DNA of 64,000 nt from an uncultured Verrucomicrobiota bacterium (GCA_903896505.1 CAITXU010000203.1:6659-70658), one strand, 5' to 3'; counted from the first letter of the stretch, positions 1 through 64,000 are shown. Notes: generated by a model from the sequence alone, not told the origin. Numbers and translations: made by a program.

Positions 1-60
1 TCCCCGGGAACCGCAAGGACCGGAGGGCACGGTGGGATTGCGATTCAACGGAGCCGAGGC

Positions 61-398
61 CATCCAAAGGATTTGTGGCCGTTTGCCCAATTGAGTCATG
101 CCGAAAGCGGTATGGCTGTGACCGATGCGAGAGTCCGACGCAGGATTCCAACCTGCCAGTTGGTCCGCAAGTCCCCCAGCCTCGGAAACCGGGACGAGCC
201 CGGCAGGTCCGGAAGTCAGCGAAACGGCAGCATCCCACCCGTGGCTCTCCGGGGTCTGGCCGGGTATAACTTGCGGGGTGGACGTGGCACGGACCGCCGC
301 GGATCGACAGGAGCCTCGCCCTACCGATGTGACTGTGATTCATCAGGTTGCAGACGAATCAACCGTTGAGGTCAAAAGCTGTTATTTGGAAGACAAGA
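61..398 (+). repeat. Dispersed non-coding repeat, copy A (inverted partner at 15603-15991)
   Basis: Read directly. 215-398 aligns almost base for base with the reverse complement of 15603-15785. Shared strings include 'ggcagcatcccacccgtgg', 'gccgggtataacttgc', 'gacaggagcctcgccctaccgatgtgactgtgattcat' and 'aggttgcagacgaatcaaccgttgaggtcaaaagctgttattt'. Patchier similarity with indels continues to 'catccaaag' (61-69 versus rc of ~15983-15991). The ORFs across it (73-369, 75-269, 125-463) differ between copies by non-synonymous changes and a stop, so I treat it as non-coding. Confidence 0.75.
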
Positions 399-452
399 AT
401 CTCTGGGCTATGGCTCGGTGGGTAGTTCATGAAACGAAAAGCCGGATACAGA

Positions 453-487
453 AAGGGCTTTGAGGCAAAAACCGCCTCAAAGCCCTT
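453..487 (-). terminator. Probable intrinsic terminator of the 555-2378 gene
   Basis: Perfect 14-bp stem 'aagggctttgaggc'/'gcctcaaagccctt' with a 7-nt loop, about 70 nt downstream of the minus-strand stop. On the minus strand it is followed by a T-rich 'tttctgtatccggcttttcgtttc'. Confidence 0.55.
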
Positions 488-554
488 ATGATGTTAAATC
501 CGACGACGGATAATTAAGACGTCTCGGGGAGATTGGCCATCTCCAAGCTTCCGA

Positions 555-2378
555 TCACTGGTAGGTGATGGTCAGTACGCCGTTGGCGAGAGAGATACCG
601 GTGATCTTGTCGCTCCCCTGGACGCGGAAGAACTGAGCCTTACCGGTGGCCGATACTTTGATCGACTTGGCGGCGGTATCGATGACGGCACTGGACACCG
701 TTGTATAGGGTCCCTTCACGGTGGATGAGCCCTGAAGTTCAACGGCAGTTGGTGCGCTTGGGATGCCGCGGATGATGATTCCGCTGATGCCCCCGGAGCT
801 GTCTTCCATTTCGGCCATCCACAAGTATTCTCCAGCCTTGATGTCGACCGTGACCGTGCGCGGTTGGCCAAATGGGAGGACCGTGCCGTCGTCGCCCACG
901 CCCGAATAATTCCCGGTGTTCTGCGTGGCCGGCTCCTTGGAGCCGCTGATACCATCCACCCAAATCTTGCCATGGCGACCGTTGGAGTCAGTCGTCCGGC
1001 CCTCGAAGGCTGTTACGTTATATTTGCCAGGCTTCAAGCCGGCGAAGCGGAGGAGGCTTTCAGTGCCCGCAGTATCGGGTACGCGATATATATAATCGTC
1101 CTTGACGATGGAGGGGACCAAAACGCCGTCGTAAACCACGGCGATTCCTTCCTTCGTGGGGTTATTGGCGGTCTGGCCGGTCATGTACGGAGGGGCGTCG
1201 GGAGCGACGGATTCTGCCAACGCCTTGTTGTCTTTGATGGTTAAGGTGACGTTCGCATTGCCGTCCTTGGAGAAGTCAGTGAGCTTCCAAGTCACTTCAG
1301 CACCATCGGCACTGGGCGTGCCCGAGATGCTTGCACTATCGGGAACCACATTGGCATTGGGATCAGCGTAGGTCCATGTCGGGATGACATTCCAATCCTT
1401 CAACGGTGCTGGGGCACCCACTTCGACACCATCCGGATCCAGCTTCGGGGTTCCATCGAGAGCTGTCTGTGCCCGCTCATTTTCGAGTTGGCCGAAGTCG
1501 ACCTTGAAGAGACCCGGTGAATCCACGGGGTCCGCGCTGCGAATGATCATTCCGCTGATGCCGCCGGAGCTGTCTTCCATCTCGGCAAACCAAAGGTATT
1601 CGCCAGCTTTGAGAGTGACGGTGACCGTCCGTGGCTGCCCCTTGTATAGCTTGGTCCCGGAGTCATCGACTCCCGAGTAATTCCCTGTGTTTTGCGTGGC
1701 AGGCTCTTTTGTGGCGGTTATCCCATCCACCCAAATTTTTCCGAAACGACCGTTGCTGTCGGTTGTGCGGCCTTCGAAAACGGTCACGTTGTAGGTTCCC
1801 GGATCGAGATTGGCGATCCGCATCAGGCTTTCTGTTCCGGCCGTATCCGGCGCCCGGTAGAGATAATCGTCCTTGACGGTGAACGGGACGCGAACCCCGT
1901 CATACAAGACATCGATCCCTTCCTTGGTGGGATTGTTGGCGGTCTGGCCCGTCATGTACGGAGGGGCGTCGGGCGCCAGGGATTCGGCCAACGCTTTGTT
2001 GTCCAAAATCGTTATGGTAACATTCGTTTTGGCGGGCAACGACGAATCGATGAGCGGCCAGGTTACCTCCGTCCCAGCAGGGTTGGGAGTACCTATGGCA
2101 CTGGCACTTCCAGGGGTGACGTTGGCCACCGGATCTGCATAGGTCCACGTGGGGAGGATCGTCCAATCAATGAGATTGGCGGGGGCGGGGAGAGGATTTC
2201 CATTGTTATCCATGATCGGATCACCATTGGCATCCACTGGAGGGCGTTCGTTTTCAAGATGACCAAAATCAATCTTAAACAGAGCGGCCTGGGTTTGGTT
2301 GATGACTGGGGTGCCCAGTGCGGCAACTAATGCGGCACAGTTCACCGACTTCATGAGGCTGCGTTTGACTGGGTTCAT
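555..2378 (-). CDS. Exported protein with two tandem ~257-aa beta-rich modules plus a C-terminal FFRV-type domain; function unknown
   Basis: 607-aa ORF with an ATG start and an N-terminal signal-like 'MKSVNCAALVAALGTPV'. Both halves carry 'LFK(I/V)DFG.LENER', 'DNKALAES.APDAPPYMTGQTANNPTKEGI', 'FEGRTTDSNGR.GKIWVDG' and 'AEMEDSSGGISG.IIR'. No enzymatic motif recognised. Confidence 0.85.
   Translation of the reverse strand: MNPVKRSLMKSVNCAALVAALGTPVINQTQAALFKIDFGHLENERPPVDANGDPIMDNNGNPLPAPANLIDWTILPTWTYADPVANVTPGSASAIGTPNPAGTEVTWPLIDSSLPAKTNVTITILDNKALAESLAPDAPPYMTGQTANNPTKEGIDVLYDGVRVPFTVKDDYLYRAPDTAGTESLMRIANLDPGTYNVTVFEGRTTDSNGRFGKIWVDGITATKEPATQNTGNYSGVDDSGTKLYKGQPRTVTVTLKAGEYLWFAEMEDSSGGISGMIIRSADPVDSPGLFKVDFGQLENERAQTALDGTPKLDPDGVEVGAPAPLKDWNVIPTWTYADPNANVVPDSASISGTPSADGAEVTWKLTDFSKDGNANVTLTIKDNKALAESVAPDAPPYMTGQTANNPTKEGIAVVYDGVLVPSIVKDDYIYRVPDTAGTESLLRFAGLKPGKYNVTAFEGRTTDSNGRHGKIWVDGISGSKEPATQNTGNYSGVGDDGTVLPFGQPRTVTVDIKAGEYLWMAEMEDSSGGISGIIIRGIPSAPTAVELQGSSTVKGPYTTVSSAVIDTAAKSIKVSATGKAQFFRVQGSDKITGISLANGVLTITYQ
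759..2282 (-). repeat. In-frame internal duplication (2 x ~257 codons) within the 555-2378 gene
   Basis: By manual count, aa 33-289 and aa 290-~540 are collinear and mostly identical. The DNA copies differ at many synonymous sites. Confidence 0.85.
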
Positions 2379-2627
2379 AGGCTTTAGGTCACTAAACGGG
2401 CACTATGCGGGTTATGAAACTGGAACTTTTGTCATGAAACCATTTCGTCACTGGATGTCCATGAAAATGTTTCAGAAATAAGGGCATTTTCTCCTTTCTT
2501 ACAAGCGAGATTCCTGAACCTCATACCCATCAGGCCCGGCCGGTGGGTGCGGAAGTGGTCTGCCATTCTGGACGGCACGATAAAACGAATGTGTCTAAGA
2601 AAATCAGGCCCGAAACGTCCAATCCGC

Positions 2628-2870
2628 ATGAAGGCAATTCTCATTCCATGGGTGTGTGCAGTACTCTTCGGGTTTGCATTCGTCGAGTGCCTGGCGATGA
2701 GGTCCATTGGGAGCATCACTGAAGGTGAGGCAAAGGCCATGGGGTTGGAGGTCCGCGCAACGGCGGCGGGACCTGATGCCGTATGGTTGGAACTGGAGTT
2801 CAAGGTAGCGGGCAAATTGAAGGACTACCGACCCGAATTCAGCCATGTGGATTTGGAATACCCCCGGTGA
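2628..2870 (+). CDS. Possible small exported protein (hypothetical)
   Basis: Internal ATG of ORF 2547-2870 gives 'MKAILIPWVCAVLFGFAFVEC...' with a signal-peptide-like N-terminus. It sits in a lower-GC divergent intergenic region. No family recognised. Confidence 0.25.
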   Translation: MKAILIPWVCAVLFGFAFVECLAMRSIGSITEGEAKAMGLEVRATAAGPDAVWLELEFKVAGKLKDYRPEFSHVDLEYPR

Positions 2871-3053
2871 CTTTCGGATGAAAAATCTGGTTCAGTTCCT
2901 CGTTGGTGCCTTTTCTTCCCAGGTCGGTTTCATGACTGCGTTGGCGAACGATGGGTGTCGCGAGTTTCTTTTTTTATTCGCCGGTGGTTTTTTTACGTCC
3001 GCAAGGTAGTCTTCCGGTACATCTCGACATCAAGTGCAGGCCTTGCTCCGCAA

Positions 3054-4679
3054 ATGAACCCGGTTTTTCATGCGTTTCGTCGCTGGAGGGCAATTGCCCG
3101 GACCAGCATGACCAGTCTCTTCCTCCTGATTTCTGTTCAGGCGATCGCCACCCCCATTGCAATCGATCCCCAAATCCAAATCCGCTGGGTATTGTCGACC
3201 GTGGCAGACTCTGGGGCCAAATCGGTTCGAATTGCCAAAAATCCGCGCAATAGCGAACTGTACTATCTCAAGGCCAACGGCGAAATTTACCGGGTGAATC
3301 TTGCCCCGGGCACAGGTTCCACGGCCATCTTGAATTACACGTCCGCCGACCACGGTTTGTCCACCAGCGTCGAGGGATTTGCCATTGGCTCAGATGGCAC
3401 CATGTATGTCACCGGAAATAGCAGGACGAACAACGGGAATGCAAACTGGGTTCGAATCATGAAGGGCGTTCCCAGCGGTGCCGGACGGAAGTGGACCACC
3501 CTTGCAGAGACCCAGCCGTACCCTTTGAGTAAAACGGCCTATGATCACCTGGCCAACGGCCTTGTCGTGAGCCCCGATGGACAATGGTTATTTATTAACT
3601 TCGGCTCTCGCACAGACCACGGTGAAGTCGAATCGACCGGCGGTTTGTACCCGAACCTTCGGGAAACCGGTTTGACCGCGAAGATTCTGAGGCTTCCCAC
3701 CTCTGGACAGGACCTCATTCTGACCAACGATATCGCTGCACTTAAGAGCGCCGGCTATGTATTCGCCGAGGGCACTCGCAATGCTTTCGACCTCGGGTTT
3801 GCTCCCAATGGCGATCTGTTTGCCACCGACAATGGTCCAGATCGCGACATGTCCGACGAATTGAATTGGTTGCAAGCGGGCCAACACTACGGTTTTCCCT
3901 GGCGTATGGGGGGAGCCGACAATCCTCAGCAATTCCCCGACTACGACCCTGCGCAGGACAACCTTCTGGATTTGCGGTACGGAGCGGTTAAAGCGGGTAC
4001 CTACAAGAACGACCCGACCTTTCCGAAGCCGTCGGCCCTTTTCTCGGAACCGGTCATCAACCTCGGCCCCAACGCCAACAGCTATCGAAGTCCCGATGGT
4101 TCGATTCACAAGTCCGTCAAGGGCCAAAGTCTCAGCACGTTCACGGCTCACCGGTCGCCCTTGGGGCTTGTTTTCGATGTCGAGGGTGCCCTGGCCTATC
4201 CGTATCAGGAGCACGGTTTTGTGTTGGGCTGGACCCATGGCGATCCGGATGGCGACAGTGTCGTTGGTCCCTTTAAGGACGCTGGTGAGGACCTCAGTGA
4301 TCTGAATCTGACCAAGCTGGGAGAGACCAACTACCAGGCACAGGTGACCACCATTGTCGGTGGATTCTCAAATCCCGTCGACGCCGCGATCATCGGGAAC
4401 AGGATTTACGTGATTGAATACGGTGGAGACCAGAGCATTTGGGAGTTGTCTTTTCCACCCTCGATCACGTTATCTTCCCCCTCCCTCGTGACCCGGGGCA
4501 TCGACTTCACCTCGGATGGACCCGCAGGCCAGACCAATTTTCTTTCAACTTCGACCAACCTACGGACCTGGCAGCCTCTGACGAATTTTCTCCCCCTTTC
4601 CAGTCCGTACCGCATTCGCGTCCCGACACCAACAAACCCGCCATCGCCATTCCGCTTCTATCGGGTAACGACCCAATAG
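3054..4679 (+). CDS. Exported PQQ-dependent sugar dehydrogenase-like beta-propeller protein with C-terminal RFYR domain
   Basis: 'DNGPDRDMSDELNWLQAGQHYGFPWRMGG' resembles the soluble glucose/sorbosone dehydrogenase (YliI-type) signature. The ORF opens at 2955, but the ATG at 3054 gives 'MNPVFHAFRRWRAIARTSMTSLFLLISVQAIA', a signal peptide. The protein ends '...SPFRFYRVTTQ'. Confidence 0.8.
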   Translation: MNPVFHAFRRWRAIARTSMTSLFLLISVQAIATPIAIDPQIQIRWVLSTVADSGAKSVRIAKNPRNSELYYLKANGEIYRVNLAPGTGSTAILNYTSADHGLSTSVEGFAIGSDGTMYVTGNSRTNNGNANWVRIMKGVPSGAGRKWTTLAETQPYPLSKTAYDHLANGLVVSPDGQWLFINFGSRTDHGEVESTGGLYPNLRETGLTAKILRLPTSGQDLILTNDIAALKSAGYVFAEGTRNAFDLGFAPNGDLFATDNGPDRDMSDELNWLQAGQHYGFPWRMGGADNPQQFPDYDPAQDNLLDLRYGAVKAGTYKNDPTFPKPSALFSEPVINLGPNANSYRSPDGSIHKSVKGQSLSTFTAHRSPLGLVFDVEGALAYPYQEHGFVLGWTHGDPDGDSVVGPFKDAGEDLSDLNLTKLGETNYQAQVTTIVGGFSNPVDAAIIGNRIYVIEYGGDQSIWELSFPPSITLSSPSLVTRGIDFTSDGPAGQTNFLSTSTNLRTWQPLTNFLPLSSPYRIRVPTPTNPPSPFRFYRVTTQ

Positions 4680-4720
4680 ACCTTTTTCTGATTGTCGCCA
4701 CAACGCCTGGAAGTAAGAAC

Positions 4721-5887
4721 ATGCGCCCCTCTTTTCACCCGGCGGCACGCCTGCTTTCGTCGATGGGGCTGGTTTTCGCCCTCTGTGCATGCCGCAAGAG
4801 CGTGCCGATAGCGCTGGAGCGTCCACCGGCAGAGGTATCCTTTGTGGCCGTGGCGTCGGAGGCGGTTGAGCGCACATCCGAATATCCGGGGCGGATTGCC
4901 CCCACCCGCGAGGCTCAGGTCCGCGCCCGCGCCTCTGGAATCCTCCAGAAACGCCTGTTCGAGGAAGGATCTAATGTCAAGGAGGGACAGGTCTTATTCG
5001 AGATCGATCCCGCCCCGTTGTGGTCCAGCCTGGAAGCCGCCAGAGCCGCCACCGCCAGAGCCGAAGCGGCGCTGCAGGTTTCGCGGGCCAACGTGGACCG
5101 ATACAAGGAATTGGTTCCGATCAACGCGATCAGCAAACAGGTCTATGATCAAGCGGTGGCGTTGCGTGGCCAGAACGAGGCTGAATTCCTCGCAGCGAAG
5201 GCGGTGGCCCAAACGGCGGAATTGAATCTCGGCTATACCCACGTCACAGCCCCGATATCCGGGAGGATTGGCAAGGCGATGGTCACCGAGGGGGCCTTGG
5301 TCAGCGCGACCGAGGCGACGCAATTGGCCCTCATCCGCCAGATGGACCCGGTGTATTTCGATTTCACCCAATCGAGTGCCGACTTGTTGCGATTGCGGAA
5401 AGCCATCGAAAACGGTTATCTCCAGACTGCGGATCGGAGCATCGCGGGCGTGACATTGGTCCTGGAGGACGGCACGCCCTATGCCCATCCTGGGCGGCTT
5501 CTGTTTACCGATATATCGGTCGATCCGAGCACCGGCATGATCACCCTCCGGTCTGAATTTCCGAATCCGGAAAACCTTCTTCTGCCCGGGGTATTTCTCC
5601 GTGCCCGCATTGTCGAGGGGGTGAGCACCAACGCTCTGACGATTCCCCAGCGTACCATCACCCGTGGCGCTGCGGGGGAGGCCTCTGTTCTGGTGGTCAG
5701 TGTGGACAACAAGATGGAGTCGCGCGTCATCGAAATTGATCGAGCGGTGGGGAGTAAAGTGGTTGTGGCCAAGGGGCTGAAAAGTGGTGAACGGGTGGTG
5801 GTGGAAGGCTCCCAAAAAGCGCTTCCGGGTTCGCTCGTGAGTCCGGTTCCCTTTGTTCAGCCGGCACGCGGCGTCAAGCCCAACTAG
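4721..5887 (+). CDS. RND efflux periplasmic adaptor (MFP, AcrA/MexA-like) lipoprotein
   Basis: 'VRARASGILQKRLFEEGSNVKEGQVLFEIDP', a coiled-coil segment, and 'YTHVTAPISGRIGKA' are typical of HlyD/AcrA-family adaptors. The ATG at 4721 gives a lipoprotein-like 'MGLVFALCAC'. The ORF itself extends upstream to 4439. The gene sits immediately upstream of the RND pump. Confidence 0.9.
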   Translation: MRPSFHPAARLLSSMGLVFALCACRKSVPIALERPPAEVSFVAVASEAVERTSEYPGRIAPTREAQVRARASGILQKRLFEEGSNVKEGQVLFEIDPAPLWSSLEAARAATARAEAALQVSRANVDRYKELVPINAISKQVYDQAVALRGQNEAEFLAAKAVAQTAELNLGYTHVTAPISGRIGKAMVTEGALVSATEATQLALIRQMDPVYFDFTQSSADLLRLRKAIENGYLQTADRSIAGVTLVLEDGTPYAHPGRLLFTDISVDPSTGMITLRSEFPNPENLLLPGVFLRARIVEGVSTNALTIPQRTITRGAAGEASVLVVSVDNKMESRVIEIDRAVGSKVVVAKGLKSGERVVVEGSQKALPGSLVSPVPFVQPARGVKPN

Positions 5888-5895
5888 GGCCCTCC

Positions 5896-8800
5896 ATGGC
5901 GCATTTTTTCATCCATCGGCCTGTTTTTGCCTGGGTCGTTTCGATCCTGATCATGGTGCTGGGCGGGCTGGCGATTGCCAGATTGCCTGTCGCCCAGTAC
6001 CCGAGCGTGGCACCGCCATCGGTCTCGGTCACCGCCAACTATGCCGGCGCATCGGCCGAGACGTTGCAGGAGGCCGTGACCTCGGTCATTGAGCAGCAAC
6101 TCAACGGAATCGACAATCTGCTTTACATGACTTCGGGCAGTGACGCGGCAGGCACCGCCACCGTCACCCTGTATTTCCTTCCAGGGACCAATCCCGACAC
6201 GGCACAGGTTCAAGTCCAGAACAAGGTGCAACTGGCCACGCCCAGTCTCCCGCTGACCGTCCAACAGCAAGGTGTGGTTGTGGCCAAGGCCACGCGGAAC
6301 TTCATGATGTTTTTCACGCTGTCGACCACGGACGACAGCCTCGATGAGGTCGCACTGGGCAATTACATCTCCGCCAGTGTCCTCGATCCGATTCGCCGCG
6401 TAAGTGGTGTGGGAGAGGCCAATCTGTTTGGTTCCCAATACGCCATGCGGGTATGGCTGGACCCTGCCAAAATGGACAGCTTTGGACTGACTGCGTCCGA
6501 AGTCGCAGCCGCGATTCAGGCACAAAACACCCAGGTTCCAGTGGGACAGATTGGGGCGGTGCCCTCCGTGCCTGGACAACAACTCAACGTGATTATGCAG
6601 GGCCGGACGACCCTTCGTACCGTGCCCGAGTTCGAGAAGATCATTCTCCGCGCCAATTCAGATGGCTCGCGGGTCTACTTGAAGGATGTCGGGCGGGTCG
6701 CTCTCGGTGCCGAAAACTACGGCACTCAGGCCCGGGTCAACGGGCATCTCTCCGCTGCCGTCGCCATCAAACTTTCGCCCACGGCCAATGCCTTGAACAC
6801 GGCCGCGGCTGTGCGCGCCAAGGTGGCCGATCTTTCCCGCTTTTTCCCGGCGGGAGTTCGGGTCGACTACCCGCTGGATACTTCCACCTTTGTCCGGATT
6901 TCCATTGAAGAAGTCCTCAAGACGCTTCTGGAAGCGATCGTCCTGGTGTTTCTGGTGATGTACTTGTTCCTGCAGAACCTCCGGGCAACGTTCATCCCCA
7001 CCATCGTCGTTCCGGTCGCGCTCCTCGGCACCTTCGCCTCCATGCTGGCGTTCGGTTTCACCATCAACGTACTGACGATGTTTGGCATGGTCCTGTCCAT
7101 TGGCATCCTCGTCGACGATGCCATTGTGGTCGTTGAAAACGTCGAGCGGATCATGGCCGATGAGGGCCTTTCGCCTATCGAGGCGACCCGCAAAGCGATG
7201 AGCCAGCTCACCGGCGCTCTGATCGGCATCACCCTGGTTCTGACAGCGGTGTTCATCCCCATGGCCTTCTTCAGCGGTTCGGTTGGAACCATCTACCGGC
7301 AATTTTCCCTGTCGCTGGTTTCTTCGATGGTCTTCTCGGTTTTCCTGGCGATGTCGCTGACCCCGGCCCTGTGCGCCACCCTGCTGAAGCCAATACCCAA
7401 AGGACGCAAGCACGAGAAACGGGGCTTCTTCGGTTGGTTCAACCGCACCTTTTCCTCGGCGACGAACCGCTACCAATCCTCGGTGGAACGGATATTGCTC
7501 CACAAGAGGGCGTCGATGGCTGTGTTTCTCGGCATTGTTTGTTTGGTCGGAGTCCTCTACGCCCGGATGCCGTCCTCGTTCCTCCCGGCTGAGGACCAGG
7601 GCTATTTTATCACCAACATCCAGTTGCCGGTCGGGGCGACCCAGGAAAGAACCCAGGAGGTTCTCCGACAGGTTGAGAGCTATTTCCTCAAGCAGTCCGA
7701 AATTGAGAGCTTCATCACGGTGGCCGGCTTCAGCTTTAACGGGCGGGGGCAGAATTCCGCGCTTTCTTTCGGACGACTGAAGGACTGGAGCCTGCGGAAA
7801 GGTCCGGAGCACACCGTCCAGTCGGTGATCGCACGCGCCGCCGGGACCTTCGCGTCCATCAAGGATGCGATCATTTTCCCGCTGAATCCTCCAGCCATTG
7901 CCGAACTTGGCAATTCCACCGGATTCGATTTCCAACTTCAGGACCTTGGGGGCCTCGGTCATGCCGCGTTGGTTGCTGCGCGAAATCAACTTCTTGCCAT
8001 GGCCGCCACTAATCCGGTGGTGGTTGGCGTCCGCGTTCAGGGACTTGACGACGCCGCCCAATTGAAGGTGGAGGTGGACGAAGAAAAGGCGACCACCCTG
8101 GGTGTTTCCCTGACCGACATCAATACCACCCTGCAAACCGGCTTCGGTTCGAGTTATATCAACAACTTCATCAACGGGAATCGGGTCCAGCGTGTGATTG
8201 TTCAGCTGGACGCGCCATTCCGCATGTCACCGGAAGATGTCGGCAGGCTCTATGTGAAGAATCACGCAGGGTCGATGGTCCCCCTTTCCGCCTTCACCAC
8301 CGTCAAGTGGATATTCGGTTCGCCGCAGTTGCAGAACTACAACGGTTTTCCGTCCTACGAACTGGTGGGAGCCGCCGCCCCGGGAAAGAGCACGGGTGAG
8401 GCCATGCAGGCGATGGAGGAAATGGCCCGGCAGCTTCCGCGTGGCATTGGATATGAATGGACCGGACAATCCTATGAAGAACGACTGTCGGGTTCGCAGG
8501 CCCCCACGCTGTACGCCCTGTCGCTGTTGGTGGTGTTTCTTTGCCTTGCGGCACTCTACGAAAGCTGGCCGATTCCCTTATCGGTGATCCTGGTCGTCCC
8601 GCTGGGAGTCCTCGGAGCACTGGCCGCCGCCGCTCTTCGCGGCCTGCCCAACGATGTCTATTTCAAGGTGGGCCTTTTGACCACCGTCGGTCTGGCGACG
8701 AAGAACGCCATTTTGATCATTGAATATGCCAAGGACCTCCAGGCCGCTGGTAAATCTGCCGTGGAGGCAACCATCGAGGCGGTCCATCTCCGGCTTCGTC

Positions 8801-9033
8801 CGGTGCTGATGACCTCCTTTGCCTTCATTCTTGGGGTGATGCCGTTGGTCGTCAGCGTCGGCGCGGGTTCTGCCAGCCGCAACGCCATCGGTACCGGTGT
8901 GGCCGGCGGGATGTTTGCCGCCACCGCCATAGGAATATTCTTAATTCCCGTATTCTACGTCGTGGTCCGAAGTGTCTTTAAACCGAAGTCACACGTCGGA
9001 ATATCCGACGCCAAGGCGGGACAGGTCCCATGA
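5896..9033 (+). CDS. RND multidrug efflux permease (HAE1, AcrB/MexB-like)
   Basis: 1045 aa. N-terminus 'MAHFFIHRPVFAWVVSILIMVLGGLAI' and 'GILVDDAIVVVENVER' are classic AcrB-family motifs, and the length and 12-TM layout are consistent. Confidence 0.97.
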   Translation: MAHFFIHRPVFAWVVSILIMVLGGLAIARLPVAQYPSVAPPSVSVTANYAGASAETLQEAVTSVIEQQLNGIDNLLYMTSGSDAAGTATVTLYFLPGTNPDTAQVQVQNKVQLATPSLPLTVQQQGVVVAKATRNFMMFFTLSTTDDSLDEVALGNYISASVLDPIRRVSGVGEANLFGSQYAMRVWLDPAKMDSFGLTASEVAAAIQAQNTQVPVGQIGAVPSVPGQQLNVIMQGRTTLRTVPEFEKIILRANSDGSRVYLKDVGRVALGAENYGTQARVNGHLSAAVAIKLSPTANALNTAAAVRAKVADLSRFFPAGVRVDYPLDTSTFVRISIEEVLKTLLEAIVLVFLVMYLFLQNLRATFIPTIVVPVALLGTFASMLAFGFTINVLTMFGMVLSIGILVDDAIVVVENVERIMADEGLSPIEATRKAMSQLTGALIGITLVLTAVFIPMAFFSGSVGTIYRQFSLSLVSSMVFSVFLAMSLTPALCATLLKPIPKGRKHEKRGFFGWFNRTFSSATNRYQSSVERILLHKRASMAVFLGIVCLVGVLYARMPSSFLPAEDQGYFITNIQLPVGATQERTQEVLRQVESYFLKQSEIESFITVAGFSFNGRGQNSALSFGRLKDWSLRKGPEHTVQSVIARAAGTFASIKDAIIFPLNPPAIAELGNSTGFDFQLQDLGGLGHAALVAARNQLLAMAATNPVVVGVRVQGLDDAAQLKVEVDEEKATTLGVSLTDINTTLQTGFGSSYINNFINGNRVQRVIVQLDAPFRMSPEDVGRLYVKNHAGSMVPLSAFTTVKWIFGSPQLQNYNGFPSYELVGAAAPGKSTGEAMQAMEEMARQLPRGIGYEWTGQSYEERLSGSQAPTLYALSLLVVFLCLAALYESWPIPLSVILVVPLGVLGALAAAALRGLPNDVYFKVGLLTTVGLATKNAILIIEYAKDLQAAGKSAVEATIEAVHLRLRPVLMTSFAFILGVMPLVVSVGAGSASRNAIGTGVAGGMFAATAIGIFLIPVFYVVVRSVFKPKSHVGISDAKAGQVP

Positions 9034-10430
9034 GCAGGATTTCGATTTTCATCGCATGCCTCCTTGCTCTGGTGGTCGGATGTTCATTTGCGCCGAAGTA
9101 TGAGAAGCCCGTTGCACCGGTCGCTGCCGCCTGGCCCGGACGCGCCGCCTCCAGCGGTGCCATCCCCGGCGATCCGTCGGAAATCGATTGGCACGATTTC
9201 TTTGATGATCCCCGCCTGCGTGCCCTGATTGGACTTGCCCTGACCAACGACCGCGAACTCAGGATTTCCGCTCTGCGGGTGGAGCAGGCCCGGGCCCGAT
9301 ATCGAATTCAACGGGCGGACCTCTTTCCCACAATCGACGGCAGCGCGAGTGGCAGTCGGCAAAAGTTCTCCGGCGCGATTTCTGCCTTCGATGGCGGCAA
9401 CGTCGTCACCATTTACGACATCCATTTGAGCGCGTCGTACGAACTGGATCTTTTTGGTCGGGTGAGAAGCCTCAAGACCGGGGCTCTGGAGAAGTATCTG
9501 GCGACAGAAGAGGCAAGTCGAAGCATCGAGATCGCTCTTGTATCCGAGGTCGCCTCTCAATACCTGACCCTGCAACAATACCGGGAAGCCAAGGCCATCG
9601 GCCAACAGACGCTGGATACCGTTGAGGCGTCGTACAACCTGAACAAGCACAGTTACGAGGCCGGGGTTGCTTCCGAACTCGAGTTGCAGGCGTCGTTGGC
9701 GCAGGTGCAGGCGGCGCGCGTAAGTATTGCCAACTACGCCCAACTGCTGGCCCAATCTGAAAACACTTTTGTGGAATTGGTCGGCGGTCCGCTCCCCGAA
9801 GACCTCCCGTCCGGGAAATCATTCCAACAGCAGCATCTATTGGCCTCCCTTCCCCCCGGGGTCCCCTCGGAGGTGTTGTTGCGCCGACCCGACATTCGGG
9901 CAGCTGAACACACTCTGTTGGCCGCCAACGCCGATATCGGTGCAGCAAGGGCTGCCCTCTATCCTCGTATCGTTCTTACCGGGGCTGTCGGTACCGCCAG
10001 TGCCTCCCTTTCAGACCTGTTCAGCGGCCCTTCGGCGACCTGGAGTTATTCCCCTCAAATCATCGTCCCGATTTTTCGCGGCGATGCCAGCCGAGCAGCT
10101 ATTGAGGTCTCCAAAATCGGAAAACAGATTGAGATCGCTAATTATGAAAAGGCCATCCAGGCCGCCTTTCGTGAGGTGGCCAACGCATTGGCCGTCCGTT
10201 CGATCCTGGATGAAAAGCTCACGGCCCAGGAGTTGTTGCTGGATGCCCAGCAAAAGCGGTTTGACCTCGCCAATGCCCGGTACCGGCAGGGAGTGGACAG
10301 CTACCTCGACGTGCTCCTCGCGCAACAAGACCTCTATATCGCCCGCCAGACGCTGCTGCAGTTCCAAGGGGCGCGCCTGCTCAACGCCGTCGCGCTGTAT
10401 CGCTCACTCGGCGGCGGATGGAAGAGGTGA
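9030..10430 (+). CDS. Efflux outer-membrane factor lipoprotein (NodT/OprM family)
   Basis: ATGA overlap with the RND stop. Lipobox 'LALVVGCSF'. 'WWDFFDDPRL'-type motif ('DWHDFFDDPRLRALI') and C-terminal 'ALYRSLGGGW' are typical of OMF proteins. Confidence 0.92.
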   Translation: MSRISIFIACLLALVVGCSFAPKYEKPVAPVAAAWPGRAASSGAIPGDPSEIDWHDFFDDPRLRALIGLALTNDRELRISALRVEQARARYRIQRADLFPTIDGSASGSRQKFSGAISAFDGGNVVTIYDIHLSASYELDLFGRVRSLKTGALEKYLATEEASRSIEIALVSEVASQYLTLQQYREAKAIGQQTLDTVEASYNLNKHSYEAGVASELELQASLAQVQAARVSIANYAQLLAQSENTFVELVGGPLPEDLPSGKSFQQQHLLASLPPGVPSEVLLRRPDIRAAEHTLLAANADIGAARAALYPRIVLTGAVGTASASLSDLFSGPSATWSYSPQIIVPIFRGDASRAAIEVSKIGKQIEIANYEKAIQAAFREVANALAVRSILDEKLTAQELLLDAQQKRFDLANARYRQGVDSYLDVLLAQQDLYIARQTLLQFQGARLLNAVALYRSLGGGWKR

Positions 10431-10789
10431 GCGAGTTCAATCGGGATTATAGCGCGGCCATTGGTCAGAGGATGGTGGCGAATCGGGAGCAAAACCTGTG
10501 ATGCGGAAAACGGCGGTGGAAAGCATTGGGAGACGGGTGCAATCGGAAGCGATCCGAACCACCGCGGCTCGTAGCCGTCCGTCCGTCAGGCGGCGCTGAT
10601 CGATCGGGAGTTGGCATCCCAGGAATAGACTGGCGGCGTTTCGCTGGTCAGTGTCGCCGTGTTATAGGGCAACAGAGTCGCCGATCCGCCGAACATCGGG
10701 TTCCGGTTGAGTAAAGTTTGCGCCGTCTGACGAACGGCGGTTACGACTTCCAGGCGATGGCAGTTGCCAAACCTCCGGCGATTCGAACC

Positions 10790-13231
10790 TCATCCAGTAC
10801 TCTTCATGCCCGAGGCCACCCCTTTGACCGTGAGGGCCAGTAACCGACGCAAGTGCTCGGTGCGCTGAGCCTCACTGGCCTTCCGCCAGACCGACAGATA
10901 CCGAATCTGCAAATAGTTGAGCGGGTCCACATACGGATTCCGAAGACGGATGGATTGAGCCAGCGTGGGCTGGTTTTCCAGGAGTTCCTTGCGCTCATTG
11001 ATGGACAACACCAATTCAACAGAACGAACGTATTCCTGTTCGATCAGACCAAAAATCTTTGTTCGCACAGCATTGGATTCCACCAGCGCGGCGTACTGAC
11101 GCGCGATGCCCAGGTCCGTCTTGGCGAGGGAGACTTCGGCGTTATCCAACAGCGTTCGGAAAAACGGCCACCGGCGATACATCGTTCGAAGTTGATCGAG
11201 ACCGTCGGGCGCGTGTTCGGAAAAATCCTTGAGAGCCGTGCCGACACCATACCATGCGGAAATCAAATGCCGCGATTGCGTCCAGGAAAAGACCCACGGG
11301 ATCGCCCGCAATTGGCGGATGTCCGCCGTGGCGGCACGCCGGGATGGACGCGAGCCGAGCCGCAGGTGTTCGATGAGATCAATGGGCGTTGCCTGCCAGA
11401 AATATTCCGCAAACTCCGGCGTCTCGTAGACAAGCTTTTGGTAGTGAGCAAAAGAACTCCTGGCCAGCCAACCTGCGTTCGCCTCCCATTTCGGCAATTC
11501 GGCGGTTTCGGCCTCGGGAAGACATTGCACTGCAATGACAGCCGAAGTGAGCTGCTCCAGATTGCGCTGCGCAATCACCGGATTGGAGTACTTCAACGAG
11601 ATGACTTCACCCTGTTCGGTGATGCGGAGGCGGCCGCCGTGGGCGGCATGTGGTTGCGCGCGTAAGCTGCGATAACTTGAACCGCCGCCCCGGTCAATCG
11701 TACCGCCTTTGCCGTGGAAAAAGCGAAGCCTCACACCGACCTCATCCGCAACGCGCGACATCTCCTTTTGCGCACGGTACAAAAACCAATTGGCCGCAAG
11801 GTAGCCCCCGTCTTTGTTGGAATCTGAGTAGCCGACCATCACCTCCTGGACACGCCCGCGGGCTTTGAGATGCCGCCGGTATTCCACGTTCGACCACAGG
11901 TCGCCCAGAATCTTTGACGAATTCTCCAAATCCTCAATGGTCTCAAACAACGGCACGAGGTCGATGTCATAAACACCTGCCAGCTTTGAGAGTCTGTAAA
12001 GCCGTAGGATATCGTCCGCACTCCGGGTCATGCTGACGATGAAATGGCTCGCGGCCTGTGCGCCGTACTTCTTTTGAATGTCGCGGATGGCGAGGAGCTC
12101 ATCGATCAATTCCGACTCGGAGTGATCGAGCTTGCCACTGTGATCACGAAAATCCAGTTCTGCCAGGTGGACTCCGAACGTCCTCGCTTGAATCAATAAT
12201 CGGCGGATGCGGCCGTTGGCAGCACGAGTGGCCTTTTGGTTCAACAGTCCCTGGCGAATCTCCTCAAGGGTCTCGATGAATTCGACATGGTTGTGCTTCC
12301 CTTCGGCCAATTTGCGACGGAGCGTACCAATCTGGGTGCGAAATTTCTCGTAGGGTTGGTAGGTCTGGGAGGTTTGCGCCCGGTTGTGGGGCACGGATAA
12401 ATCCTCATTCGCATCGGCGTGGGTGATTTCGCGGCTCAAGGCCAGACATTCCCGCTGGTAAAATTCCATCACCGCATCGTGTTGCCGCTGCAATGCGGTC
12501 CGGCTGATGTCCGGCGTGACAAACGGATTGCCATCCCGATCTCCACCCGCCCAATTCGCGAAGGTCAGGAATTGTCGCGTGCGTTTGACGCTGGGAAAAT
12601 TCCGGGCGAGTTCCCCATCAAACGTTTCGTAAAAATTGGCTGCCGTCTCAAAAATCGTGCGGTTGAAGTAATACAGGGCCGTTTCCACCTCGTGAAGGGG
12701 ACCGATCTTTTGTTCACGGATTTCCTCCGTCTGCCAAAGGGCCTCCAGGACCTCATCGGGGTCATCCCATTGTTGGGTGAGTCGTGCGAGTTGATTCAAA
12801 ACCGCACGACGCTTCGCCTCCGTCGGGTGGGCCGTCAGCACCGGTTCGATCTCCAGTTCATTCAAGACTGTTTGCAACCGCTCTTCGGTGACGCCTGATT
12901 TCTTCAATTCGAGGAACAAATTCCGGAGCGACATCGGCGCAATGGCCTTGGAGGTCAGATGGCGTTCGCGGGCCCGCTCCTCGCAAAGATTGACCAACTG
13001 AAAATAGAGGCTGAAGGCATGGGCGAGTTGATGGGCTTCGTGGATGTTGAGCCGATCGAGCAACTGGTGCTTGGTTTGTCGACTCGCTTCGCTGCCGAAA
13101 TGCCGAGCCCGTTTCGAAAGCTTCCGGACCTTGTCCAGATGGTTGAACACGCTTTCCCCGGCCTGTTCCGAGATGATTTTGTCCAGCCGCGCGGTCAGTT
13201 GCCTGATCTCTTTTTTGAGAAGGATGCTCAT
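10790..13231 (-). CDS. ppc: Phosphoenolpyruvate carboxylase
   Basis: 'LTAHPTEAKR', 'VMVGYSDSNKDGGYLAANW', 'FHGKGGTIDRGGG' and the C-terminal '...GMKSTG' are the canonical PEPC motifs. 813 aa. Confidence 0.97.
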   Translation of the reverse strand: MSILLKKEIRQLTARLDKIISEQAGESVFNHLDKVRKLSKRARHFGSEASRQTKHQLLDRLNIHEAHQLAHAFSLYFQLVNLCEERARERHLTSKAIAPMSLRNLFLELKKSGVTEERLQTVLNELEIEPVLTAHPTEAKRRAVLNQLARLTQQWDDPDEVLEALWQTEEIREQKIGPLHEVETALYYFNRTIFETAANFYETFDGELARNFPSVKRTRQFLTFANWAGGDRDGNPFVTPDISRTALQRQHDAVMEFYQRECLALSREITHADANEDLSVPHNRAQTSQTYQPYEKFRTQIGTLRRKLAEGKHNHVEFIETLEEIRQGLLNQKATRAANGRIRRLLIQARTFGVHLAELDFRDHSGKLDHSESELIDELLAIRDIQKKYGAQAASHFIVSMTRSADDILRLYRLSKLAGVYDIDLVPLFETIEDLENSSKILGDLWSNVEYRRHLKARGRVQEVMVGYSDSNKDGGYLAANWFLYRAQKEMSRVADEVGVRLRFFHGKGGTIDRGGGSSYRSLRAQPHAAHGGRLRITEQGEVISLKYSNPVIAQRNLEQLTSAVIAVQCLPEAETAELPKWEANAGWLARSSFAHYQKLVYETPEFAEYFWQATPIDLIEHLRLGSRPSRRAATADIRQLRAIPWVFSWTQSRHLISAWYGVGTALKDFSEHAPDGLDQLRTMYRRWPFFRTLLDNAEVSLAKTDLGIARQYAALVESNAVRTKIFGLIEQEYVRSVELVLSINERKELLENQPTLAQSIRLRNPYVDPLNYLQIRYLSVWRKASEAQRTEHLRRLLALTVKGVASGMKSTG

Positions 13232-13419
13232 TCGGAATGACGATTTGACTTCCTGTGGAAGTTGTTTGGCCGGGCAACGCTAGAATTGAATCCGAGGCGA
13301 GTCCATGGCAAAGAGTCGGCTTGTATTTCCAGCGAGTTCGGCTCTATTTGCGCCAGAATGATTCCATTCATGAAAGTTCTACTCGCGATCGGCTCCGGGT
13401 TCGTCCTGTGGGCGCTCTT

Positions 13420-13806
13420 GTGAGGCGATTCCGTTATTTTTGCGACGGGCTATTCCTGACCGCAGCGATTGGCTACGCAATCAATCGATGGGTGGTCAAG
13501 CCGCTTGTGGACTCAGCGTTTCTCCGGGGCCATTTCAATGACCTTTTGCTGATTCCGGCGGCGCTGCCGGTCATTCTATGGGTGCAGCGTCGTACGGGAC
13601 TTCGGTCCGATGATGGGATGCCTTCCTGGGCCGAAATCGCACTTCATCTGGTGGTTTGGTCGGTCATCTGCGAATTCGTCGGTCCGGTCTGGTTTCATCG
13701 GGGAACCGCAGACCTGTGGGACGTGGCGGCTTATGTCGCTGGCGGTTTGGTGGCCGGGATATGGTGGAATCATCGGCCGAAGGCCAAATCGGAGGCCGAA
13801 GGGTGA
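13420..13806 (+). CDS. Small integral membrane protein (unknown family)
   Basis: Hydrophobic segments 'GLFLTAAIGYAI', 'LLLIPAALPVILWV', 'IALHLVVWSVICEFV' and 'VAAYVAGGLVAGIWW'. The ORF opens at 13255. I chose GTG 13420 ('VRRFRYFCDG...') because the upstream part is non-hydrophobic and abuts the ppc start. The stop overlaps the next gene's GTG (GTGA). Confidence 0.55.
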   Translation: MRRFRYFCDGLFLTAAIGYAINRWVVKPLVDSAFLRGHFNDLLLIPAALPVILWVQRRTGLRSDDGMPSWAEIALHLVVWSVICEFVGPVWFHRGTADLWDVAAYVAGGLVAGIWWNHRPKAKSEAEG

Positions 13807-14447
13807 GTTTTGACAGGCTGGCACCTATTTACCGACCGATGGAGGCGGTATTGGCCGGTCGAATCATGCAACGGTGCCGGACCTCGTTCCTGGCTGAAGC
13901 GGTTGGGCGACGGCGGGCCTTGCTTGTTGGAGAGGGGCCGGGACGTCTCCTGGTCGAACTGTTGCGGACTGCCCCCGACATCGAAGTCACCGTGGTTGAG
14001 CAAAGTCCGGGGATGATACGGGAGGCAAAAAGTCGGATTGAGAAAAAGGGATTGCATGCCTGCCGTGTCGAGTTCCTGGCAGTGGATGCCTTAACTTGGA
14101 ATCCCTGCGTCCGAGGCTTTGATCTGATCGTGACACATTTTTTCCTCGACTGCTTCGGTCCGGTAGAACTCGAGAGCCTCATTGGTAAATTGGGTGATAG
14201 TGCCACCGACGATGCCCGTTGGCTTCTGGGAGACTTTTGTATTCCGAAGCGGGGCTGGCGACGTTTCCGCGCCCTGGCGATTCATGCCACCATGTATGCC
14301 TTCTTCCGGGCGGCAACCGGGCTTTCGGCCAGACGGCTGACGCCGCCGGATGATTTTCTGCGCAACGCCGGATTTCAACTTGTGGAACGCCGCCTTTTCA
14401 GTCTCGGCCTCATTCATTCGGACCAATGGGTGAGGCGTGCGCCGTGA
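13803..14447 (+). CDS. Class I SAM-dependent methyltransferase
   Basis: Motif I 'ALLVGEGPGRLLVELL', post-I 'VTVVEQSPGMI', and 'FDLIVTHFFLDCF'. The GTG at 13803 overlaps the upstream stop (GTGA). The ORF track opens it at 13656, inside the previous gene. Confidence 0.8.
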   Translation: MSFDRLAPIYRPMEAVLAGRIMQRCRTSFLAEAVGRRRALLVGEGPGRLLVELLRTAPDIEVTVVEQSPGMIREAKSRIEKKGLHACRVEFLAVDALTWNPCVRGFDLIVTHFFLDCFGPVELESLIGKLGDSATDDARWLLGDFCIPKRGWRRFRALAIHATMYAFFRAATGLSARRLTPPDDFLRNAGFQLVERRLFSLGLIHSDQWVRRAP

Positions 14448-14517
14448 AGGTGGAATGAGCAACGTAAGTAAACGGTGATGGTCGTCGTCGGTCCTCCGCT
14501 GACGGTTCGTCAATCAT

Positions 14518-15351
14518 TCAGAAAAACGATATATCGGTGCCGTACCCGGCCACCCAGCCCACTTGGGTGCTGGTAGGGTGGGTGTTGGGTATGTCGAATT
14601 GCTGCCTCCGCTTCCATGTGACACGACCGTCTCCGAACAATTGGTTTAGCCCGGGAAACGTGGTCAAATCCGCATGTCCAAGTTCGGAGGGGGTGTGGTT
14701 GAAATAGTATTGGTCATCACCACCCCAATGAAACAGGGTGTCGGACATCAGGAGACGGTCCGATAGCAACTCCCGCTGGGTCAATTCTACCGGGCGATTC
14801 ACCATCGTCGGATCAAAAAGATCGGCGCGTCCGTAATAGCTATAACCAATCGACACAAATCCCCAGGTGGCAGCCTGGTCTCGGATGGCGCTGATGGTGC
14901 GCGGTGGAGCGCTTGGACACCAAAAAATTCCCGAGACCGCGAGGGAATCGAAATTGCCGGGCTTGGCCGATACACCGGCCGTATAGGGAGCCAGCAGCTG
15001 AAAGCATATCTGGTCCGGCAGGTCCGGTCGAACGTTGCTGAACACATTGACAACCGAGGGTTGCCGGTAGATGCCGTCTGATGAGACGGTTTGCAGGACA
15101 ACTCCGTTAAAATCGTTTGCGTAGAGTGCGGTGCCCACGCCGAATTGATGAAGGTTGGAGGAGCACGCGGTTCGTCTTCCGCGCTCCCTGGCTTTGGCCA
15201 TTGCAGGTAGCAGCATCGACGCCAGCAACGCGATGATCGCCACGACCACCAGAAGCTCGATGAGTGTGAATCCCGCCGAATCCCGGTATGTGGCTTGAGA
15301 ACCATGAACGGAGGTTCCCCGCCGGTGGAGTCCAGCACATGGAAGGTTCAT
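14518..15351 (-). CDS. Prepilin-type N-terminal cleavage/methylation domain protein (pseudopilin-like, DUF1559-like C-terminus)
   Basis: '[41 protein letters not shown]' is the type IV pilin/pseudopilin N-terminal signature. The C-terminal 'NQLFGDGRV' is as in PVC DUF1559-type proteins. ATG at 15351; the ORF extends to 15399. Confidence 0.88.
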
Positions 15352-15602
15352 ATCTGATTCGTTTCTCCGATGATTCAGCTGCCCGGTCAGTTCATCCAAA
15401 TAAGAGCTGAATCCTTTGGTTTGGCAAATACAGAATCAGCTCCATTGGGGCCTTTCAAAGGTGGGTTTGAAGCCAGCCCATTCTGGAACTCATGGGCCAT
15501 GCACGGCTCGGCAGGAGACCCCGACCATTGGAAACGGTGAAATAGGAGAAGGAACTTTTTGGGCAGTTCGGCGGCCATGCGACGTAGCACAGGCTTTCCA
15601 TC

Positions 15603-15991
15603 CTTCTAAATAACAGCTTTTGACCTCAACGGTTGATTCGTCTGCAACCTAATGAATCACAGTCACATCGGTAGGGCGAGGCTCCTGTCGAGCCGCGGCG
15701 GTCCGTTCCACGTCCGCATCGCAAGTTATACCCGGCCTGACCCCGGAGCGCCACGGGTGGGATGCTGCCGTACCGCAGGTTTCCAAACCTGCCGGGCCGA
15801 CGGGTTGACTCGGGGTCTTGGGACGGGGTCCCGCCCTGCCGACAAGAATGTCTGCGCTAAGGGTGAGAACACGCGGCCTTACGGATTTGCAGAGTGGCAG
15901 CGGCGTCCCGGCGATGGGTGCCCATGCGCGGAATAGGCATGATTCGGCCCACCCTGGGCTTTGCCGGAGCACCCATAAGGATGTCTTTGGA
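15603..15991 (-). repeat. Dispersed non-coding repeat, copy B (inverted relative to copy A at 61-398)
   Basis: See copy A. Copy B carries extra sequence in the less conserved half (~15840-15980). The conserved ends diverge right after 'ttatttRgaag' in both copies. ORFs 15649-15972(-) and 15652-15936(+) are translations of the repeat. Confidence 0.75.
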
Positions 15992-16065
15992 TGAAGTCAA
16001 ATTGGTCAGCTGGTGCCGATGGAATACGCTTGCAAAAAATCGGCGGATTGAGGACTGTCTACAAT

Positions 16066-19000
16066 ATGCTGGGCTCGGATTTGTGCGGTTTCTGGAGTTC
16101 GAACTGCGGACGCATCCTAAAGCGAGAATTGTTCGGAGCGGATGCTCTCAAGGGGATGGTTTTGCTGGCACTAATTATTTGGGCGGGAGTGGGTAAAACC
16201 TTGGCGGAAGGCTTTCGGATCACGGACGTCACGCGCATCGATGGTCGGGTCATCATCCACCATGAGTCCTCCTCCGAATACTATCATATCCTTGAGCGGA
16301 TGGATTTGCGGGCGGGAGTGGCCACTCCGATTGAACTGGAACCAGGCACACCCCTAACAGGTAGCCTTGGAGATCCAAACCCACCGTCCGCAGCTGGATA
16401 CTACCGGGTGCTGCGTGTCCCCAACGACAATCCTGGCGATATCGACCACGATGGGATTGATGACCTGTATGAGCGGAATCATCCTCCGCTGGATGCCTTC
16501 AATCCCAAGGATGCTGTGCAATTATCACCGATCACGGGACGGAAATACATCGATGATTATGAGCTCGATGGCTCCAATGTTGCGCTCTACCCCTACCTCG
16601 TTGGGCGGGGTATGCACGATGTGACCGGCCCCGCTGCCGATGGAGGGATGATGGGCTATGCTGAATCAAAACAAAAATCGGCGGGTCTCCACGATAGACA
16701 ATGGGCTCGTGCGTTCATCGTGGCCGGTCGCCAGCCCGGCGACAAGCGGGTCGCCTTTGTCGTCGTGGACACGGGGCAGCTTTTTCATTCCATCACACAG
16801 GGGGTTTTGGACCGAATTCAAGCCGACGACGAGCTCAAGGATTACTATTCCGCCGAGAACATCGTCCTGAGCGCAACCCATACTCATGGTGGGGCGGGTG
16901 GGCATTCCCATCATGTGCTGTACAACATTTCCATTGGTGGCTTCGCCTGGCAGACCTACGATGCCATCGTCCACGGTATTTACATGTCCATCAAAAAGGC
17001 GCACCGCGACCTCGCGCCAGGACGGATCGCGCTGAACGAGGGACATCTGGACAACGCCAACGAAAATCGGCAGGCCAAAGGCTTTCTTCAGAATATTGAG
17101 GTGACTCACCCCGACCTCGGTAACCCGTTCGGCAACGACAACCGGGACACCGAAATGCTCTGTTTGCGCTTTGAACACGTCAATCACCAGGAGATCGGGA
17201 TGTTGAATTGGTTTCCGGTTCATGGCGTTTCCTTTTCCAAGGACAACCATCTGTTGACCGGGGACAACAAGGGGCTTGCGGCCTATCTCTTTGAGCGGCA
17301 GATGGGAACCTACTACCCGGGCCACGGCAGCGAGACAAAGTCGTCCGGCTTTGTGGCGGGTTTCGCCAATTCAAACCCCGGGGATTTGACGGCAAATCGG
17401 AGGACCCTGGAGCCCGGTTGGCCTGCAAATGGCAAAGATGACGAGAGGAGGGCGACTCAGATCGGCACCCGCCAGTACGAAAAGTCCATGTCGCTCTACA
17501 AGGGAACGGAGGGGATTCCGGAACGGGTGTTCGGTTCCGTTGACTTTCGGCATGCCTACATCTCTTTTGCCGATTTGAAAGTCAATCCACCCAAGCTTTA
17601 CCCGTACAATGTCCCCGGGGTGGGGTTTGCCGGATCATCGTCAAAACCTCCCTGGCAAACCTACATCGGTGCCCTGGGTATCGATTTCGCCAAAGGGACT
17701 CTGGATGGTGAGGGAGCCTCGCAATTCTTTGTGGATGCCTTCCGATTGGTGACCGGGATTGTCACCGATCCTGCCACGGCTGAATTCTCCTACTATCATT
17801 ATCCGAAGGATATCGCGCTTACCACCGGAACCACGGCGATTGAAGGGATGACCTGGACTCCGCAGGTTCTGCCCGTCTCCATTCTTCGAATTGGAAATCT
17901 CGCCATCCTTGCGGTTCCGGGTGAATTCACCAGCATGGCTGGCTCCAGGCTTCGGAAGACGGTGGAGTCCATTTTAGGGCCGGACACGCATACGGTCATT
18001 GCAGGGCTCGCCAACGATTATTCGGGATACATCACCACCTACGAGGAATACTTCTATCAAAGTCCGGGTGAGACAGGGCTACTGGAGCAGGGCTACGAGG
18101 CCGGGTCCACCCAGTTTGGTGCCTTCACGCTGGCAGGCTACCAGACGAAGTTTACAGAATTAGCTCGGGCAATGGCTGCAGGTGATAAGGTGCGCACTCT
18201 TCCCATGCCCCGGACAGATCCTCCCGGTTTGTTTGTTTTGAAGGCTGCGGATCCCCTTCTGGATCTTCCGCCGTTGCCCCAGGCGCGTCCGGCAGAGTAC
18301 AAGGGGAAGGCGGGGTGTCCGGACGGCCAGTTCTGGGACATTTCCACCGGTTCGTGCTGGAGTTGCCCGGAGGGGTACAACCGAACAATCTTTGCCATCG
18401 ACGGCGCTACGGCCTGCGAAAAACCGGCCCAGTCGGTCTTTTCCTCCGCCACCGAGCATGGGCGGGCGGGATGTGGACCGGGCCAGTTTTTTGACATTTT
18501 TACCGGAGCGTGTTGGAGCTGTCCCGAAGGTTACAACCGAACTATTTTCCCTGTGGACGGGGGGGCGGCCTGCGAATTGCCGGCGCAGACGGTGAATGCC
18601 AGCGCCACCAAGCACGGTCAGGCAGGATGTGGTCCAGGTCAGTTCTTCGATCTTTTGACCGGGGCGTGCTGGAGTTGTCCGGACGGATATAACCGCACCA
18701 TCTTTCCCGTGGATGGGGCGGCAGCGTGTGAGAAACCGGCGCAGACGGTGAATGCTCGTGCCACCGAGCACGGGCAGGCGGGATGCGGGCCGGGCCAGTT
18801 CTTCGACATTTTCACCGGGGCGTGCTGGAGTTGTCCCGATGGGTATAACCGCACCATTTTTCCGGTGACTGGTGGGGCTGCGTGCGAAAAGCCCGCCTAC
18901 TCAGATTACGCCGCCGCTCTAAGCACCCGTGGAAGCGGCTTTTTCGGGACCGATTGCCCTGCGGGATACGTTTTTGATTTTATTCTCGGACGTTGCTACC

Positions 19001-20103
19001 GCTGTCCCGACGGTTTCGCCAAACTAATCTTCCGGTCATGGAATGACGGTGCCGCTTGTGAGCATGTTAATCCGGCGGTGGATACGACGGCCACACGCCA
19101 TGACGGGCTTTGTCCCAGCGGTCAATTCCTGGACATCGGTACCGGCTACTGCTGGAGCTGTCCTGACGGCTTCAACCGGACGATTTTCCCGATTGGTGGC
19201 GACGCGGCCTGCCAAAAGTCCATTCCCGCCATCAATTCCGGAGCCTCCCGCCATGATGGTCTTTGCCCCAATGGACAATTTTTGGATATTGGAACTGGCT
19301 ATTGCTGGAGTTGCCCCGGTGGTTATAGCCGCACGGTGTTTCCGATAGGCGGAGGCGCCGCTTGTCAGACGGTGATCCCGGCAGTCGACACCAGTGCCAC
19401 GCGGCACGACGGTCTGTGTCCCAGTGGACAGTTCTGGGATATCGGGACCGGCTACTGCTGGAGTTGTCCGCCTGGGTACAAGCGAACCATCTTCGTCATC
19501 GGCGGATCCACCGCTTGTGAACAGGTGATTCCAGCGGTTTCCACGACGGCCACCAAGTTCGGGAAATATTTTTGTGCCGATCGCGGTCCAGACTGGTTTC
19601 TGGATATCGGCAGAAACGAGTGCTGGTCGTGCAACGGATGGACCCGAAACCTGAATCCAGTGGACAGCCCGGAAGCCTGCACAGGGCCGCAGGCCGCCTT
19701 TGGGGACCAGGTCATCGATCCGCTGTGGCTCCGACCCGATAAGGAGCGGGTGTATTCGCGAGGTCAGCGCACCACGGTGGCGATCAGTTTTTGGGGAGGT
19801 CATCCCAAGAACGTTTTTGGAACGGTCAAAAACCGCCAGCTCGACGCCCTGCCAACGTTCCTGGAGGTGCAGCTCCTCACCGGATCAGAGTGGAAGACGG
19901 TCAGGACGGACGCGGACTGGGATACGACCTTTGAGTGGACCCGGGTGGGCATTGCCGCTTCCTCTCTCAAGGTGACATGGGCCTTGGGCTCGGACGCTGC
20001 CTTGGGCATCTACCGGATCGTCCACCGCGGGTTCTCTCTCGATACCTTTGGAAATATAAGTCCTTATCAAGGCAATTCACCGACCTTCCAAGTGGTGCCC
20101 TAG
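16066..20103 (+). CDS. Exported neutral/alkaline ceramidase with N-terminal YYRV/TSP3-like module and a 9-repeat Cys-rich insertion
   Basis: Catalytic-domain motifs 'RAFIVAG...RVAFVVVDTG', 'VLSATHTHGGAGGH', 'NWFPVHGVS' and 'ANDYSGYITT'. C-terminal domain 'FGDQVIDP...ISFWGGHPKN...GIYRIVHRG'. The start is uncertain: the ORF opens at 15991 inside the repeat, and ATG 16066 or 16156 precedes the hydrophobic 'MVLLALIIWAGVG'. Confidence 0.88.
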   Translation: MLGSDLCGFWSSNCGRILKRELFGADALKGMVLLALIIWAGVGKTLAEGFRITDVTRIDGRVIIHHESSSEYYHILERMDLRAGVATPIELEPGTPLTGSLGDPNPPSAAGYYRVLRVPNDNPGDIDHDGIDDLYERNHPPLDAFNPKDAVQLSPITGRKYIDDYELDGSNVALYPYLVGRGMHDVTGPAADGGMMGYAESKQKSAGLHDRQWARAFIVAGRQPGDKRVAFVVVDTGQLFHSITQGVLDRIQADDELKDYYSAENIVLSATHTHGGAGGHSHHVLYNISIGGFAWQTYDAIVHGIYMSIKKAHRDLAPGRIALNEGHLDNANENRQAKGFLQNIEVTHPDLGNPFGNDNRDTEMLCLRFEHVNHQEIGMLNWFPVHGVSFSKDNHLLTGDNKGLAAYLFERQMGTYYPGHGSETKSSGFVAGFANSNPGDLTANRRTLEPGWPANGKDDERRATQIGTRQYEKSMSLYKGTEGIPERVFGSVDFRHAYISFADLKVNPPKLYPYNVPGVGFAGSSSKPPWQTYIGALGIDFAKGTLDGEGASQFFVDAFRLVTGIVTDPATAEFSYYHYPKDIALTTGTTAIEGMTWTPQVLPVSILRIGNLAILAVPGEFTSMAGSRLRKTVESILGPDTHTVIAGLANDYSGYITTYEEYFYQSPGETGLLEQGYEAGSTQFGAFTLAGYQTKFTELARAMAAGDKVRTLPMPRTDPPGLFVLKAADPLLDLPPLPQARPAEYKGKAGCPDGQFWDISTGSCWSCPEGYNRTIFAIDGATACEKPAQSVFSSATEHGRAGCGPGQFFDIFTGACWSCPEGYNRTIFPVDGGAACELPAQTVNASATKHGQAGCGPGQFFDLLTGACWSCPDGYNRTIFPVDGAAACEKPAQTVNARATEHGQAGCGPGQFFDIFTGACWSCPDGYNRTIFPVTGGAACEKPAYSDYAAALSTRGSGFFGTDCPAGYVFDFILGRCYRCPDGFAKLIFRSWNDGAACEHVNPAVDTTATRHDGLCPSGQFLDIGTGYCWSCPDGFNRTIFPIGGDAACQKSIPAINSGASRHDGLCPNGQFLDIGTGYCWSCPGGYSRTVFPIGGGAACQTVIPAVDTSATRHDGLCPSGQFWDIGTGYCWSCPPGYKRTIFVIGGSTACEQVIPAVSTTATKFGKYFCADRGPDWFLDIGRNECWSCNGWTRNLNPVDSPEACTGPQAAFGDQVIDPLWLRPDKERVYSRGQRTTVAISFWGGHPKNVFGTVKNRQLDALPTFLEVQLLTGSEWKTVRTDADWDTTFEWTRVGIAASSLKVTWALGSDAALGIYRIVHRGFSLDTFGNISPYQGNSPTFQVVP
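18316..19680 (+). repeat. Nine in-frame tandem repeats of 156 nt (52 aa), 4 Cys each
   Basis: The unit 'C(G/P)xGQF(F/W/L)DxxTGxCWSCPxGYNRTIFPxxGxxACExPAxxVxxxATxHG' runs from the first Cys codon at 18316 to the last at 19678-19680. The period was checked from the Cys codons at 18316, 18472 and 18628. Repeats 5 and 9 are degenerate. Confidence 0.9.
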
Positions 20104-20165
20104 TGTCGTGTTTCCGAAATAGCTTACAGTTTGCCGCAAGGGATTTTCGGCAACACGGCACTCGA

Positions 20166-21872
20166 ATGAAAAAGACTCTGTTTCGTCCCTTCCAATGGCC
20201 CGGGTGGTTGGACCGCTTCGTTTCGGTGTTGGCCTTGGTGCTGACGTTTTCCAACTCTGCAGCAGTGGCTCGCGCCGCCGATTCAACCGAGTCAGCATCC
20301 AATCCCACCGAGGTCACGGCGGTTATTTTTTCGGACTTTTTCTCCCCGGCATGCGCGGAGGTGAATGGGCTCTTGGATGAACTGGCCAAATCGAGGCACG
20401 TCACCATTCAGAAGCTCTTCAAGCATGCCCCGTCGGATACGTCCGCCTTGCCCGCTCATGAGGCCGCGCTGGCCGCCGGTGCTCAGGGTAAGTTTCAGGA
20501 GATGCACGATCTCCTGTTCAAACAATCGAGACCGGCCGGTAGCGCTTTGCTTCGTCTGGCCAAAACACTCGATCTCGACCTGAAGCAGTTCGAAACCGCC
20601 CTGGACGAACGTGAGTTCAGACACATTGTGATTCGCGATATTTCAGAGGCACGCGGATTCGGTGTTCACGTGACGCCCACCGTGTTTTTGAACGGAACCA
20701 GGGTTCAGGGATTGGATGAGCTCAAATCCCTGGTCCGAACCCCGGCACCTCCTGCCGCTCCTGCCTGGGAAGACACGCCCGTCGAAAAGCTCGCGTTAAA
20801 CTTTGAGGGTTCCCCGACAAGCGGGCCCAGCAACGCTCCCATCACCATCGTGGAGTTCACCGATTTCCGTTGCGGCTTCTGCCGGATTAATTCCCGGGTC
20901 ATCACGGAGCTGGTGGCGGCATTTCCCGGTCGGATTTATCGAGTGTTTAAAAACTACCCGATTGAGCCGGAGGGTGCCGGCATGCGGTCCCACGTCGCCG
21001 CACTGGGTGCGCTGGACCAGGGGAAGTTCTGGGAGATGCACCAATCGATCATGGCACGGCCGCTGGAGCCTGGGGACGATTTGTTTGATCGAGCCAAGTC
21101 CATGGGAATTGATCTCACCCTCTTTCAAAAAAGCCTCAATGACCCGGCAAAGCGGGCAATCCTGCGGCGCGACGTCGCCGAGGGGGAACAACTTGGAATC
21201 CGGGCCACGCCAACCACCTTCCTGAACGGAAAGCGATTGGTGGGCAGGCAATCCCTGGAGACTCTGAAGCAACATGTCGATGAACTCCTTGGCTCTCAGG
21301 CCGTCTTCACGGGGCAGGGGGATGAATCGCCGACCAGTCTTGGCGATTTGCAGGCACCCGAGCATATCGAGGCCTTCATTGACCTTGGGCATCCAGACAG
21401 CGCGGCGTGGGTTGCTCTTCTTAGAGACCTCGTCAGGGAACGACCGAGTGTCAGGGTTCAGTTCCGGCATTTTCCCAAGTCGGGTGATCTGGCCAGTCTT
21501 CAAATTCACGAGGCCGCGATGGCAGCGTCGGAGCAGAATCAGTTCTGGGAGATGTGTGATCAGCTTCTCGTCCTCAAAGCTCCAACGGAACCTGGAACGT
21601 TGAACGGCGTCGCCGGGAACCTGGGCCTGGATACCGTTCGGTTCGCGTCCGCCTTGAGCGGGCATCGATACAGGGGACGAATCGAAGCTGATGTTGCTGA
21701 AGGCCGACAAAGAGGCCTCCAAGGGCCGTCCTTTTTCCTGAATGGCGAGCAGTTCAAGGAACTACCAACCCTTTCAAGCATTGCCTATCGACTGGATCAG
21801 AGGGCTTGTTGTGGCAGGCCAACTATTCCCGACTCGCCACCACCCGGTGTGAAGGCTGCTGTTGTTAGATAA
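20166..21872 (+). CDS. Exported protein with three tandem DsbA-like thioredoxin-fold domains (only the middle one keeps CxxC)
   Basis: The ATG at 20166 gives a signal peptide 'MKKTLFRPFQWPGWLDRFVSVLALVLTFSNSAAVARA'. D1: 'FSDFFSPACAE ... VHVTPTVFLNG'. D2: 'FTDFRCGFCR ... IRATPTTFLNG'. D3: 'FIDLGHPDSAAW ... LQGPSFFLNG'. Each domain has a '(K/N)(F/Q)(Q/W)EMH/C' helix. Confidence 0.85.
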   Translation: MKKTLFRPFQWPGWLDRFVSVLALVLTFSNSAAVARAADSTESASNPTEVTAVIFSDFFSPACAEVNGLLDELAKSRHVTIQKLFKHAPSDTSALPAHEAALAAGAQGKFQEMHDLLFKQSRPAGSALLRLAKTLDLDLKQFETALDEREFRHIVIRDISEARGFGVHVTPTVFLNGTRVQGLDELKSLVRTPAPPAAPAWEDTPVEKLALNFEGSPTSGPSNAPITIVEFTDFRCGFCRINSRVITELVAAFPGRIYRVFKNYPIEPEGAGMRSHVAALGALDQGKFWEMHQSIMARPLEPGDDLFDRAKSMGIDLTLFQKSLNDPAKRAILRRDVAEGEQLGIRATPTTFLNGKRLVGRQSLETLKQHVDELLGSQAVFTGQGDESPTSLGDLQAPEHIEAFIDLGHPDSAAWVALLRDLVRERPSVRVQFRHFPKSGDLASLQIHEAAMAASEQNQFWEMCDQLLVLKAPTEPGTLNGVAGNLGLDTVRFASALSGHRYRGRIEADVAEGRQRGLQGPSFFLNGEQFKELPTLSSIAYRLDQRACCGRPTIPDSPPPGVKAAVVR

Positions 21873-21933
21873 ACTGGCGGTTTGTACTTCCTTTCACGCG
21901 CGCTGCTTTTTGCCGTCTCTCTATGAACCACCG

Positions 21934-22440
21934 ATGATGCCCTACGAAATCCGAGAGACGACGACTGAGGCGATCCGCACGGCGGTCATCCGAAGCCGTG
22001 TCGCGCCTGGGGACCTTTCGAAGTTTGTTCCCGCTGCGTGCGGCGAGGTCTGGTCGTTCATTCGTTCTGCACATTTACCACGTCCAGGACGCCACACGGC
22101 TCTCTATCTGGATGGGGGGTGGGTTGAGGTCGGGGCGGAGGTTTCGGAGCCATTTCCCGGCAATGACCGCGTTCATTGCTCACAATTGCCTGCCGGTCGC
22201 GTCGTCGCCACCACCCACTTTGGACCGTATGCGCGCCTCGGTGACGCTCATTCCGAGGTTCGTCGTTGGTGTGCCTACCACGAACATCGGCTCTCCGGTA
22301 TTTGCTGGGAGATTTACGGCCACTGGGACGAACATTGGAACTCCGATCCAACGAAGATACGCACCGATTTATTCCACCTGCTCGACAACTCATCCAAGTC
22401 CGCAAAAGTCCCCTTCGATTGCCAACCTCCATGGAGATGA
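21934..22440 (+). CDS. GyrI-like small-molecule-binding domain protein
   Basis: About 168 aa from the ATG at 21934 ('MMPYEIRETT...'). The pattern 'VATTHFGPYARLGDAHSEVRRWC...ICWEIY' fits the GyrI-like/AraC effector-binding fold. The ORF opens at 21862. Confidence 0.6.
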   Translation: MMPYEIRETTTEAIRTAVIRSRVAPGDLSKFVPAACGEVWSFIRSAHLPRPGRHTALYLDGGWVEVGAEVSEPFPGNDRVHCSQLPAGRVVATTHFGPYARLGDAHSEVRRWCAYHEHRLSGICWEIYGHWDEHWNSDPTKIRTDLFHLLDNSSKSAKVPFDCQPPWR

Positions 22441-22646
22441 TCATAAGTCCACGGGCATCTAACGGTCGGTTTTGGCGAACCGCCATGAGATTAAGGTTTC
22501 CATTCTACCATAGGTGGATGGCGGTAATTCTCGCGCAATGGCAGGTGGGGGATTCAGGATCGGCATATGAGCGTATTCCATCATCAATTCCGTAGAACCC
22601 ATTTTATGTTCTTGTTGGGCTCATCGCTGTTTTCAGTGCACTCACT

Positions 22647-22952
22647 TTGGGTATCTTGATGCGGCAGTCACCGTCGGACTGGCGCGACAATCACAATTTT
22701 TCAGCCACGGCGCTGGTTGCTTCCGGTCCGTTTATTGGAGCGATTGCCCGGCCGTCTCAGGCGAGTTGCGTGGCATTCTCCTGGGCACTGCTTCCCTACT
22801 GCGCGGGCATTCTTCTGATGGGAGTTATACCTCAGTTTGTCCAATTACCGTTCAAACGAGGCGCCAGCACGGTCCAGTTAGTGTTCTGGGTGCTGGGCTG
22901 GTTGGGATGGCTTGGAGGTGGTTTCGTGTCCCTGATATATGCGTTGTCATAA
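22647..22952 (+). CDS. Hypothetical small membrane protein
   Basis: Non-ATG start. Hydrophobic stretches 'ALLPYCAGILLMGVIPQF' and 'LVFWVLGWLGWLGGGFVSLIYAL'. It lies in a lower-GC region with no recognisable family. Confidence 0.3.
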   Translation: MGILMRQSPSDWRDNHNFSATALVASGPFIGAIARPSQASCVAFSWALLPYCAGILLMGVIPQFVQLPFKRGASTVQLVFWVLGWLGWLGGGFVSLIYALS

Positions 22953-23128
22953 CCCTGTCGACTACGCCGCAGGTGCGAGAAAATGTCCCACTTGATCATT
23001 TTCGCGCGCCGGCAAGGCAACGATTCGCTTTCGGCATGACGTCGTCACCTTTCGGGCTGGGGCTTCCAGTTCATTGCGGGACCAACCGCTGCGAATCGAG
23101 ACCGTGGGTGACCGATCCGATCCATCTC

Positions 23129-26100
23129 TCACGGCCAGATCCGCACTCGGTAGAAGCGTTTGTCCTGTGTCGGGAGTGGGTCTGTAAACTGTACTTGACC
23201 GTTCACAACCACGTTCGTGCTGATCGGATCCCAATGCCTTAGGTCGGACGAGGCGTCGATCACGAAGCTCGTTCCATTCTGGCCGGGGAATTGGAACTGC
23301 ATGGTGCCATTGCCGACAGTGAAGGTGGGCACCCCTAAGGCCAGTTGAATGACGGAGATATTGACTGCCGCCGAGGTCGTCGTAGCGCCGAGATTGTCCG
23401 TGGCGCGCGCACTCAGGATGTGCGGGCCAAAATCTGGATTTCTCCAGAGGAGACCGAAGGGTGACACCGTGGTCTCACCGAGCTTCACGTCCCCGTCGAA
23501 GAACTCGACCTTGGCCACGGACCCGTCGGTATCGGAAGCAATGGCCTGAAGGCCAACGGTTCCCGGTGAAACGTAGGAGTCGCCCTTGGCGGGAGCGGTG
23601 AGAGCAATCTGGGGTGGCGCATTGAGCGGAGCTACGGTGCCAATCGCCCGGACTTTATCAATGGTCGCGACGTTGACCGCAGAGTTGTTGTGAGCGGTGA
23701 GCGCGATGCCGACATAGACTTTGGTTGGCAGTGTCGGTGAAAAGGTGATGGAATCCACCTTGGACCAGGTCGAACCATTGGGGGAGACGTACCCGGTGAC
23801 AGTGTTGCCTGCGCGAACCAATCGGACCCAATACGGTGCTGCTGCTCCAGGCCCGCCGGTGTGATCGCTTCCACCTCCGGTCGTGGCGCGGCGTTGGAAG
23901 GCTGTGCCATTTCCAGGCGTTACGGCCATGATCGCATGGCGCGAGTCGGCTTGAAGCGTTTCACGGACCATGACGCCAGCCTTGGCCCATCCGTCGGTGT
24001 TATCGAGGGTATTGACCCGGGCAATCAGTTCGCCGTCGCCGGGCAGTGGTTGATAGACGTAATGAAAGGCGTCGGCATTGCCCCAGATATCGTCGCCGCT
24101 CGCACTGACGGTCAGCGTGCCGCCGACGTAACTCGCGTCACCTGGCGTGCCGACGGCACCAATATCCGTGTGCAACCAGGGTGACGGAATCGAGTCGGGC
24201 ACCGACGGCAGAGAGGAGATCCATTCGGTCAACACCGCAACGGCGGCGGTGTCCACGACGTTCCTGGCCAACGGCGGCATCCGGATCGCAGGGTCCACAC
24301 TGTTAGCGCGCTGAAGCAGGATGGACTTCTCGGGATGCCCAGGGACGGCGACCTTCGCGCCAGCGATGCCGAGATTCTGCGAGACCGTGCCATTCAGGAT
24401 GCCTGCGCTCGCCAACGGTGTGTCGAAGCGCGCGTCCCAGAACGCCCGGACGCCGCCGGGCCGGTGGCAGTGGGCGCAGTTGGCGTCGAGATACGAGCGG
24501 GCCCGCAGTTCCAGGTCTGCGGCAGTGTTCGCGACGGAAACGAGTTGGTTATAGGATGCGATGTCGGTTTCGTTCAGCGCGGGAGAAAGGAGGCCGATGT
24601 GATTCCACGCACGAAGCTGGTTGTCCGTGACTCCGTTGGCGTAGTGGAAGTTGCCATTGGACTGGCGGGTCTTCACGCCAAGGACGCCCTTGGCAGCTGT
24701 CGTATGACACTGGAGACATTCGCTGCGACTCGGGTAATGCCACGTCTGGACTCGGGAACCACCAGCCGTCTGGATGACAATATTCTCGTCGAGGTTGTTG
24801 ACGAGAAGGTCGGCGTCGCTGTTGTCGGGCCGCCACTTGTAGGTCGCGCCGAAGACGGTCCCATTCGTGTCGCGGACGAGCAGACGGGTTTCGAGCCGTC
24901 GTCGCCCGCCGATGCTGCTCGTCTCGTTGGTCACCAATTCAAAGTGCTTCACCCAGAAACTTCCGGCGGGAAAGGTCCACTCCCCGGTTGGCGCGAAACC
25001 GATGGTGCCGTTGGTCGGAATGCTCATCCAGCGGCTCTTCACCGCGGCGTCGGACCAAAGCGGGGAATTGACTGTGTAAGGGATCAGCGCGTCTGAGGGC
25101 GTGAGCGCAGCAGTGTCGGTAAACGCGCCGGTCTGCGAGAGCAGCGGCGGAAAATCGCGAGCGGGTTCTGGCGGTGGACCCGAGCGTTTGAGCTTGAAGA
25201 TCTGTCCGCCGAGATTGCCCATCTGGCAGAGGTAAAGTTCGCCGGACGCGTCGGTACCAAAGGAGGACAAGCCCGTGTAGTCGGCACCGGAATTGAAACC
25301 GGGTCCTTTGGGAAGCACACAGAGGAGTGTCTTGCGGGCGGGCACGCTCGTTTCGTCCAGGGCCCAGATTTTGCCCTGCACGTTGTCGCCGAAGATGTAG
25401 CGACCGCCGAGATCGGTCGCGAACTCGCTGCCGCGATACACATAACCGCCGATGACGGCCTGGCCTTCGTCGTGGCCATAGTCCAGGATGGGCCGCTTGT
25501 TCACGCCGATGTAGGGCTGGGAAAGATCCCCGTTCAGGCCCTCGATCCGGCTCCACTGGAAATTCAATCCCCTCGTTTCGGTCGGCTCGATCACGTCGAT
25601 CTCCTCGCGGGAACCCGCTCCGACGTCGCCAATGAAGATGCGTCCGCTTGGCGGATCAATCGTCATCCGGTGCGGACTCCGCAGACCCAGACCGTAAAAC
25701 TCTTCCAGGACGTCGGCTTGTCCTACGAACGGGTTGTCATTCGGGATGTAATAGTTTGCGGTCGAGCCATTGGCTGGCTGCTTCTTGATCGGATGGCTGA
25801 TATCGCCGCCGCGCTGGTCGACGTCGATACGAAAGACTCCGGAGAGCAGGTTCTGGTTGATGATCTGGGTCGGACCGGATTCGTCGTCACCGTCGGTCCA
25901 GTAGAGAAAGCCATTGCCCGGATGGAAGAACAGGCCGCCGCCATTGTGCCAGACGCTGCTGGCAGACTGGTCGACCAGGACCAATTCGGAGTTCGGCGAG
26001 GCGATGCCATTGGCATCCAGGGTGAAGCGGGATAATCGGTCGTGATACGCGTCGGTCTTAAACGTCGGCGGACGAACCTGCGGACTGCCAACGACCGTTC

Positions 26101-26524
26101 CCGGGATTACCCATGTGTAGTAGATGAAAACGTAGCGGTTGGTGGCAAAGCCTGGATGAAATGCCAGGCCGAGCAACCCGGAATCATCCCATCCCTGGCA
26201 ACGGTTGCGGATGTCGAGCATCAGCGTCTTTGCGGTGGTGTTTGACACATTGGCAAACGACCAGACGCGCCCCTCGCGTTCCCAGACCACCAGATTGCTG
26301 GTTCCAGGCACGAATGTCAGACCCAGGGCGTTGGTAAACCGAAGGTTGCTGAACGCCGGCACGGTCGACCAGTTTCCCGAAATGGCCGGCGCCGCCGAAG
26401 GGAGTTTGCCGTTCAGGAAGGGTCCGACTGCCGGTCGCGCGGTCAGACCGTACGGGGCGGCCATGATTCGCCCTGAAATCAAAAGGCCAAGGGCCAGTGC
26501 AATCCATGTCCTGAGGTGCGTCAT
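23129..26524 (-). CDS. Exported multidomain protein: sugar-dehydrogenase-like propeller + di-CxxCH module + LamG/ConA-like + Ig-like + RFYR C-terminal domain
   Basis: Signal peptide from the ATG at 26524 ('MTHLRTWIALALGLLISGRIMAAP'); the ORF reaches a TTG at 26563. Propeller: 'GLLGLAFHPGF' and 'VWHNGGGLFFHPGNGFLYWTDGDD'. Two haem-c motifs, 'CLQCHT' and 'CAHCHRPGG', sit within an 'LSQTGAF...PLWSDAAVKSRW...LETRLLVR' block. A 'GDDIWGNADAFHYVYQPL...DGWAKAGVMVRE' ConA-like block follows. The protein ends 'DKRFYRVRIWP'. Confidence 0.85.
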   Translation of the reverse strand: MTHLRTWIALALGLLISGRIMAAPYGLTARPAVGPFLNGKLPSAAPAISGNWSTVPAFSNLRFTNALGLTFVPGTSNLVVWEREGRVWSFANVSNTTAKTLMLDIRNRCQGWDDSGLLGLAFHPGFATNRYVFIYYTWVIPGTVVGSPQVRPPTFKTDAYHDRLSRFTLDANGIASPNSELVLVDQSASSVWHNGGGLFFHPGNGFLYWTDGDDESGPTQIINQNLLSGVFRIDVDQRGGDISHPIKKQPANGSTANYYIPNDNPFVGQADVLEEFYGLGLRSPHRMTIDPPSGRIFIGDVGAGSREEIDVIEPTETRGLNFQWSRIEGLNGDLSQPYIGVNKRPILDYGHDEGQAVIGGYVYRGSEFATDLGGRYIFGDNVQGKIWALDETSVPARKTLLCVLPKGPGFNSGADYTGLSSFGTDASGELYLCQMGNLGGQIFKLKRSGPPPEPARDFPPLLSQTGAFTDTAALTPSDALIPYTVNSPLWSDAAVKSRWMSIPTNGTIGFAPTGEWTFPAGSFWVKHFELVTNETSSIGGRRRLETRLLVRDTNGTVFGATYKWRPDNSDADLLVNNLDENIVIQTAGGSRVQTWHYPSRSECLQCHTTAAKGVLGVKTRQSNGNFHYANGVTDNQLRAWNHIGLLSPALNETDIASYNQLVSVANTAADLELRARSYLDANCAHCHRPGGVRAFWDARFDTPLASAGILNGTVSQNLGIAGAKVAVPGHPEKSILLQRANSVDPAIRMPPLARNVVDTAAVAVLTEWISSLPSVPDSIPSPWLHTDIGAVGTPGDASYVGGTLTVSASGDDIWGNADAFHYVYQPLPGDGELIARVNTLDNTDGWAKAGVMVRETLQADSRHAIMAVTPGNGTAFQRRATTGGGSDHTGGPGAAAPYWVRLVRAGNTVTGYVSPNGSTWSKVDSITFSPTLPTKVYVGIALTAHNNSAVNVATIDKVRAIGTVAPLNAPPQIALTAPAKGDSYVSPGTVGLQAIASDTDGSVAKVEFFDGDVKLGETTVSPFGLLWRNPDFGPHILSARATDNLGATTTSAAVNISVIQLALGVPTFTVGNGTMQFQFPGQNGTSFVIDASSDLRHWDPISTNVVVNGQVQFTDPLPTQDKRFYRVRIWP

Positions 26525-26628
26525 AGGCTTATTGGGCGACGGAGGAAGCAGTTTCAATTCCAAGTTTGTGGCGTCGGTAACTTCAAAGTCAGCCGAAACC
26601 CCTCGTGGGGTTTCGAAGTGTCCGGTCT

Positions 26629-28191
26629 TCAGACCTTGGTGATTCGGAAGCGGTCGATTTCACGGCCCCACTCGTCGATCTGCCTGAATTGCAGACTTTT
26701 TGCATCCATGTCCACCACGGTGAGGGAGTGTCGATCAGAGATCAGGCGTTCCACATACTCCACAAGGTCATCTTCGGCATGACGCCATTTTTCCGGGTTA
26801 TCGTTGCTCTGCCGGTCGTAGAGATTATTGCCGCCCGCCCCGGTGACGATATAAAGCACACCATCGGGCCTGGTCACGGTCTTGCCATCAAATCGACGGT
26901 CGACTGTAAATTTACCCGGGACCAAGCGTTTCCCACTGTTGACCTTCCTGGCTCCTGCTTCGTCGGTGGGGGAAAATCGAATCGGGCGGGTGCGCTGGTA
27001 GTTGTGCTCGTGCCCGCTCAAAACGACATCGACTCCGTGCTGTTCGAACAGTGGTGCCAGAACCCGCATGTGCTGCTCGGTAAAATGGTCATCGCCCACG
27101 TTGAAGGCCGGATGGTGGTAGACCACAAACTTCCAGGTGGCATCGGTGGCGGCCAGGTCTTTGGCAATCCAGGCATGGAGCACCGGATCGGTGGGGTCCA
27201 CATAGACGTTGGAGTCAAGACACAGGAAGTGGGCGTCCCCATAGTCGTAAGAGTAGTTCGCCATGCCCGGGTAGCGCGGCCCGGCGCAGGCTTTGAAGTG
27301 GTCCACGGCGCTGGCATCTCCCACCGCCAGTGTCGGATGGGTTGGTACCGGGCCGTTCAGTGGATAATGGAAATTGGTGTAGTAGGCACCGCCGTCGACA
27401 TGGCGGCTGAAGTCCACCACCGGTTGGTGGGTGTTGGGGTCGTTTCCGGTGAGGTCGTGGTTGGCGATCACCGAATAGTAGGGGACGGAGCGCAGGAGGG
27501 GAGCCCCAACGTGGGGCCCGGCCACGTCGGCATTGTAAACGGGAAAAAAATAGCGGGCGTACTCACCGTCCAGGCCGTTGTTGTAGACATTGTCGCCGGT
27601 GTTCATCACGAAGTCCGGACGGGCCTGATAAGCCTGATAGGCGATGGCGTGATCGCTGATGTCGCCGCAGGAATTGTCACCGAAGGAAACGAATCGCGTT
27701 TTCACCCCGCGCGGTTTGCGGGTGGTGAAGTAACCCTCGACCAGTTTTTCGCCGTTCATCCGAACCCGGTAGTGGTAGCGGCTGTTAAGCTCCAGTCCTT
27801 CCAGCGTCGCCAGATGGTTGAAGCGCCGTCCGCCCTCATCACGGTCCGCACTGAAGCGCTCCTGCCTGCTGACCACGGCCTTCCGGACTTCATGGGTCGC
27901 ACGTCCGTATTCCACATCGAAAGTCGCGCCAACACCATTGGTCTGCCAGGCCACCACCATCGACTCCTGACCGGCTCGCAGTCCGCTGGCGACCGTGCCC
28001 GGCTGGAGGTAGGGGAGCGCGGTAAAGACCGGAAGCGGCGGCAGATGGCCGGAGGCATGGCCCGGGTCAAACGAGGCGGCGAAAACGCCCCGCCGCATTG
28101 GGATCAATGCGGAAAAAGTGATGCCGCCGGCGGCTTTCAGTAATTGGCGGCGCGTGAATGAACGGGCCGGATGAGAGAAGGGCATGGGCAT
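26629..28191 (-). CDS. Tat-signal metallophosphoesterase (purple acid phosphatase-like)
   Basis: Twin-arginine motif 'FTRRQLLKAAG'. Calcineurin-like motifs 'FVSFGDNSCGD', 'NTGDNVYNNG', 'VIANHD' and 'VVLSGHEHNYQR'. The 512-aa ORF on the opposite strand (26605-28143) has no motifs. Confidence 0.9.
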   Translation of the reverse strand: MPMPFSHPARSFTRRQLLKAAGGITFSALIPMRRGVFAASFDPGHASGHLPPLPVFTALPYLQPGTVASGLRAGQESMVVAWQTNGVGATFDVEYGRATHEVRKAVVSRQERFSADRDEGGRRFNHLATLEGLELNSRYHYRVRMNGEKLVEGYFTTRKPRGVKTRFVSFGDNSCGDISDHAIAYQAYQARPDFVMNTGDNVYNNGLDGEYARYFFPVYNADVAGPHVGAPLLRSVPYYSVIANHDLTGNDPNTHQPVVDFSRHVDGGAYYTNFHYPLNGPVPTHPTLAVGDASAVDHFKACAGPRYPGMANYSYDYGDAHFLCLDSNVYVDPTDPVLHAWIAKDLAATDATWKFVVYHHPAFNVGDDHFTEQHMRVLAPLFEQHGVDVVLSGHEHNYQRTRPIRFSPTDEAGARKVNSGKRLVPGKFTVDRRFDGKTVTRPDGVLYIVTGAGGNNLYDRQSNDNPEKWRHAEDDLVEYVERLISDRHSLTVVDMDAKSLQFRQIDEWGREIDRFRITKV

Positions 28192-28373
28192 TTTTTCCTG
28201 ATCGTCTGGCGTGACCGTCGAATGAAAAGTGCAGCAGATGCAGGTTCAAAAGGACAGTGCCAGCCCGCAGAGAAGACCGTAGAGGATGGGGCGGGTCAAG
28301 AGGGATAAAGTGGGACAAGTTTCTGGTCGTAGAGGTTAACCGGACAAGGTCACGGAACCTCCAGGAACGGTGG

Positions 28374-29798
28374 TCAATTGGAATGCAATCGACATCGCAG
28401 CACGGCGATATCATCCCGGAGTGGCGGAGCATGGTTGACCGTCAGTCCTCGGATTCCAAGTTGTCCCGCAAGGAACCGTTTTGCAAAGGACAACAGTGCC
28501 ATCTGGATGGCAGCCGCAGCGTGTTCAAAACCCGGTTTGATAACTTGACCATCGTCAAAAACTTCTGCGAGTTTTAAAAGATTGTAGTGCTTTAATGTGT
28601 CCTCCATTTCACGGTCCATGGCGAGGGATTCCCGACAGGTTTCGTAAAATCGTGCTGGAAGAAGGTTCTTCGGACGGTGAAGGACGGCATCCAGCCACCG
28701 GGCAAGTGAATCCTTGAGCCGGTCGATGGAGTAGTGGTCGGGGAGCGTCACCAGGTTATGCAGCTGGGCCAATGCCTTCACCTCTTCCGGCTCGTTCATC
28801 GAGAGCAGCGCACGCAAAGGGAACCTGGCTCCGGGCGATGTGCTGTTCCAATCGGCAAAAGCGACTCCATCAGTCGTCAGCTCGATCCCGTCGCTTAGAA
28901 GTTGTGGGGTGCTGCCATAGCCGTAGACATAGAATGCCTCGGCCTCCTTGAATTGTCCGAAAGTGTGCTCAGCCTCCAATTGATCACGGCTGGGCCCCGG
29001 TTCAACCGGGCTGCGCATCGCAACCAAGGGATCGAGACCCTTCAACAGCTCAGGAATCGCCTTTTCGTGGCAATAGGCAGCTGCCAGCAGTGGGGGCACC
29101 CTACTTTGACGCAGGGATTCGTGACGTACGGAGCGTTCGAGAACGGGAAACGTCTGACCTTGCAGCGTGATCGAACCGTCCCCAAGGCCCGCCATGAGGG
29201 TCTCGCTCGGGGTGATGATTGCGAACTGCAGAGTCGTCGCCAGAAATAGATGATAGGCGTCGGTCGGGGAGAGCCCTGCCGCCGAGCTCCAGGCATGTTG
29301 TTCCAGATAGAGGACCGCATGCAGCCGACCTAGAAAATGCGGGTCAAGGATCGAACCATTGTGTTTCCCGAGAAGCGAATCCGCATGATGGACGAAGGCC
29401 CGGGCCATCCATGCGCTTCCAATGTCGGAAAATGGCACACTGCCGACCCCATCGGCACAGACGGCCAGGATTCGATCCTCGTTTTGGTCGATTATGGCAG
29501 CATCCTGGCATGGCTCTCCCAACGCGGCATGGTCCTGTCCCTGTAGGACAAACACGGAAGAACGGACGGCGGCCAGTTCGATTCTTGGTCCGCGATCAAA
29601 ACGCGGGCTGGAGATGAATCCGGACTCTTGAGCCAATTCAATTCGCCTCCTCGCTCCCATCACGCTTCGGCTCAAAAGTTCAGCTTCCTGGATGGGCAAT
29701 GGGGCGTTTTGGTGGATTGAGGAGCGCAGTTTGTCGTACTCCGGAACCTGTGCCAGGCGGGCCCGGAGGCGGTCTAACATTTCTTGATGATACCCCAT
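28374..29798 (-). CDS. PP2C-family (PP2C_2-like) protein with a long C-terminal extension
   Basis: 'GEPCQDAAII...ILAVCADGVGSVPFSDIGSAWMA' and '...ELTTDGV' fit the PF13672-type PP2C pattern. The start is either ATG 29798 (25-nt overlap with the upstream gene) or ATG 29780 (ATGTTAG overlap). The ORF track opens it at 30080, inside the upstream gene. Confidence 0.65.
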   Translation of the reverse strand: MGYHQEMLDRLRARLAQVPEYDKLRSSIHQNAPLPIQEAELLSRSVMGARRRIELAQESGFISSPRFDRGPRIELAAVRSSVFVLQGQDHAALGEPCQDAAIIDQNEDRILAVCADGVGSVPFSDIGSAWMARAFVHHADSLLGKHNGSILDPHFLGRLHAVLYLEQHAWSSAAGLSPTDAYHLFLATTLQFAIITPSETLMAGLGDGSITLQGQTFPVLERSVRHESLRQSRVPPLLAAAYCHEKAIPELLKGLDPLVAMRSPVEPGPSRDQLEAEHTFGQFKEAEAFYVYGYGSTPQLLSDGIELTTDGVAFADWNSTSPGARFPLRALLSMNEPEEVKALAQLHNLVTLPDHYSIDRLKDSLARWLDAVLHRPKNLLPARFYETCRESLAMDREMEDTLKHYNLLKLAEVFDDGQVIKPGFEHAAAAIQMALLSFAKRFLAGQLGIRGLTVNHAPPLRDDIAVLRCRLHSN

Positions 29799-32700
29799 GC
29801 GGCGCTCTCCTGTTTCAGGTGTCTCACGGCCGAAATGGGAGGCATGAAGAAATAGGTGCTGCCTTTGACTTGGACGAAGTCGCTCATGCCAGGGCAACGG
29901 TGACGAATCGGGTCCGCTTGCAAAGTGAACACAGACGGACTCGCGCCAATTCCACGATTGCTGAGGTTTTGACCCCCAATCAGCGGGTCGGCATCGGCGT
30001 GCAATGCACCTAATTGGGGATTGTTGGCCCACTGTTGCTGAATGAACTCGAATTGGCGTTCGATATTGGCGTTGAAGCAAAGAAACTGAAGGCCGCGTTG
30101 CGCGCCGTCACCGGTCCCAGGATGATCAATGAGGTCATCGATCTCGTGCTCGCTCGCGGGGTGGATGCGGAGCGGTGGGCCGTACGGTCGGCCCCGTCGA
30201 ATGATGCGGTGCAACATGGATAATCGCACTGACTCGGTGGTGTTATTTCCGAGCAGCCAGTCACGGGGATTGGTGCGTCGCACGTGCGCACCGAACGGGC
30301 AACGCTCACCCTGGATATCGGAGGGTTCGCCGCTGATATACCCAAACGTGTCCTCGTCGCTGGGCTCTTTCGGGTGCCGCATTCCGTCGGGTGATAGGAC
30401 CAGCGGCTCACCATTGGGCCAACGGCCCACCATTTTACTGGCGAGTGCCACGGGTGAAAGCCCGGCCTGGGCACTCGCCTGCTTGCAGTAACGCCAGAAC
30501 GCCGGAACGTCCTGCTCCAACTGCCGAAAGACCAGGTAGCTGCCTCCCTTGCAAAACTCGAATCCGTCGGCAGTCTTGGGGGCAAAAGTCACATTGGTGT
30601 CGCCGGTGTCCGAATGGGCATGATACCCATTCGGGAAGCCAAGCAGGAATTCCCCGGGGGCCAGATCGGTTGCCTCGTTGCTCTCGTCGGACGGGAAGTC
30701 CCTTAGGCGGGGCTGTGAAATGCCATCTCGAAAACCAAAGTGTTCTTTTCGACCGGGAAGCTGGTAGCCATCGAGATGGTCGACCACAATGCTCAGTCCA
30801 TTGGCTTTCGCTTCCGTGATATATTTATGGCGTGCCTCTTGAAGCTTCTCCTTCGTGTAGCAATACACCATCAGGAGCACGTGGACGGGAAAATCAGCAT
30901 TGCCCCACCGCCAGTTTTCCGGCGCGTTCTTGCCCACGTCGCCGAGCACCCGTGACCGGTACGGTTCATGAGAGCCCATCACGAACTCGGGAGGAAATCC
31001 GCCCAAGAGGGTGCTGTCGGCACCGAGGGCGGCAAGACCCGCGTGCGAGAAGGCCACGTTGACGAAGGTGGGCTTTTCGCTGGCGCTCTTATGGTGATGG
31101 TCATCTTTCGATCCATTTGATACCGGTGTCAGCGGGAGCTGCGAGAGCCATCGGCGTGCCTTTTCCGGGGCTTCAACCTTCAGCATCAAGAAGGCGGCGT
31201 GCTCCAGGAAGCCATAACCTTTGAGGATGATTCCCTGAATGTCGTCCAACGGCAGCGTGACCGGATTCGGCTTGGGATCCACCGCGTCTGGTGCTTCCAG
31301 CGGCGCGACGTCCTCGCCTCCCAACGTGCGAAGCCAATCGCGCGCTGGAACTCCCTTAAGATCAGTCAAGCCGCGCCGAATCATCGTATTGGCATTGACA
31401 CCCCGGATCGATTGCGCCGGATAGGCGCTAAACCAAAGGTCCGTGGGAAGTTGGTGCGCCCGTGTCCATGCCAGAAAGCTGGTCGCATTGCGTGCACCGG
31501 CGTAGATGAGGTTCTCCGTTTTGGGGTAGCCTTTCGTGTTACTCCAAATCCCGGTCAACCCGTTGCTTGCCTGATCGATGAAATCTCCCAGGTAACTTTG
31601 CCACGAATTATCGAAATTGCTGAAGAAGAGCACTCGACGCTTCTTGCCGAGGAATCCCCAATGCGCAAAGTGAATGGATGGAATGTTGCCCAGGCGACCC
31701 TTGTTGTAGCGATAGGTCACCAGGAACTGCAGGACGACGAAAACGCCCTTAATTGCCAGCAACCGAAACCAACCATCCTTCAGGTCCACCAAATGGGTGA
31801 GCTGATTCTGCAAGAATTCGTTCTCGCCAACGGAGGCCAATTCGACATGTCGCACGGACGCCTCGTTGTGCTGGGGCGCCTCCGGAACATCTGTCGCCTC
31901 TTTGTACCGCAGAATCAGGTAAAGCACCACAATGACTGGCACGGAAACGGGCAACGTCAGCAGAATGATGCCCAAAGTCAGGAGCACGACCCTGTGAATG
32001 TGCGCTTTGCCGTCGGGTTGGGGCGGAAACGGTGGAGGGATGGACACGCCCCGTGACTTGAGTTCCACGAGAATCGCTTCGCGGACCTGCTCAGGATCGG
32101 TGCCAGCCGGCGTCTTCCTGGCGACGACGTCGGCGGCCGCCTCGACGGACTCCCGAAGTTCGGCTTCCGCGAGTATCTGCGCTCGACTACGGCCCGAGGC
32201 CCCTGTGTAGAAGGTCTGCGATGGAATTTGGTGAGCTGGATCCGCCAGATAGCCAATCAGATCAGAGGCTGTGGAACCTGATTGGTACCCAACGCAATGG
32301 CCGTAGATGGTGTCCAGTCCAGCGTATGCCTTCTCCACCAACTCATTGAGGTGCGATTGTCGGGCCATCGCTTCGTCCCGCATCGGCGCACCGCTCGGGC
32401 CATCGAAGTTCGTTGAAAAGACGAGGAGAGCCGGATCGTCGTGCACCGGTGAAGCATCGATCAACACGAAACGCCCATAGTGTAACGTTTCGACCTCGTG
32501 CAATGGAAGGCTGCAGACGGTATTGCCACCACGCATGCGTCCGACGATCTCCTGATTGAACGACGCGAGTTGCGTGCGCAATTGGGGTACATCCGGTTCC
32601 AGAACCGGCACCACCACAGTCATGGTATATTGATGCGTTGGTGTGCCGGCGATTTCGGTGGTCAGAGGTGGAAGGCTGGAACCTTCGCGGACCCACATGA

Positions 32701-33502
32701 ATTTCGCGATCTTCCACACCAAGTGCCCGCCATCCTTGTCACGAGACAGCTCGATGTCGGATGCTTTTCGGTCCACCCACGGTTCGATCTTTGCCGGCAG
32801 GTCTAGTTGTTCTCCCGCCTTGATTGTCCCGTTCCGTAATTGCGCGCGGCGACGTTTGAGTCGTTCGAAGAACGGCTCTTCGCTCTGGAAGAATTCGCGA
32901 ATCAGACAGGGCGTTACATGCTTGACGCCCTGTTCATCGACCACCCCACAGAGTTCCACAAAGGCCTGCCATTGGATGTGAGCGCGGAACCGTGCACCCA
33001 GCCGACTGCGCAGGGAATCTGGCGACCGCAGACCGGTCCATGTGGAATAGAGCTCGGGAGCCTGACTTTCCACGAAAGCTGCCAGAACGCGATCGGTAAT
33101 GCGGCCATTTGTGATTTTCAGATGGACAGCAAGGCCATTGAGGTGGGCAATCAAGCGCTCCATCTGCCGGGTATCGACACCGGTTTCGACATTGAATACC
33201 CGACTCGAATAGGGGCCTTGTCCCCACCCTTTCACGCAGCCTTCGATATCCGTCTCGTCCGGCTTTGAGCCCGTCTGTTCCTGAATACCGTTACGCGCAA
33301 GCCAACTGATAATCTTCGACCAAACGCCATCGGCGAATCCCAGGCCGTCCGAGCCGAAGATATAGTCCGAGGTTTCCTTCGTAACAATGCGTTCCGGATT
33401 GCCGGAGGGCACCAAATGGCGTTCAAGTCCCGGCTTGAATGGGCATCCCCCACGGATAGGGGCAGAAACTCCCGGGTTTGGGCTCTTTTGTTCCTCGTAC
33501 AT
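29774..33502 (-). CDS. 1242-aa membrane-anchored fusion: ~750-aa N-terminal region of unknown function + C-terminal DyP-type peroxidase
   Basis: DyP half (aa ~750-1242): 'DDIQGIILKGYGF', 'EHFGFRDGISQPRLRD', 'CPFGAHVRRTNPRD', 'IIRRGRPYG' and 'GLQFLCFNANIERQFEFIQQQW'. Hydrophobic segment at aa ~503-533, 'RVVLLTLGIILLTLPVSVPVIVVLYLILRY'. The N-terminal half has paired blocks: 'LHYGRFVLI...LLVFSTNFDG' and 'IHFAHWGFL...VLFFSNFDNSWQSYLGDFID'. Confidence 0.88.
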   Translation of the reverse strand: MYEEQKSPNPGVSAPIRGGCPFKPGLERHLVPSGNPERIVTKETSDYIFGSDGLGFADGVWSKIISWLARNGIQEQTGSKPDETDIEGCVKGWGQGPYSSRVFNVETGVDTRQMERLIAHLNGLAVHLKITNGRITDRVLAAFVESQAPELYSTWTGLRSPDSLRSRLGARFRAHIQWQAFVELCGVVDEQGVKHVTPCLIREFFQSEEPFFERLKRRRAQLRNGTIKAGEQLDLPAKIEPWVDRKASDIELSRDKDGGHLVWKIAKFMWVREGSSLPPLTTEIAGTPTHQYTMTVVVPVLEPDVPQLRTQLASFNQEIVGRMRGGNTVCSLPLHEVETLHYGRFVLIDASPVHDDPALLVFSTNFDGPSGAPMRDEAMARQSHLNELVEKAYAGLDTIYGHCVGYQSGSTASDLIGYLADPAHQIPSQTFYTGASGRSRAQILAEAELRESVEAAADVVARKTPAGTDPEQVREAILVELKSRGVSIPPPFPPQPDGKAHIHRVVLLTLGIILLTLPVSVPVIVVLYLILRYKEATDVPEAPQHNEASVRHVELASVGENEFLQNQLTHLVDLKDGWFRLLAIKGVFVVLQFLVTYRYNKGRLGNIPSIHFAHWGFLGKKRRVLFFSNFDNSWQSYLGDFIDQASNGLTGIWSNTKGYPKTENLIYAGARNATSFLAWTRAHQLPTDLWFSAYPAQSIRGVNANTMIRRGLTDLKGVPARDWLRTLGGEDVAPLEAPDAVDPKPNPVTLPLDDIQGIILKGYGFLEHAAFLMLKVEAPEKARRWLSQLPLTPVSNGSKDDHHHKSASEKPTFVNVAFSHAGLAALGADSTLLGGFPPEFVMGSHEPYRSRVLGDVGKNAPENWRWGNADFPVHVLLMVYCYTKEKLQEARHKYITEAKANGLSIVVDHLDGYQLPGRKEHFGFRDGISQPRLRDFPSDESNEATDLAPGEFLLGFPNGYHAHSDTGDTNVTFAPKTADGFEFCKGGSYLVFRQLEQDVPAFWRYCKQASAQAGLSPVALASKMVGRWPNGEPLVLSPDGMRHPKEPSDEDTFGYISGEPSDIQGERCPFGAHVRRTNPRDWLLGNNTTESVRLSMLHRIIRRGRPYGPPLRIHPASEHEIDDLIDHPGTGDGAQRGLQFLCFNANIERQFEFIQQQWANNPQLGALHADADPLIGGQNLSNRGIGASPSVFTLQADPIRHRCPGMSDFVQVKGSTYFFMPPISAVRHLKQESAAWGIIKKC

Positions 33503-33531
33503 ATGAACTTAGAAAGGGATCATCCGATGCG

Positions 33532-33580
33532 GGTATTGAAACTCAAGGGTTAATCAAGGACAGTCAAGAGGTATTGAAAC
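33532..33580. promoter_or_regulatory. Phased repeat block upstream of the DyP-fusion gene (candidate operator/promoter)
   Basis: Two exact 11-bp direct repeats 'ggtattgaaac' (33532-33542 and 33570-33580) flank three 'TCAAG(G/A)' hexamers at 33543, 33554 and 33564, spaced 11 and 10 bp. The block lies 30-78 bp upstream of the ATG at 33502, in the 421-bp divergent region shared with the sensor kinase. Confidence 0.35.
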
Positions 33581-33923
33581 GAGGCCCATGCCGTTTTCTG
33601 GCGGAGTGAGATCTCTTATATCCTAAATGTAGTTGCCTGGATTCTTTGTCGTTTTGGTAGATGTGAACGGCCTCTTCCTTATCGGGCGTTAAGTCTGTCA
33701 CCATTTCCAGTTCTGATTGCGTTTGTTTATCTCAATCCGCAGACAAGGTGGCATGCGTAGGGTTGAAGGTGGGAGCTGTCCACGGTTTCAATTCGGCCTC
33801 TGGCTCGCCTTTCCTCCCACCGCCCCGGGGCACGGCTACGATCGGTTGAACCGGCTGGTGACCGTCAACACGACCGGGGAAATTTCGGTTGGATCATTCA
33901 GTCCAATTGGGGAAAATTAGCTA

Positions 33924-36900
33924 TTGAATCACTGTTTAACATGGATTCGCCTTTTTCTGGGCAGGCTGCTCTGGCTTGCAGCCGTCCTGGGCTTTTCCGT
34001 TGTCGTCGGCGAAGGAGTGTCGCTGCGGGATGAATATCTGCTGGATGTCTGGCAGGTCGAGGACGGTCTGCCGGACAACTCGGTGAATGCCATCGTTCAA
34101 ACGCCCGACGGGTACCTGTGGTTCGGCACCTTTAATGGTCTGGTTCGGTTCGATGGTCTCCGCTTCCAACGGATGGATGCCGGTGTGGCAGGGTTGGGAA
34201 GTGGTCGGGTGGTGCAACTTTTTCTTGACCGTCAGGGCGCCCTCTGGATCGCAATGGAATATGGCCAGATTGCCCGCCATAGCCGGGGCAAATTTACCGT
34301 TCTCGGGGCGGAAAACGGGTGGTCGGGGGCTCGCGCTCGATTCTTTAGTGAAGATGAGATGGGGAGATTGCTGGTTTCCAGCGTGGAGGGCGGTTTGTTT
34401 CGTTTCGATGGTCAACGCTTTCAACGTTTGTTGCCGGACGAAACCGGACCGGCCACCTATGGCTGCAACCTGTTTGGTCACTTGGCGAGCCGGCCACTCG
34501 TCCGAAGGAAGGATATTTTGGGGACCTTGGAAGGCGAACAGTGGATGCCCCTGAAGGAACCGGGAGGAATTTCCCCGTTAAAGGTTTCCGGGTGGGGGAT
34601 GAGTGGACAAGGGGGGGTATGGATGGCTACAGAGGGGCGCATCCAGTTGCTGCGGGATGGCCATTGGATCCGGGACTATGGAGTACAACCGTGGTCTACC
34701 AATAGTGCGGTCAAATTCATGCAGGAAGATTCCCAGGGGAATCTGTGGGTAGGCACCTGGGGGGAAGGGTTGTTTCGTTGTCCGCCCGGGGGTGCGTTCA
34801 GTCGCCATTCAACCCTTGATGGTTTTCCCAACGACACAATCCGCTGCTTTCTGGAAGATCGAGAAGGTAATTTATGGTTAGGGACGGATGGTGCCGGACT
34901 TATCCGCTTGAAACGGCGCGTTTTTAGGAGCTTTGATGCCCGGCATGGCCTGCCTCCTGCAGGGCTGACAACCCTGACGCAGGACACCCGGAGCGGACGA
35001 TTGCAGGGGGCTATGAAGGGCCAGGTATTCGAGTTGAGCGGAGAGCATTGGGAGTTGCTCCCCCAGGTTCCGGGCGAGGGTCCACCGTCTGCGGTTTTCT
35101 CGCTTCTGTTTGGTCGATCAGGTCGACGTTGGATCGGCACGTATGGGCAGGGGGTGTTCGCCGTTGACCCGAATGGATGGAAGCAATGGACACCTGCCCA
35201 AGGCTTGGTTTCTGCAGATGTGCTGTCGCTCTATGAGGGGCGCGGTGGTGCGATATGGATTGGCACGGAATCGGGCCTCAGTTGCCTGGACGGTGGACAA
35301 CTTGTCCCTGCCGCCACTCATGGACTTCCTTCCAATGCTGTTCGAGCGGTGACGGAGGATTCGGAGGGAAATTTATGGATTGGCTCTACCGGCGGTGGAC
35401 TAAGCCGAATGAAGGCAGGAAAAGTGACTACGTTCAAGCGGGCAGACGGTCTGCCGAACGATTCCATTCGCTCGCTCCTGGCGGACGGAGACGGCACGCT
35501 CTGGATTGGCACTTCGGGTGGAGGATTGGCTTGGATGCACGACGGATTCTTCAGTCAGTTTTCCATCGAGGAGGGGCTCCCCGACAACGAGATTGCCGTC
35601 ATTCTCGATGATACCCTGGGCCATCTTTGGTTGGGCTCGAATCATGGGGTGTTCCGGGTCGCCCGGGATGAACTGCAGGCGGTGGCCCAAGGTGGGAAAA
35701 AGAAATTGGAGGGCATCACGTATCTGGGCGGAGATGGCCTGGCATCGGCTCAAATATCGGGTGGGCACATCGCCGGACTGCGTTCGCAGGATGGACGACT
35801 CTGGTTTGCCACCAGTCGCGGGGTGAGCGTGGTGGACCCGGGGCAAATCCGGGTGAATCCACTCCCTCCAGCGGTGGAGATTGAAGAGGCTGTGGCCGAT
35901 GGAACCACCCTGTATTCCGGTGTCAGGGATGGAATCGAGATGGCGTTCATCATTCCGCCCGGCACGGCACGAACAGAATTCCATTATACGGCGTTGAGTC
36001 TTACCAATCCGGACAGGAATCGATTTCGTTTCCAGTTGGAAGGCTACGATGCCGATTGGAGCGAAGCGAGCACCCGGCGCGTTGCCCAGTATTCGAAGGT
36101 TACGCCAGGAACCTACCGTTTCCGCGTACTCGCCGCGAACAGTGATGGGGTATGGAATGAAGCGGGCGCGGCGGTCAGCGTCACGTTTTTGCCGACCTGG
36201 TGGCAGACCTGGACCTTTCGTATCGCTGCCGGGTTGCTGCCGTTGGCCGTCGTACTAGGGGCATACCATAGGCGAGTGCGGGGACTGAACCGCGCGCGGG
36301 TACAGCAGGAGGAGTTTTCCCGTCGGTTACTGGCGTCACAGGAGGTCGAACGAGCCCGGATTGCCCGCGAATTGCATGACAGTCTGGGACAAAACCTGCT
36401 GGTCATTAAAAGCCGTGTGGCCCTGGCGCAACAACAGTCCCACCAACCGCTGAAACTGGCCGAGCAACTCGCCGAAGCCGCTTTGATGACGACAGACGCG
36501 CTCCGGGAAGTCCGGGAAATTTCTCAGAATTTGCGCCCGTTTCAGATCGATGAGTTGGGATTGACCAAGGCCCTGGCGGCAATGGTGCGGAAACTTGGGG
36601 CAGCCTCCCCGATTCAATTCCAGTGCGACCTTGCAGAATTGCACGACACATTTTCCCCAGAGCACGAAATCAATTTCTATCGCATCGCACAGGAGTGCCT
36701 CAACAACGTGGTGAAACATTCCGAGGCCAACCATTGTTCAATTTCTGTCGTACGGAGTGATCGAATGGTCTGCCTCATGGTTACCGATGACGGACGGGGC
36801 TTTTCCATGTCCATCCTGCCGATGACGGGCGTACCGCAGGGTGGTTTCGGCCTGTCCAGTATCCAGGAGCGTGCCCGGACGATGTCCGCTCAGGTGGAAT

Positions 36901-36953
36901 TTGTGACGCGACACGGGCAGGGGACCCGTGTTACTGTCACCGTTCCGCTCTAA
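33924..36953 (+). CDS. Sensor histidine kinase with periplasmic two-component-regulator propeller + YYY domain (HisKA_3/NarX-LiaS type)
   Basis: TTG start directly after an in-frame stop, then a signal/TM 'LLWLAAVLGFSVVV'. Repeated 'G.LW(I/F)GT..GL' propeller motifs. 'FRFQLEGYDADW...YRFRV' is YYY-like. TM 'WTFRIAAGLLPLAVVLGAY'. H-box 'RIARELHDSLGQNLL'. ATPase motifs 'VTDDGRGF' and 'GGFGLSSIQERA'. Confidence 0.92.
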   Translation: MNHCLTWIRLFLGRLLWLAAVLGFSVVVGEGVSLRDEYLLDVWQVEDGLPDNSVNAIVQTPDGYLWFGTFNGLVRFDGLRFQRMDAGVAGLGSGRVVQLFLDRQGALWIAMEYGQIARHSRGKFTVLGAENGWSGARARFFSEDEMGRLLVSSVEGGLFRFDGQRFQRLLPDETGPATYGCNLFGHLASRPLVRRKDILGTLEGEQWMPLKEPGGISPLKVSGWGMSGQGGVWMATEGRIQLLRDGHWIRDYGVQPWSTNSAVKFMQEDSQGNLWVGTWGEGLFRCPPGGAFSRHSTLDGFPNDTIRCFLEDREGNLWLGTDGAGLIRLKRRVFRSFDARHGLPPAGLTTLTQDTRSGRLQGAMKGQVFELSGEHWELLPQVPGEGPPSAVFSLLFGRSGRRWIGTYGQGVFAVDPNGWKQWTPAQGLVSADVLSLYEGRGGAIWIGTESGLSCLDGGQLVPAATHGLPSNAVRAVTEDSEGNLWIGSTGGGLSRMKAGKVTTFKRADGLPNDSIRSLLADGDGTLWIGTSGGGLAWMHDGFFSQFSIEEGLPDNEIAVILDDTLGHLWLGSNHGVFRVARDELQAVAQGGKKKLEGITYLGGDGLASAQISGGHIAGLRSQDGRLWFATSRGVSVVDPGQIRVNPLPPAVEIEEAVADGTTLYSGVRDGIEMAFIIPPGTARTEFHYTALSLTNPDRNRFRFQLEGYDADWSEASTRRVAQYSKVTPGTYRFRVLAANSDGVWNEAGAAVSVTFLPTWWQTWTFRIAAGLLPLAVVLGAYHRRVRGLNRARVQQEEFSRRLLASQEVERARIARELHDSLGQNLLVIKSRVALAQQQSHQPLKLAEQLAEAALMTTDALREVREISQNLRPFQIDELGLTKALAAMVRKLGAASPIQFQCDLAELHDTFSPEHEINFYRIAQECLNNVVKHSEANHCSISVVRSDRMVCLMVTDDGRGFSMSILPMTGVPQGGFGLSSIQERARTMSAQVEFVTRHGQGTRVTVTVPL

Positions 36954-36964
36954 ATTTAAATCCG

Positions 36965-37609
36965 ATGATTTCTGTCCTCATTGCCGATGACCATCCGATC
37001 TTTCGTAAAGGCCTCTGCGAGGTGATTGAACACGATCCATTGTTTCGGATCGTGGGCCAGGCCGGCCATGGGGAGGAGGCGTTGCGTCTGGTGATGGAAC
37101 TCCAGCCGGAGGTAGCCATCCTGGACATCAACATGCCGAAACTCAGCGGACTGCAAGTGGCGCGGACACTGAACGATCGGCAATCGGCGACAAAGCTCGT
37201 GCTGCTGACCATGCACCAGGATGAGGATCTTTTGGACGAAGCGCTGGCGCTCGGCGTATCGGCCTACGTGCTCAAAGAGAGCGCGGTGGAAGACCTCCTC
37301 GCTGCGGTGCAGGCCGTCCTGGTGGGGCAAACCTTCATCAGCCCCATCATCGCGGGCTTGCTCATGAAGCGTCGGAAGATGGGGGATGAATTGCGCCGCG
37401 AAAAGCCCGGACTCGACCGGCTCACTCCGTCCGAGCGGCGGATTCTCCGGCTCATCGCCGAGGACCGGACGACGAAGGAGATTGCTGATGCGTTGGGCGT
37501 CAGTCCGCGGACGGTGGAGACCCATCGGCAAAATATGAGCCACAAGCTTCACCTCAGTGGAAGCCACTCCTTACTAAAGTTTGCCTTCGACAACAAACAT
37601 CAGTTGTAG
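36965..37609 (+). CDS. NarL/FixJ-family response regulator (REC + LuxR HTH)
   Basis: 'MISVLIADDHPIFRKGL', phospho-acceptor context 'VAILDINMP', and HTH 'LTPSERRILRLIAEDRTTKEIADALGVSPRTVETHRQNM'. It starts 11 nt after the kinase. Confidence 0.95.
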   Translation: MISVLIADDHPIFRKGLCEVIEHDPLFRIVGQAGHGEEALRLVMELQPEVAILDINMPKLSGLQVARTLNDRQSATKLVLLTMHQDEDLLDEALALGVSAYVLKESAVEDLLAAVQAVLVGQTFISPIIAGLLMKRRKMGDELRREKPGLDRLTPSERRILRLIAEDRTTKEIADALGVSPRTVETHRQNMSHKLHLSGSHSLLKFAFDNKHQL

Positions 37610-37799
37610 GTTCTCGAAAGTCCAATCGGAGGGCGATTGAGTTGCGACCCCCGGACTCGGATGAGGAAAGAGGGCCAATGCGGCTTGCGTTCAATGGGTT
37701 CCTCGCCTGCGTGGAAACACGTAGTCATTCAGACGGACCCGTTCCTGAGTAATTGAACGGATATCCTTACTCCTAGGAAATTATCTATGCTGCAAGGCA

Positions 37800-38165
37800 T
37801 TGAATCGTTCTGGCCTCAAATTCCTCATTGTCGATGACCACGCCCCCATGCGGCGGACCCTGCGGGAATTTTTAACGATCCCGGCGGACGACGTGCGGGA
37901 GGCGGAGGATGGTACACAGGCGGAAGTGGCGTACCAGGAGCAACGTCCAGACTGGGTGATCATGGACGTGCGGATGGAGCCCGGTGGGGGATTGGCGGCG
38001 ACCCGGAATATCGTGGCCCGGTACCCTGACGCCAAGGTCATCGTCATCTCACAATTCGAGGACCCCGAACTGCGCACCAGTGCCCGCGAGGCGGGTGCGC
38101 GTGCCTTTGTGAACAAGAGCGATCTTCTTTTGCTGCTCCCGTTGATTCACTCCACTCCGGCCTGA
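37800..38165 (+). CDS. Stand-alone receiver-domain protein (CheY-like)
   Basis: 'LKFLIVDDHAPMRRTL', 'PDWVIMDVRMEP', 'KVIVISQFEDPELRTSAREAGARAFVNKS'. TTG is the first canonical start in the frame. The stop lies 1 nt before the next gene's ATG. Confidence 0.85.
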   Translation: MNRSGLKFLIVDDHAPMRRTLREFLTIPADDVREAEDGTQAEVAYQEQRPDWVIMDVRMEPGGGLAATRNIVARYPDAKVIVISQFEDPELRTSAREAGARAFVNKSDLLLLLPLIHSTPA

Positions 38166-38166
38166 A

Positions 38167-39096
38167 ATGAAAACCACCTTTGCATTCCTTGCCATGGGCT
38201 TGATCGCAGTCGTCGTGACATCATGTCGGCAAAATGGGGTGCCTTCGGAAGCCGCACTGGGTCCCGATGTGGTCGCAGTGGTTTCGGGTCGGCCCATTAC
38301 CCGTGCTGCATTGGAATCGGAACTCACTCGCAGAGGGACTGGTGCGACGAAGGAGGCCGTGCTCGGTGACCTGATCCGGCATGAGGCCACACTGGCTCAA
38401 GTCAGGGCCACTGGATTTGACCACGACCCGGCAATGGTCGATGCCGTCGAGCGGATGCTGGTGGCGCGCTATCAGGAGCGGGAGCTGGCCAACGCCGATG
38501 CGCCCGTCGTGACGGACGAGGAGATCCGTACCGCCTATATCGCCAACGCCAACCGCTACTCCACCCCGGCGGAGGTACGTGGCAGCGTGCTTTTTCTGAA
38601 GTCCAGTCCCAAAGCCACCCCGGAACGAAGGTTGGAGGTCAAAAAGCGTGCAGACCAACTCCTGGCCGATGCCATCGCGGGGGACGCCGTGACTTTTGGT
38701 CGGCTGGTGCGTGAGCACTCCGAAGACCAGCCCACACGCTACCGGGGCGGGGACACAGGCTGGCAGACTGCCAACCAGAACGCGGGCGGATGGGATGCCA
38801 CCGTTGTCAAGGCGCTTTGGGCAATCCCGAAGCCGGGTGGATACGCCCCGGTTATCGAGACTCCGGAGGGTTTCTATATCGCCCGCCTGACCGAAATCAA
38901 AGCAGCAGGCACCAAACCGCTGGCGGAGGTCAGCGAAGTCATCCGGTATCAGCTTCGCCAGGCAAAGAGGGAACAACTGACCACTGCGTTTCATGCCCGG
39001 ATGTGTGCCGGACTCGACATCCGAACCAATACCACCTCCCTGGCGGAGACGCCGGTCGTCGCCCGCGCCGATCAACAACCACCGGTGATCCCCTGA
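38167..39096 (+). CDS. SurA/PrsA-like parvulin peptidyl-prolyl isomerase lipoprotein
   Basis: Lipobox 'AVVVTSC'. N-terminal chaperone-like region, then a parvulin block 'VRGSVLFLK...FGRLVREHSEDQPTRYRGGDTGW...PVIETPEGFYIARL'. Confidence 0.8.
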   Translation: MKTTFAFLAMGLIAVVVTSCRQNGVPSEAALGPDVVAVVSGRPITRAALESELTRRGTGATKEAVLGDLIRHEATLAQVRATGFDHDPAMVDAVERMLVARYQERELANADAPVVTDEEIRTAYIANANRYSTPAEVRGSVLFLKSSPKATPERRLEVKKRADQLLADAIAGDAVTFGRLVREHSEDQPTRYRGGDTGWQTANQNAGGWDATVVKALWAIPKPGGYAPVIETPEGFYIARLTEIKAAGTKPLAEVSEVIRYQLRQAKREQLTTAFHARMCAGLDIRTNTTSLAETPVVARADQQPPVIP

Positions 39097-39123
39097 TTTT
39101 ATCCGATACATCCATTCAGAGTT

Positions 39124-40983
39124 ATGAAGATTATTGCATCCCTTCGTCGTCTGCGAAATCTGGTGCTGTGCTCAATGATCCTGTCGTGGGTCAGCCAGTT
39201 CCTCCAGGCCTCGCCGGCCACGACGCAGGTCATCACGCTCAAGCCGGGGTGGAACGCCGTTCATTTTGACGTCCTGCCGCCAAATCCCGATCTCGATGCC
39301 GTCTTCGATGGCGTCCCACTGGACAGCGTGTGGGCGTATGGAAACGGCCTTGGATCTCCCGACTTTGTGCAGGAACTCACCGAGCAGACACTGGCCAAGG
39401 CGGGTTGGTTTTCCTGGGTCCCCACGAATCGGGTGGATGCCTTTCAGAACAGCCTGTTCCAGATTCAGGTGAATCAGTCCTATCTGATCCGGTACACCGG
39501 AACCAACGCGCGAACCCTGAGTTTCGTCGGTACGCCGACGACCCGGCAGCCGAAGTGGCTCCCCGATAGCTACAATTTTCGGGGCCTGTCTGTGGACCCC
39601 GCCATTCCTCCGACCTTCCTCAAATTCTTTGGCCCATCGCCCGCCCATTATTCGGCTTCGGCGGGGCTGAATGCGATTTTCCGGCTCGACCCGTCAGGGG
39701 TCTGGCAGCGGGTGGCACCGACCGATCTGGTGCGCCGGGGTGAGGCCTACTGGATTTATTGCCGGGGTGGTTCCGACTACGTGGCCCCGTTTGTGGCCGC
39801 ACCCGAACTCGGCGACGGATTCGTGTTCAATTCCGGGACTGATGAGTTGGTCCTCAATTTTCGTAACTCAGGCACTTCGGGTGTGAACGCCACGGTGACC
39901 GATCTGGGGGCACCCACCGCCAACCCGCTGTGGTATGGCGAGCGTCAGTCCAACCTCAGCCTGCTTTGGCAGTCGCTGCCGTCGCCCTGGGTGAAGGCGG
40001 TTCCCGCCGGTACGACGGTTCCCGTGCGGATTTCCGTCCGGCGCACCGACATGAAGGCCAACCTCTTTGAGACCGTCCTCGAAGTGACGGACGGACTGGG
40101 TTCGCGGCAACTGGTGCCGATGACGGTGTTCCGTCCGGTTGCAGCCACAGCTGGGGCCAGTACCAATCGGAGAAAGATTGGGTCGGCTGACCTGGGCAAA
40201 CCGCCGTCGGCAGAAGTGTCCTCGCATGTCGGTCTTTGGGTGGGTGTGGCGACAGTGAACGCAGTCAGTGAGGCCCATTCCGGGCCACTGATCACCAATG
40301 TCGTTATGGGCTTTACCATCCAGTTGGAAACCAATGCCACCACCGGGAAGGTGACGACCAATCGGATTCCCAACTCGCTGACGAGGACCTCCCCCTCCAT
40401 GGCTCCCACACCCACCGGCAGCGAATTCAATCTCCGTCTCCTCCTCCACGTGGACGGCAATGGGCAGACCCGCCTTCTGAAACAGGTCATTGAGATGTGG
40501 CAGGACGGGACTTCCACTAACGACGTCGATGGGAATTCAGTCCTCGTGACGCCGGGGCATTATGTGCTTCTGACCGACGATTCGCTGATCGGGCAATTCA
40601 CCGGTGTGTCGGCCCGCGATGGCGTGCCGGTCGGTCGCCGATTGAGCACCGCCGGCTTTGATTTTGCCGACAATGAACTGCCCCTGGCGGGTGACTTTGC
40701 CATCGGCTCGTCGGTCGTCGGCACCAACACGATGTCGGAGACCTTTCAACGAAACCCATTTAAACATCGTTACCATCCCGATCATCAAAAGGGCTACGAC
40801 ATCACCCGGGTGATAGGGCTGCAATTCTCTGGCACACCAACCAATGCGCCGCCGGGCTACGGCGAGCGAGTGTTGGATGGCCTCTATCGCGAAACGGTCA
40901 CCGGACTTCACCGCACCAACATCGTGGTGGGCGGCACCTTTCGCCTGAACCGCATCGCCACCACCGCTGTCTTGAACCAATAA
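39124..40983 (+). CDS. Exported 619-aa protein, unknown function
   Basis: Signal peptide 'MKIIASLRRLRNLVLCSMILSWVSQFLQASPA'. 'ITLKPGWNAVHF' beta-rich N-terminus. C-terminal His-rich motif 'NPFKHRYHPDHQKGYD'. No family recognised. Confidence 0.85.
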   Translation: MKIIASLRRLRNLVLCSMILSWVSQFLQASPATTQVITLKPGWNAVHFDVLPPNPDLDAVFDGVPLDSVWAYGNGLGSPDFVQELTEQTLAKAGWFSWVPTNRVDAFQNSLFQIQVNQSYLIRYTGTNARTLSFVGTPTTRQPKWLPDSYNFRGLSVDPAIPPTFLKFFGPSPAHYSASAGLNAIFRLDPSGVWQRVAPTDLVRRGEAYWIYCRGGSDYVAPFVAAPELGDGFVFNSGTDELVLNFRNSGTSGVNATVTDLGAPTANPLWYGERQSNLSLLWQSLPSPWVKAVPAGTTVPVRISVRRTDMKANLFETVLEVTDGLGSRQLVPMTVFRPVAATAGASTNRRKIGSADLGKPPSAEVSSHVGLWVGVATVNAVSEAHSGPLITNVVMGFTIQLETNATTGKVTTNRIPNSLTRTSPSMAPTPTGSEFNLRLLLHVDGNGQTRLLKQVIEMWQDGTSTNDVDGNSVLVTPGHYVLLTDDSLIGQFTGVSARDGVPVGRRLSTAGFDFADNELPLAGDFAIGSSVVGTNTMSETFQRNPFKHRYHPDHQKGYDITRVIGLQFSGTPTNAPPGYGERVLDGLYRETVTGLHRTNIVVGGTFRLNRIATTAVLNQ

Positions 40984-41001
40984 GCCCCTGAGGAATCCGC
41001 C

Positions 41002-44000
41002 ATGAATCTACGTTTAATCTCCTCCGAATTGCGTTCAGTCCGGGACCCATTCCGACCTGCCATCCAGGCCAGCAGTCGATGGATTCGTCTCCTCCTGCTA
41101 TTGGTCGCGGGTTGGCTCTCAGTTGAAAACAGCTACGGCGTGAATAACCCGCCGATCGTCGGACCCGGCACCGCTCTTGTCCTCAATGGCACCAATCAAT
41201 TCATTGACGTGCCGGATGGTGTCTGGTTCGGCGAAGCATTCACCGTGGAAGGCTGGGTGTACCTCAAATCCAATAAGCCATATGCTCCCCTGTTCGATTT
41301 TGGCAACGGCCCGCAACTCGACAATGTGATCGGAGCCCTGAGTCTATTTGATACCGGAAGACCGGTCTTTCAGATTGTGACAACGAATGGAACCGAGAAT
41401 CGGCTGTTCTCGTCTCAGCCCATTCCGCTCAACACATGGACACATCTGGCGTTCGTCCGCGACTCCACAAGTCTGGGACACATCTACATCAACGGGGTTG
41501 AAACGGCCAATGGTAAAATGATTGCCCCACGGGGTGTGAATCGGACGAACAATTATTTTGGCCGCGGAAGCACGGAGTCGGCTAATTTTCCATCCTTCAA
41601 TTTTACCGATGCCAGTTTTGCCGACCTCCGCATCTGGTCTGAAGCGCGCACGCCGACGCAGCTGCTGGCCAACCGGGCGGTCAGTCTCTCCCCCAAAACA
41701 CCCAACCTGCAATTGAATTATCGATTCAATGAAGGATCGGGAACAGTCGTGAACGATCTGGCCAACTCCACGGCCAACCCCAATCAGTCCGGTGCGCAGA
41801 ATGGCACCGTGCCTCCAGGCACGGTCTTTCTCGGTCCCCTCTTTGTTCCGGGCAATACCATTCAACTGGATCGCGCCAAGAATCAGAAAGTAGTGATCCC
41901 GAACTTTGGGACCACCGCGTGGTTCAACGGCGGAGTACAGGCGGTGACGATTGAGTTCTGGCAGCGGACCGACGCGCAGACCAACCAGAGCAGTTTCATG
42001 CTGGTGAACGACGTCCAAACCGACCGGATCAATGCCCACGTTCCATGGGGCGACGGCTCGATCATTTGGGACTGGGGAAATATCCTGGCCGGTGGCCGAC
42101 TCGCCTATACCCCTCCGGTATCGCCGGTGGGGCAGTGGACCCACTTTGCGTTCGTTGCCGATTTTGGACCCTTTGAGATGAAAATCTATCGCAACGGGGT
42201 GCTGGAGGCTTCCAAGACCGGCATGAGTCAGTTTACACCGCGGGCGGGAAATCTGGAGATCACGCCCGGTGGGCGGATGGCCGATTTCCGCATCTGGAAC
42301 GTCCAACGGACCGCCGATCAGATTGCCAACAGCAGGTTCACTCCGGTACCTACGAATAGCCCCGGCCTGATGCTCAATCTGCGTTTTACCGAGACCTCGG
42401 GTACGACCATCACCGACTACGCAGCCGCCGACGGTGCCCAGAACGGAACTGTCACCAACGGGGCCACCTTCAACCCGGGACCGATTGCAGACTCACTCGA
42501 GGGTTTGGTCAGTCAATGGGTGGTGCCCGCACGGGAGGACAATTCCCAACTGATCAACCTGCCGGCAGCGGATGTGGATTCAGCGCTGACCTATACTGCG
42601 GCTACCGCTCAAAACGGGACTCTGTCGCAGCTCGCGGGTAGTGATTTTCTCTATGTGCCCAACCCAAACTTCGCAGGAAGCGACCTGATTCGCTACACGG
42701 TCAGCGATGGCACTGTTTCGCGCAGCGGCGCGGTCAATGTGAACGTGGCATCGGCCAATGATCCGCCGGTTGTGGGTCCGGGTACCTCGCTTGCCTTCGA
42801 TGGGGTGAATGACCAGGTGACGTTGGGAACCACCGGATCGCTGAGTGGTACGTTCACTGTGGAGGCCTGGGTACGTCCTGAGGATTCGACCAAGCCGATC
42901 TGCCTGTTTGGCTCCCGCGCACCCCAAGACTATGGCTTCGATCTTAAATTTGTGGGCGGCAATAAGATTCACGCTGACATTGGTGATGGCACCCGGTGGC
43001 TGAAAACGGATGCTGATGCTGCTTTCAATTACTCGGTAGGCACTTGGTATCATATCGCTTACGTCGTTTCTCCGAACAATTACACCGTCTACGTGAATGG
43101 AAAGCAGGTTGGCTCGGGCAACTATTTGGGTAATGGCCTGCTCTATGATGGTAATCATGTACTCAGGCTGGGTGCCAGCGATGGATCACAGGAATTCATG
43201 AAAGGTCGCCTGGCCGATGTGCGGATCTGGAATACCGCCCGAACGGCGGACCAGATTGCCAACAATTTGAGCCCGGGCCTTTTGAATAATAGTTCCGGCT
43301 TGGTCGCGGATTACCGGTTGAACGAAGGCACTGGGCTGACGGCCTTTGATTCTGCGACCAATGACGGGGCGCAGAATGGGACGCTCAATAACGGCCCTAC
43401 ATGGCAGCCGGCCGACGGCCCGGCCAACGCTATTGCACTCAATGGAAGCAGCCAGTACGCCCAGGTTGGAGATAGTCCACAGGTCAGCATCACCGGGCCC
43501 ATCACCGCCGAGGCCTGGATATATCCCAACACCGTGGTCGATTTGGACTCGGATTGGAGCATGGCCATCCTGGAAAAATTCGGACCGGGCAAAAGTGTCA
43601 GTGGCGAAGTGGGCTACGGAATGAGAATGCAGGCGTCTTCGGAATCAGCCACGGATGCCGTTTGGAGACTGCAGGCCACTTTTCGTGGGGAAAATCTCGA
43701 CGGCGGCAGCATCGTGAGTCGTACGATTATTCAACCTAGAACCTGGACCCATGTCGCGATGCGCTGTGACGGCACGCTCTTGCAAGTCTTCGTCAACGGC
43801 GTGCTCGACGGCACCGCGTTGGTCGCCGGCTTTCCGGGTGACGGTGCCACTCCCCTGTACATTGGGGCGGACAAAACCGGATCGTCAGGACGGTTTAATG
43901 GCCGCCTCGGAGATATCCGCCTTTGGAATGTGGCCCGGACCGACGGAGAGATAGGGAACTTCCGGGGCGGAGTGCCGCCGACGACGCCCGGACTGGTCCT

Positions 44001-47000
44001 CAACTACACGTTCACCGAAGGGTCCGGCAGTATCCTGAACGATGCGGCGACTGCCGACGGTTCGCAAAATGCCTCGTTGATCGACCTACCGACCTGGCCG
44101 GGACCTGAGCCCCGCCTGGACACTCTTCAGGTGGCCAAATACACCGAGGATACCCCCCTTCAACTGACACTTCCAGCCTTCGACATCGATAGTGCTTCAT
44201 TGACCTATAGGATCCCTACGAATGTCACCGCCAAAGGCGGGAACGTCACGCTGTCCGGCAATGTCGTCACCTATGCGCCGGCACCCAACTACAACGGACC
44301 CGATTCGATTTCGTACACGGTGAACGACGGAACAACCACGCTCCCGGGTACGCTCTACCTTCAAGGTATTCCGGTGGAAGATGGACCGACTTTGGACCCC
44401 GTTGCGGATCAGCTCAAGAGCGAAGGGGCATTGAGAGATCAGATTACAGTCCACCTGACCGACGGCGATCCCGAGCGGACCCAGGAAATGACTGTGACGG
44501 CCACATCGAGTAATACCAACCTGATTCGCAATCCCATCGTCAATTATTCGAGTCCGGCAACCAACGCCACGCTTTCGTACAAACCACGCCCGGGGATCAG
44601 TGGCACTACCACGATCACGGTGGTGGTCACCGAGGTGGCTTCCAGGCTCAGCGTCACCAATCAATTCAATATTGTCGTTGCTGCCGTGGATGATCCGCCC
44701 AACGTCGGCCCGGCGACGGCGCTCAGCTTCAATGGGGCCAATAACGTCAGCATCCCCGGCATTAGCCCCAGCCTGCCGCTCGACGAAGTCACCATCGAGT
44801 TCTGGCAGTACGCAAGCGCCGCCGCAACCAACTCTCAGGCGTCCTTTCAATTGGTGCCCGACGACAGCAGCAACCGGCTGGGCGTCCTGGTTCCCGCATC
44901 AGACAACCGGGTGTACTGGGACTTTGGTGACATCACCTCGGGCGGACGTCTGGCTTATACGCCGCCGGCATCCATCCTGGGCAGTTGGCAGCACTTTGCC
45001 TTCGTGGCAAGCCGTTCGGGGAATTACATGAAGATTTTCAGAAATGGTATCGAAGAAGCCACCAAGCCAGGCATCTCGACCCTCAAGCCCGTTTCCAGAG
45101 CGCTGCAGTTGGGGCTCTTCTCCGGCAAGATCGCGGATTTTCGAATCTGGAACGTGGCTCGCGTCGGGGATGAAATCCAGTCGACGTTGCACGCGTCATT
45201 GGCCAATGACACTCCGGGCCTCGTGGCCTATTATCGCTTCAACCAGAAGCCAACCGGCACCCTTGTCGATTTTGCCTCATCCTCTGCGCAGGCTGGCTCT
45301 CAGGACGGCGTGCTGATTGCCGACAGCGATGAAAATGATCCCATCTGGCAAACCTCCACCGATGCACAACGCTGGCAAACTTCGGATGCGGCTTTGCAAG
45401 CCCTGCAAGTGGTCACCGTATCCGACGGTTCGACCAATTCGCTGTTCCTCCCCGCGTGGGATGCTGAGAACGGCCTCGCTCTGAGCTGGCAGGGTGCCAG
45501 CGCCAGCACCGGTGCCGTCACACAGATCGGCGGCGGTCTGTTTAGCTACCTGGCACCCGTCGGATTTACCGGGCCTGCGACCATCAACTACAGCGTCAAA
45601 GATTCCTCCGGATCGAATGCTCCCGTCACCGGCTTTATCAACCTTCGTGTGGTGGCCGCCAGGAACGATGCCCCCACCGTCTCAGTGATTCCCAACCAGG
45701 ACGCGGAGGAAAACACCGCGCTGATCGAGATACCGTTTACGGTCGCGGATGACCAACCTCCCGCGAGCCTGACGATCATCCCCGTATTGCTGGCCAATTC
45801 GGAATTGATCCAGAGTGCCACCGTCCCCGGCGGGGGGGGCTTCCGCACGCTGAACGTCGTTCCCAAGCCGGGCGTCATCGGTACGGTTCATATCCGACTG
45901 GTGGTTCAAGACGAGGGGAATAAGAGCACCCAGACAGAATTTGACCTCCGGATTGAACCCAAGCCCGCATTCAGCGTCATCGACCTGGGCGTTCTGCCGG
46001 GTAAGTCCGCCAGCTTCGGAACTGTAATCAACGACCGGGGTGCCGTCGGCGGCTACATGACGGACACGGTGGACCTCGAAAGCAATCCGGTTGGCTTCTA
46101 TTTCAACGGTCTCGAGAACGGCGGGGTGGTATCTGATAATCCGCCCGTTCAGGTCGGGCCGAGCCCTCTCAGTTCTCCATTCCGGGTCTGGGCCATCAAC
46201 AATGCTTACACCCTGGGTGGTGGTGCCCGGTTGGGTGGCTCCACCGTTGCCTGGGTCAAAGGGGTGGAGGATGAGGTGAGCAGCAAGAGCACGCTTCCGG
46301 GCGGTGCCTACGCCGAATTTCGGGCGATCAACGATGCGGGATTCCTGATTGGGACTGGCAACACTTCCGCTGGCAAGAAGCGCGCGGTTTCCTTTTTGCC
46401 GGGAGGTGCTTCACTGACGGAACTGGGTGTGGCTCCGGCTCCCTTTAACGATCAAAGCGAGGCGTTTGGTCTCAATATCAGCAACCACATGGTCGGGGCG
46501 ATCTCGGCCAATGACGGACGTCGGCGTGCCATGCTTTACCAGAATGGGGTAATGCGACCGCTCTTCAGCGTGCCGGATGATACCAACAGCGTGGCCAATG
46601 GCATCAACGCGTTCGATCAGATCGTTGGCCAGGCATCGGTTTTCGCCGCCGGCGATTCCGCGCTGAACTTCGACGGAGTGGACGATTCGGTTACTCAGAC
46701 CAATCTGTTAAGTAATGCCAACGGAGTGGCGCTGGCGGCAGGCAACTCCGCCCACACGGTCGAGGCCTGGATTCAGGTTAATACTCTTCCTTCCGCAAAT
46801 TTCCGGCCATTGTTGCTCGGTAATCCCTCTGCGGGTGCGCATCAATGGCAGGTCAATGCCGACGGCAAGCTTTACATCGGCGTCTTCGGTGGCGACATCG
46901 CTTCATCTCCATCGCTCCCGGTCAGTCTCGGAACCTGGATGCATGTGGCGGCGGCGTACGATCCGGCCAGCTCCGCGATGTCCATCTATCTGAACGGACA

Positions 47001-64000: not shown

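Follow-up and report, generated by a model that had tools for sequence, protein, structure and literature searches.

Nine cysteine-rich units nested in an inter-domain loop of a predicted verrucomicrobial neutral ceramidase, with a DsbA-like gene next door

A predicted neutral ceramidase from an uncultured Verrucomicrobiota bacterium contains nine tandem cysteine-rich units, inserted in the loop between its catalytic and C-terminal domains. Our preferred explanation, to which we give a probability of roughly 0.55, is that these units would form a closed hairpin arm that emerges from and returns to the ceramidase loop, matures with the assistance of a DsbA-like protein, and has a tethering or targeting role. 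Neutral ceramidases are regarded as compact two-domain enzymes. The gene lies in a stretch of 64,000 nucleotides, analysed as a whole and referred to here as the window; all features described below are on its + strand.

The ceramidase reading frame (15991..20103) comprises 1370 aa when counted from the upstream-most ATG. Translation probably begins around aa 47-56, with the end of the signal peptide at KTLAEG|FRITDV (aa 73/74); both are placed in this way because orthologues have Sec signal peptides that end directly before the conserved FRIT motif. Next, residues 74-200 (16210..16590) form an N-terminal extension of ~127 aa, which by phmmer is present in most members of the clade, and whose clade consensus contains the acidic motif D-x-D-x-D-G-x-D-D-x-Y-E. 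For this extension, Pfam and NCBIfam gave no family at threshold, and Pfam no match at E≤10. The catalytic domain (aa 202-745; 16594..18225) was delimited with Pfam and by alignment to the Pseudomonas aeruginosa ceramidase (PaCDase; PDB 2zws), and matches Ceramidase_alk (PF04734) over aa 202-718 (E 2.6e-130; 435.9 bits vs. a gathering score of 32.1; profile positions 1-508 of 509). In the residue-by-residue alignment, the Zn ligands H297, H411, E645 and Y680 correspond to H97, H204, E411 and Y448 of PaCDase, and catalytic H299 to H99; the roles of these PaCDase residues are, we take it, those known from its structure. The C-terminal Ig-like domain (aa 1237-1370; 19699..20100) begins at the invariant F1237-G1238, and matches Ceramidse_alk_C (PF17048) over aa 1250-1368 (E 1.1e-24; 87.5 bits vs. 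a gathering score of 30.5). This match covers only profile positions 55-169 of 169, because the insertion breaks the start of the model. The score against NF041649 of NCBIfam (“ceramidase_neut”) is 342.4 bits, below the equivalog cut-off of 1200, and we class the protein by sequence as a homologue of that family, short of equivalog-level membership. Pfam and the 2zws alignment agree with the first-pass annotation of this DNA, which took the sequences flanking the array for the two ceramidase domains. The product is thus predicted to be a Sec-secreted, zinc-dependent neutral ceramidase of Verrucomicrobiota that would hydrolyze ceramide. It resembles PaCDase (2zws/2zxc) and human ASAH2 (4wgk) in its combination of Ceramidase_alk and Ceramidse_alk_C and in retaining the Zn ligands and catalytic His, and resembles PaCDase in its predicted secretion. 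Unlike either, it has a ~470-aa array with 36 Cys, the ~127-aa N-terminal domain, and a conserved DsbA-like neighbour.

When aligned to canonical ceramidases, the array falls between the near-invariant D758/P761 and F1237-G1238, where the canonical enzymes have 0 residues and the window protein has about 470. This confirms the insertion point between the catalytic and C-terminal domains that was originally proposed. Both flanks are conserved, namely the preceding linker PPGLFVLKAADPLLDLPPLP (aa 746-763; 18226..18279), which ends at the insertion point, and the FGD strand that follows. The site is the short loop through which this linker runs into the C-terminal Ig-like domain at its first strand.

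The units start at Cys 776, 828, 880, 932, 989, 1041, 1092, 1143 and 1195. The first-pass annotation was right in counting nine tandem units with four Cys each (36 in total), but the unit length that it gave as 52 aa varies, with periods of 51-57 aa. The array opens with Cys776, whose codon begins at position 18316, and its final Cys is Cys1230, whose codon ends at 19680. The remaining ~900 residues of the protein have 3 Cys, and the 36 in the array presumably pair to give 18 disulfides. Units 1-4 (aa 764-970; 18280..18900) are designated A-type, and are the proposed outgoing limb of the hairpin. Unit 5 (aa 976-1028; 18916..19074) is divergent and designated T-type (GSGFFGTDC...CYRCP...K...W); it is the proposed apex. 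The proposed returning limb, units 6-9 (aa 1029-1235; 19075..19695), consists of B-type units 6-8 and a divergent closing unit 9.

Between 1 and 11 units occupy the same site in about 35 ceramidase clusters; the 34 orthologue clusters counted have 1, 3, 5, 6, 7, 9 or 11. Wherever a source is named these are Verrucomicrobiota MAGs, and one genome match is a bin labelled Cyanophyceae. The inter-domain loop of ceramidases therefore tolerates, and over deep divergence keeps, a disulfide-rich appendage of 50 to 580 residues. The literature on Verrucomicrobia ceramidases, bacterial Ephrin_rec_like domains and ceramidase domain structure did not yield this architecture. It is new to the literature but already present in databases, so that the claim of novelty made for it stands with respect to papers, and gives way to about 35 uncharacterised verrucomicrobial clusters with respect to sequences.

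The unit itself is a member of a bacterial module family, as yet unnamed, that comprises about 1000 clusters at 50% identity. The family has no dedicated Pfam or NCBIfam model and no solved structure, and a unit profile built from 89 sequences had no match at E≤10 among all PDB sequences. Partner domains include discoidin, ricin, tectonin, hemopexin, Lipase_3, Zn phospholipase C and alpha/beta-hydrolase, and the unit is a mobile bacterial module. Lectin/hydrolase proteins such as P0061 (Phaeodactylibacter xiamenensis, discoidin domain-containing) and P0106 (RICIN) have units of the same family (E 1e-31 to 1e-94 against the window’s array), 3-12 in number, and often share the n-T-n symmetry of the ceramidase arrays. 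In these proteins the array is appended on the N- or C-terminal side, next to a lectin or hydrolase domain, whereas in the ceramidase it is nested inside an enzyme loop.

The first-pass annotation had described the units as ephrin-receptor/GCC-like. Against Ephrin_rec_like (PF07699), the window array scores 12.3 bits (E 0.15), below the gathering score of 23.1. Searches of Pfam and NCBIfam with the array and with single units gave only sub-cut-off matches (this one, CBM_14 and NCD3G), and the GCC2_GCC3, furin-like and TNFR_c6 models of Pfam are not listed for the array at E≤10. Sixteen of 67 scanned unit relatives in other proteins do pass PF07699 (58.7 bits for P0172, the best; 50.1 for P0008; 43.7 for P0002), with matches limited to ~25 positions of the 48-position profile; they pass by the whole-protein cut-off, no single stretch passing alone. 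Because the relatives pass and the window array fails, the link to Ephrin_rec_like is transitive only, and the GCC-like part of the description falls away. In common with Ephrin_rec_like and TNFR-type modules, the unit is a small disulfide-rich beta-hairpin that has the core C-x2-C-P-x-G-[YF] and occurs as tandem extracellular copies; it differs from them in having 4 Cys in ~52 aa and a conserved N-terminal “SAT” strand.

The proposed hairpin derives from structure prediction together with the order of the units. The units themselves are predicted to fold, an AF2 model of units 2-4 having a pLDDT of 93.3. An AF2 model of aa 171-1370 (pLDDT 81.6, pTM 0.68; pLDDT only 50-65 in units 2-3 and 6-8) superposes on 2zws with a TM-score of 0.87 and on 4wgk with 0.84-0.85 (target-normalised; ~1180 columns). 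A value of 0.87 is beyond the reach of the catalytic domain alone (~78% of the target), so both domains in the model match the canonical packing, although this may merely reflect the network’s training on solved ceramidases. From the model we infer that the two domains pack as in the solved structures, in which case the array must return to where it started. As to the order of units, 18 ceramidase arrays place a single type-5 unit between equal flanks of n units (n = 2, 3 or 4), and in another 12 the centre is occupied by 2-7 type-5 units, with two units on each side; types were assigned by best match to the window’s own units and by regular expression, not by phylogeny, and the orthologues are non-independent samples. 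Only P0149 is asymmetric, and a type-5 unit could not be recognised in P0133 (3 units) or P0148 (7 units). A rule of odd unit numbers is not strict, since five arrays have 6 units. Among 238 non-ceramidase unit proteins, the T-type unit is absent from many arrays; within odd runs it is dead centre in uTu (66), uuTuu (11) and uuuTuuu (2) arrangements, and off-centre in 2.

The symmetry about a divergent central unit, taken with the predicted packing of the core, suggests an antiparallel hairpin of two limbs as the most likely fold of the array. Units 1-4 would run outward, unit 5 would form the apex and units 6-9 would lead back; judging from TNFR-type modules, such an arm would reach out from the enzyme by a distance on the order of 100 Å. 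What had been called a “stalk or ligand-binding array” is thus probably a closed, hairpin-shaped arm, and the symmetric build makes the predicted rod a testable geometry.

The gene 62 bp past the ceramidase stop (20166..21872) encodes a secreted protein with three DsbA/Thioredoxin_4 domains (PF13462, 170 bits; PF01323, 142 bits; three stretches), the first with SPAC, the middle one with CGFC, and the third without active-site Cys. Of 16 distinct array-bearing loci, window included, 15 have a multi-domain DsbA-like gene beside the ceramidase, the exception (L018) being a one-unit locus. No such gene is found at the 13 loci of unit-less ceramidases, which rules out the notion that DsbA adjoins any ceramidase. 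The partners have one CxxC domain and 0-3 other DsbA-fold domains, mostly SxxC or Cys-less, with a second CxxC in two loci; the CxxC is CGFC except in two loci (CGHC, CHFC). The number of DsbA-fold domains rises with that of units only as a loose trend, and strict scaling was rejected. PDI combines redox-active and inactive domains of one fold in its a and b domains. The neighbour resembles PDI-type multi-thioredoxin-fold proteins in pairing one redox-active CxxC domain with redox-inactive domains of the same fold, but its domains are of the DsbA/Thioredoxin_4 type, it is a bacterial periplasmic protein with a genetic link to a single client, and its activity is predicted. We propose that this co-encoded, PDI-like protein, with its single CxxC domain and redox-inactive DsbA-fold domains, would form or proof-read the disulfides of the array in the periplasm. 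The near-obligate pairing would be a rare case, outside model organisms, in which genetics defines a client together with its oxidoreductase.

Sequence divergence among the units bears on whether the array is genuine. Protein identities are 81-87% within units 2-4 and 71-78% within units 6-8, 61-65% between unit 1 and units 2-4, and 22-43% between units 5 or 9 and the others; the earlier statement that adjacent units are nearly identical is loosely true of units 2-4 and 6-8, but overstated given the divergence of units 1, 5 and 9. The two DNA strings that it quoted are found at 18511 and 18667, and differ at 8 of 33 nt with one residue changed. By the Nei-Gojobori method, pS between units is 0.58-0.95 (saturated) and pN is 0.07-0.18 for close pairs. 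Saturation at synonymous sites alongside a conserved protein marks the array as old and subject to purifying selection, as had been supposed. An origin in misassembly, or as a functionless repeat expansion (decaying or selfish), is extremely improbable. Units 1-4 do form a tandem repeat at the DNA level (the only period reported by Tandem Repeats Finder is 156 nt, over units 1-4, with 77% matches), but besides the saturation just described, the frame is unbroken through 1370 codons, a 98% identical protein of 1370 aa with the same nine-unit layout (P0121) occurs on 5 other contigs, and orthologues with as little as 38% identity retain arrays at the same site. The saturated sites and independent contigs rule out misassembly or recent duplication, in accord with the first-pass annotation.

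A different geometry would be that of a linear stalk, a nine-unit rod that separates the catalytic domain from the C-terminal Ig-like domain, with the latter serving as an anchoring or binding foot. TNFR-like modules often build straight rods, and the AF2 model of units 2-4 has a pTM of just 0.60. A Foldseek search of the PDB and BFVD with this three-unit model gave nothing at E≤0.001 (best TNFR2, E 0.15, probability 0.12), and several of its weak neighbours are elongated (TNFR2, HVEM and adenovirus fibre shafts; the others are the CaSR Cys-rich domain, Elapor1 and the EphA4 ectodomain, the last with E 6.1 and TM 0.15, a three-unit query being ill suited to finding one small module). We nevertheless consider a linear stalk unlikely: the insertion is within a loop whose flanking linker and FGD strand are conserved, not between independently folding halves; the full-length model retains canonical packing; one-unit forms occur at the same site; and the symmetric n-T-n build would be left unexplained.

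With regard to function, the hairpin arm would take no part in catalysis, and we infer a role in binding or anchoring. It would most likely tether or target the ceramidase to a surface, either the cell’s own envelope or ceramide-bearing target membrane or debris, and the array-bearing enzymes point to extracellular sphingolipid scavenging in freshwater and soil Verrucomicrobiota. More tentatively, the arrays could represent a hitherto undescribed class of bacterial extracellular modules, self-closing, disulfide-stapled hairpin rods with n units on either side of an apex unit, each with its own PDI-like DsbA partner, which in this case would target the ceramidase to ceramide-bearing (eukaryotic or Bacteroidota) membranes; since the ends of such a rod meet, it could be spliced into enzyme surface loops. 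Somewhat more doubtful still is that the array is a ligand-recognition module (for a glycan, lipid head-group or protein) that confers substrate or target specificity rather than acting as a spacer. Consistent with this are the fusions of the unit to lipid hydrolases (P0096, Lipase_3; P0112, Zn phospholipase C; P0116, alpha/beta-hydrolase), the weak matches to the chitin-binding motif of CBM_14, and strong purifying selection across the entire unit. However, most other unit proteins already hold lectin domains (ricin, discoidin, tectonin, hemopexin), to which a scaffold would be better suited, the variation from 1 to 11 units among orthologues is more spacer-like, and the sequence allows no binding-site inference. 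Ligand recognition is itself compatible with the hairpin geometry, and competes only with the passive nature of the arm.

The nine-unit array is carried by a neutral ceramidase ORF of 1370 codons (15991..20103, + strand) and lies between the two domains of the enzyme. In the window protein, the Pfam match to the catalytic domain covers aa 202-718 (E 2.6e-130), and that to the C-terminal domain covers aa 1250-1368 (positions 55-169 of the 169 in the profile; E 1.1e-24). Alignment to solved structures pairs aa 201-730 with residues 4-488, and aa 1254-1368 with residues 533-641, of the P. aeruginosa ceramidase (PaCDase, PDB 2zws); human ASAH2 (PDB 4wgk) gives the same pattern. In an alignment with 47 ceramidases, the array lies between D758/P761, which are near-invariant, and F1237-G1238, which are invariant. 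The corresponding motifs, “..D..P.g.” and “FGD”, have no residues between them in canonical ceramidases of bacteria and fungi, compared with approximately 470 in the window protein, and for this reason the array is, as judged from the alignments, inserted in a loop right where the C-terminal domain starts, directly after the conserved linker. The first-pass annotation had proposed that the flanks are the two ceramidase domains, and the Pfam and 2zws/4wgk comparisons agree on this; the 47-ceramidase alignment locates the insertion point.

The window enzyme looks catalytically competent, because the residues opposite H97/H99, H204, E411 and Y448 of 2zws, which are the zinc ligands and catalytic histidine of PaCDase, are H297/H299, H411, E645 and Y680. 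Its score against the NCBIfam equivalog ceramidase model is 342 bits versus a cut-off of 1200, and on sequence criteria it is a divergent ceramidase homologue rather than a routine orthologue. All array-bearing clade members start with a Sec signal peptide, whose end is immediately N-terminal to a conserved FRIT motif, and the mature window protein therefore begins near aa 74. The following ~127 residues (aa 74-200; 16210-16590, + strand) form an N-terminal extension that is conserved in most of the clade but is absent from canonical ceramidases. This extension has zero Pfam matches at E<=10, and carries an acidic D-x-D-x-D-G-x-D-D-x-Y-E motif that looks calcium-binding.

The array extends from the first base of the Cys776 codon (18316) to the last base of the Cys1230 codon (19680), and its nine units have their first cysteines at aa 776, 828, 880, 932, 989, 1041, 1092, 1143 and 1195. 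There are four cysteines per unit (36 in the array), with only three in the rest of the protein. Pairwise identities are 81-87% for units 2-4, 71-78% for units 6-8 and 61-65% for unit 1 versus units 2-4, with units 5 and 9 being only 22-43% identical to the others, so that the earlier description of adjacent units as “nearly identical” in protein is overstated. The two DNA strings that had been quoted as an example are both present, at 18511 and 18667, and differ at 8 of 33 positions with one amino-acid change. Synonymous differences are saturated even between the most similar units (proportion 0.58-0.95), as against 0.07-0.18 for non-synonymous differences, and on five other contigs a protein was called (cluster P0121) that is 98% identical and likewise has these nine units. 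Purifying selection acts on the array, which is real and old, and the suggestion that it is no assembly artefact is borne out.

A full-length protein search gave 34 clusters of long ceramidases (P0121-P0154; 38-98% identity), and a survey for the insertion and for variation in repeat number, which had been proposed earlier, used a unit HMM together with phmmer for the two ceramidase domains. Units occur at the same site in all 34 clusters, in numbers of 1, 3, 5, 6, 7, 9 or 11 (most commonly 7); the unit HMM found zero units in more distant ceramidases. When one genome per GTDB species was surveyed, array-bearing genes were found in Verrucomicrobiota MAGs (Limisphaerales, Verrucomicrobiales and Chthoniobacteraceae) with a single exception, and canonical ceramidases in Pseudomonas, Zooshikella, Kangiellaceae and Planctomycetes. 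The exception, JBIKWS010000071.1 (locus L015), has an array-bearing ceramidase and a DsbA gene in a MAG labelled Cyanophyceae; since all other genome matches are Verrucomicrobiota, this label is probably a binning error rather than a sign of lateral transfer.

The units of all orthologues were typed by best match to the nine window units. In 18 ceramidase arrays, a single “type 5” unit (i.e., a divergent unit like window unit 5) is exactly central, in 2+1+2, 3+1+3 or 4+1+4 arrangements, and nearly all of them have units like window units 1-4 on the N-side and units like window units 6-9 on the C-side. A second sub-clade has a central block of 2, 3, 5 or 7 type-5 units with two flanking units per side. 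Only cluster P0149 has an asymmetric array, and the type-5 unit is absent from clusters P0133 and P0148. The same symmetry is seen outside of ceramidases: a scan of 238 non-ceramidase unit proteins, with the pattern G-x-G-x2-5-[TS]-x-C ahead of the first Cys as the mark of type 5, placed the type-5 unit (T) at the exact center of odd runs of units (u) in 79 proteins (66 uTu, 11 uuTuu and 2 uuuTuuu), and off-center in two.

No Pfam or NCBIfam family reaches threshold on the window array, the best being Ephrin_rec_like (12.3 bits versus a cut-off of 23.1). A search with the array alone returned 238 proteins, and among 1.84 billion representatives, 1001 matched a profile built from 89 diverse units at E<=0.001 (334 at E<=1e-30). 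These relatives are secreted proteins of bacteria; their arrays have 3-12 units and are fused to lectin-type domains (discoidin, ricin, tectonin, hemopexin) or to Lipase_3, zinc phospholipase C or alpha/beta-hydrolase domains. Sixteen of 67 scanned unit proteins pass the whole-protein Ephrin_rec_like cut-off, only by way of summed partial matches to the C-x2-C-P-x-G-Y core; the ephrin-receptor-like resemblance noted earlier holds for some relatives, and the window array itself falls below the cut-off. An AlphaFold2 model of units 2-4, based on a 48-sequence alignment, is all-beta and confident (pLDDT 93.3). Foldseek found no significant neighbor for it in the PDB or BFVD, the weak ones being TNFR2, HVEM, NELL2 EGF repeats, the CaSR Cys-rich domain, the EphA4 ectodomain, Elapor1 and adenovirus fibre shafts, and the unit profile had no match among PDB sequences at E<=10. 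We assign the unit to a bacterial branch, as yet unnamed, within the broad class of ephrin-receptor-like/TNFR-like modules rich in disulfides; it is not demonstrably a member of PF07699. Many of the non-ceramidase unit proteins (P0011-P0120 and P0172-P0293) are ~525 aa long and share a common plan with 32 cysteines in total, in which three units (often uTu) are followed by a ~165-aa Cys-rich gap without a family match and then by a fourth unit; they seem to form a separate family, abundant and uncharacterised.

A secreted protein with three DsbA/Thioredoxin_4 domains is encoded 62 bases after the ceramidase stop (20166..21872, + strand), and its domains have, in order, SPAC, CGFC and no active-site cysteine. 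Including the window, 15 of 16 distinct array-bearing loci have a DsbA-like gene immediately downstream on the same strand, often overlapping or within 50 bp, and at five there is another directly adjacent on the upstream side; such a neighbor is missing from all 13 unit-less ceramidase loci. The partner always has a CxxC domain (CGFC, except for CGHC and CHFC at two loci), with a second at two loci, and 0-3 further DsbA-fold domains that mostly have SxxC or no active-site cysteine. The number of DsbA domains rises loosely with that of units (1 at 1 unit; 2 at 5-7; 3 or 3+1 at 7-9). The combination of one active domain with several inactive ones is PDI-like, and we infer that the partner serves as a dedicated oxidase/isomerase of the PDI kind for a client containing as many as 22 disulfides.

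An AlphaFold2 model of aa 171-1370 (pLDDT 81.6, pTM 0.68; only 50-65 pLDDT in the middle of each of the two proposed limbs, which are units 1-4 and 6-9) superposes with a TM-score of 0.87 on 2zws and 0.84-0.85 on 4wgk, normalised to the target over ~1180 columns. The catalytic domain makes up only ~78% of the target, and a TM-score of 0.87 therefore needs a canonically docked C-terminal domain. Taken together, the position in a loop, the canonical packing and the symmetric growth suggest that the two ends of the array meet in the modeled protein; in the simplest geometry, two antiparallel limbs would form a hairpin whose apex is the type-5 unit(s).

As to function, we tentatively favor an arm for targeting or tethering rather than a part in catalysis (probability approximately 0.35), because the module is found together with lectins and other lipid hydrolases and orthologues differ freely in its length; the rival readings are that the array binds a ligand directly and that it is a linear stalk separating the two ceramidase domains. 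In the proposed mechanism, the ceramidase would be exported and its core would fold as usual, and the DsbA partner would oxidise and proof-read the array, which would project as a rigid arm. Full-text literature searches found no paper that describes this insertion, the symmetric module or the pairing with DsbA, and database names of array-bearing ceramidases are only “neutral ceramidase” or “hypothetical protein”; the ceramidase family itself is already known.

At three related loci (L003, 2279-5734; L004, 2721-5288; L005, 1605-5861), the ceramidase-DsbA pair is immediately preceded by a gene for a large Ser/Thr protein kinase that has WD40 or TPR repeats; this kinase is absent from the window. 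Upstream of the window ceramidase, on the opposite strand, is a DUF1559 protein with a prepilin-type N-methylation motif (14518-15399, - strand); such proteins are typical of Planctomycetota and Verrucomicrobiota, and its presence agrees with the taxonomic assignment. The window also contains a complete and ordinary-looking RND efflux operon (4439-10430, + strand), consisting of an HlyD-type membrane-fusion protein, an AcrB-type pump (1233 bits) and an outer-membrane factor. Two proteins have glucose/sorbosone dehydrogenase domains (23129-26563, - strand; 2955-4679, + strand), the larger of which (1144 aa) additionally has DUF1349 and a Big_7 Ig domain.

Follow-up and report, generated by a model that had tools for sequence, protein, structure and literature searches.

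Known DyP peroxidases are soluble proteins of 300-500 aa that have been studied alone, and the physiological role of the bacterial enzymes, notably the little-studied C-type (class V) ones, is an acknowledged open question (PMC10820274). Dedicated co-encoded partners occur in the EfeUOB system, with its Tat-exported EfeB, and with encapsulin-packaged DyPs. Natural fusions analogous to the one described here are documented (PMC5617202, PMC13049297); in coral lipoxygenase/catalase-related allene oxide synthases (AOS) or hydroperoxide lyases and in fungal dioxygenase-P450 proteins (linoleate diol synthase/AOS), a haem peroxidase-type enzyme and a P450 or catalase-related domain are found in one chain. 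In allene oxide synthases, P450 and catalase-related domains are interchangeable alternatives (PMC5617202, PMC13049297, PMC6627107). ABM proteins are cofactor-free oxygenases or scaffold/chaperone-like parts of multienzyme complexes, often fused to partners, and ABM-like proteins may be purely structural or chaperone-like (PMC6689052).

The window analysed here, a stretch of 64,000 nucleotides from an uncultured Verrucomicrobiota bacterium, encodes a DyP that differs from the known ones by 750 added residues comprising two uncharacterised modules and a predicted membrane hairpin (Table 1). The 1242-aa ORF at 29774-33502 on the minus strand was present exactly as claimed in a sequence-only reading of the window and has three components, module A (aa 1-285), module B (aa 286-750) and the DyP, module C (aa 751-1242). 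The motifs singled out in that reading were located at aa 15 (PIRGGCPFKPG), 340 (LHYGRFVLI), 359 (LLVFSTNFDG), 610 (IHFAHWGFL) and 624 (VLFFSNFDNSWQSYLGDFID). Its description of the ~750-aa N-terminal half as uncharacterised stood, as no family of defined function was matched, but the half is not a single unit with three elements: it consists of two separable modules, A and B, and a stand-alone family exists for each.

Table 1. Features of the DyP fusion ORF and the adjoining gene (positions counted from the first nucleotide of the window).
Feature	Residues	Position	Strand	Evidence or remarks
Whole ORF	1242 aa + stop codon	29774..33502	(-)	ATG start; A-B-DyP in one chain
Module A, mostly helical accessory module	1-285	32648..33502	(-)	homologues, AF2, conservation
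B1, first half of module B; ferredoxin-like beta-alpha-beta-beta unit + helices	286-498	32009..32647	(-)	AF2, hhalign, conservation
Hydrophobic helix-Pro-helix hairpin, predicted membrane anchor	499-537	31892..32008	(-)	hydropathy, AF2, family comparison
B2, second half of module B; more conserved copy	538-750	31253..31891	(-)	invariant columns, AF2, hhalign, Foldseek
Module C, class V (C-type) DyP haem peroxidase	751-1242	29777..31252	(-)	structures + TIGR01413
Distal GXXDG motif	G923-F-R-D926-G927	30722..30736	(-)	invariant in 7 homologues; aligns to GYKDG of 8re3
Predicted proximal haem ligand (GAHVRRTNPRD)	His1073	30284..30286	(-)	invariant in 7 homologues; aligns with GSHIRRMNPRD of 8re3
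Distal Arg (HRIIRRG)	Arg1102	30197..30199	(-)	invariant in 7 homologues; aligns with first R of IIRR of 8re3
PP2C-like phosphatase gene, downstream of the DyP ORF		28374..29798	(-)	PF13672, E 5e-18

That a complete DyP is joined to these extra residues was supported by end-to-end alignment with class V DyPs. Residues 748-1230 aligned over their whole length with the D. radiodurans DyP (8re3, E 2e-44 to 9e-45, spanning query 2-483 of the C-terminal 495 aa), and the match to 7anv had an E-value of ~4e-39 to 5e-39. The TIGR01413 score was 112 bits, above the cut-off of 100.5, and the Pfam DyP halves (DyP_N and Dyp_perox_C) individually fell slightly under their gathering scores. The catalytic Asp of DrDyP is D189 and the His of its GSHIRRMNPRD sequence is H324 (PMC10820274); R348 (PMC10820274), the counterpart of Arg1102, was assigned by a numbering offset of +15. 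Judged by its sequence, module C is a cytoplasmic-type class V DyP with intact catalytic residues, for which binding of haem b and H2O2-dependent peroxidase activity are predicted. The lack of a signal peptide, already remarked on in the earlier reading, agreed with the hydropathy profile, which had no peak in the first 300 aa, and the N-terminus (MYEEQKSPNPGVSAPIRGG) had no hydrophobic region of a Tat signal by the same measure. Class B and C DyPs likewise typically lack a secretion signal (PMC10820274).

Two known DyP types were considered and rejected. A secreted (Tat) A-type DyP/EfeB was ruled out by the N-terminus, the score with the EfeB-type model TIGR01412 (14.9 bits against a cut-off of 428) and the unrelated neighbours, EfeU and EfeO being absent among those scanned. 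An encapsulin-cargo DyP was set aside since no encapsulin-like shell gene was detected among the scanned neighbours; the C-terminus of the ORF reads ...ESAAWGIIKKC.

The two blocks of module B described beforehand as related proved to be a duplicated alpha+beta unit, as the hhalign comparison of aa 286-490 with aa 547-735 gave a similarity far above chance (probability 99.6%, E 5.7e-25, 147 columns). B1 carries LHYGRFVLI...LLVFSTNFDG with the invariant H341, and B2 carries IHFAHW...FFSNFDNSWQSYLGDFID...GLTGIWSNT with invariant H611, W615, N629, W634 and Y637, ending in a flexible linker (aa ~737-760, pLDDT < 50); H341 and H611 form a symmetry-related invariant His pair. The AF2 model (pLDDT 90.7, pTM 0.89) contains two E-H-E-E repeats plus helices, with B1 and B2 packed together. 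A Foldseek check of the N-terminal half, as proposed in the sequence-only reading, placed B nearest to ABM/SchA-like tandem barrels and gave a weak UPO match for A. The best match of B was WhiE-ORFI (9lmn; probability 1.0, E 1e-3, ~410 aligned columns), at a TM-score of only 0.36/0.45 and 8% identity. Neither Pfam ABM (PF03992) nor SchA_CurD (PF04486) matched the window protein or any of 74 family members at E <= 1, a PDB sequence search with the module B profile returned no match, and the module is outside Pfam and NCBIfam coverage. On the structural model, module B is a pseudo-dimeric ABM/SchA-like alpha+beta barrel derived from internal duplication.

The ~30-residue Pro-containing hydrophobic segment that had been noticed between the two blocks corresponded to aa ~503-532 (nt ~31904-31996), a run of ~27-34 residues in this protein, with the strongest Kyte-Doolittle peak of the whole chain at aa 512-530 (mean 2.74). 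Each of the 74 B proteins encoded in one piece has a hydrophobic linker of 15-59 residues at this place, in most cases with a Pro at its centre and LR.KE at its end, and no linker at all was found in split-gene versions of B. Of the two forms envisaged earlier, a TM helix or a re-entrant hairpin, a hairpin membrane anchor is the most likely, as predicted from hydropathy, the 74-protein comparison and AF2. It would dip into the cytoplasmic membrane or, in the longer versions, span it twice, so that all three globular modules would remain at the cytoplasmic face. The split B versions found with stand-alone A have no anchor, so the core chemistry does not require tethering to the membrane.

Module A is normally a stand-alone protein of 275-290 aa. 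Its 61 homologues (43-68% identity) have no Pfam domain, no Pfam match was obtained for any of 57 family members, and the module is outside Pfam and NCBIfam coverage. In the AF2-modelled protein (pLDDT 85.9, pTM 0.85), C89, H120 and H175 are invariant and H29, C185 and H195 near-invariant across the family. The top PDB match in Foldseek, the Marasmius rotula UPO (MroUPO 5FUJ, 7ZBP), was weak (E 0.88, probability 0.16, TM 0.35/0.41), and hhalign against CPO gave a probability of ~0.2% (score 14.8, controls 11-18). The best local profile pairing set GCPFKPGLERH..P.GN..IVTKET of module A against CPO PCPALNALANHGYIPHDGRAISRET, which holds the proximal Cys of CPO. PIRGGCPFKPG, listed at first among the elements of the N-terminal half, proved not to be conserved: it sits in the separate module A, and its Cys (C20) is kept in just 15 of the 57 family members, with Pro (16) and Tyr (5) among the replacements, the conserved part being GLERH..P.G. 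The proximal Cys of a PCP motif that would be expected of haem-thiolate peroxidases (UPO) is not kept across the module A family.

Module B was detected in at least 566 species genomes. At 77 of 80 species-level genome loci the DyP directly followed B on the same strand, and two of the three misses were contig ends; among informative loci, this order was seen in 77 of 78, either as separate genes (61 loci, median gap ~26 bp) or fused in one ORF (16 loci). Module B accompanies this DyP type almost without exception, and the pair was seen in Myxococcota, Bacteroidota, Gemmatimonadota, Acidimicrobiia, Planctomycetota, Acidobacteriota and Gammaproteobacteria. The full-length architecture, of which the earlier reading suggested a survey, recurs in P0002, and the parts are usually split.

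Module A was linked to B and DyP at 17 of 18 informative metagenome loci and also at L010, L012 and L118. A P450 was encoded at 32 of the 80 loci (fused in P0007 and P0234) and a catalase-related haem protein or domain at 14 (fused in P0129, P0130, P0210 and L013-16), either partner being sometimes fused to B. The P450 and catalase sets did not overlap (P = 3e-4, a statistic that ignores phylogenetic non-independence). Module A is a facultative third component, in place of the P450 or the catalase-related haem protein of other lineages. At L001, module A was observed together with a mini-catalase, and the P0002 locus additionally encoded a mini-catalase together with a di-haem cytochrome c peroxidase. 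Among the loci, neither a lipoxygenase nor any other evident source of hydroperoxide was conserved, nor was any OxyR/PerR-type regulator or other stress gene conserved nearby. In the window, the ATG of the PP2C-like gene at 29798 is preceded by AGGAG, and the gene overlaps the final 25 nt of the DyP ORF; because of this junction the two are probably co-transcribed and translationally coupled. The PP2C-like phosphatase was not a conserved partner in other loci. The ORF exposes a widespread DyP partner system, of which no description was found in the literature.

The 1242-aa ORF unites in one natural chain the three components of a DyP system whose genes lie side by side in most bacteria. The same separate adjacent genes could raise the suspicion of an assembly or sequencing artefact joining neighbours, for which the sequence-only reading expected homologues to be always split. 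They were mostly split (61 of 77 B-DyP pairs, with A nearly always separate), but not always. An identical 1242-aa protein was recorded on two contigs, and P0002, from an unrelated metagenome contig, has the same architecture over 1246 aa (50% identity, 98% coverage). Gene fusion is seen repeatedly, in several lineages and several domain orders, with B-DyP in ~20 proteins, B-DyP-A in P0005, DyP-A in P0156 and B1-A in P0273, which argues for true gene fusion and not for a lost stop codon. Moreover, at both the A/B and the B/DyP junction the reading frame runs on through a linker rich in Pro, Gly and Ser and low in AF2 pLDDT, the pattern expected of real domain linkers. Since the parts belong to a conserved, linked multi-gene system, the fusion is regarded as genuine and an artefact as exceedingly improbable. 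Very little probability is also left for a "double DyP", in which the N-terminal half would add a DyP/CDE-type lobe built from a degenerate or second pair of haem-binding DyP-like domains, although module B does consist of two ferredoxin-like alpha+beta units, the general fold type of both DyP domains, and the strand-helix LFFSNFDNSWQSYLGDFIDQ looks by eye like DyP LQFLCFNANIERQFEFIQQQ. The hhalign probability of B1, B2 or whole B against the 65-sequence partner-DyP alignment was below 1%, the top Foldseek matches were ABM/SchA-like and "putative monooxygenase" tandem barrels with no DyP, chlorite dismutase (Cld) or EfeB among the 50 matches listed, and the GXXDG and proximal-His motifs are missing from module B. 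The suggestion that the extra lobe is possibly DyP-related accordingly found no support; module B and DyP share the general ferredoxin-like alpha+beta fold type only. As to topology, a single TM helix with A and B1 cytoplasmic and B2-DyP periplasmic would fit the length of the hydrophobic run in this protein, but it is hardly credible given homologues with 45-59 hydrophobic residues, enough for two helices, between the same domains. A linker varying from 15 to 59 residues and the packing of B1 and B2 into one confident barrel point to domains on the same side. In addition, AF2 gave two helices broken at prolines (aa 499-515 and 517-537), both flanks are basic (KAHIHR ... LRYKE), no Sec/Tat signal was found on the ORF or, from its N-terminus, on the partner DyP of L010, and split versions have no such segment. 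Taken together, the statements on architecture and on the partner system are made with high confidence.

As a possible mechanism, B would be a hub that tethers both DyP and another oxidative enzyme to the inner (cytoplasmic) membrane face, where it may bind a lipophilic substrate derived from the membrane or oxygenate this substrate itself. A reactive intermediate, either a (hydro)peroxide or a radical, would be handed between modules without escape, and the one-chain fusion would fix their stoichiometry and proximity; the alternative third partners, P450 and catalase-related proteins, are peroxide-handling haem enzymes. This mechanistic part is tentative and somewhat doubtful, and the explanation as a whole, architecture and mechanism blended, has a slightly better than even chance of being right. 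Anthraquinone and hydroquinone compounds are substrates of DyPs, and the ABM proteins include a quinol monooxygenase, E. coli YgiN. Such precedents, the predicted hairpin beside a peroxidase, the peroxide-handling nature of every partner and the di-haem cytochrome c peroxidase and mini-catalase that share an operon with the nearest homologue of full length would suit a membrane quinol peroxidase or peroxide detoxifier. In such a system B, in the manner of ABM-type quinol monooxygenases, would bind membrane quinol and pass electrons on to DyP (as well as to A, P450 or catalase-like partners), and these would reduce H2O2 or lipid hydroperoxides at the inner face of the membrane. This is unlikely, as P450s are not typical H2O2 detoxifiers, split B versions have no membrane anchor and OxyR/PerR-type regulators and stress genes are not conserved nearby. 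IsdG/MhuD haem oxygenases are also ABM-fold proteins, and all partners identified for B (DyP, P450, catalase-related) are haem proteins. Together with the symmetry-related H341 and H611 and the invariant Trp and Asn of B2, this could indicate a haem-handling subunit (a chaperone, a store or an IsdG-like haem-binding barrel) and not a substrate-binding or catalytic one. However, a permanent 1:1 fusion would be unusual for a chaperone, the many invariant aromatic and polar residues of B2 suggest a defined pocket or interface, B has no sequence similarity to IsdG-type proteins and the membrane hairpin would be left unexplained, so that this role appears improbable. In the furthest-reaching reading, which has a small chance of being correct, A-B-DyP and the P450/mini-catalase variants would form a self-contained bacterial pathway in which an organic hydroperoxide of lipid type is both made and transformed at the membrane. 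B would act there as a novel membrane-dipping oxygenase working without a cofactor, or as a hub that presents lipids, its product would be converted by DyP and the third haem enzyme, and A would represent a so far unrecognised prokaryotic branch of the haem-thiolate peroxygenase (UPO/CPO) fold.

The ORF serves as a Rosetta stone, showing that DyPs of this type work with a dedicated partner B outside the curated families and that the B-DyP pair takes up one further component out of three alternatives, which are A, a P450 and a catalase-related haem protein. Two protein families, A and B, are defined, each currently without a domain model, and the role of the DyP becomes a concrete experimental question, with culturable carriers in Algoriphagus, Mucilaginibacter, Archangium and Glaciecola. 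Natural multi-haem oxidase/peroxidase fusions may be of biocatalytic interest; according to a 2017 engineering paper, no oxidase-peroxidase fusion had been seen in nature (PMC5708271). If the hydroperoxide-pathway reading were true, the system would be a prokaryotic equivalent of the LOX-AOS and DOX-P450 oxylipin fusions and would provide the first defined physiological role for class C/V bacterial DyPs.

Compared with known systems, the C-terminal 495 aa resemble the class V DyPs (DrDyP 8RE2/8RE3, Anabaena AnaPX 5C2I, Amycolatopsis DyP2 4G2C) over the full length and have the GXXDG Asp, proximal His and distal Arg in common with them, but in this DyP set the module B gene nearly always precedes the DyP gene. 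Dedicated co-encoded partners are shared with EfeUOB and encapsulin DyPs, whereas the partners here, B and A, belong to different uncharacterised families, and there is no Tat signal and, among the neighbours scanned, no EfeO/EfeU or encapsulin gene. Module B, like the ABM/SchA-CurD-like tandem barrels (WhiE-ORFI 9LMN; the "putative monooxygenases" 3MCS and 3F44), has two ferredoxin-like repeats in a predicted pseudo-dimeric barrel; each of its repeats is about double the size, a predicted membrane hairpin separates them, and the module is linked to DyP, while the ABM/SchA-CurD-like proteins are linked to polyketide synthases. Module A takes the slot held by a haem-thiolate P450 in P0007, yet its resemblance to haem-thiolate peroxidases (CPO, UPO; Pfam Peroxidase_2) was significant in neither Foldseek nor hhalign, besides the poorly kept Cys and the lack of a Pfam match. 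Finally, the proposed handover of an intermediate in A-B-DyP would resemble that in LOX/catalase-related AOS and fungal dioxygenase-P450 fusions, and P450 and catalase-related partners are likewise alternatives in the DyP system. This system has no lipoxygenase or animal-haem-peroxidase-type dioxygenase, its peroxidase being a DyP, and it adds a novel ABM-like hub and the novel module A, so that the likeness is one of analogy and not of membership.

The DyP peroxidase fusion encoded in the window had been described in the sequence-only reading as a catalytic domain preceded by a single N-terminal half of ~750 aa, which proved to consist of two modules, A (aa 1–285) and B (aa 286–750). Few relatives were returned when the full protein was used in a word-indexed search, yet these were informative on the module borders. 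The homologue P0002 (1246 aa) shared the whole architecture at 50% identity and 98% coverage, P0003, P0004 and P0006 lacked the first ~285 aa, P0005 carried the ~270 aa of module A at its C-terminus (order B-DyP-A), in P0007 a cytochrome P450 replaced module A, and P0008 from Allosphingosinicella comprised the core and DyP; these architectures defined the borders between A, B and DyP. An exhaustive phmmer search with aa 1–750 against 1.84 billion representatives revealed 1903 relatives (581 of these at E <= 1e-30), mostly stand-alone proteins of 410–470 aa covering only module B, with a smaller set of ~250–290 aa covering only module A. A search with the B profile and a search with A confirmed two separate families, whose members are annotated merely as hypothetical proteins. 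No model was found for either family in Pfam or NCBIfam, the B and A profiles gave no match in PDB sequence searches, and Pfam scans of individual members revealed no consistent family for A (n = 57) or B (n = 74), with just transmembrane-type noise and odd weak Pectate_lyase22 matches in the latter. The Pectate_lyase22 matches, all sub-threshold, occurred in 32 of the 74 members of the B-family alignment A4 (best E 2.6e-4) and are probably due to a short stretch of similar composition or motif.

Taken by itself, the DyP is ordinary. It was the only part of the full protein recognised in Pfam, NCBIfam and PADLOC scans, and it passed the curated TIGR01413 cut-off. The complete DyP unit noticed in the sequence was borne out, as the C-terminal ~495 aa aligned over their whole length with class V enzymes of known structure; the PDB sequence search matched 8re3/8re2 (E about 1e-44), the ancestral D-type 7anv (E 4e-39), fungal DyPs, Anabaena 5c2i and Amycolatopsis DyP2. 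8RE3 is a class C/V DyP from Deinococcus radiodurans with the catalytic residues D189, H324 and R348 (PMC10820274), which a residue-level alignment placed at D926 (within GFRDG), H1073 and R1102 of the ORF. All three were invariant across close homologues, and by these residues the DyP is predicted to be catalytically intact.

In the first three unrelated genomes (Siphonobacter, a JGI genome and Pyrinomonadaceae) a stand-alone B gene was followed 5–32 bp downstream by a DyP gene of 454–498 aa. A species-level scan with one genome per species detected B in at least 566 species of Myxococcota, Bacteroidota, Gemmatimonadota, Acidimicrobiia, Planctomycetota, Acidobacteriota and Gammaproteobacteria. 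Among the best 80 of these species' loci, a DyP gene lay immediately downstream of B on the same strand in 77, and two of the three remaining loci were contig ends. B and DyP were separate genes in 61 of the 77 (median gap ~26 bp) and a single ORF in 16, a fusion rate that is not an unbiased frequency, since the 80 loci were those that best matched a fused query. An artefactual joining of genes that are so often separate is very unlikely as an origin of the long ORF, which genuinely fuses members of a conserved multi-gene system.

Module A was present in none of the best 80 B loci. Its genes were found in four-gene clusters, ordered A - B2-like - B1-like - DyP or B2-like - B1-like - DyP - A (B1 and B2 being the two halves of module B), in 17 of the 18 metagenome loci whose flanks were long enough. 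In these clusters B was encoded by two genes, B2-like then B1-like, without the hydrophobic linker, so that the gene order of the split B (locus L010, 8936-10322; locus L012, 4825-6238) was circularly permuted relative to the one-piece B. Both orders were mirrored in fusions, the first in the A-B-DyP ORF and the second in the B-DyP-A protein P0005. In locus L096 an A gene was followed by a separate one-piece B gene of the window type, which is the unfused equivalent of the A/B junction of the ORF.

Clustering of all flanking ORFs of the 80 best B loci revealed further haem partners; apart from these, no conserved neighbours of the fused homologues were found. A cytochrome P450 adjoined B-DyP in 32/80 loci. 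Some of the partner P450s, about 650–715 aa in total, carried a GST_C-like N-terminal domain (L064, 3966-6089; L083, 8746-10839), an unusual GST-P450 fusion. A catalase-related domain retaining the catalase-like distal 'RDAH.K.HG' and proximal 'R...Y' motifs was detected in 14/80 loci; in Polyangiaceae and Roseivirgaceae it is part of a fusion, and in Algoriphagus it is encoded by a neighbouring gene. None of the 80 loci had both the P450 and the catalase-related domain (hypergeometric P = 3e-4, uncorrected for phylogeny). All identifiable partners of B were peroxide-handling haem enzymes, which makes B the hub; A, P450 and mini-catalase are alternative accessory partners, with A as one occupant of the variable third position. 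P0002, the full-length relative closest to the ORF, has genes for a mini-catalase and a di-haem peroxidase in its locus: directly upstream and on the same strand (L001, 2022-5109) are encoded a catalase-related protein of 446 aa and a di-haem cytochrome c peroxidase of 581 aa (NF040606, 441 bits, with a RoxA-like cytochrome c motif). Neither a P450 nor a mini-catalase was found in the window.

Other genes were observed near the homologues. A flavin amine-oxidase-family gene (PF01593; L117, 4028-5719) lies directly upstream of the permuted fusion P0005, and more FAD-type oxidase genes are located near DyP genes in L008 (DAO) and L001 (FAD_binding_4/ALO); these oxidases could be a source of peroxide. 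In 13 loci, namely L028 (from ~10525 up to the locus end, + strand) and about 12 other Algoriphagus-type ones, a protein of ~900 aa was encoded close to B-DyP; judged by eye, its sequence is similar to that of a protein kinase combined with an NTPase/TPR-type region, and its distribution appears lineage-specific.

The motifs quoted in the sequence-only reading were all located in place (aa 15, 340, 359, 610 and 624), and its two related blocks marked a true internal duplication, the profiles of B1 and B2 aligning over 147 columns with a probability of 99.6% (E 5.7e-25). The AlphaFold2 model of B built from the 74-sequence alignment (pLDDT 90.7, pTM 0.89) contained two ferredoxin-like beta-alpha-beta-beta units with helices, the hydrophobic segment forming consecutive helices at aa 499–515 and 517–537, and a disordered linker (aa ~737–760) joined B to DyP. 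The closest fold among the Foldseek matches listed from the PDB was the ABM/SchA-like tandem protein WhiE-ORFI (9lmn; probability 1.0, E 1e-3), with ~410 aligned columns but a TM of just 0.36/0.45, followed by the tandem 'putative monooxygenases' 3mcs and 3f44. The model indicates that B is an ABM/SchA-like barrel formed by duplication; its hydrophobic insert occurs throughout the family. An extra DyP-related lobe, raised as a possibility from the sequence, was rejected: the 50 Foldseek matches listed for B included no DyP, and hhalign of B1, B2 and whole B against an alignment of 65 partner DyPs gave nothing (probability below 1%), which leaves B related to DyP only loosely, by the common ferredoxin-like fold type.

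All 74 one-piece B proteins examined had the hydrophobic linker between the B halves. It spans 15–59 residues (23 short and 51 long versions), usually contains a Pro near its centre, and is commonly flanked by basic residues on the N-terminal side and a conserved LR(Y)KE on the C-terminal side. In the ORF, the top hydropathy peak of the whole protein fell within it (aa 512–530). The same two flanking domains were found whether the linker fits one or two membrane helices, and in the AF2 model both are packed in a single confident barrel. This range of lengths and the one-barrel packing make a hairpin, its two ends lying on one side of the membrane, the parsimonious topology, predicted to be re-entrant in short versions like that of the ORF; a single-pass topology is less likely. 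Hydropathy agreed with the earlier reading that the ORF has no hydrophobic N-terminal signal, and inspection of the N-termini revealed no signal peptide on the ORF or on the partner DyP of L010, which would place the predicted hairpin ends on the cytoplasmic side.

Module A is an orphan family. Its AF2 model (pLDDT 85.9, pTM 0.85) was mostly helical, and the best PDB fold match, a weak one, was the haem-thiolate unspecific peroxygenase (UPO) of Marasmius rotula (E 0.88, probability 0.16, TM 0.35/0.41). In hhalign comparisons of profiles with verified CPO/UPO sequences taken from the PDB, run with negative controls, the best local alignment paired the Cys20 region of A with the proximal Cys29 'PCP' region of CPO (probability 0.2%), its score of 14.8 being no better than the controls. 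The 'GGCPF' motif, previously singled out, was not a conserved element, as Cys was present in just 15 of 57 A-family members, with Pro in 16, Tyr in 5 and others elsewhere in this column (residue 20, alignment A3). Cys and Tyr can serve as haem ligands, Pro cannot. G25, E27, R28, H29 and P32 were conserved in the family, and C89, H120 and H175 were invariant. With the alignment not significant and the Cys not conserved, an assignment of A to the haem-thiolate peroxygenases is not supported, and a UPO-like reading is a lead backed by context. A faint resemblance of its N-terminus to caleosin found no support in Pfam or fold searches.

Features of the window and domain architectures of homologous proteins
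Feature	Coordinates	Strand	Remarks
A-B-DyP fusion ORF	29774..33502	-	ATG start, 1242 aa
PP2C-like phosphatase (PF13672)	28374-29798	-	ATG 29798 behind AGGAG
Two-component pair	33924-37609	+	divergent, upstream of the DyP fusion ORF
Giant 4679-aa ORF	41002-55041	+	at least 8 Laminin_G_3 (ConA-like lectin) repeats, Big_9 and cadherin-like domains
Neutral/alkaline ceramidase homologue, 1370 aa	15991-20103	+	
Tandem thiol-disulfide oxidoreductase, 645 aa	19935-21872	+	three DsbA/Thioredoxin_4 stretches
P0234			P450-B
P0007			P450-B-DyP
P0210			catalase-related domain-B
P0129, P0130			B-DyP-catalase-related domain
P0156			DyP-A
P0273			split-B1-A

In the window, the final 25 nt of the DyP ORF are shared with the PP2C-like gene, which is probably translationally coupled to that ORF and was not found beside homologues in other loci. 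The two-component pair, a 1009-aa beta-propeller/Y_Y_Y/HisKA_3 sensor kinase and a LuxR-type response regulator, possibly regulates the fusion gene. The ceramidase homologue is unusually long for a bacterial ceramidase, with about 530 unassigned residues between its N-domain (aa 202–718) and C-domain (aa 1250–1368).

A search of open-access papers for DyPs with membrane, fusion, P450 or oxylipin partners retrieved no description of the system. No description was found in curated libraries or the searchable literature for the near-obligate pairing of DyP with the uncharacterised B family, for the family of module A or for the three-way alternation of third partners. The A-B-DyP system opens the physiology of class C/V DyPs to experiment. 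ABM proteins act as cofactor-free oxygenases and also as chaperone-like members of multienzyme complexes, and fusions to partners are frequent among them (PMC6689052). A haem-handling role of B beside its haem-enzyme partners and a membrane quinol peroxidase are less probable readings of the system. In the proposed function, B would tether the assembly to the membrane on its cytoplasmic face and bind or oxygenate a lipophilic substrate, and the haem modules would use or transform the peroxide intermediate without its release. Analogues of such an arrangement are the coral fusions of LOX with catalase-related AOS or HPL and the fungal dioxygenase-P450 fusions (PMC5617202, PMC13049297, PMC6627107).
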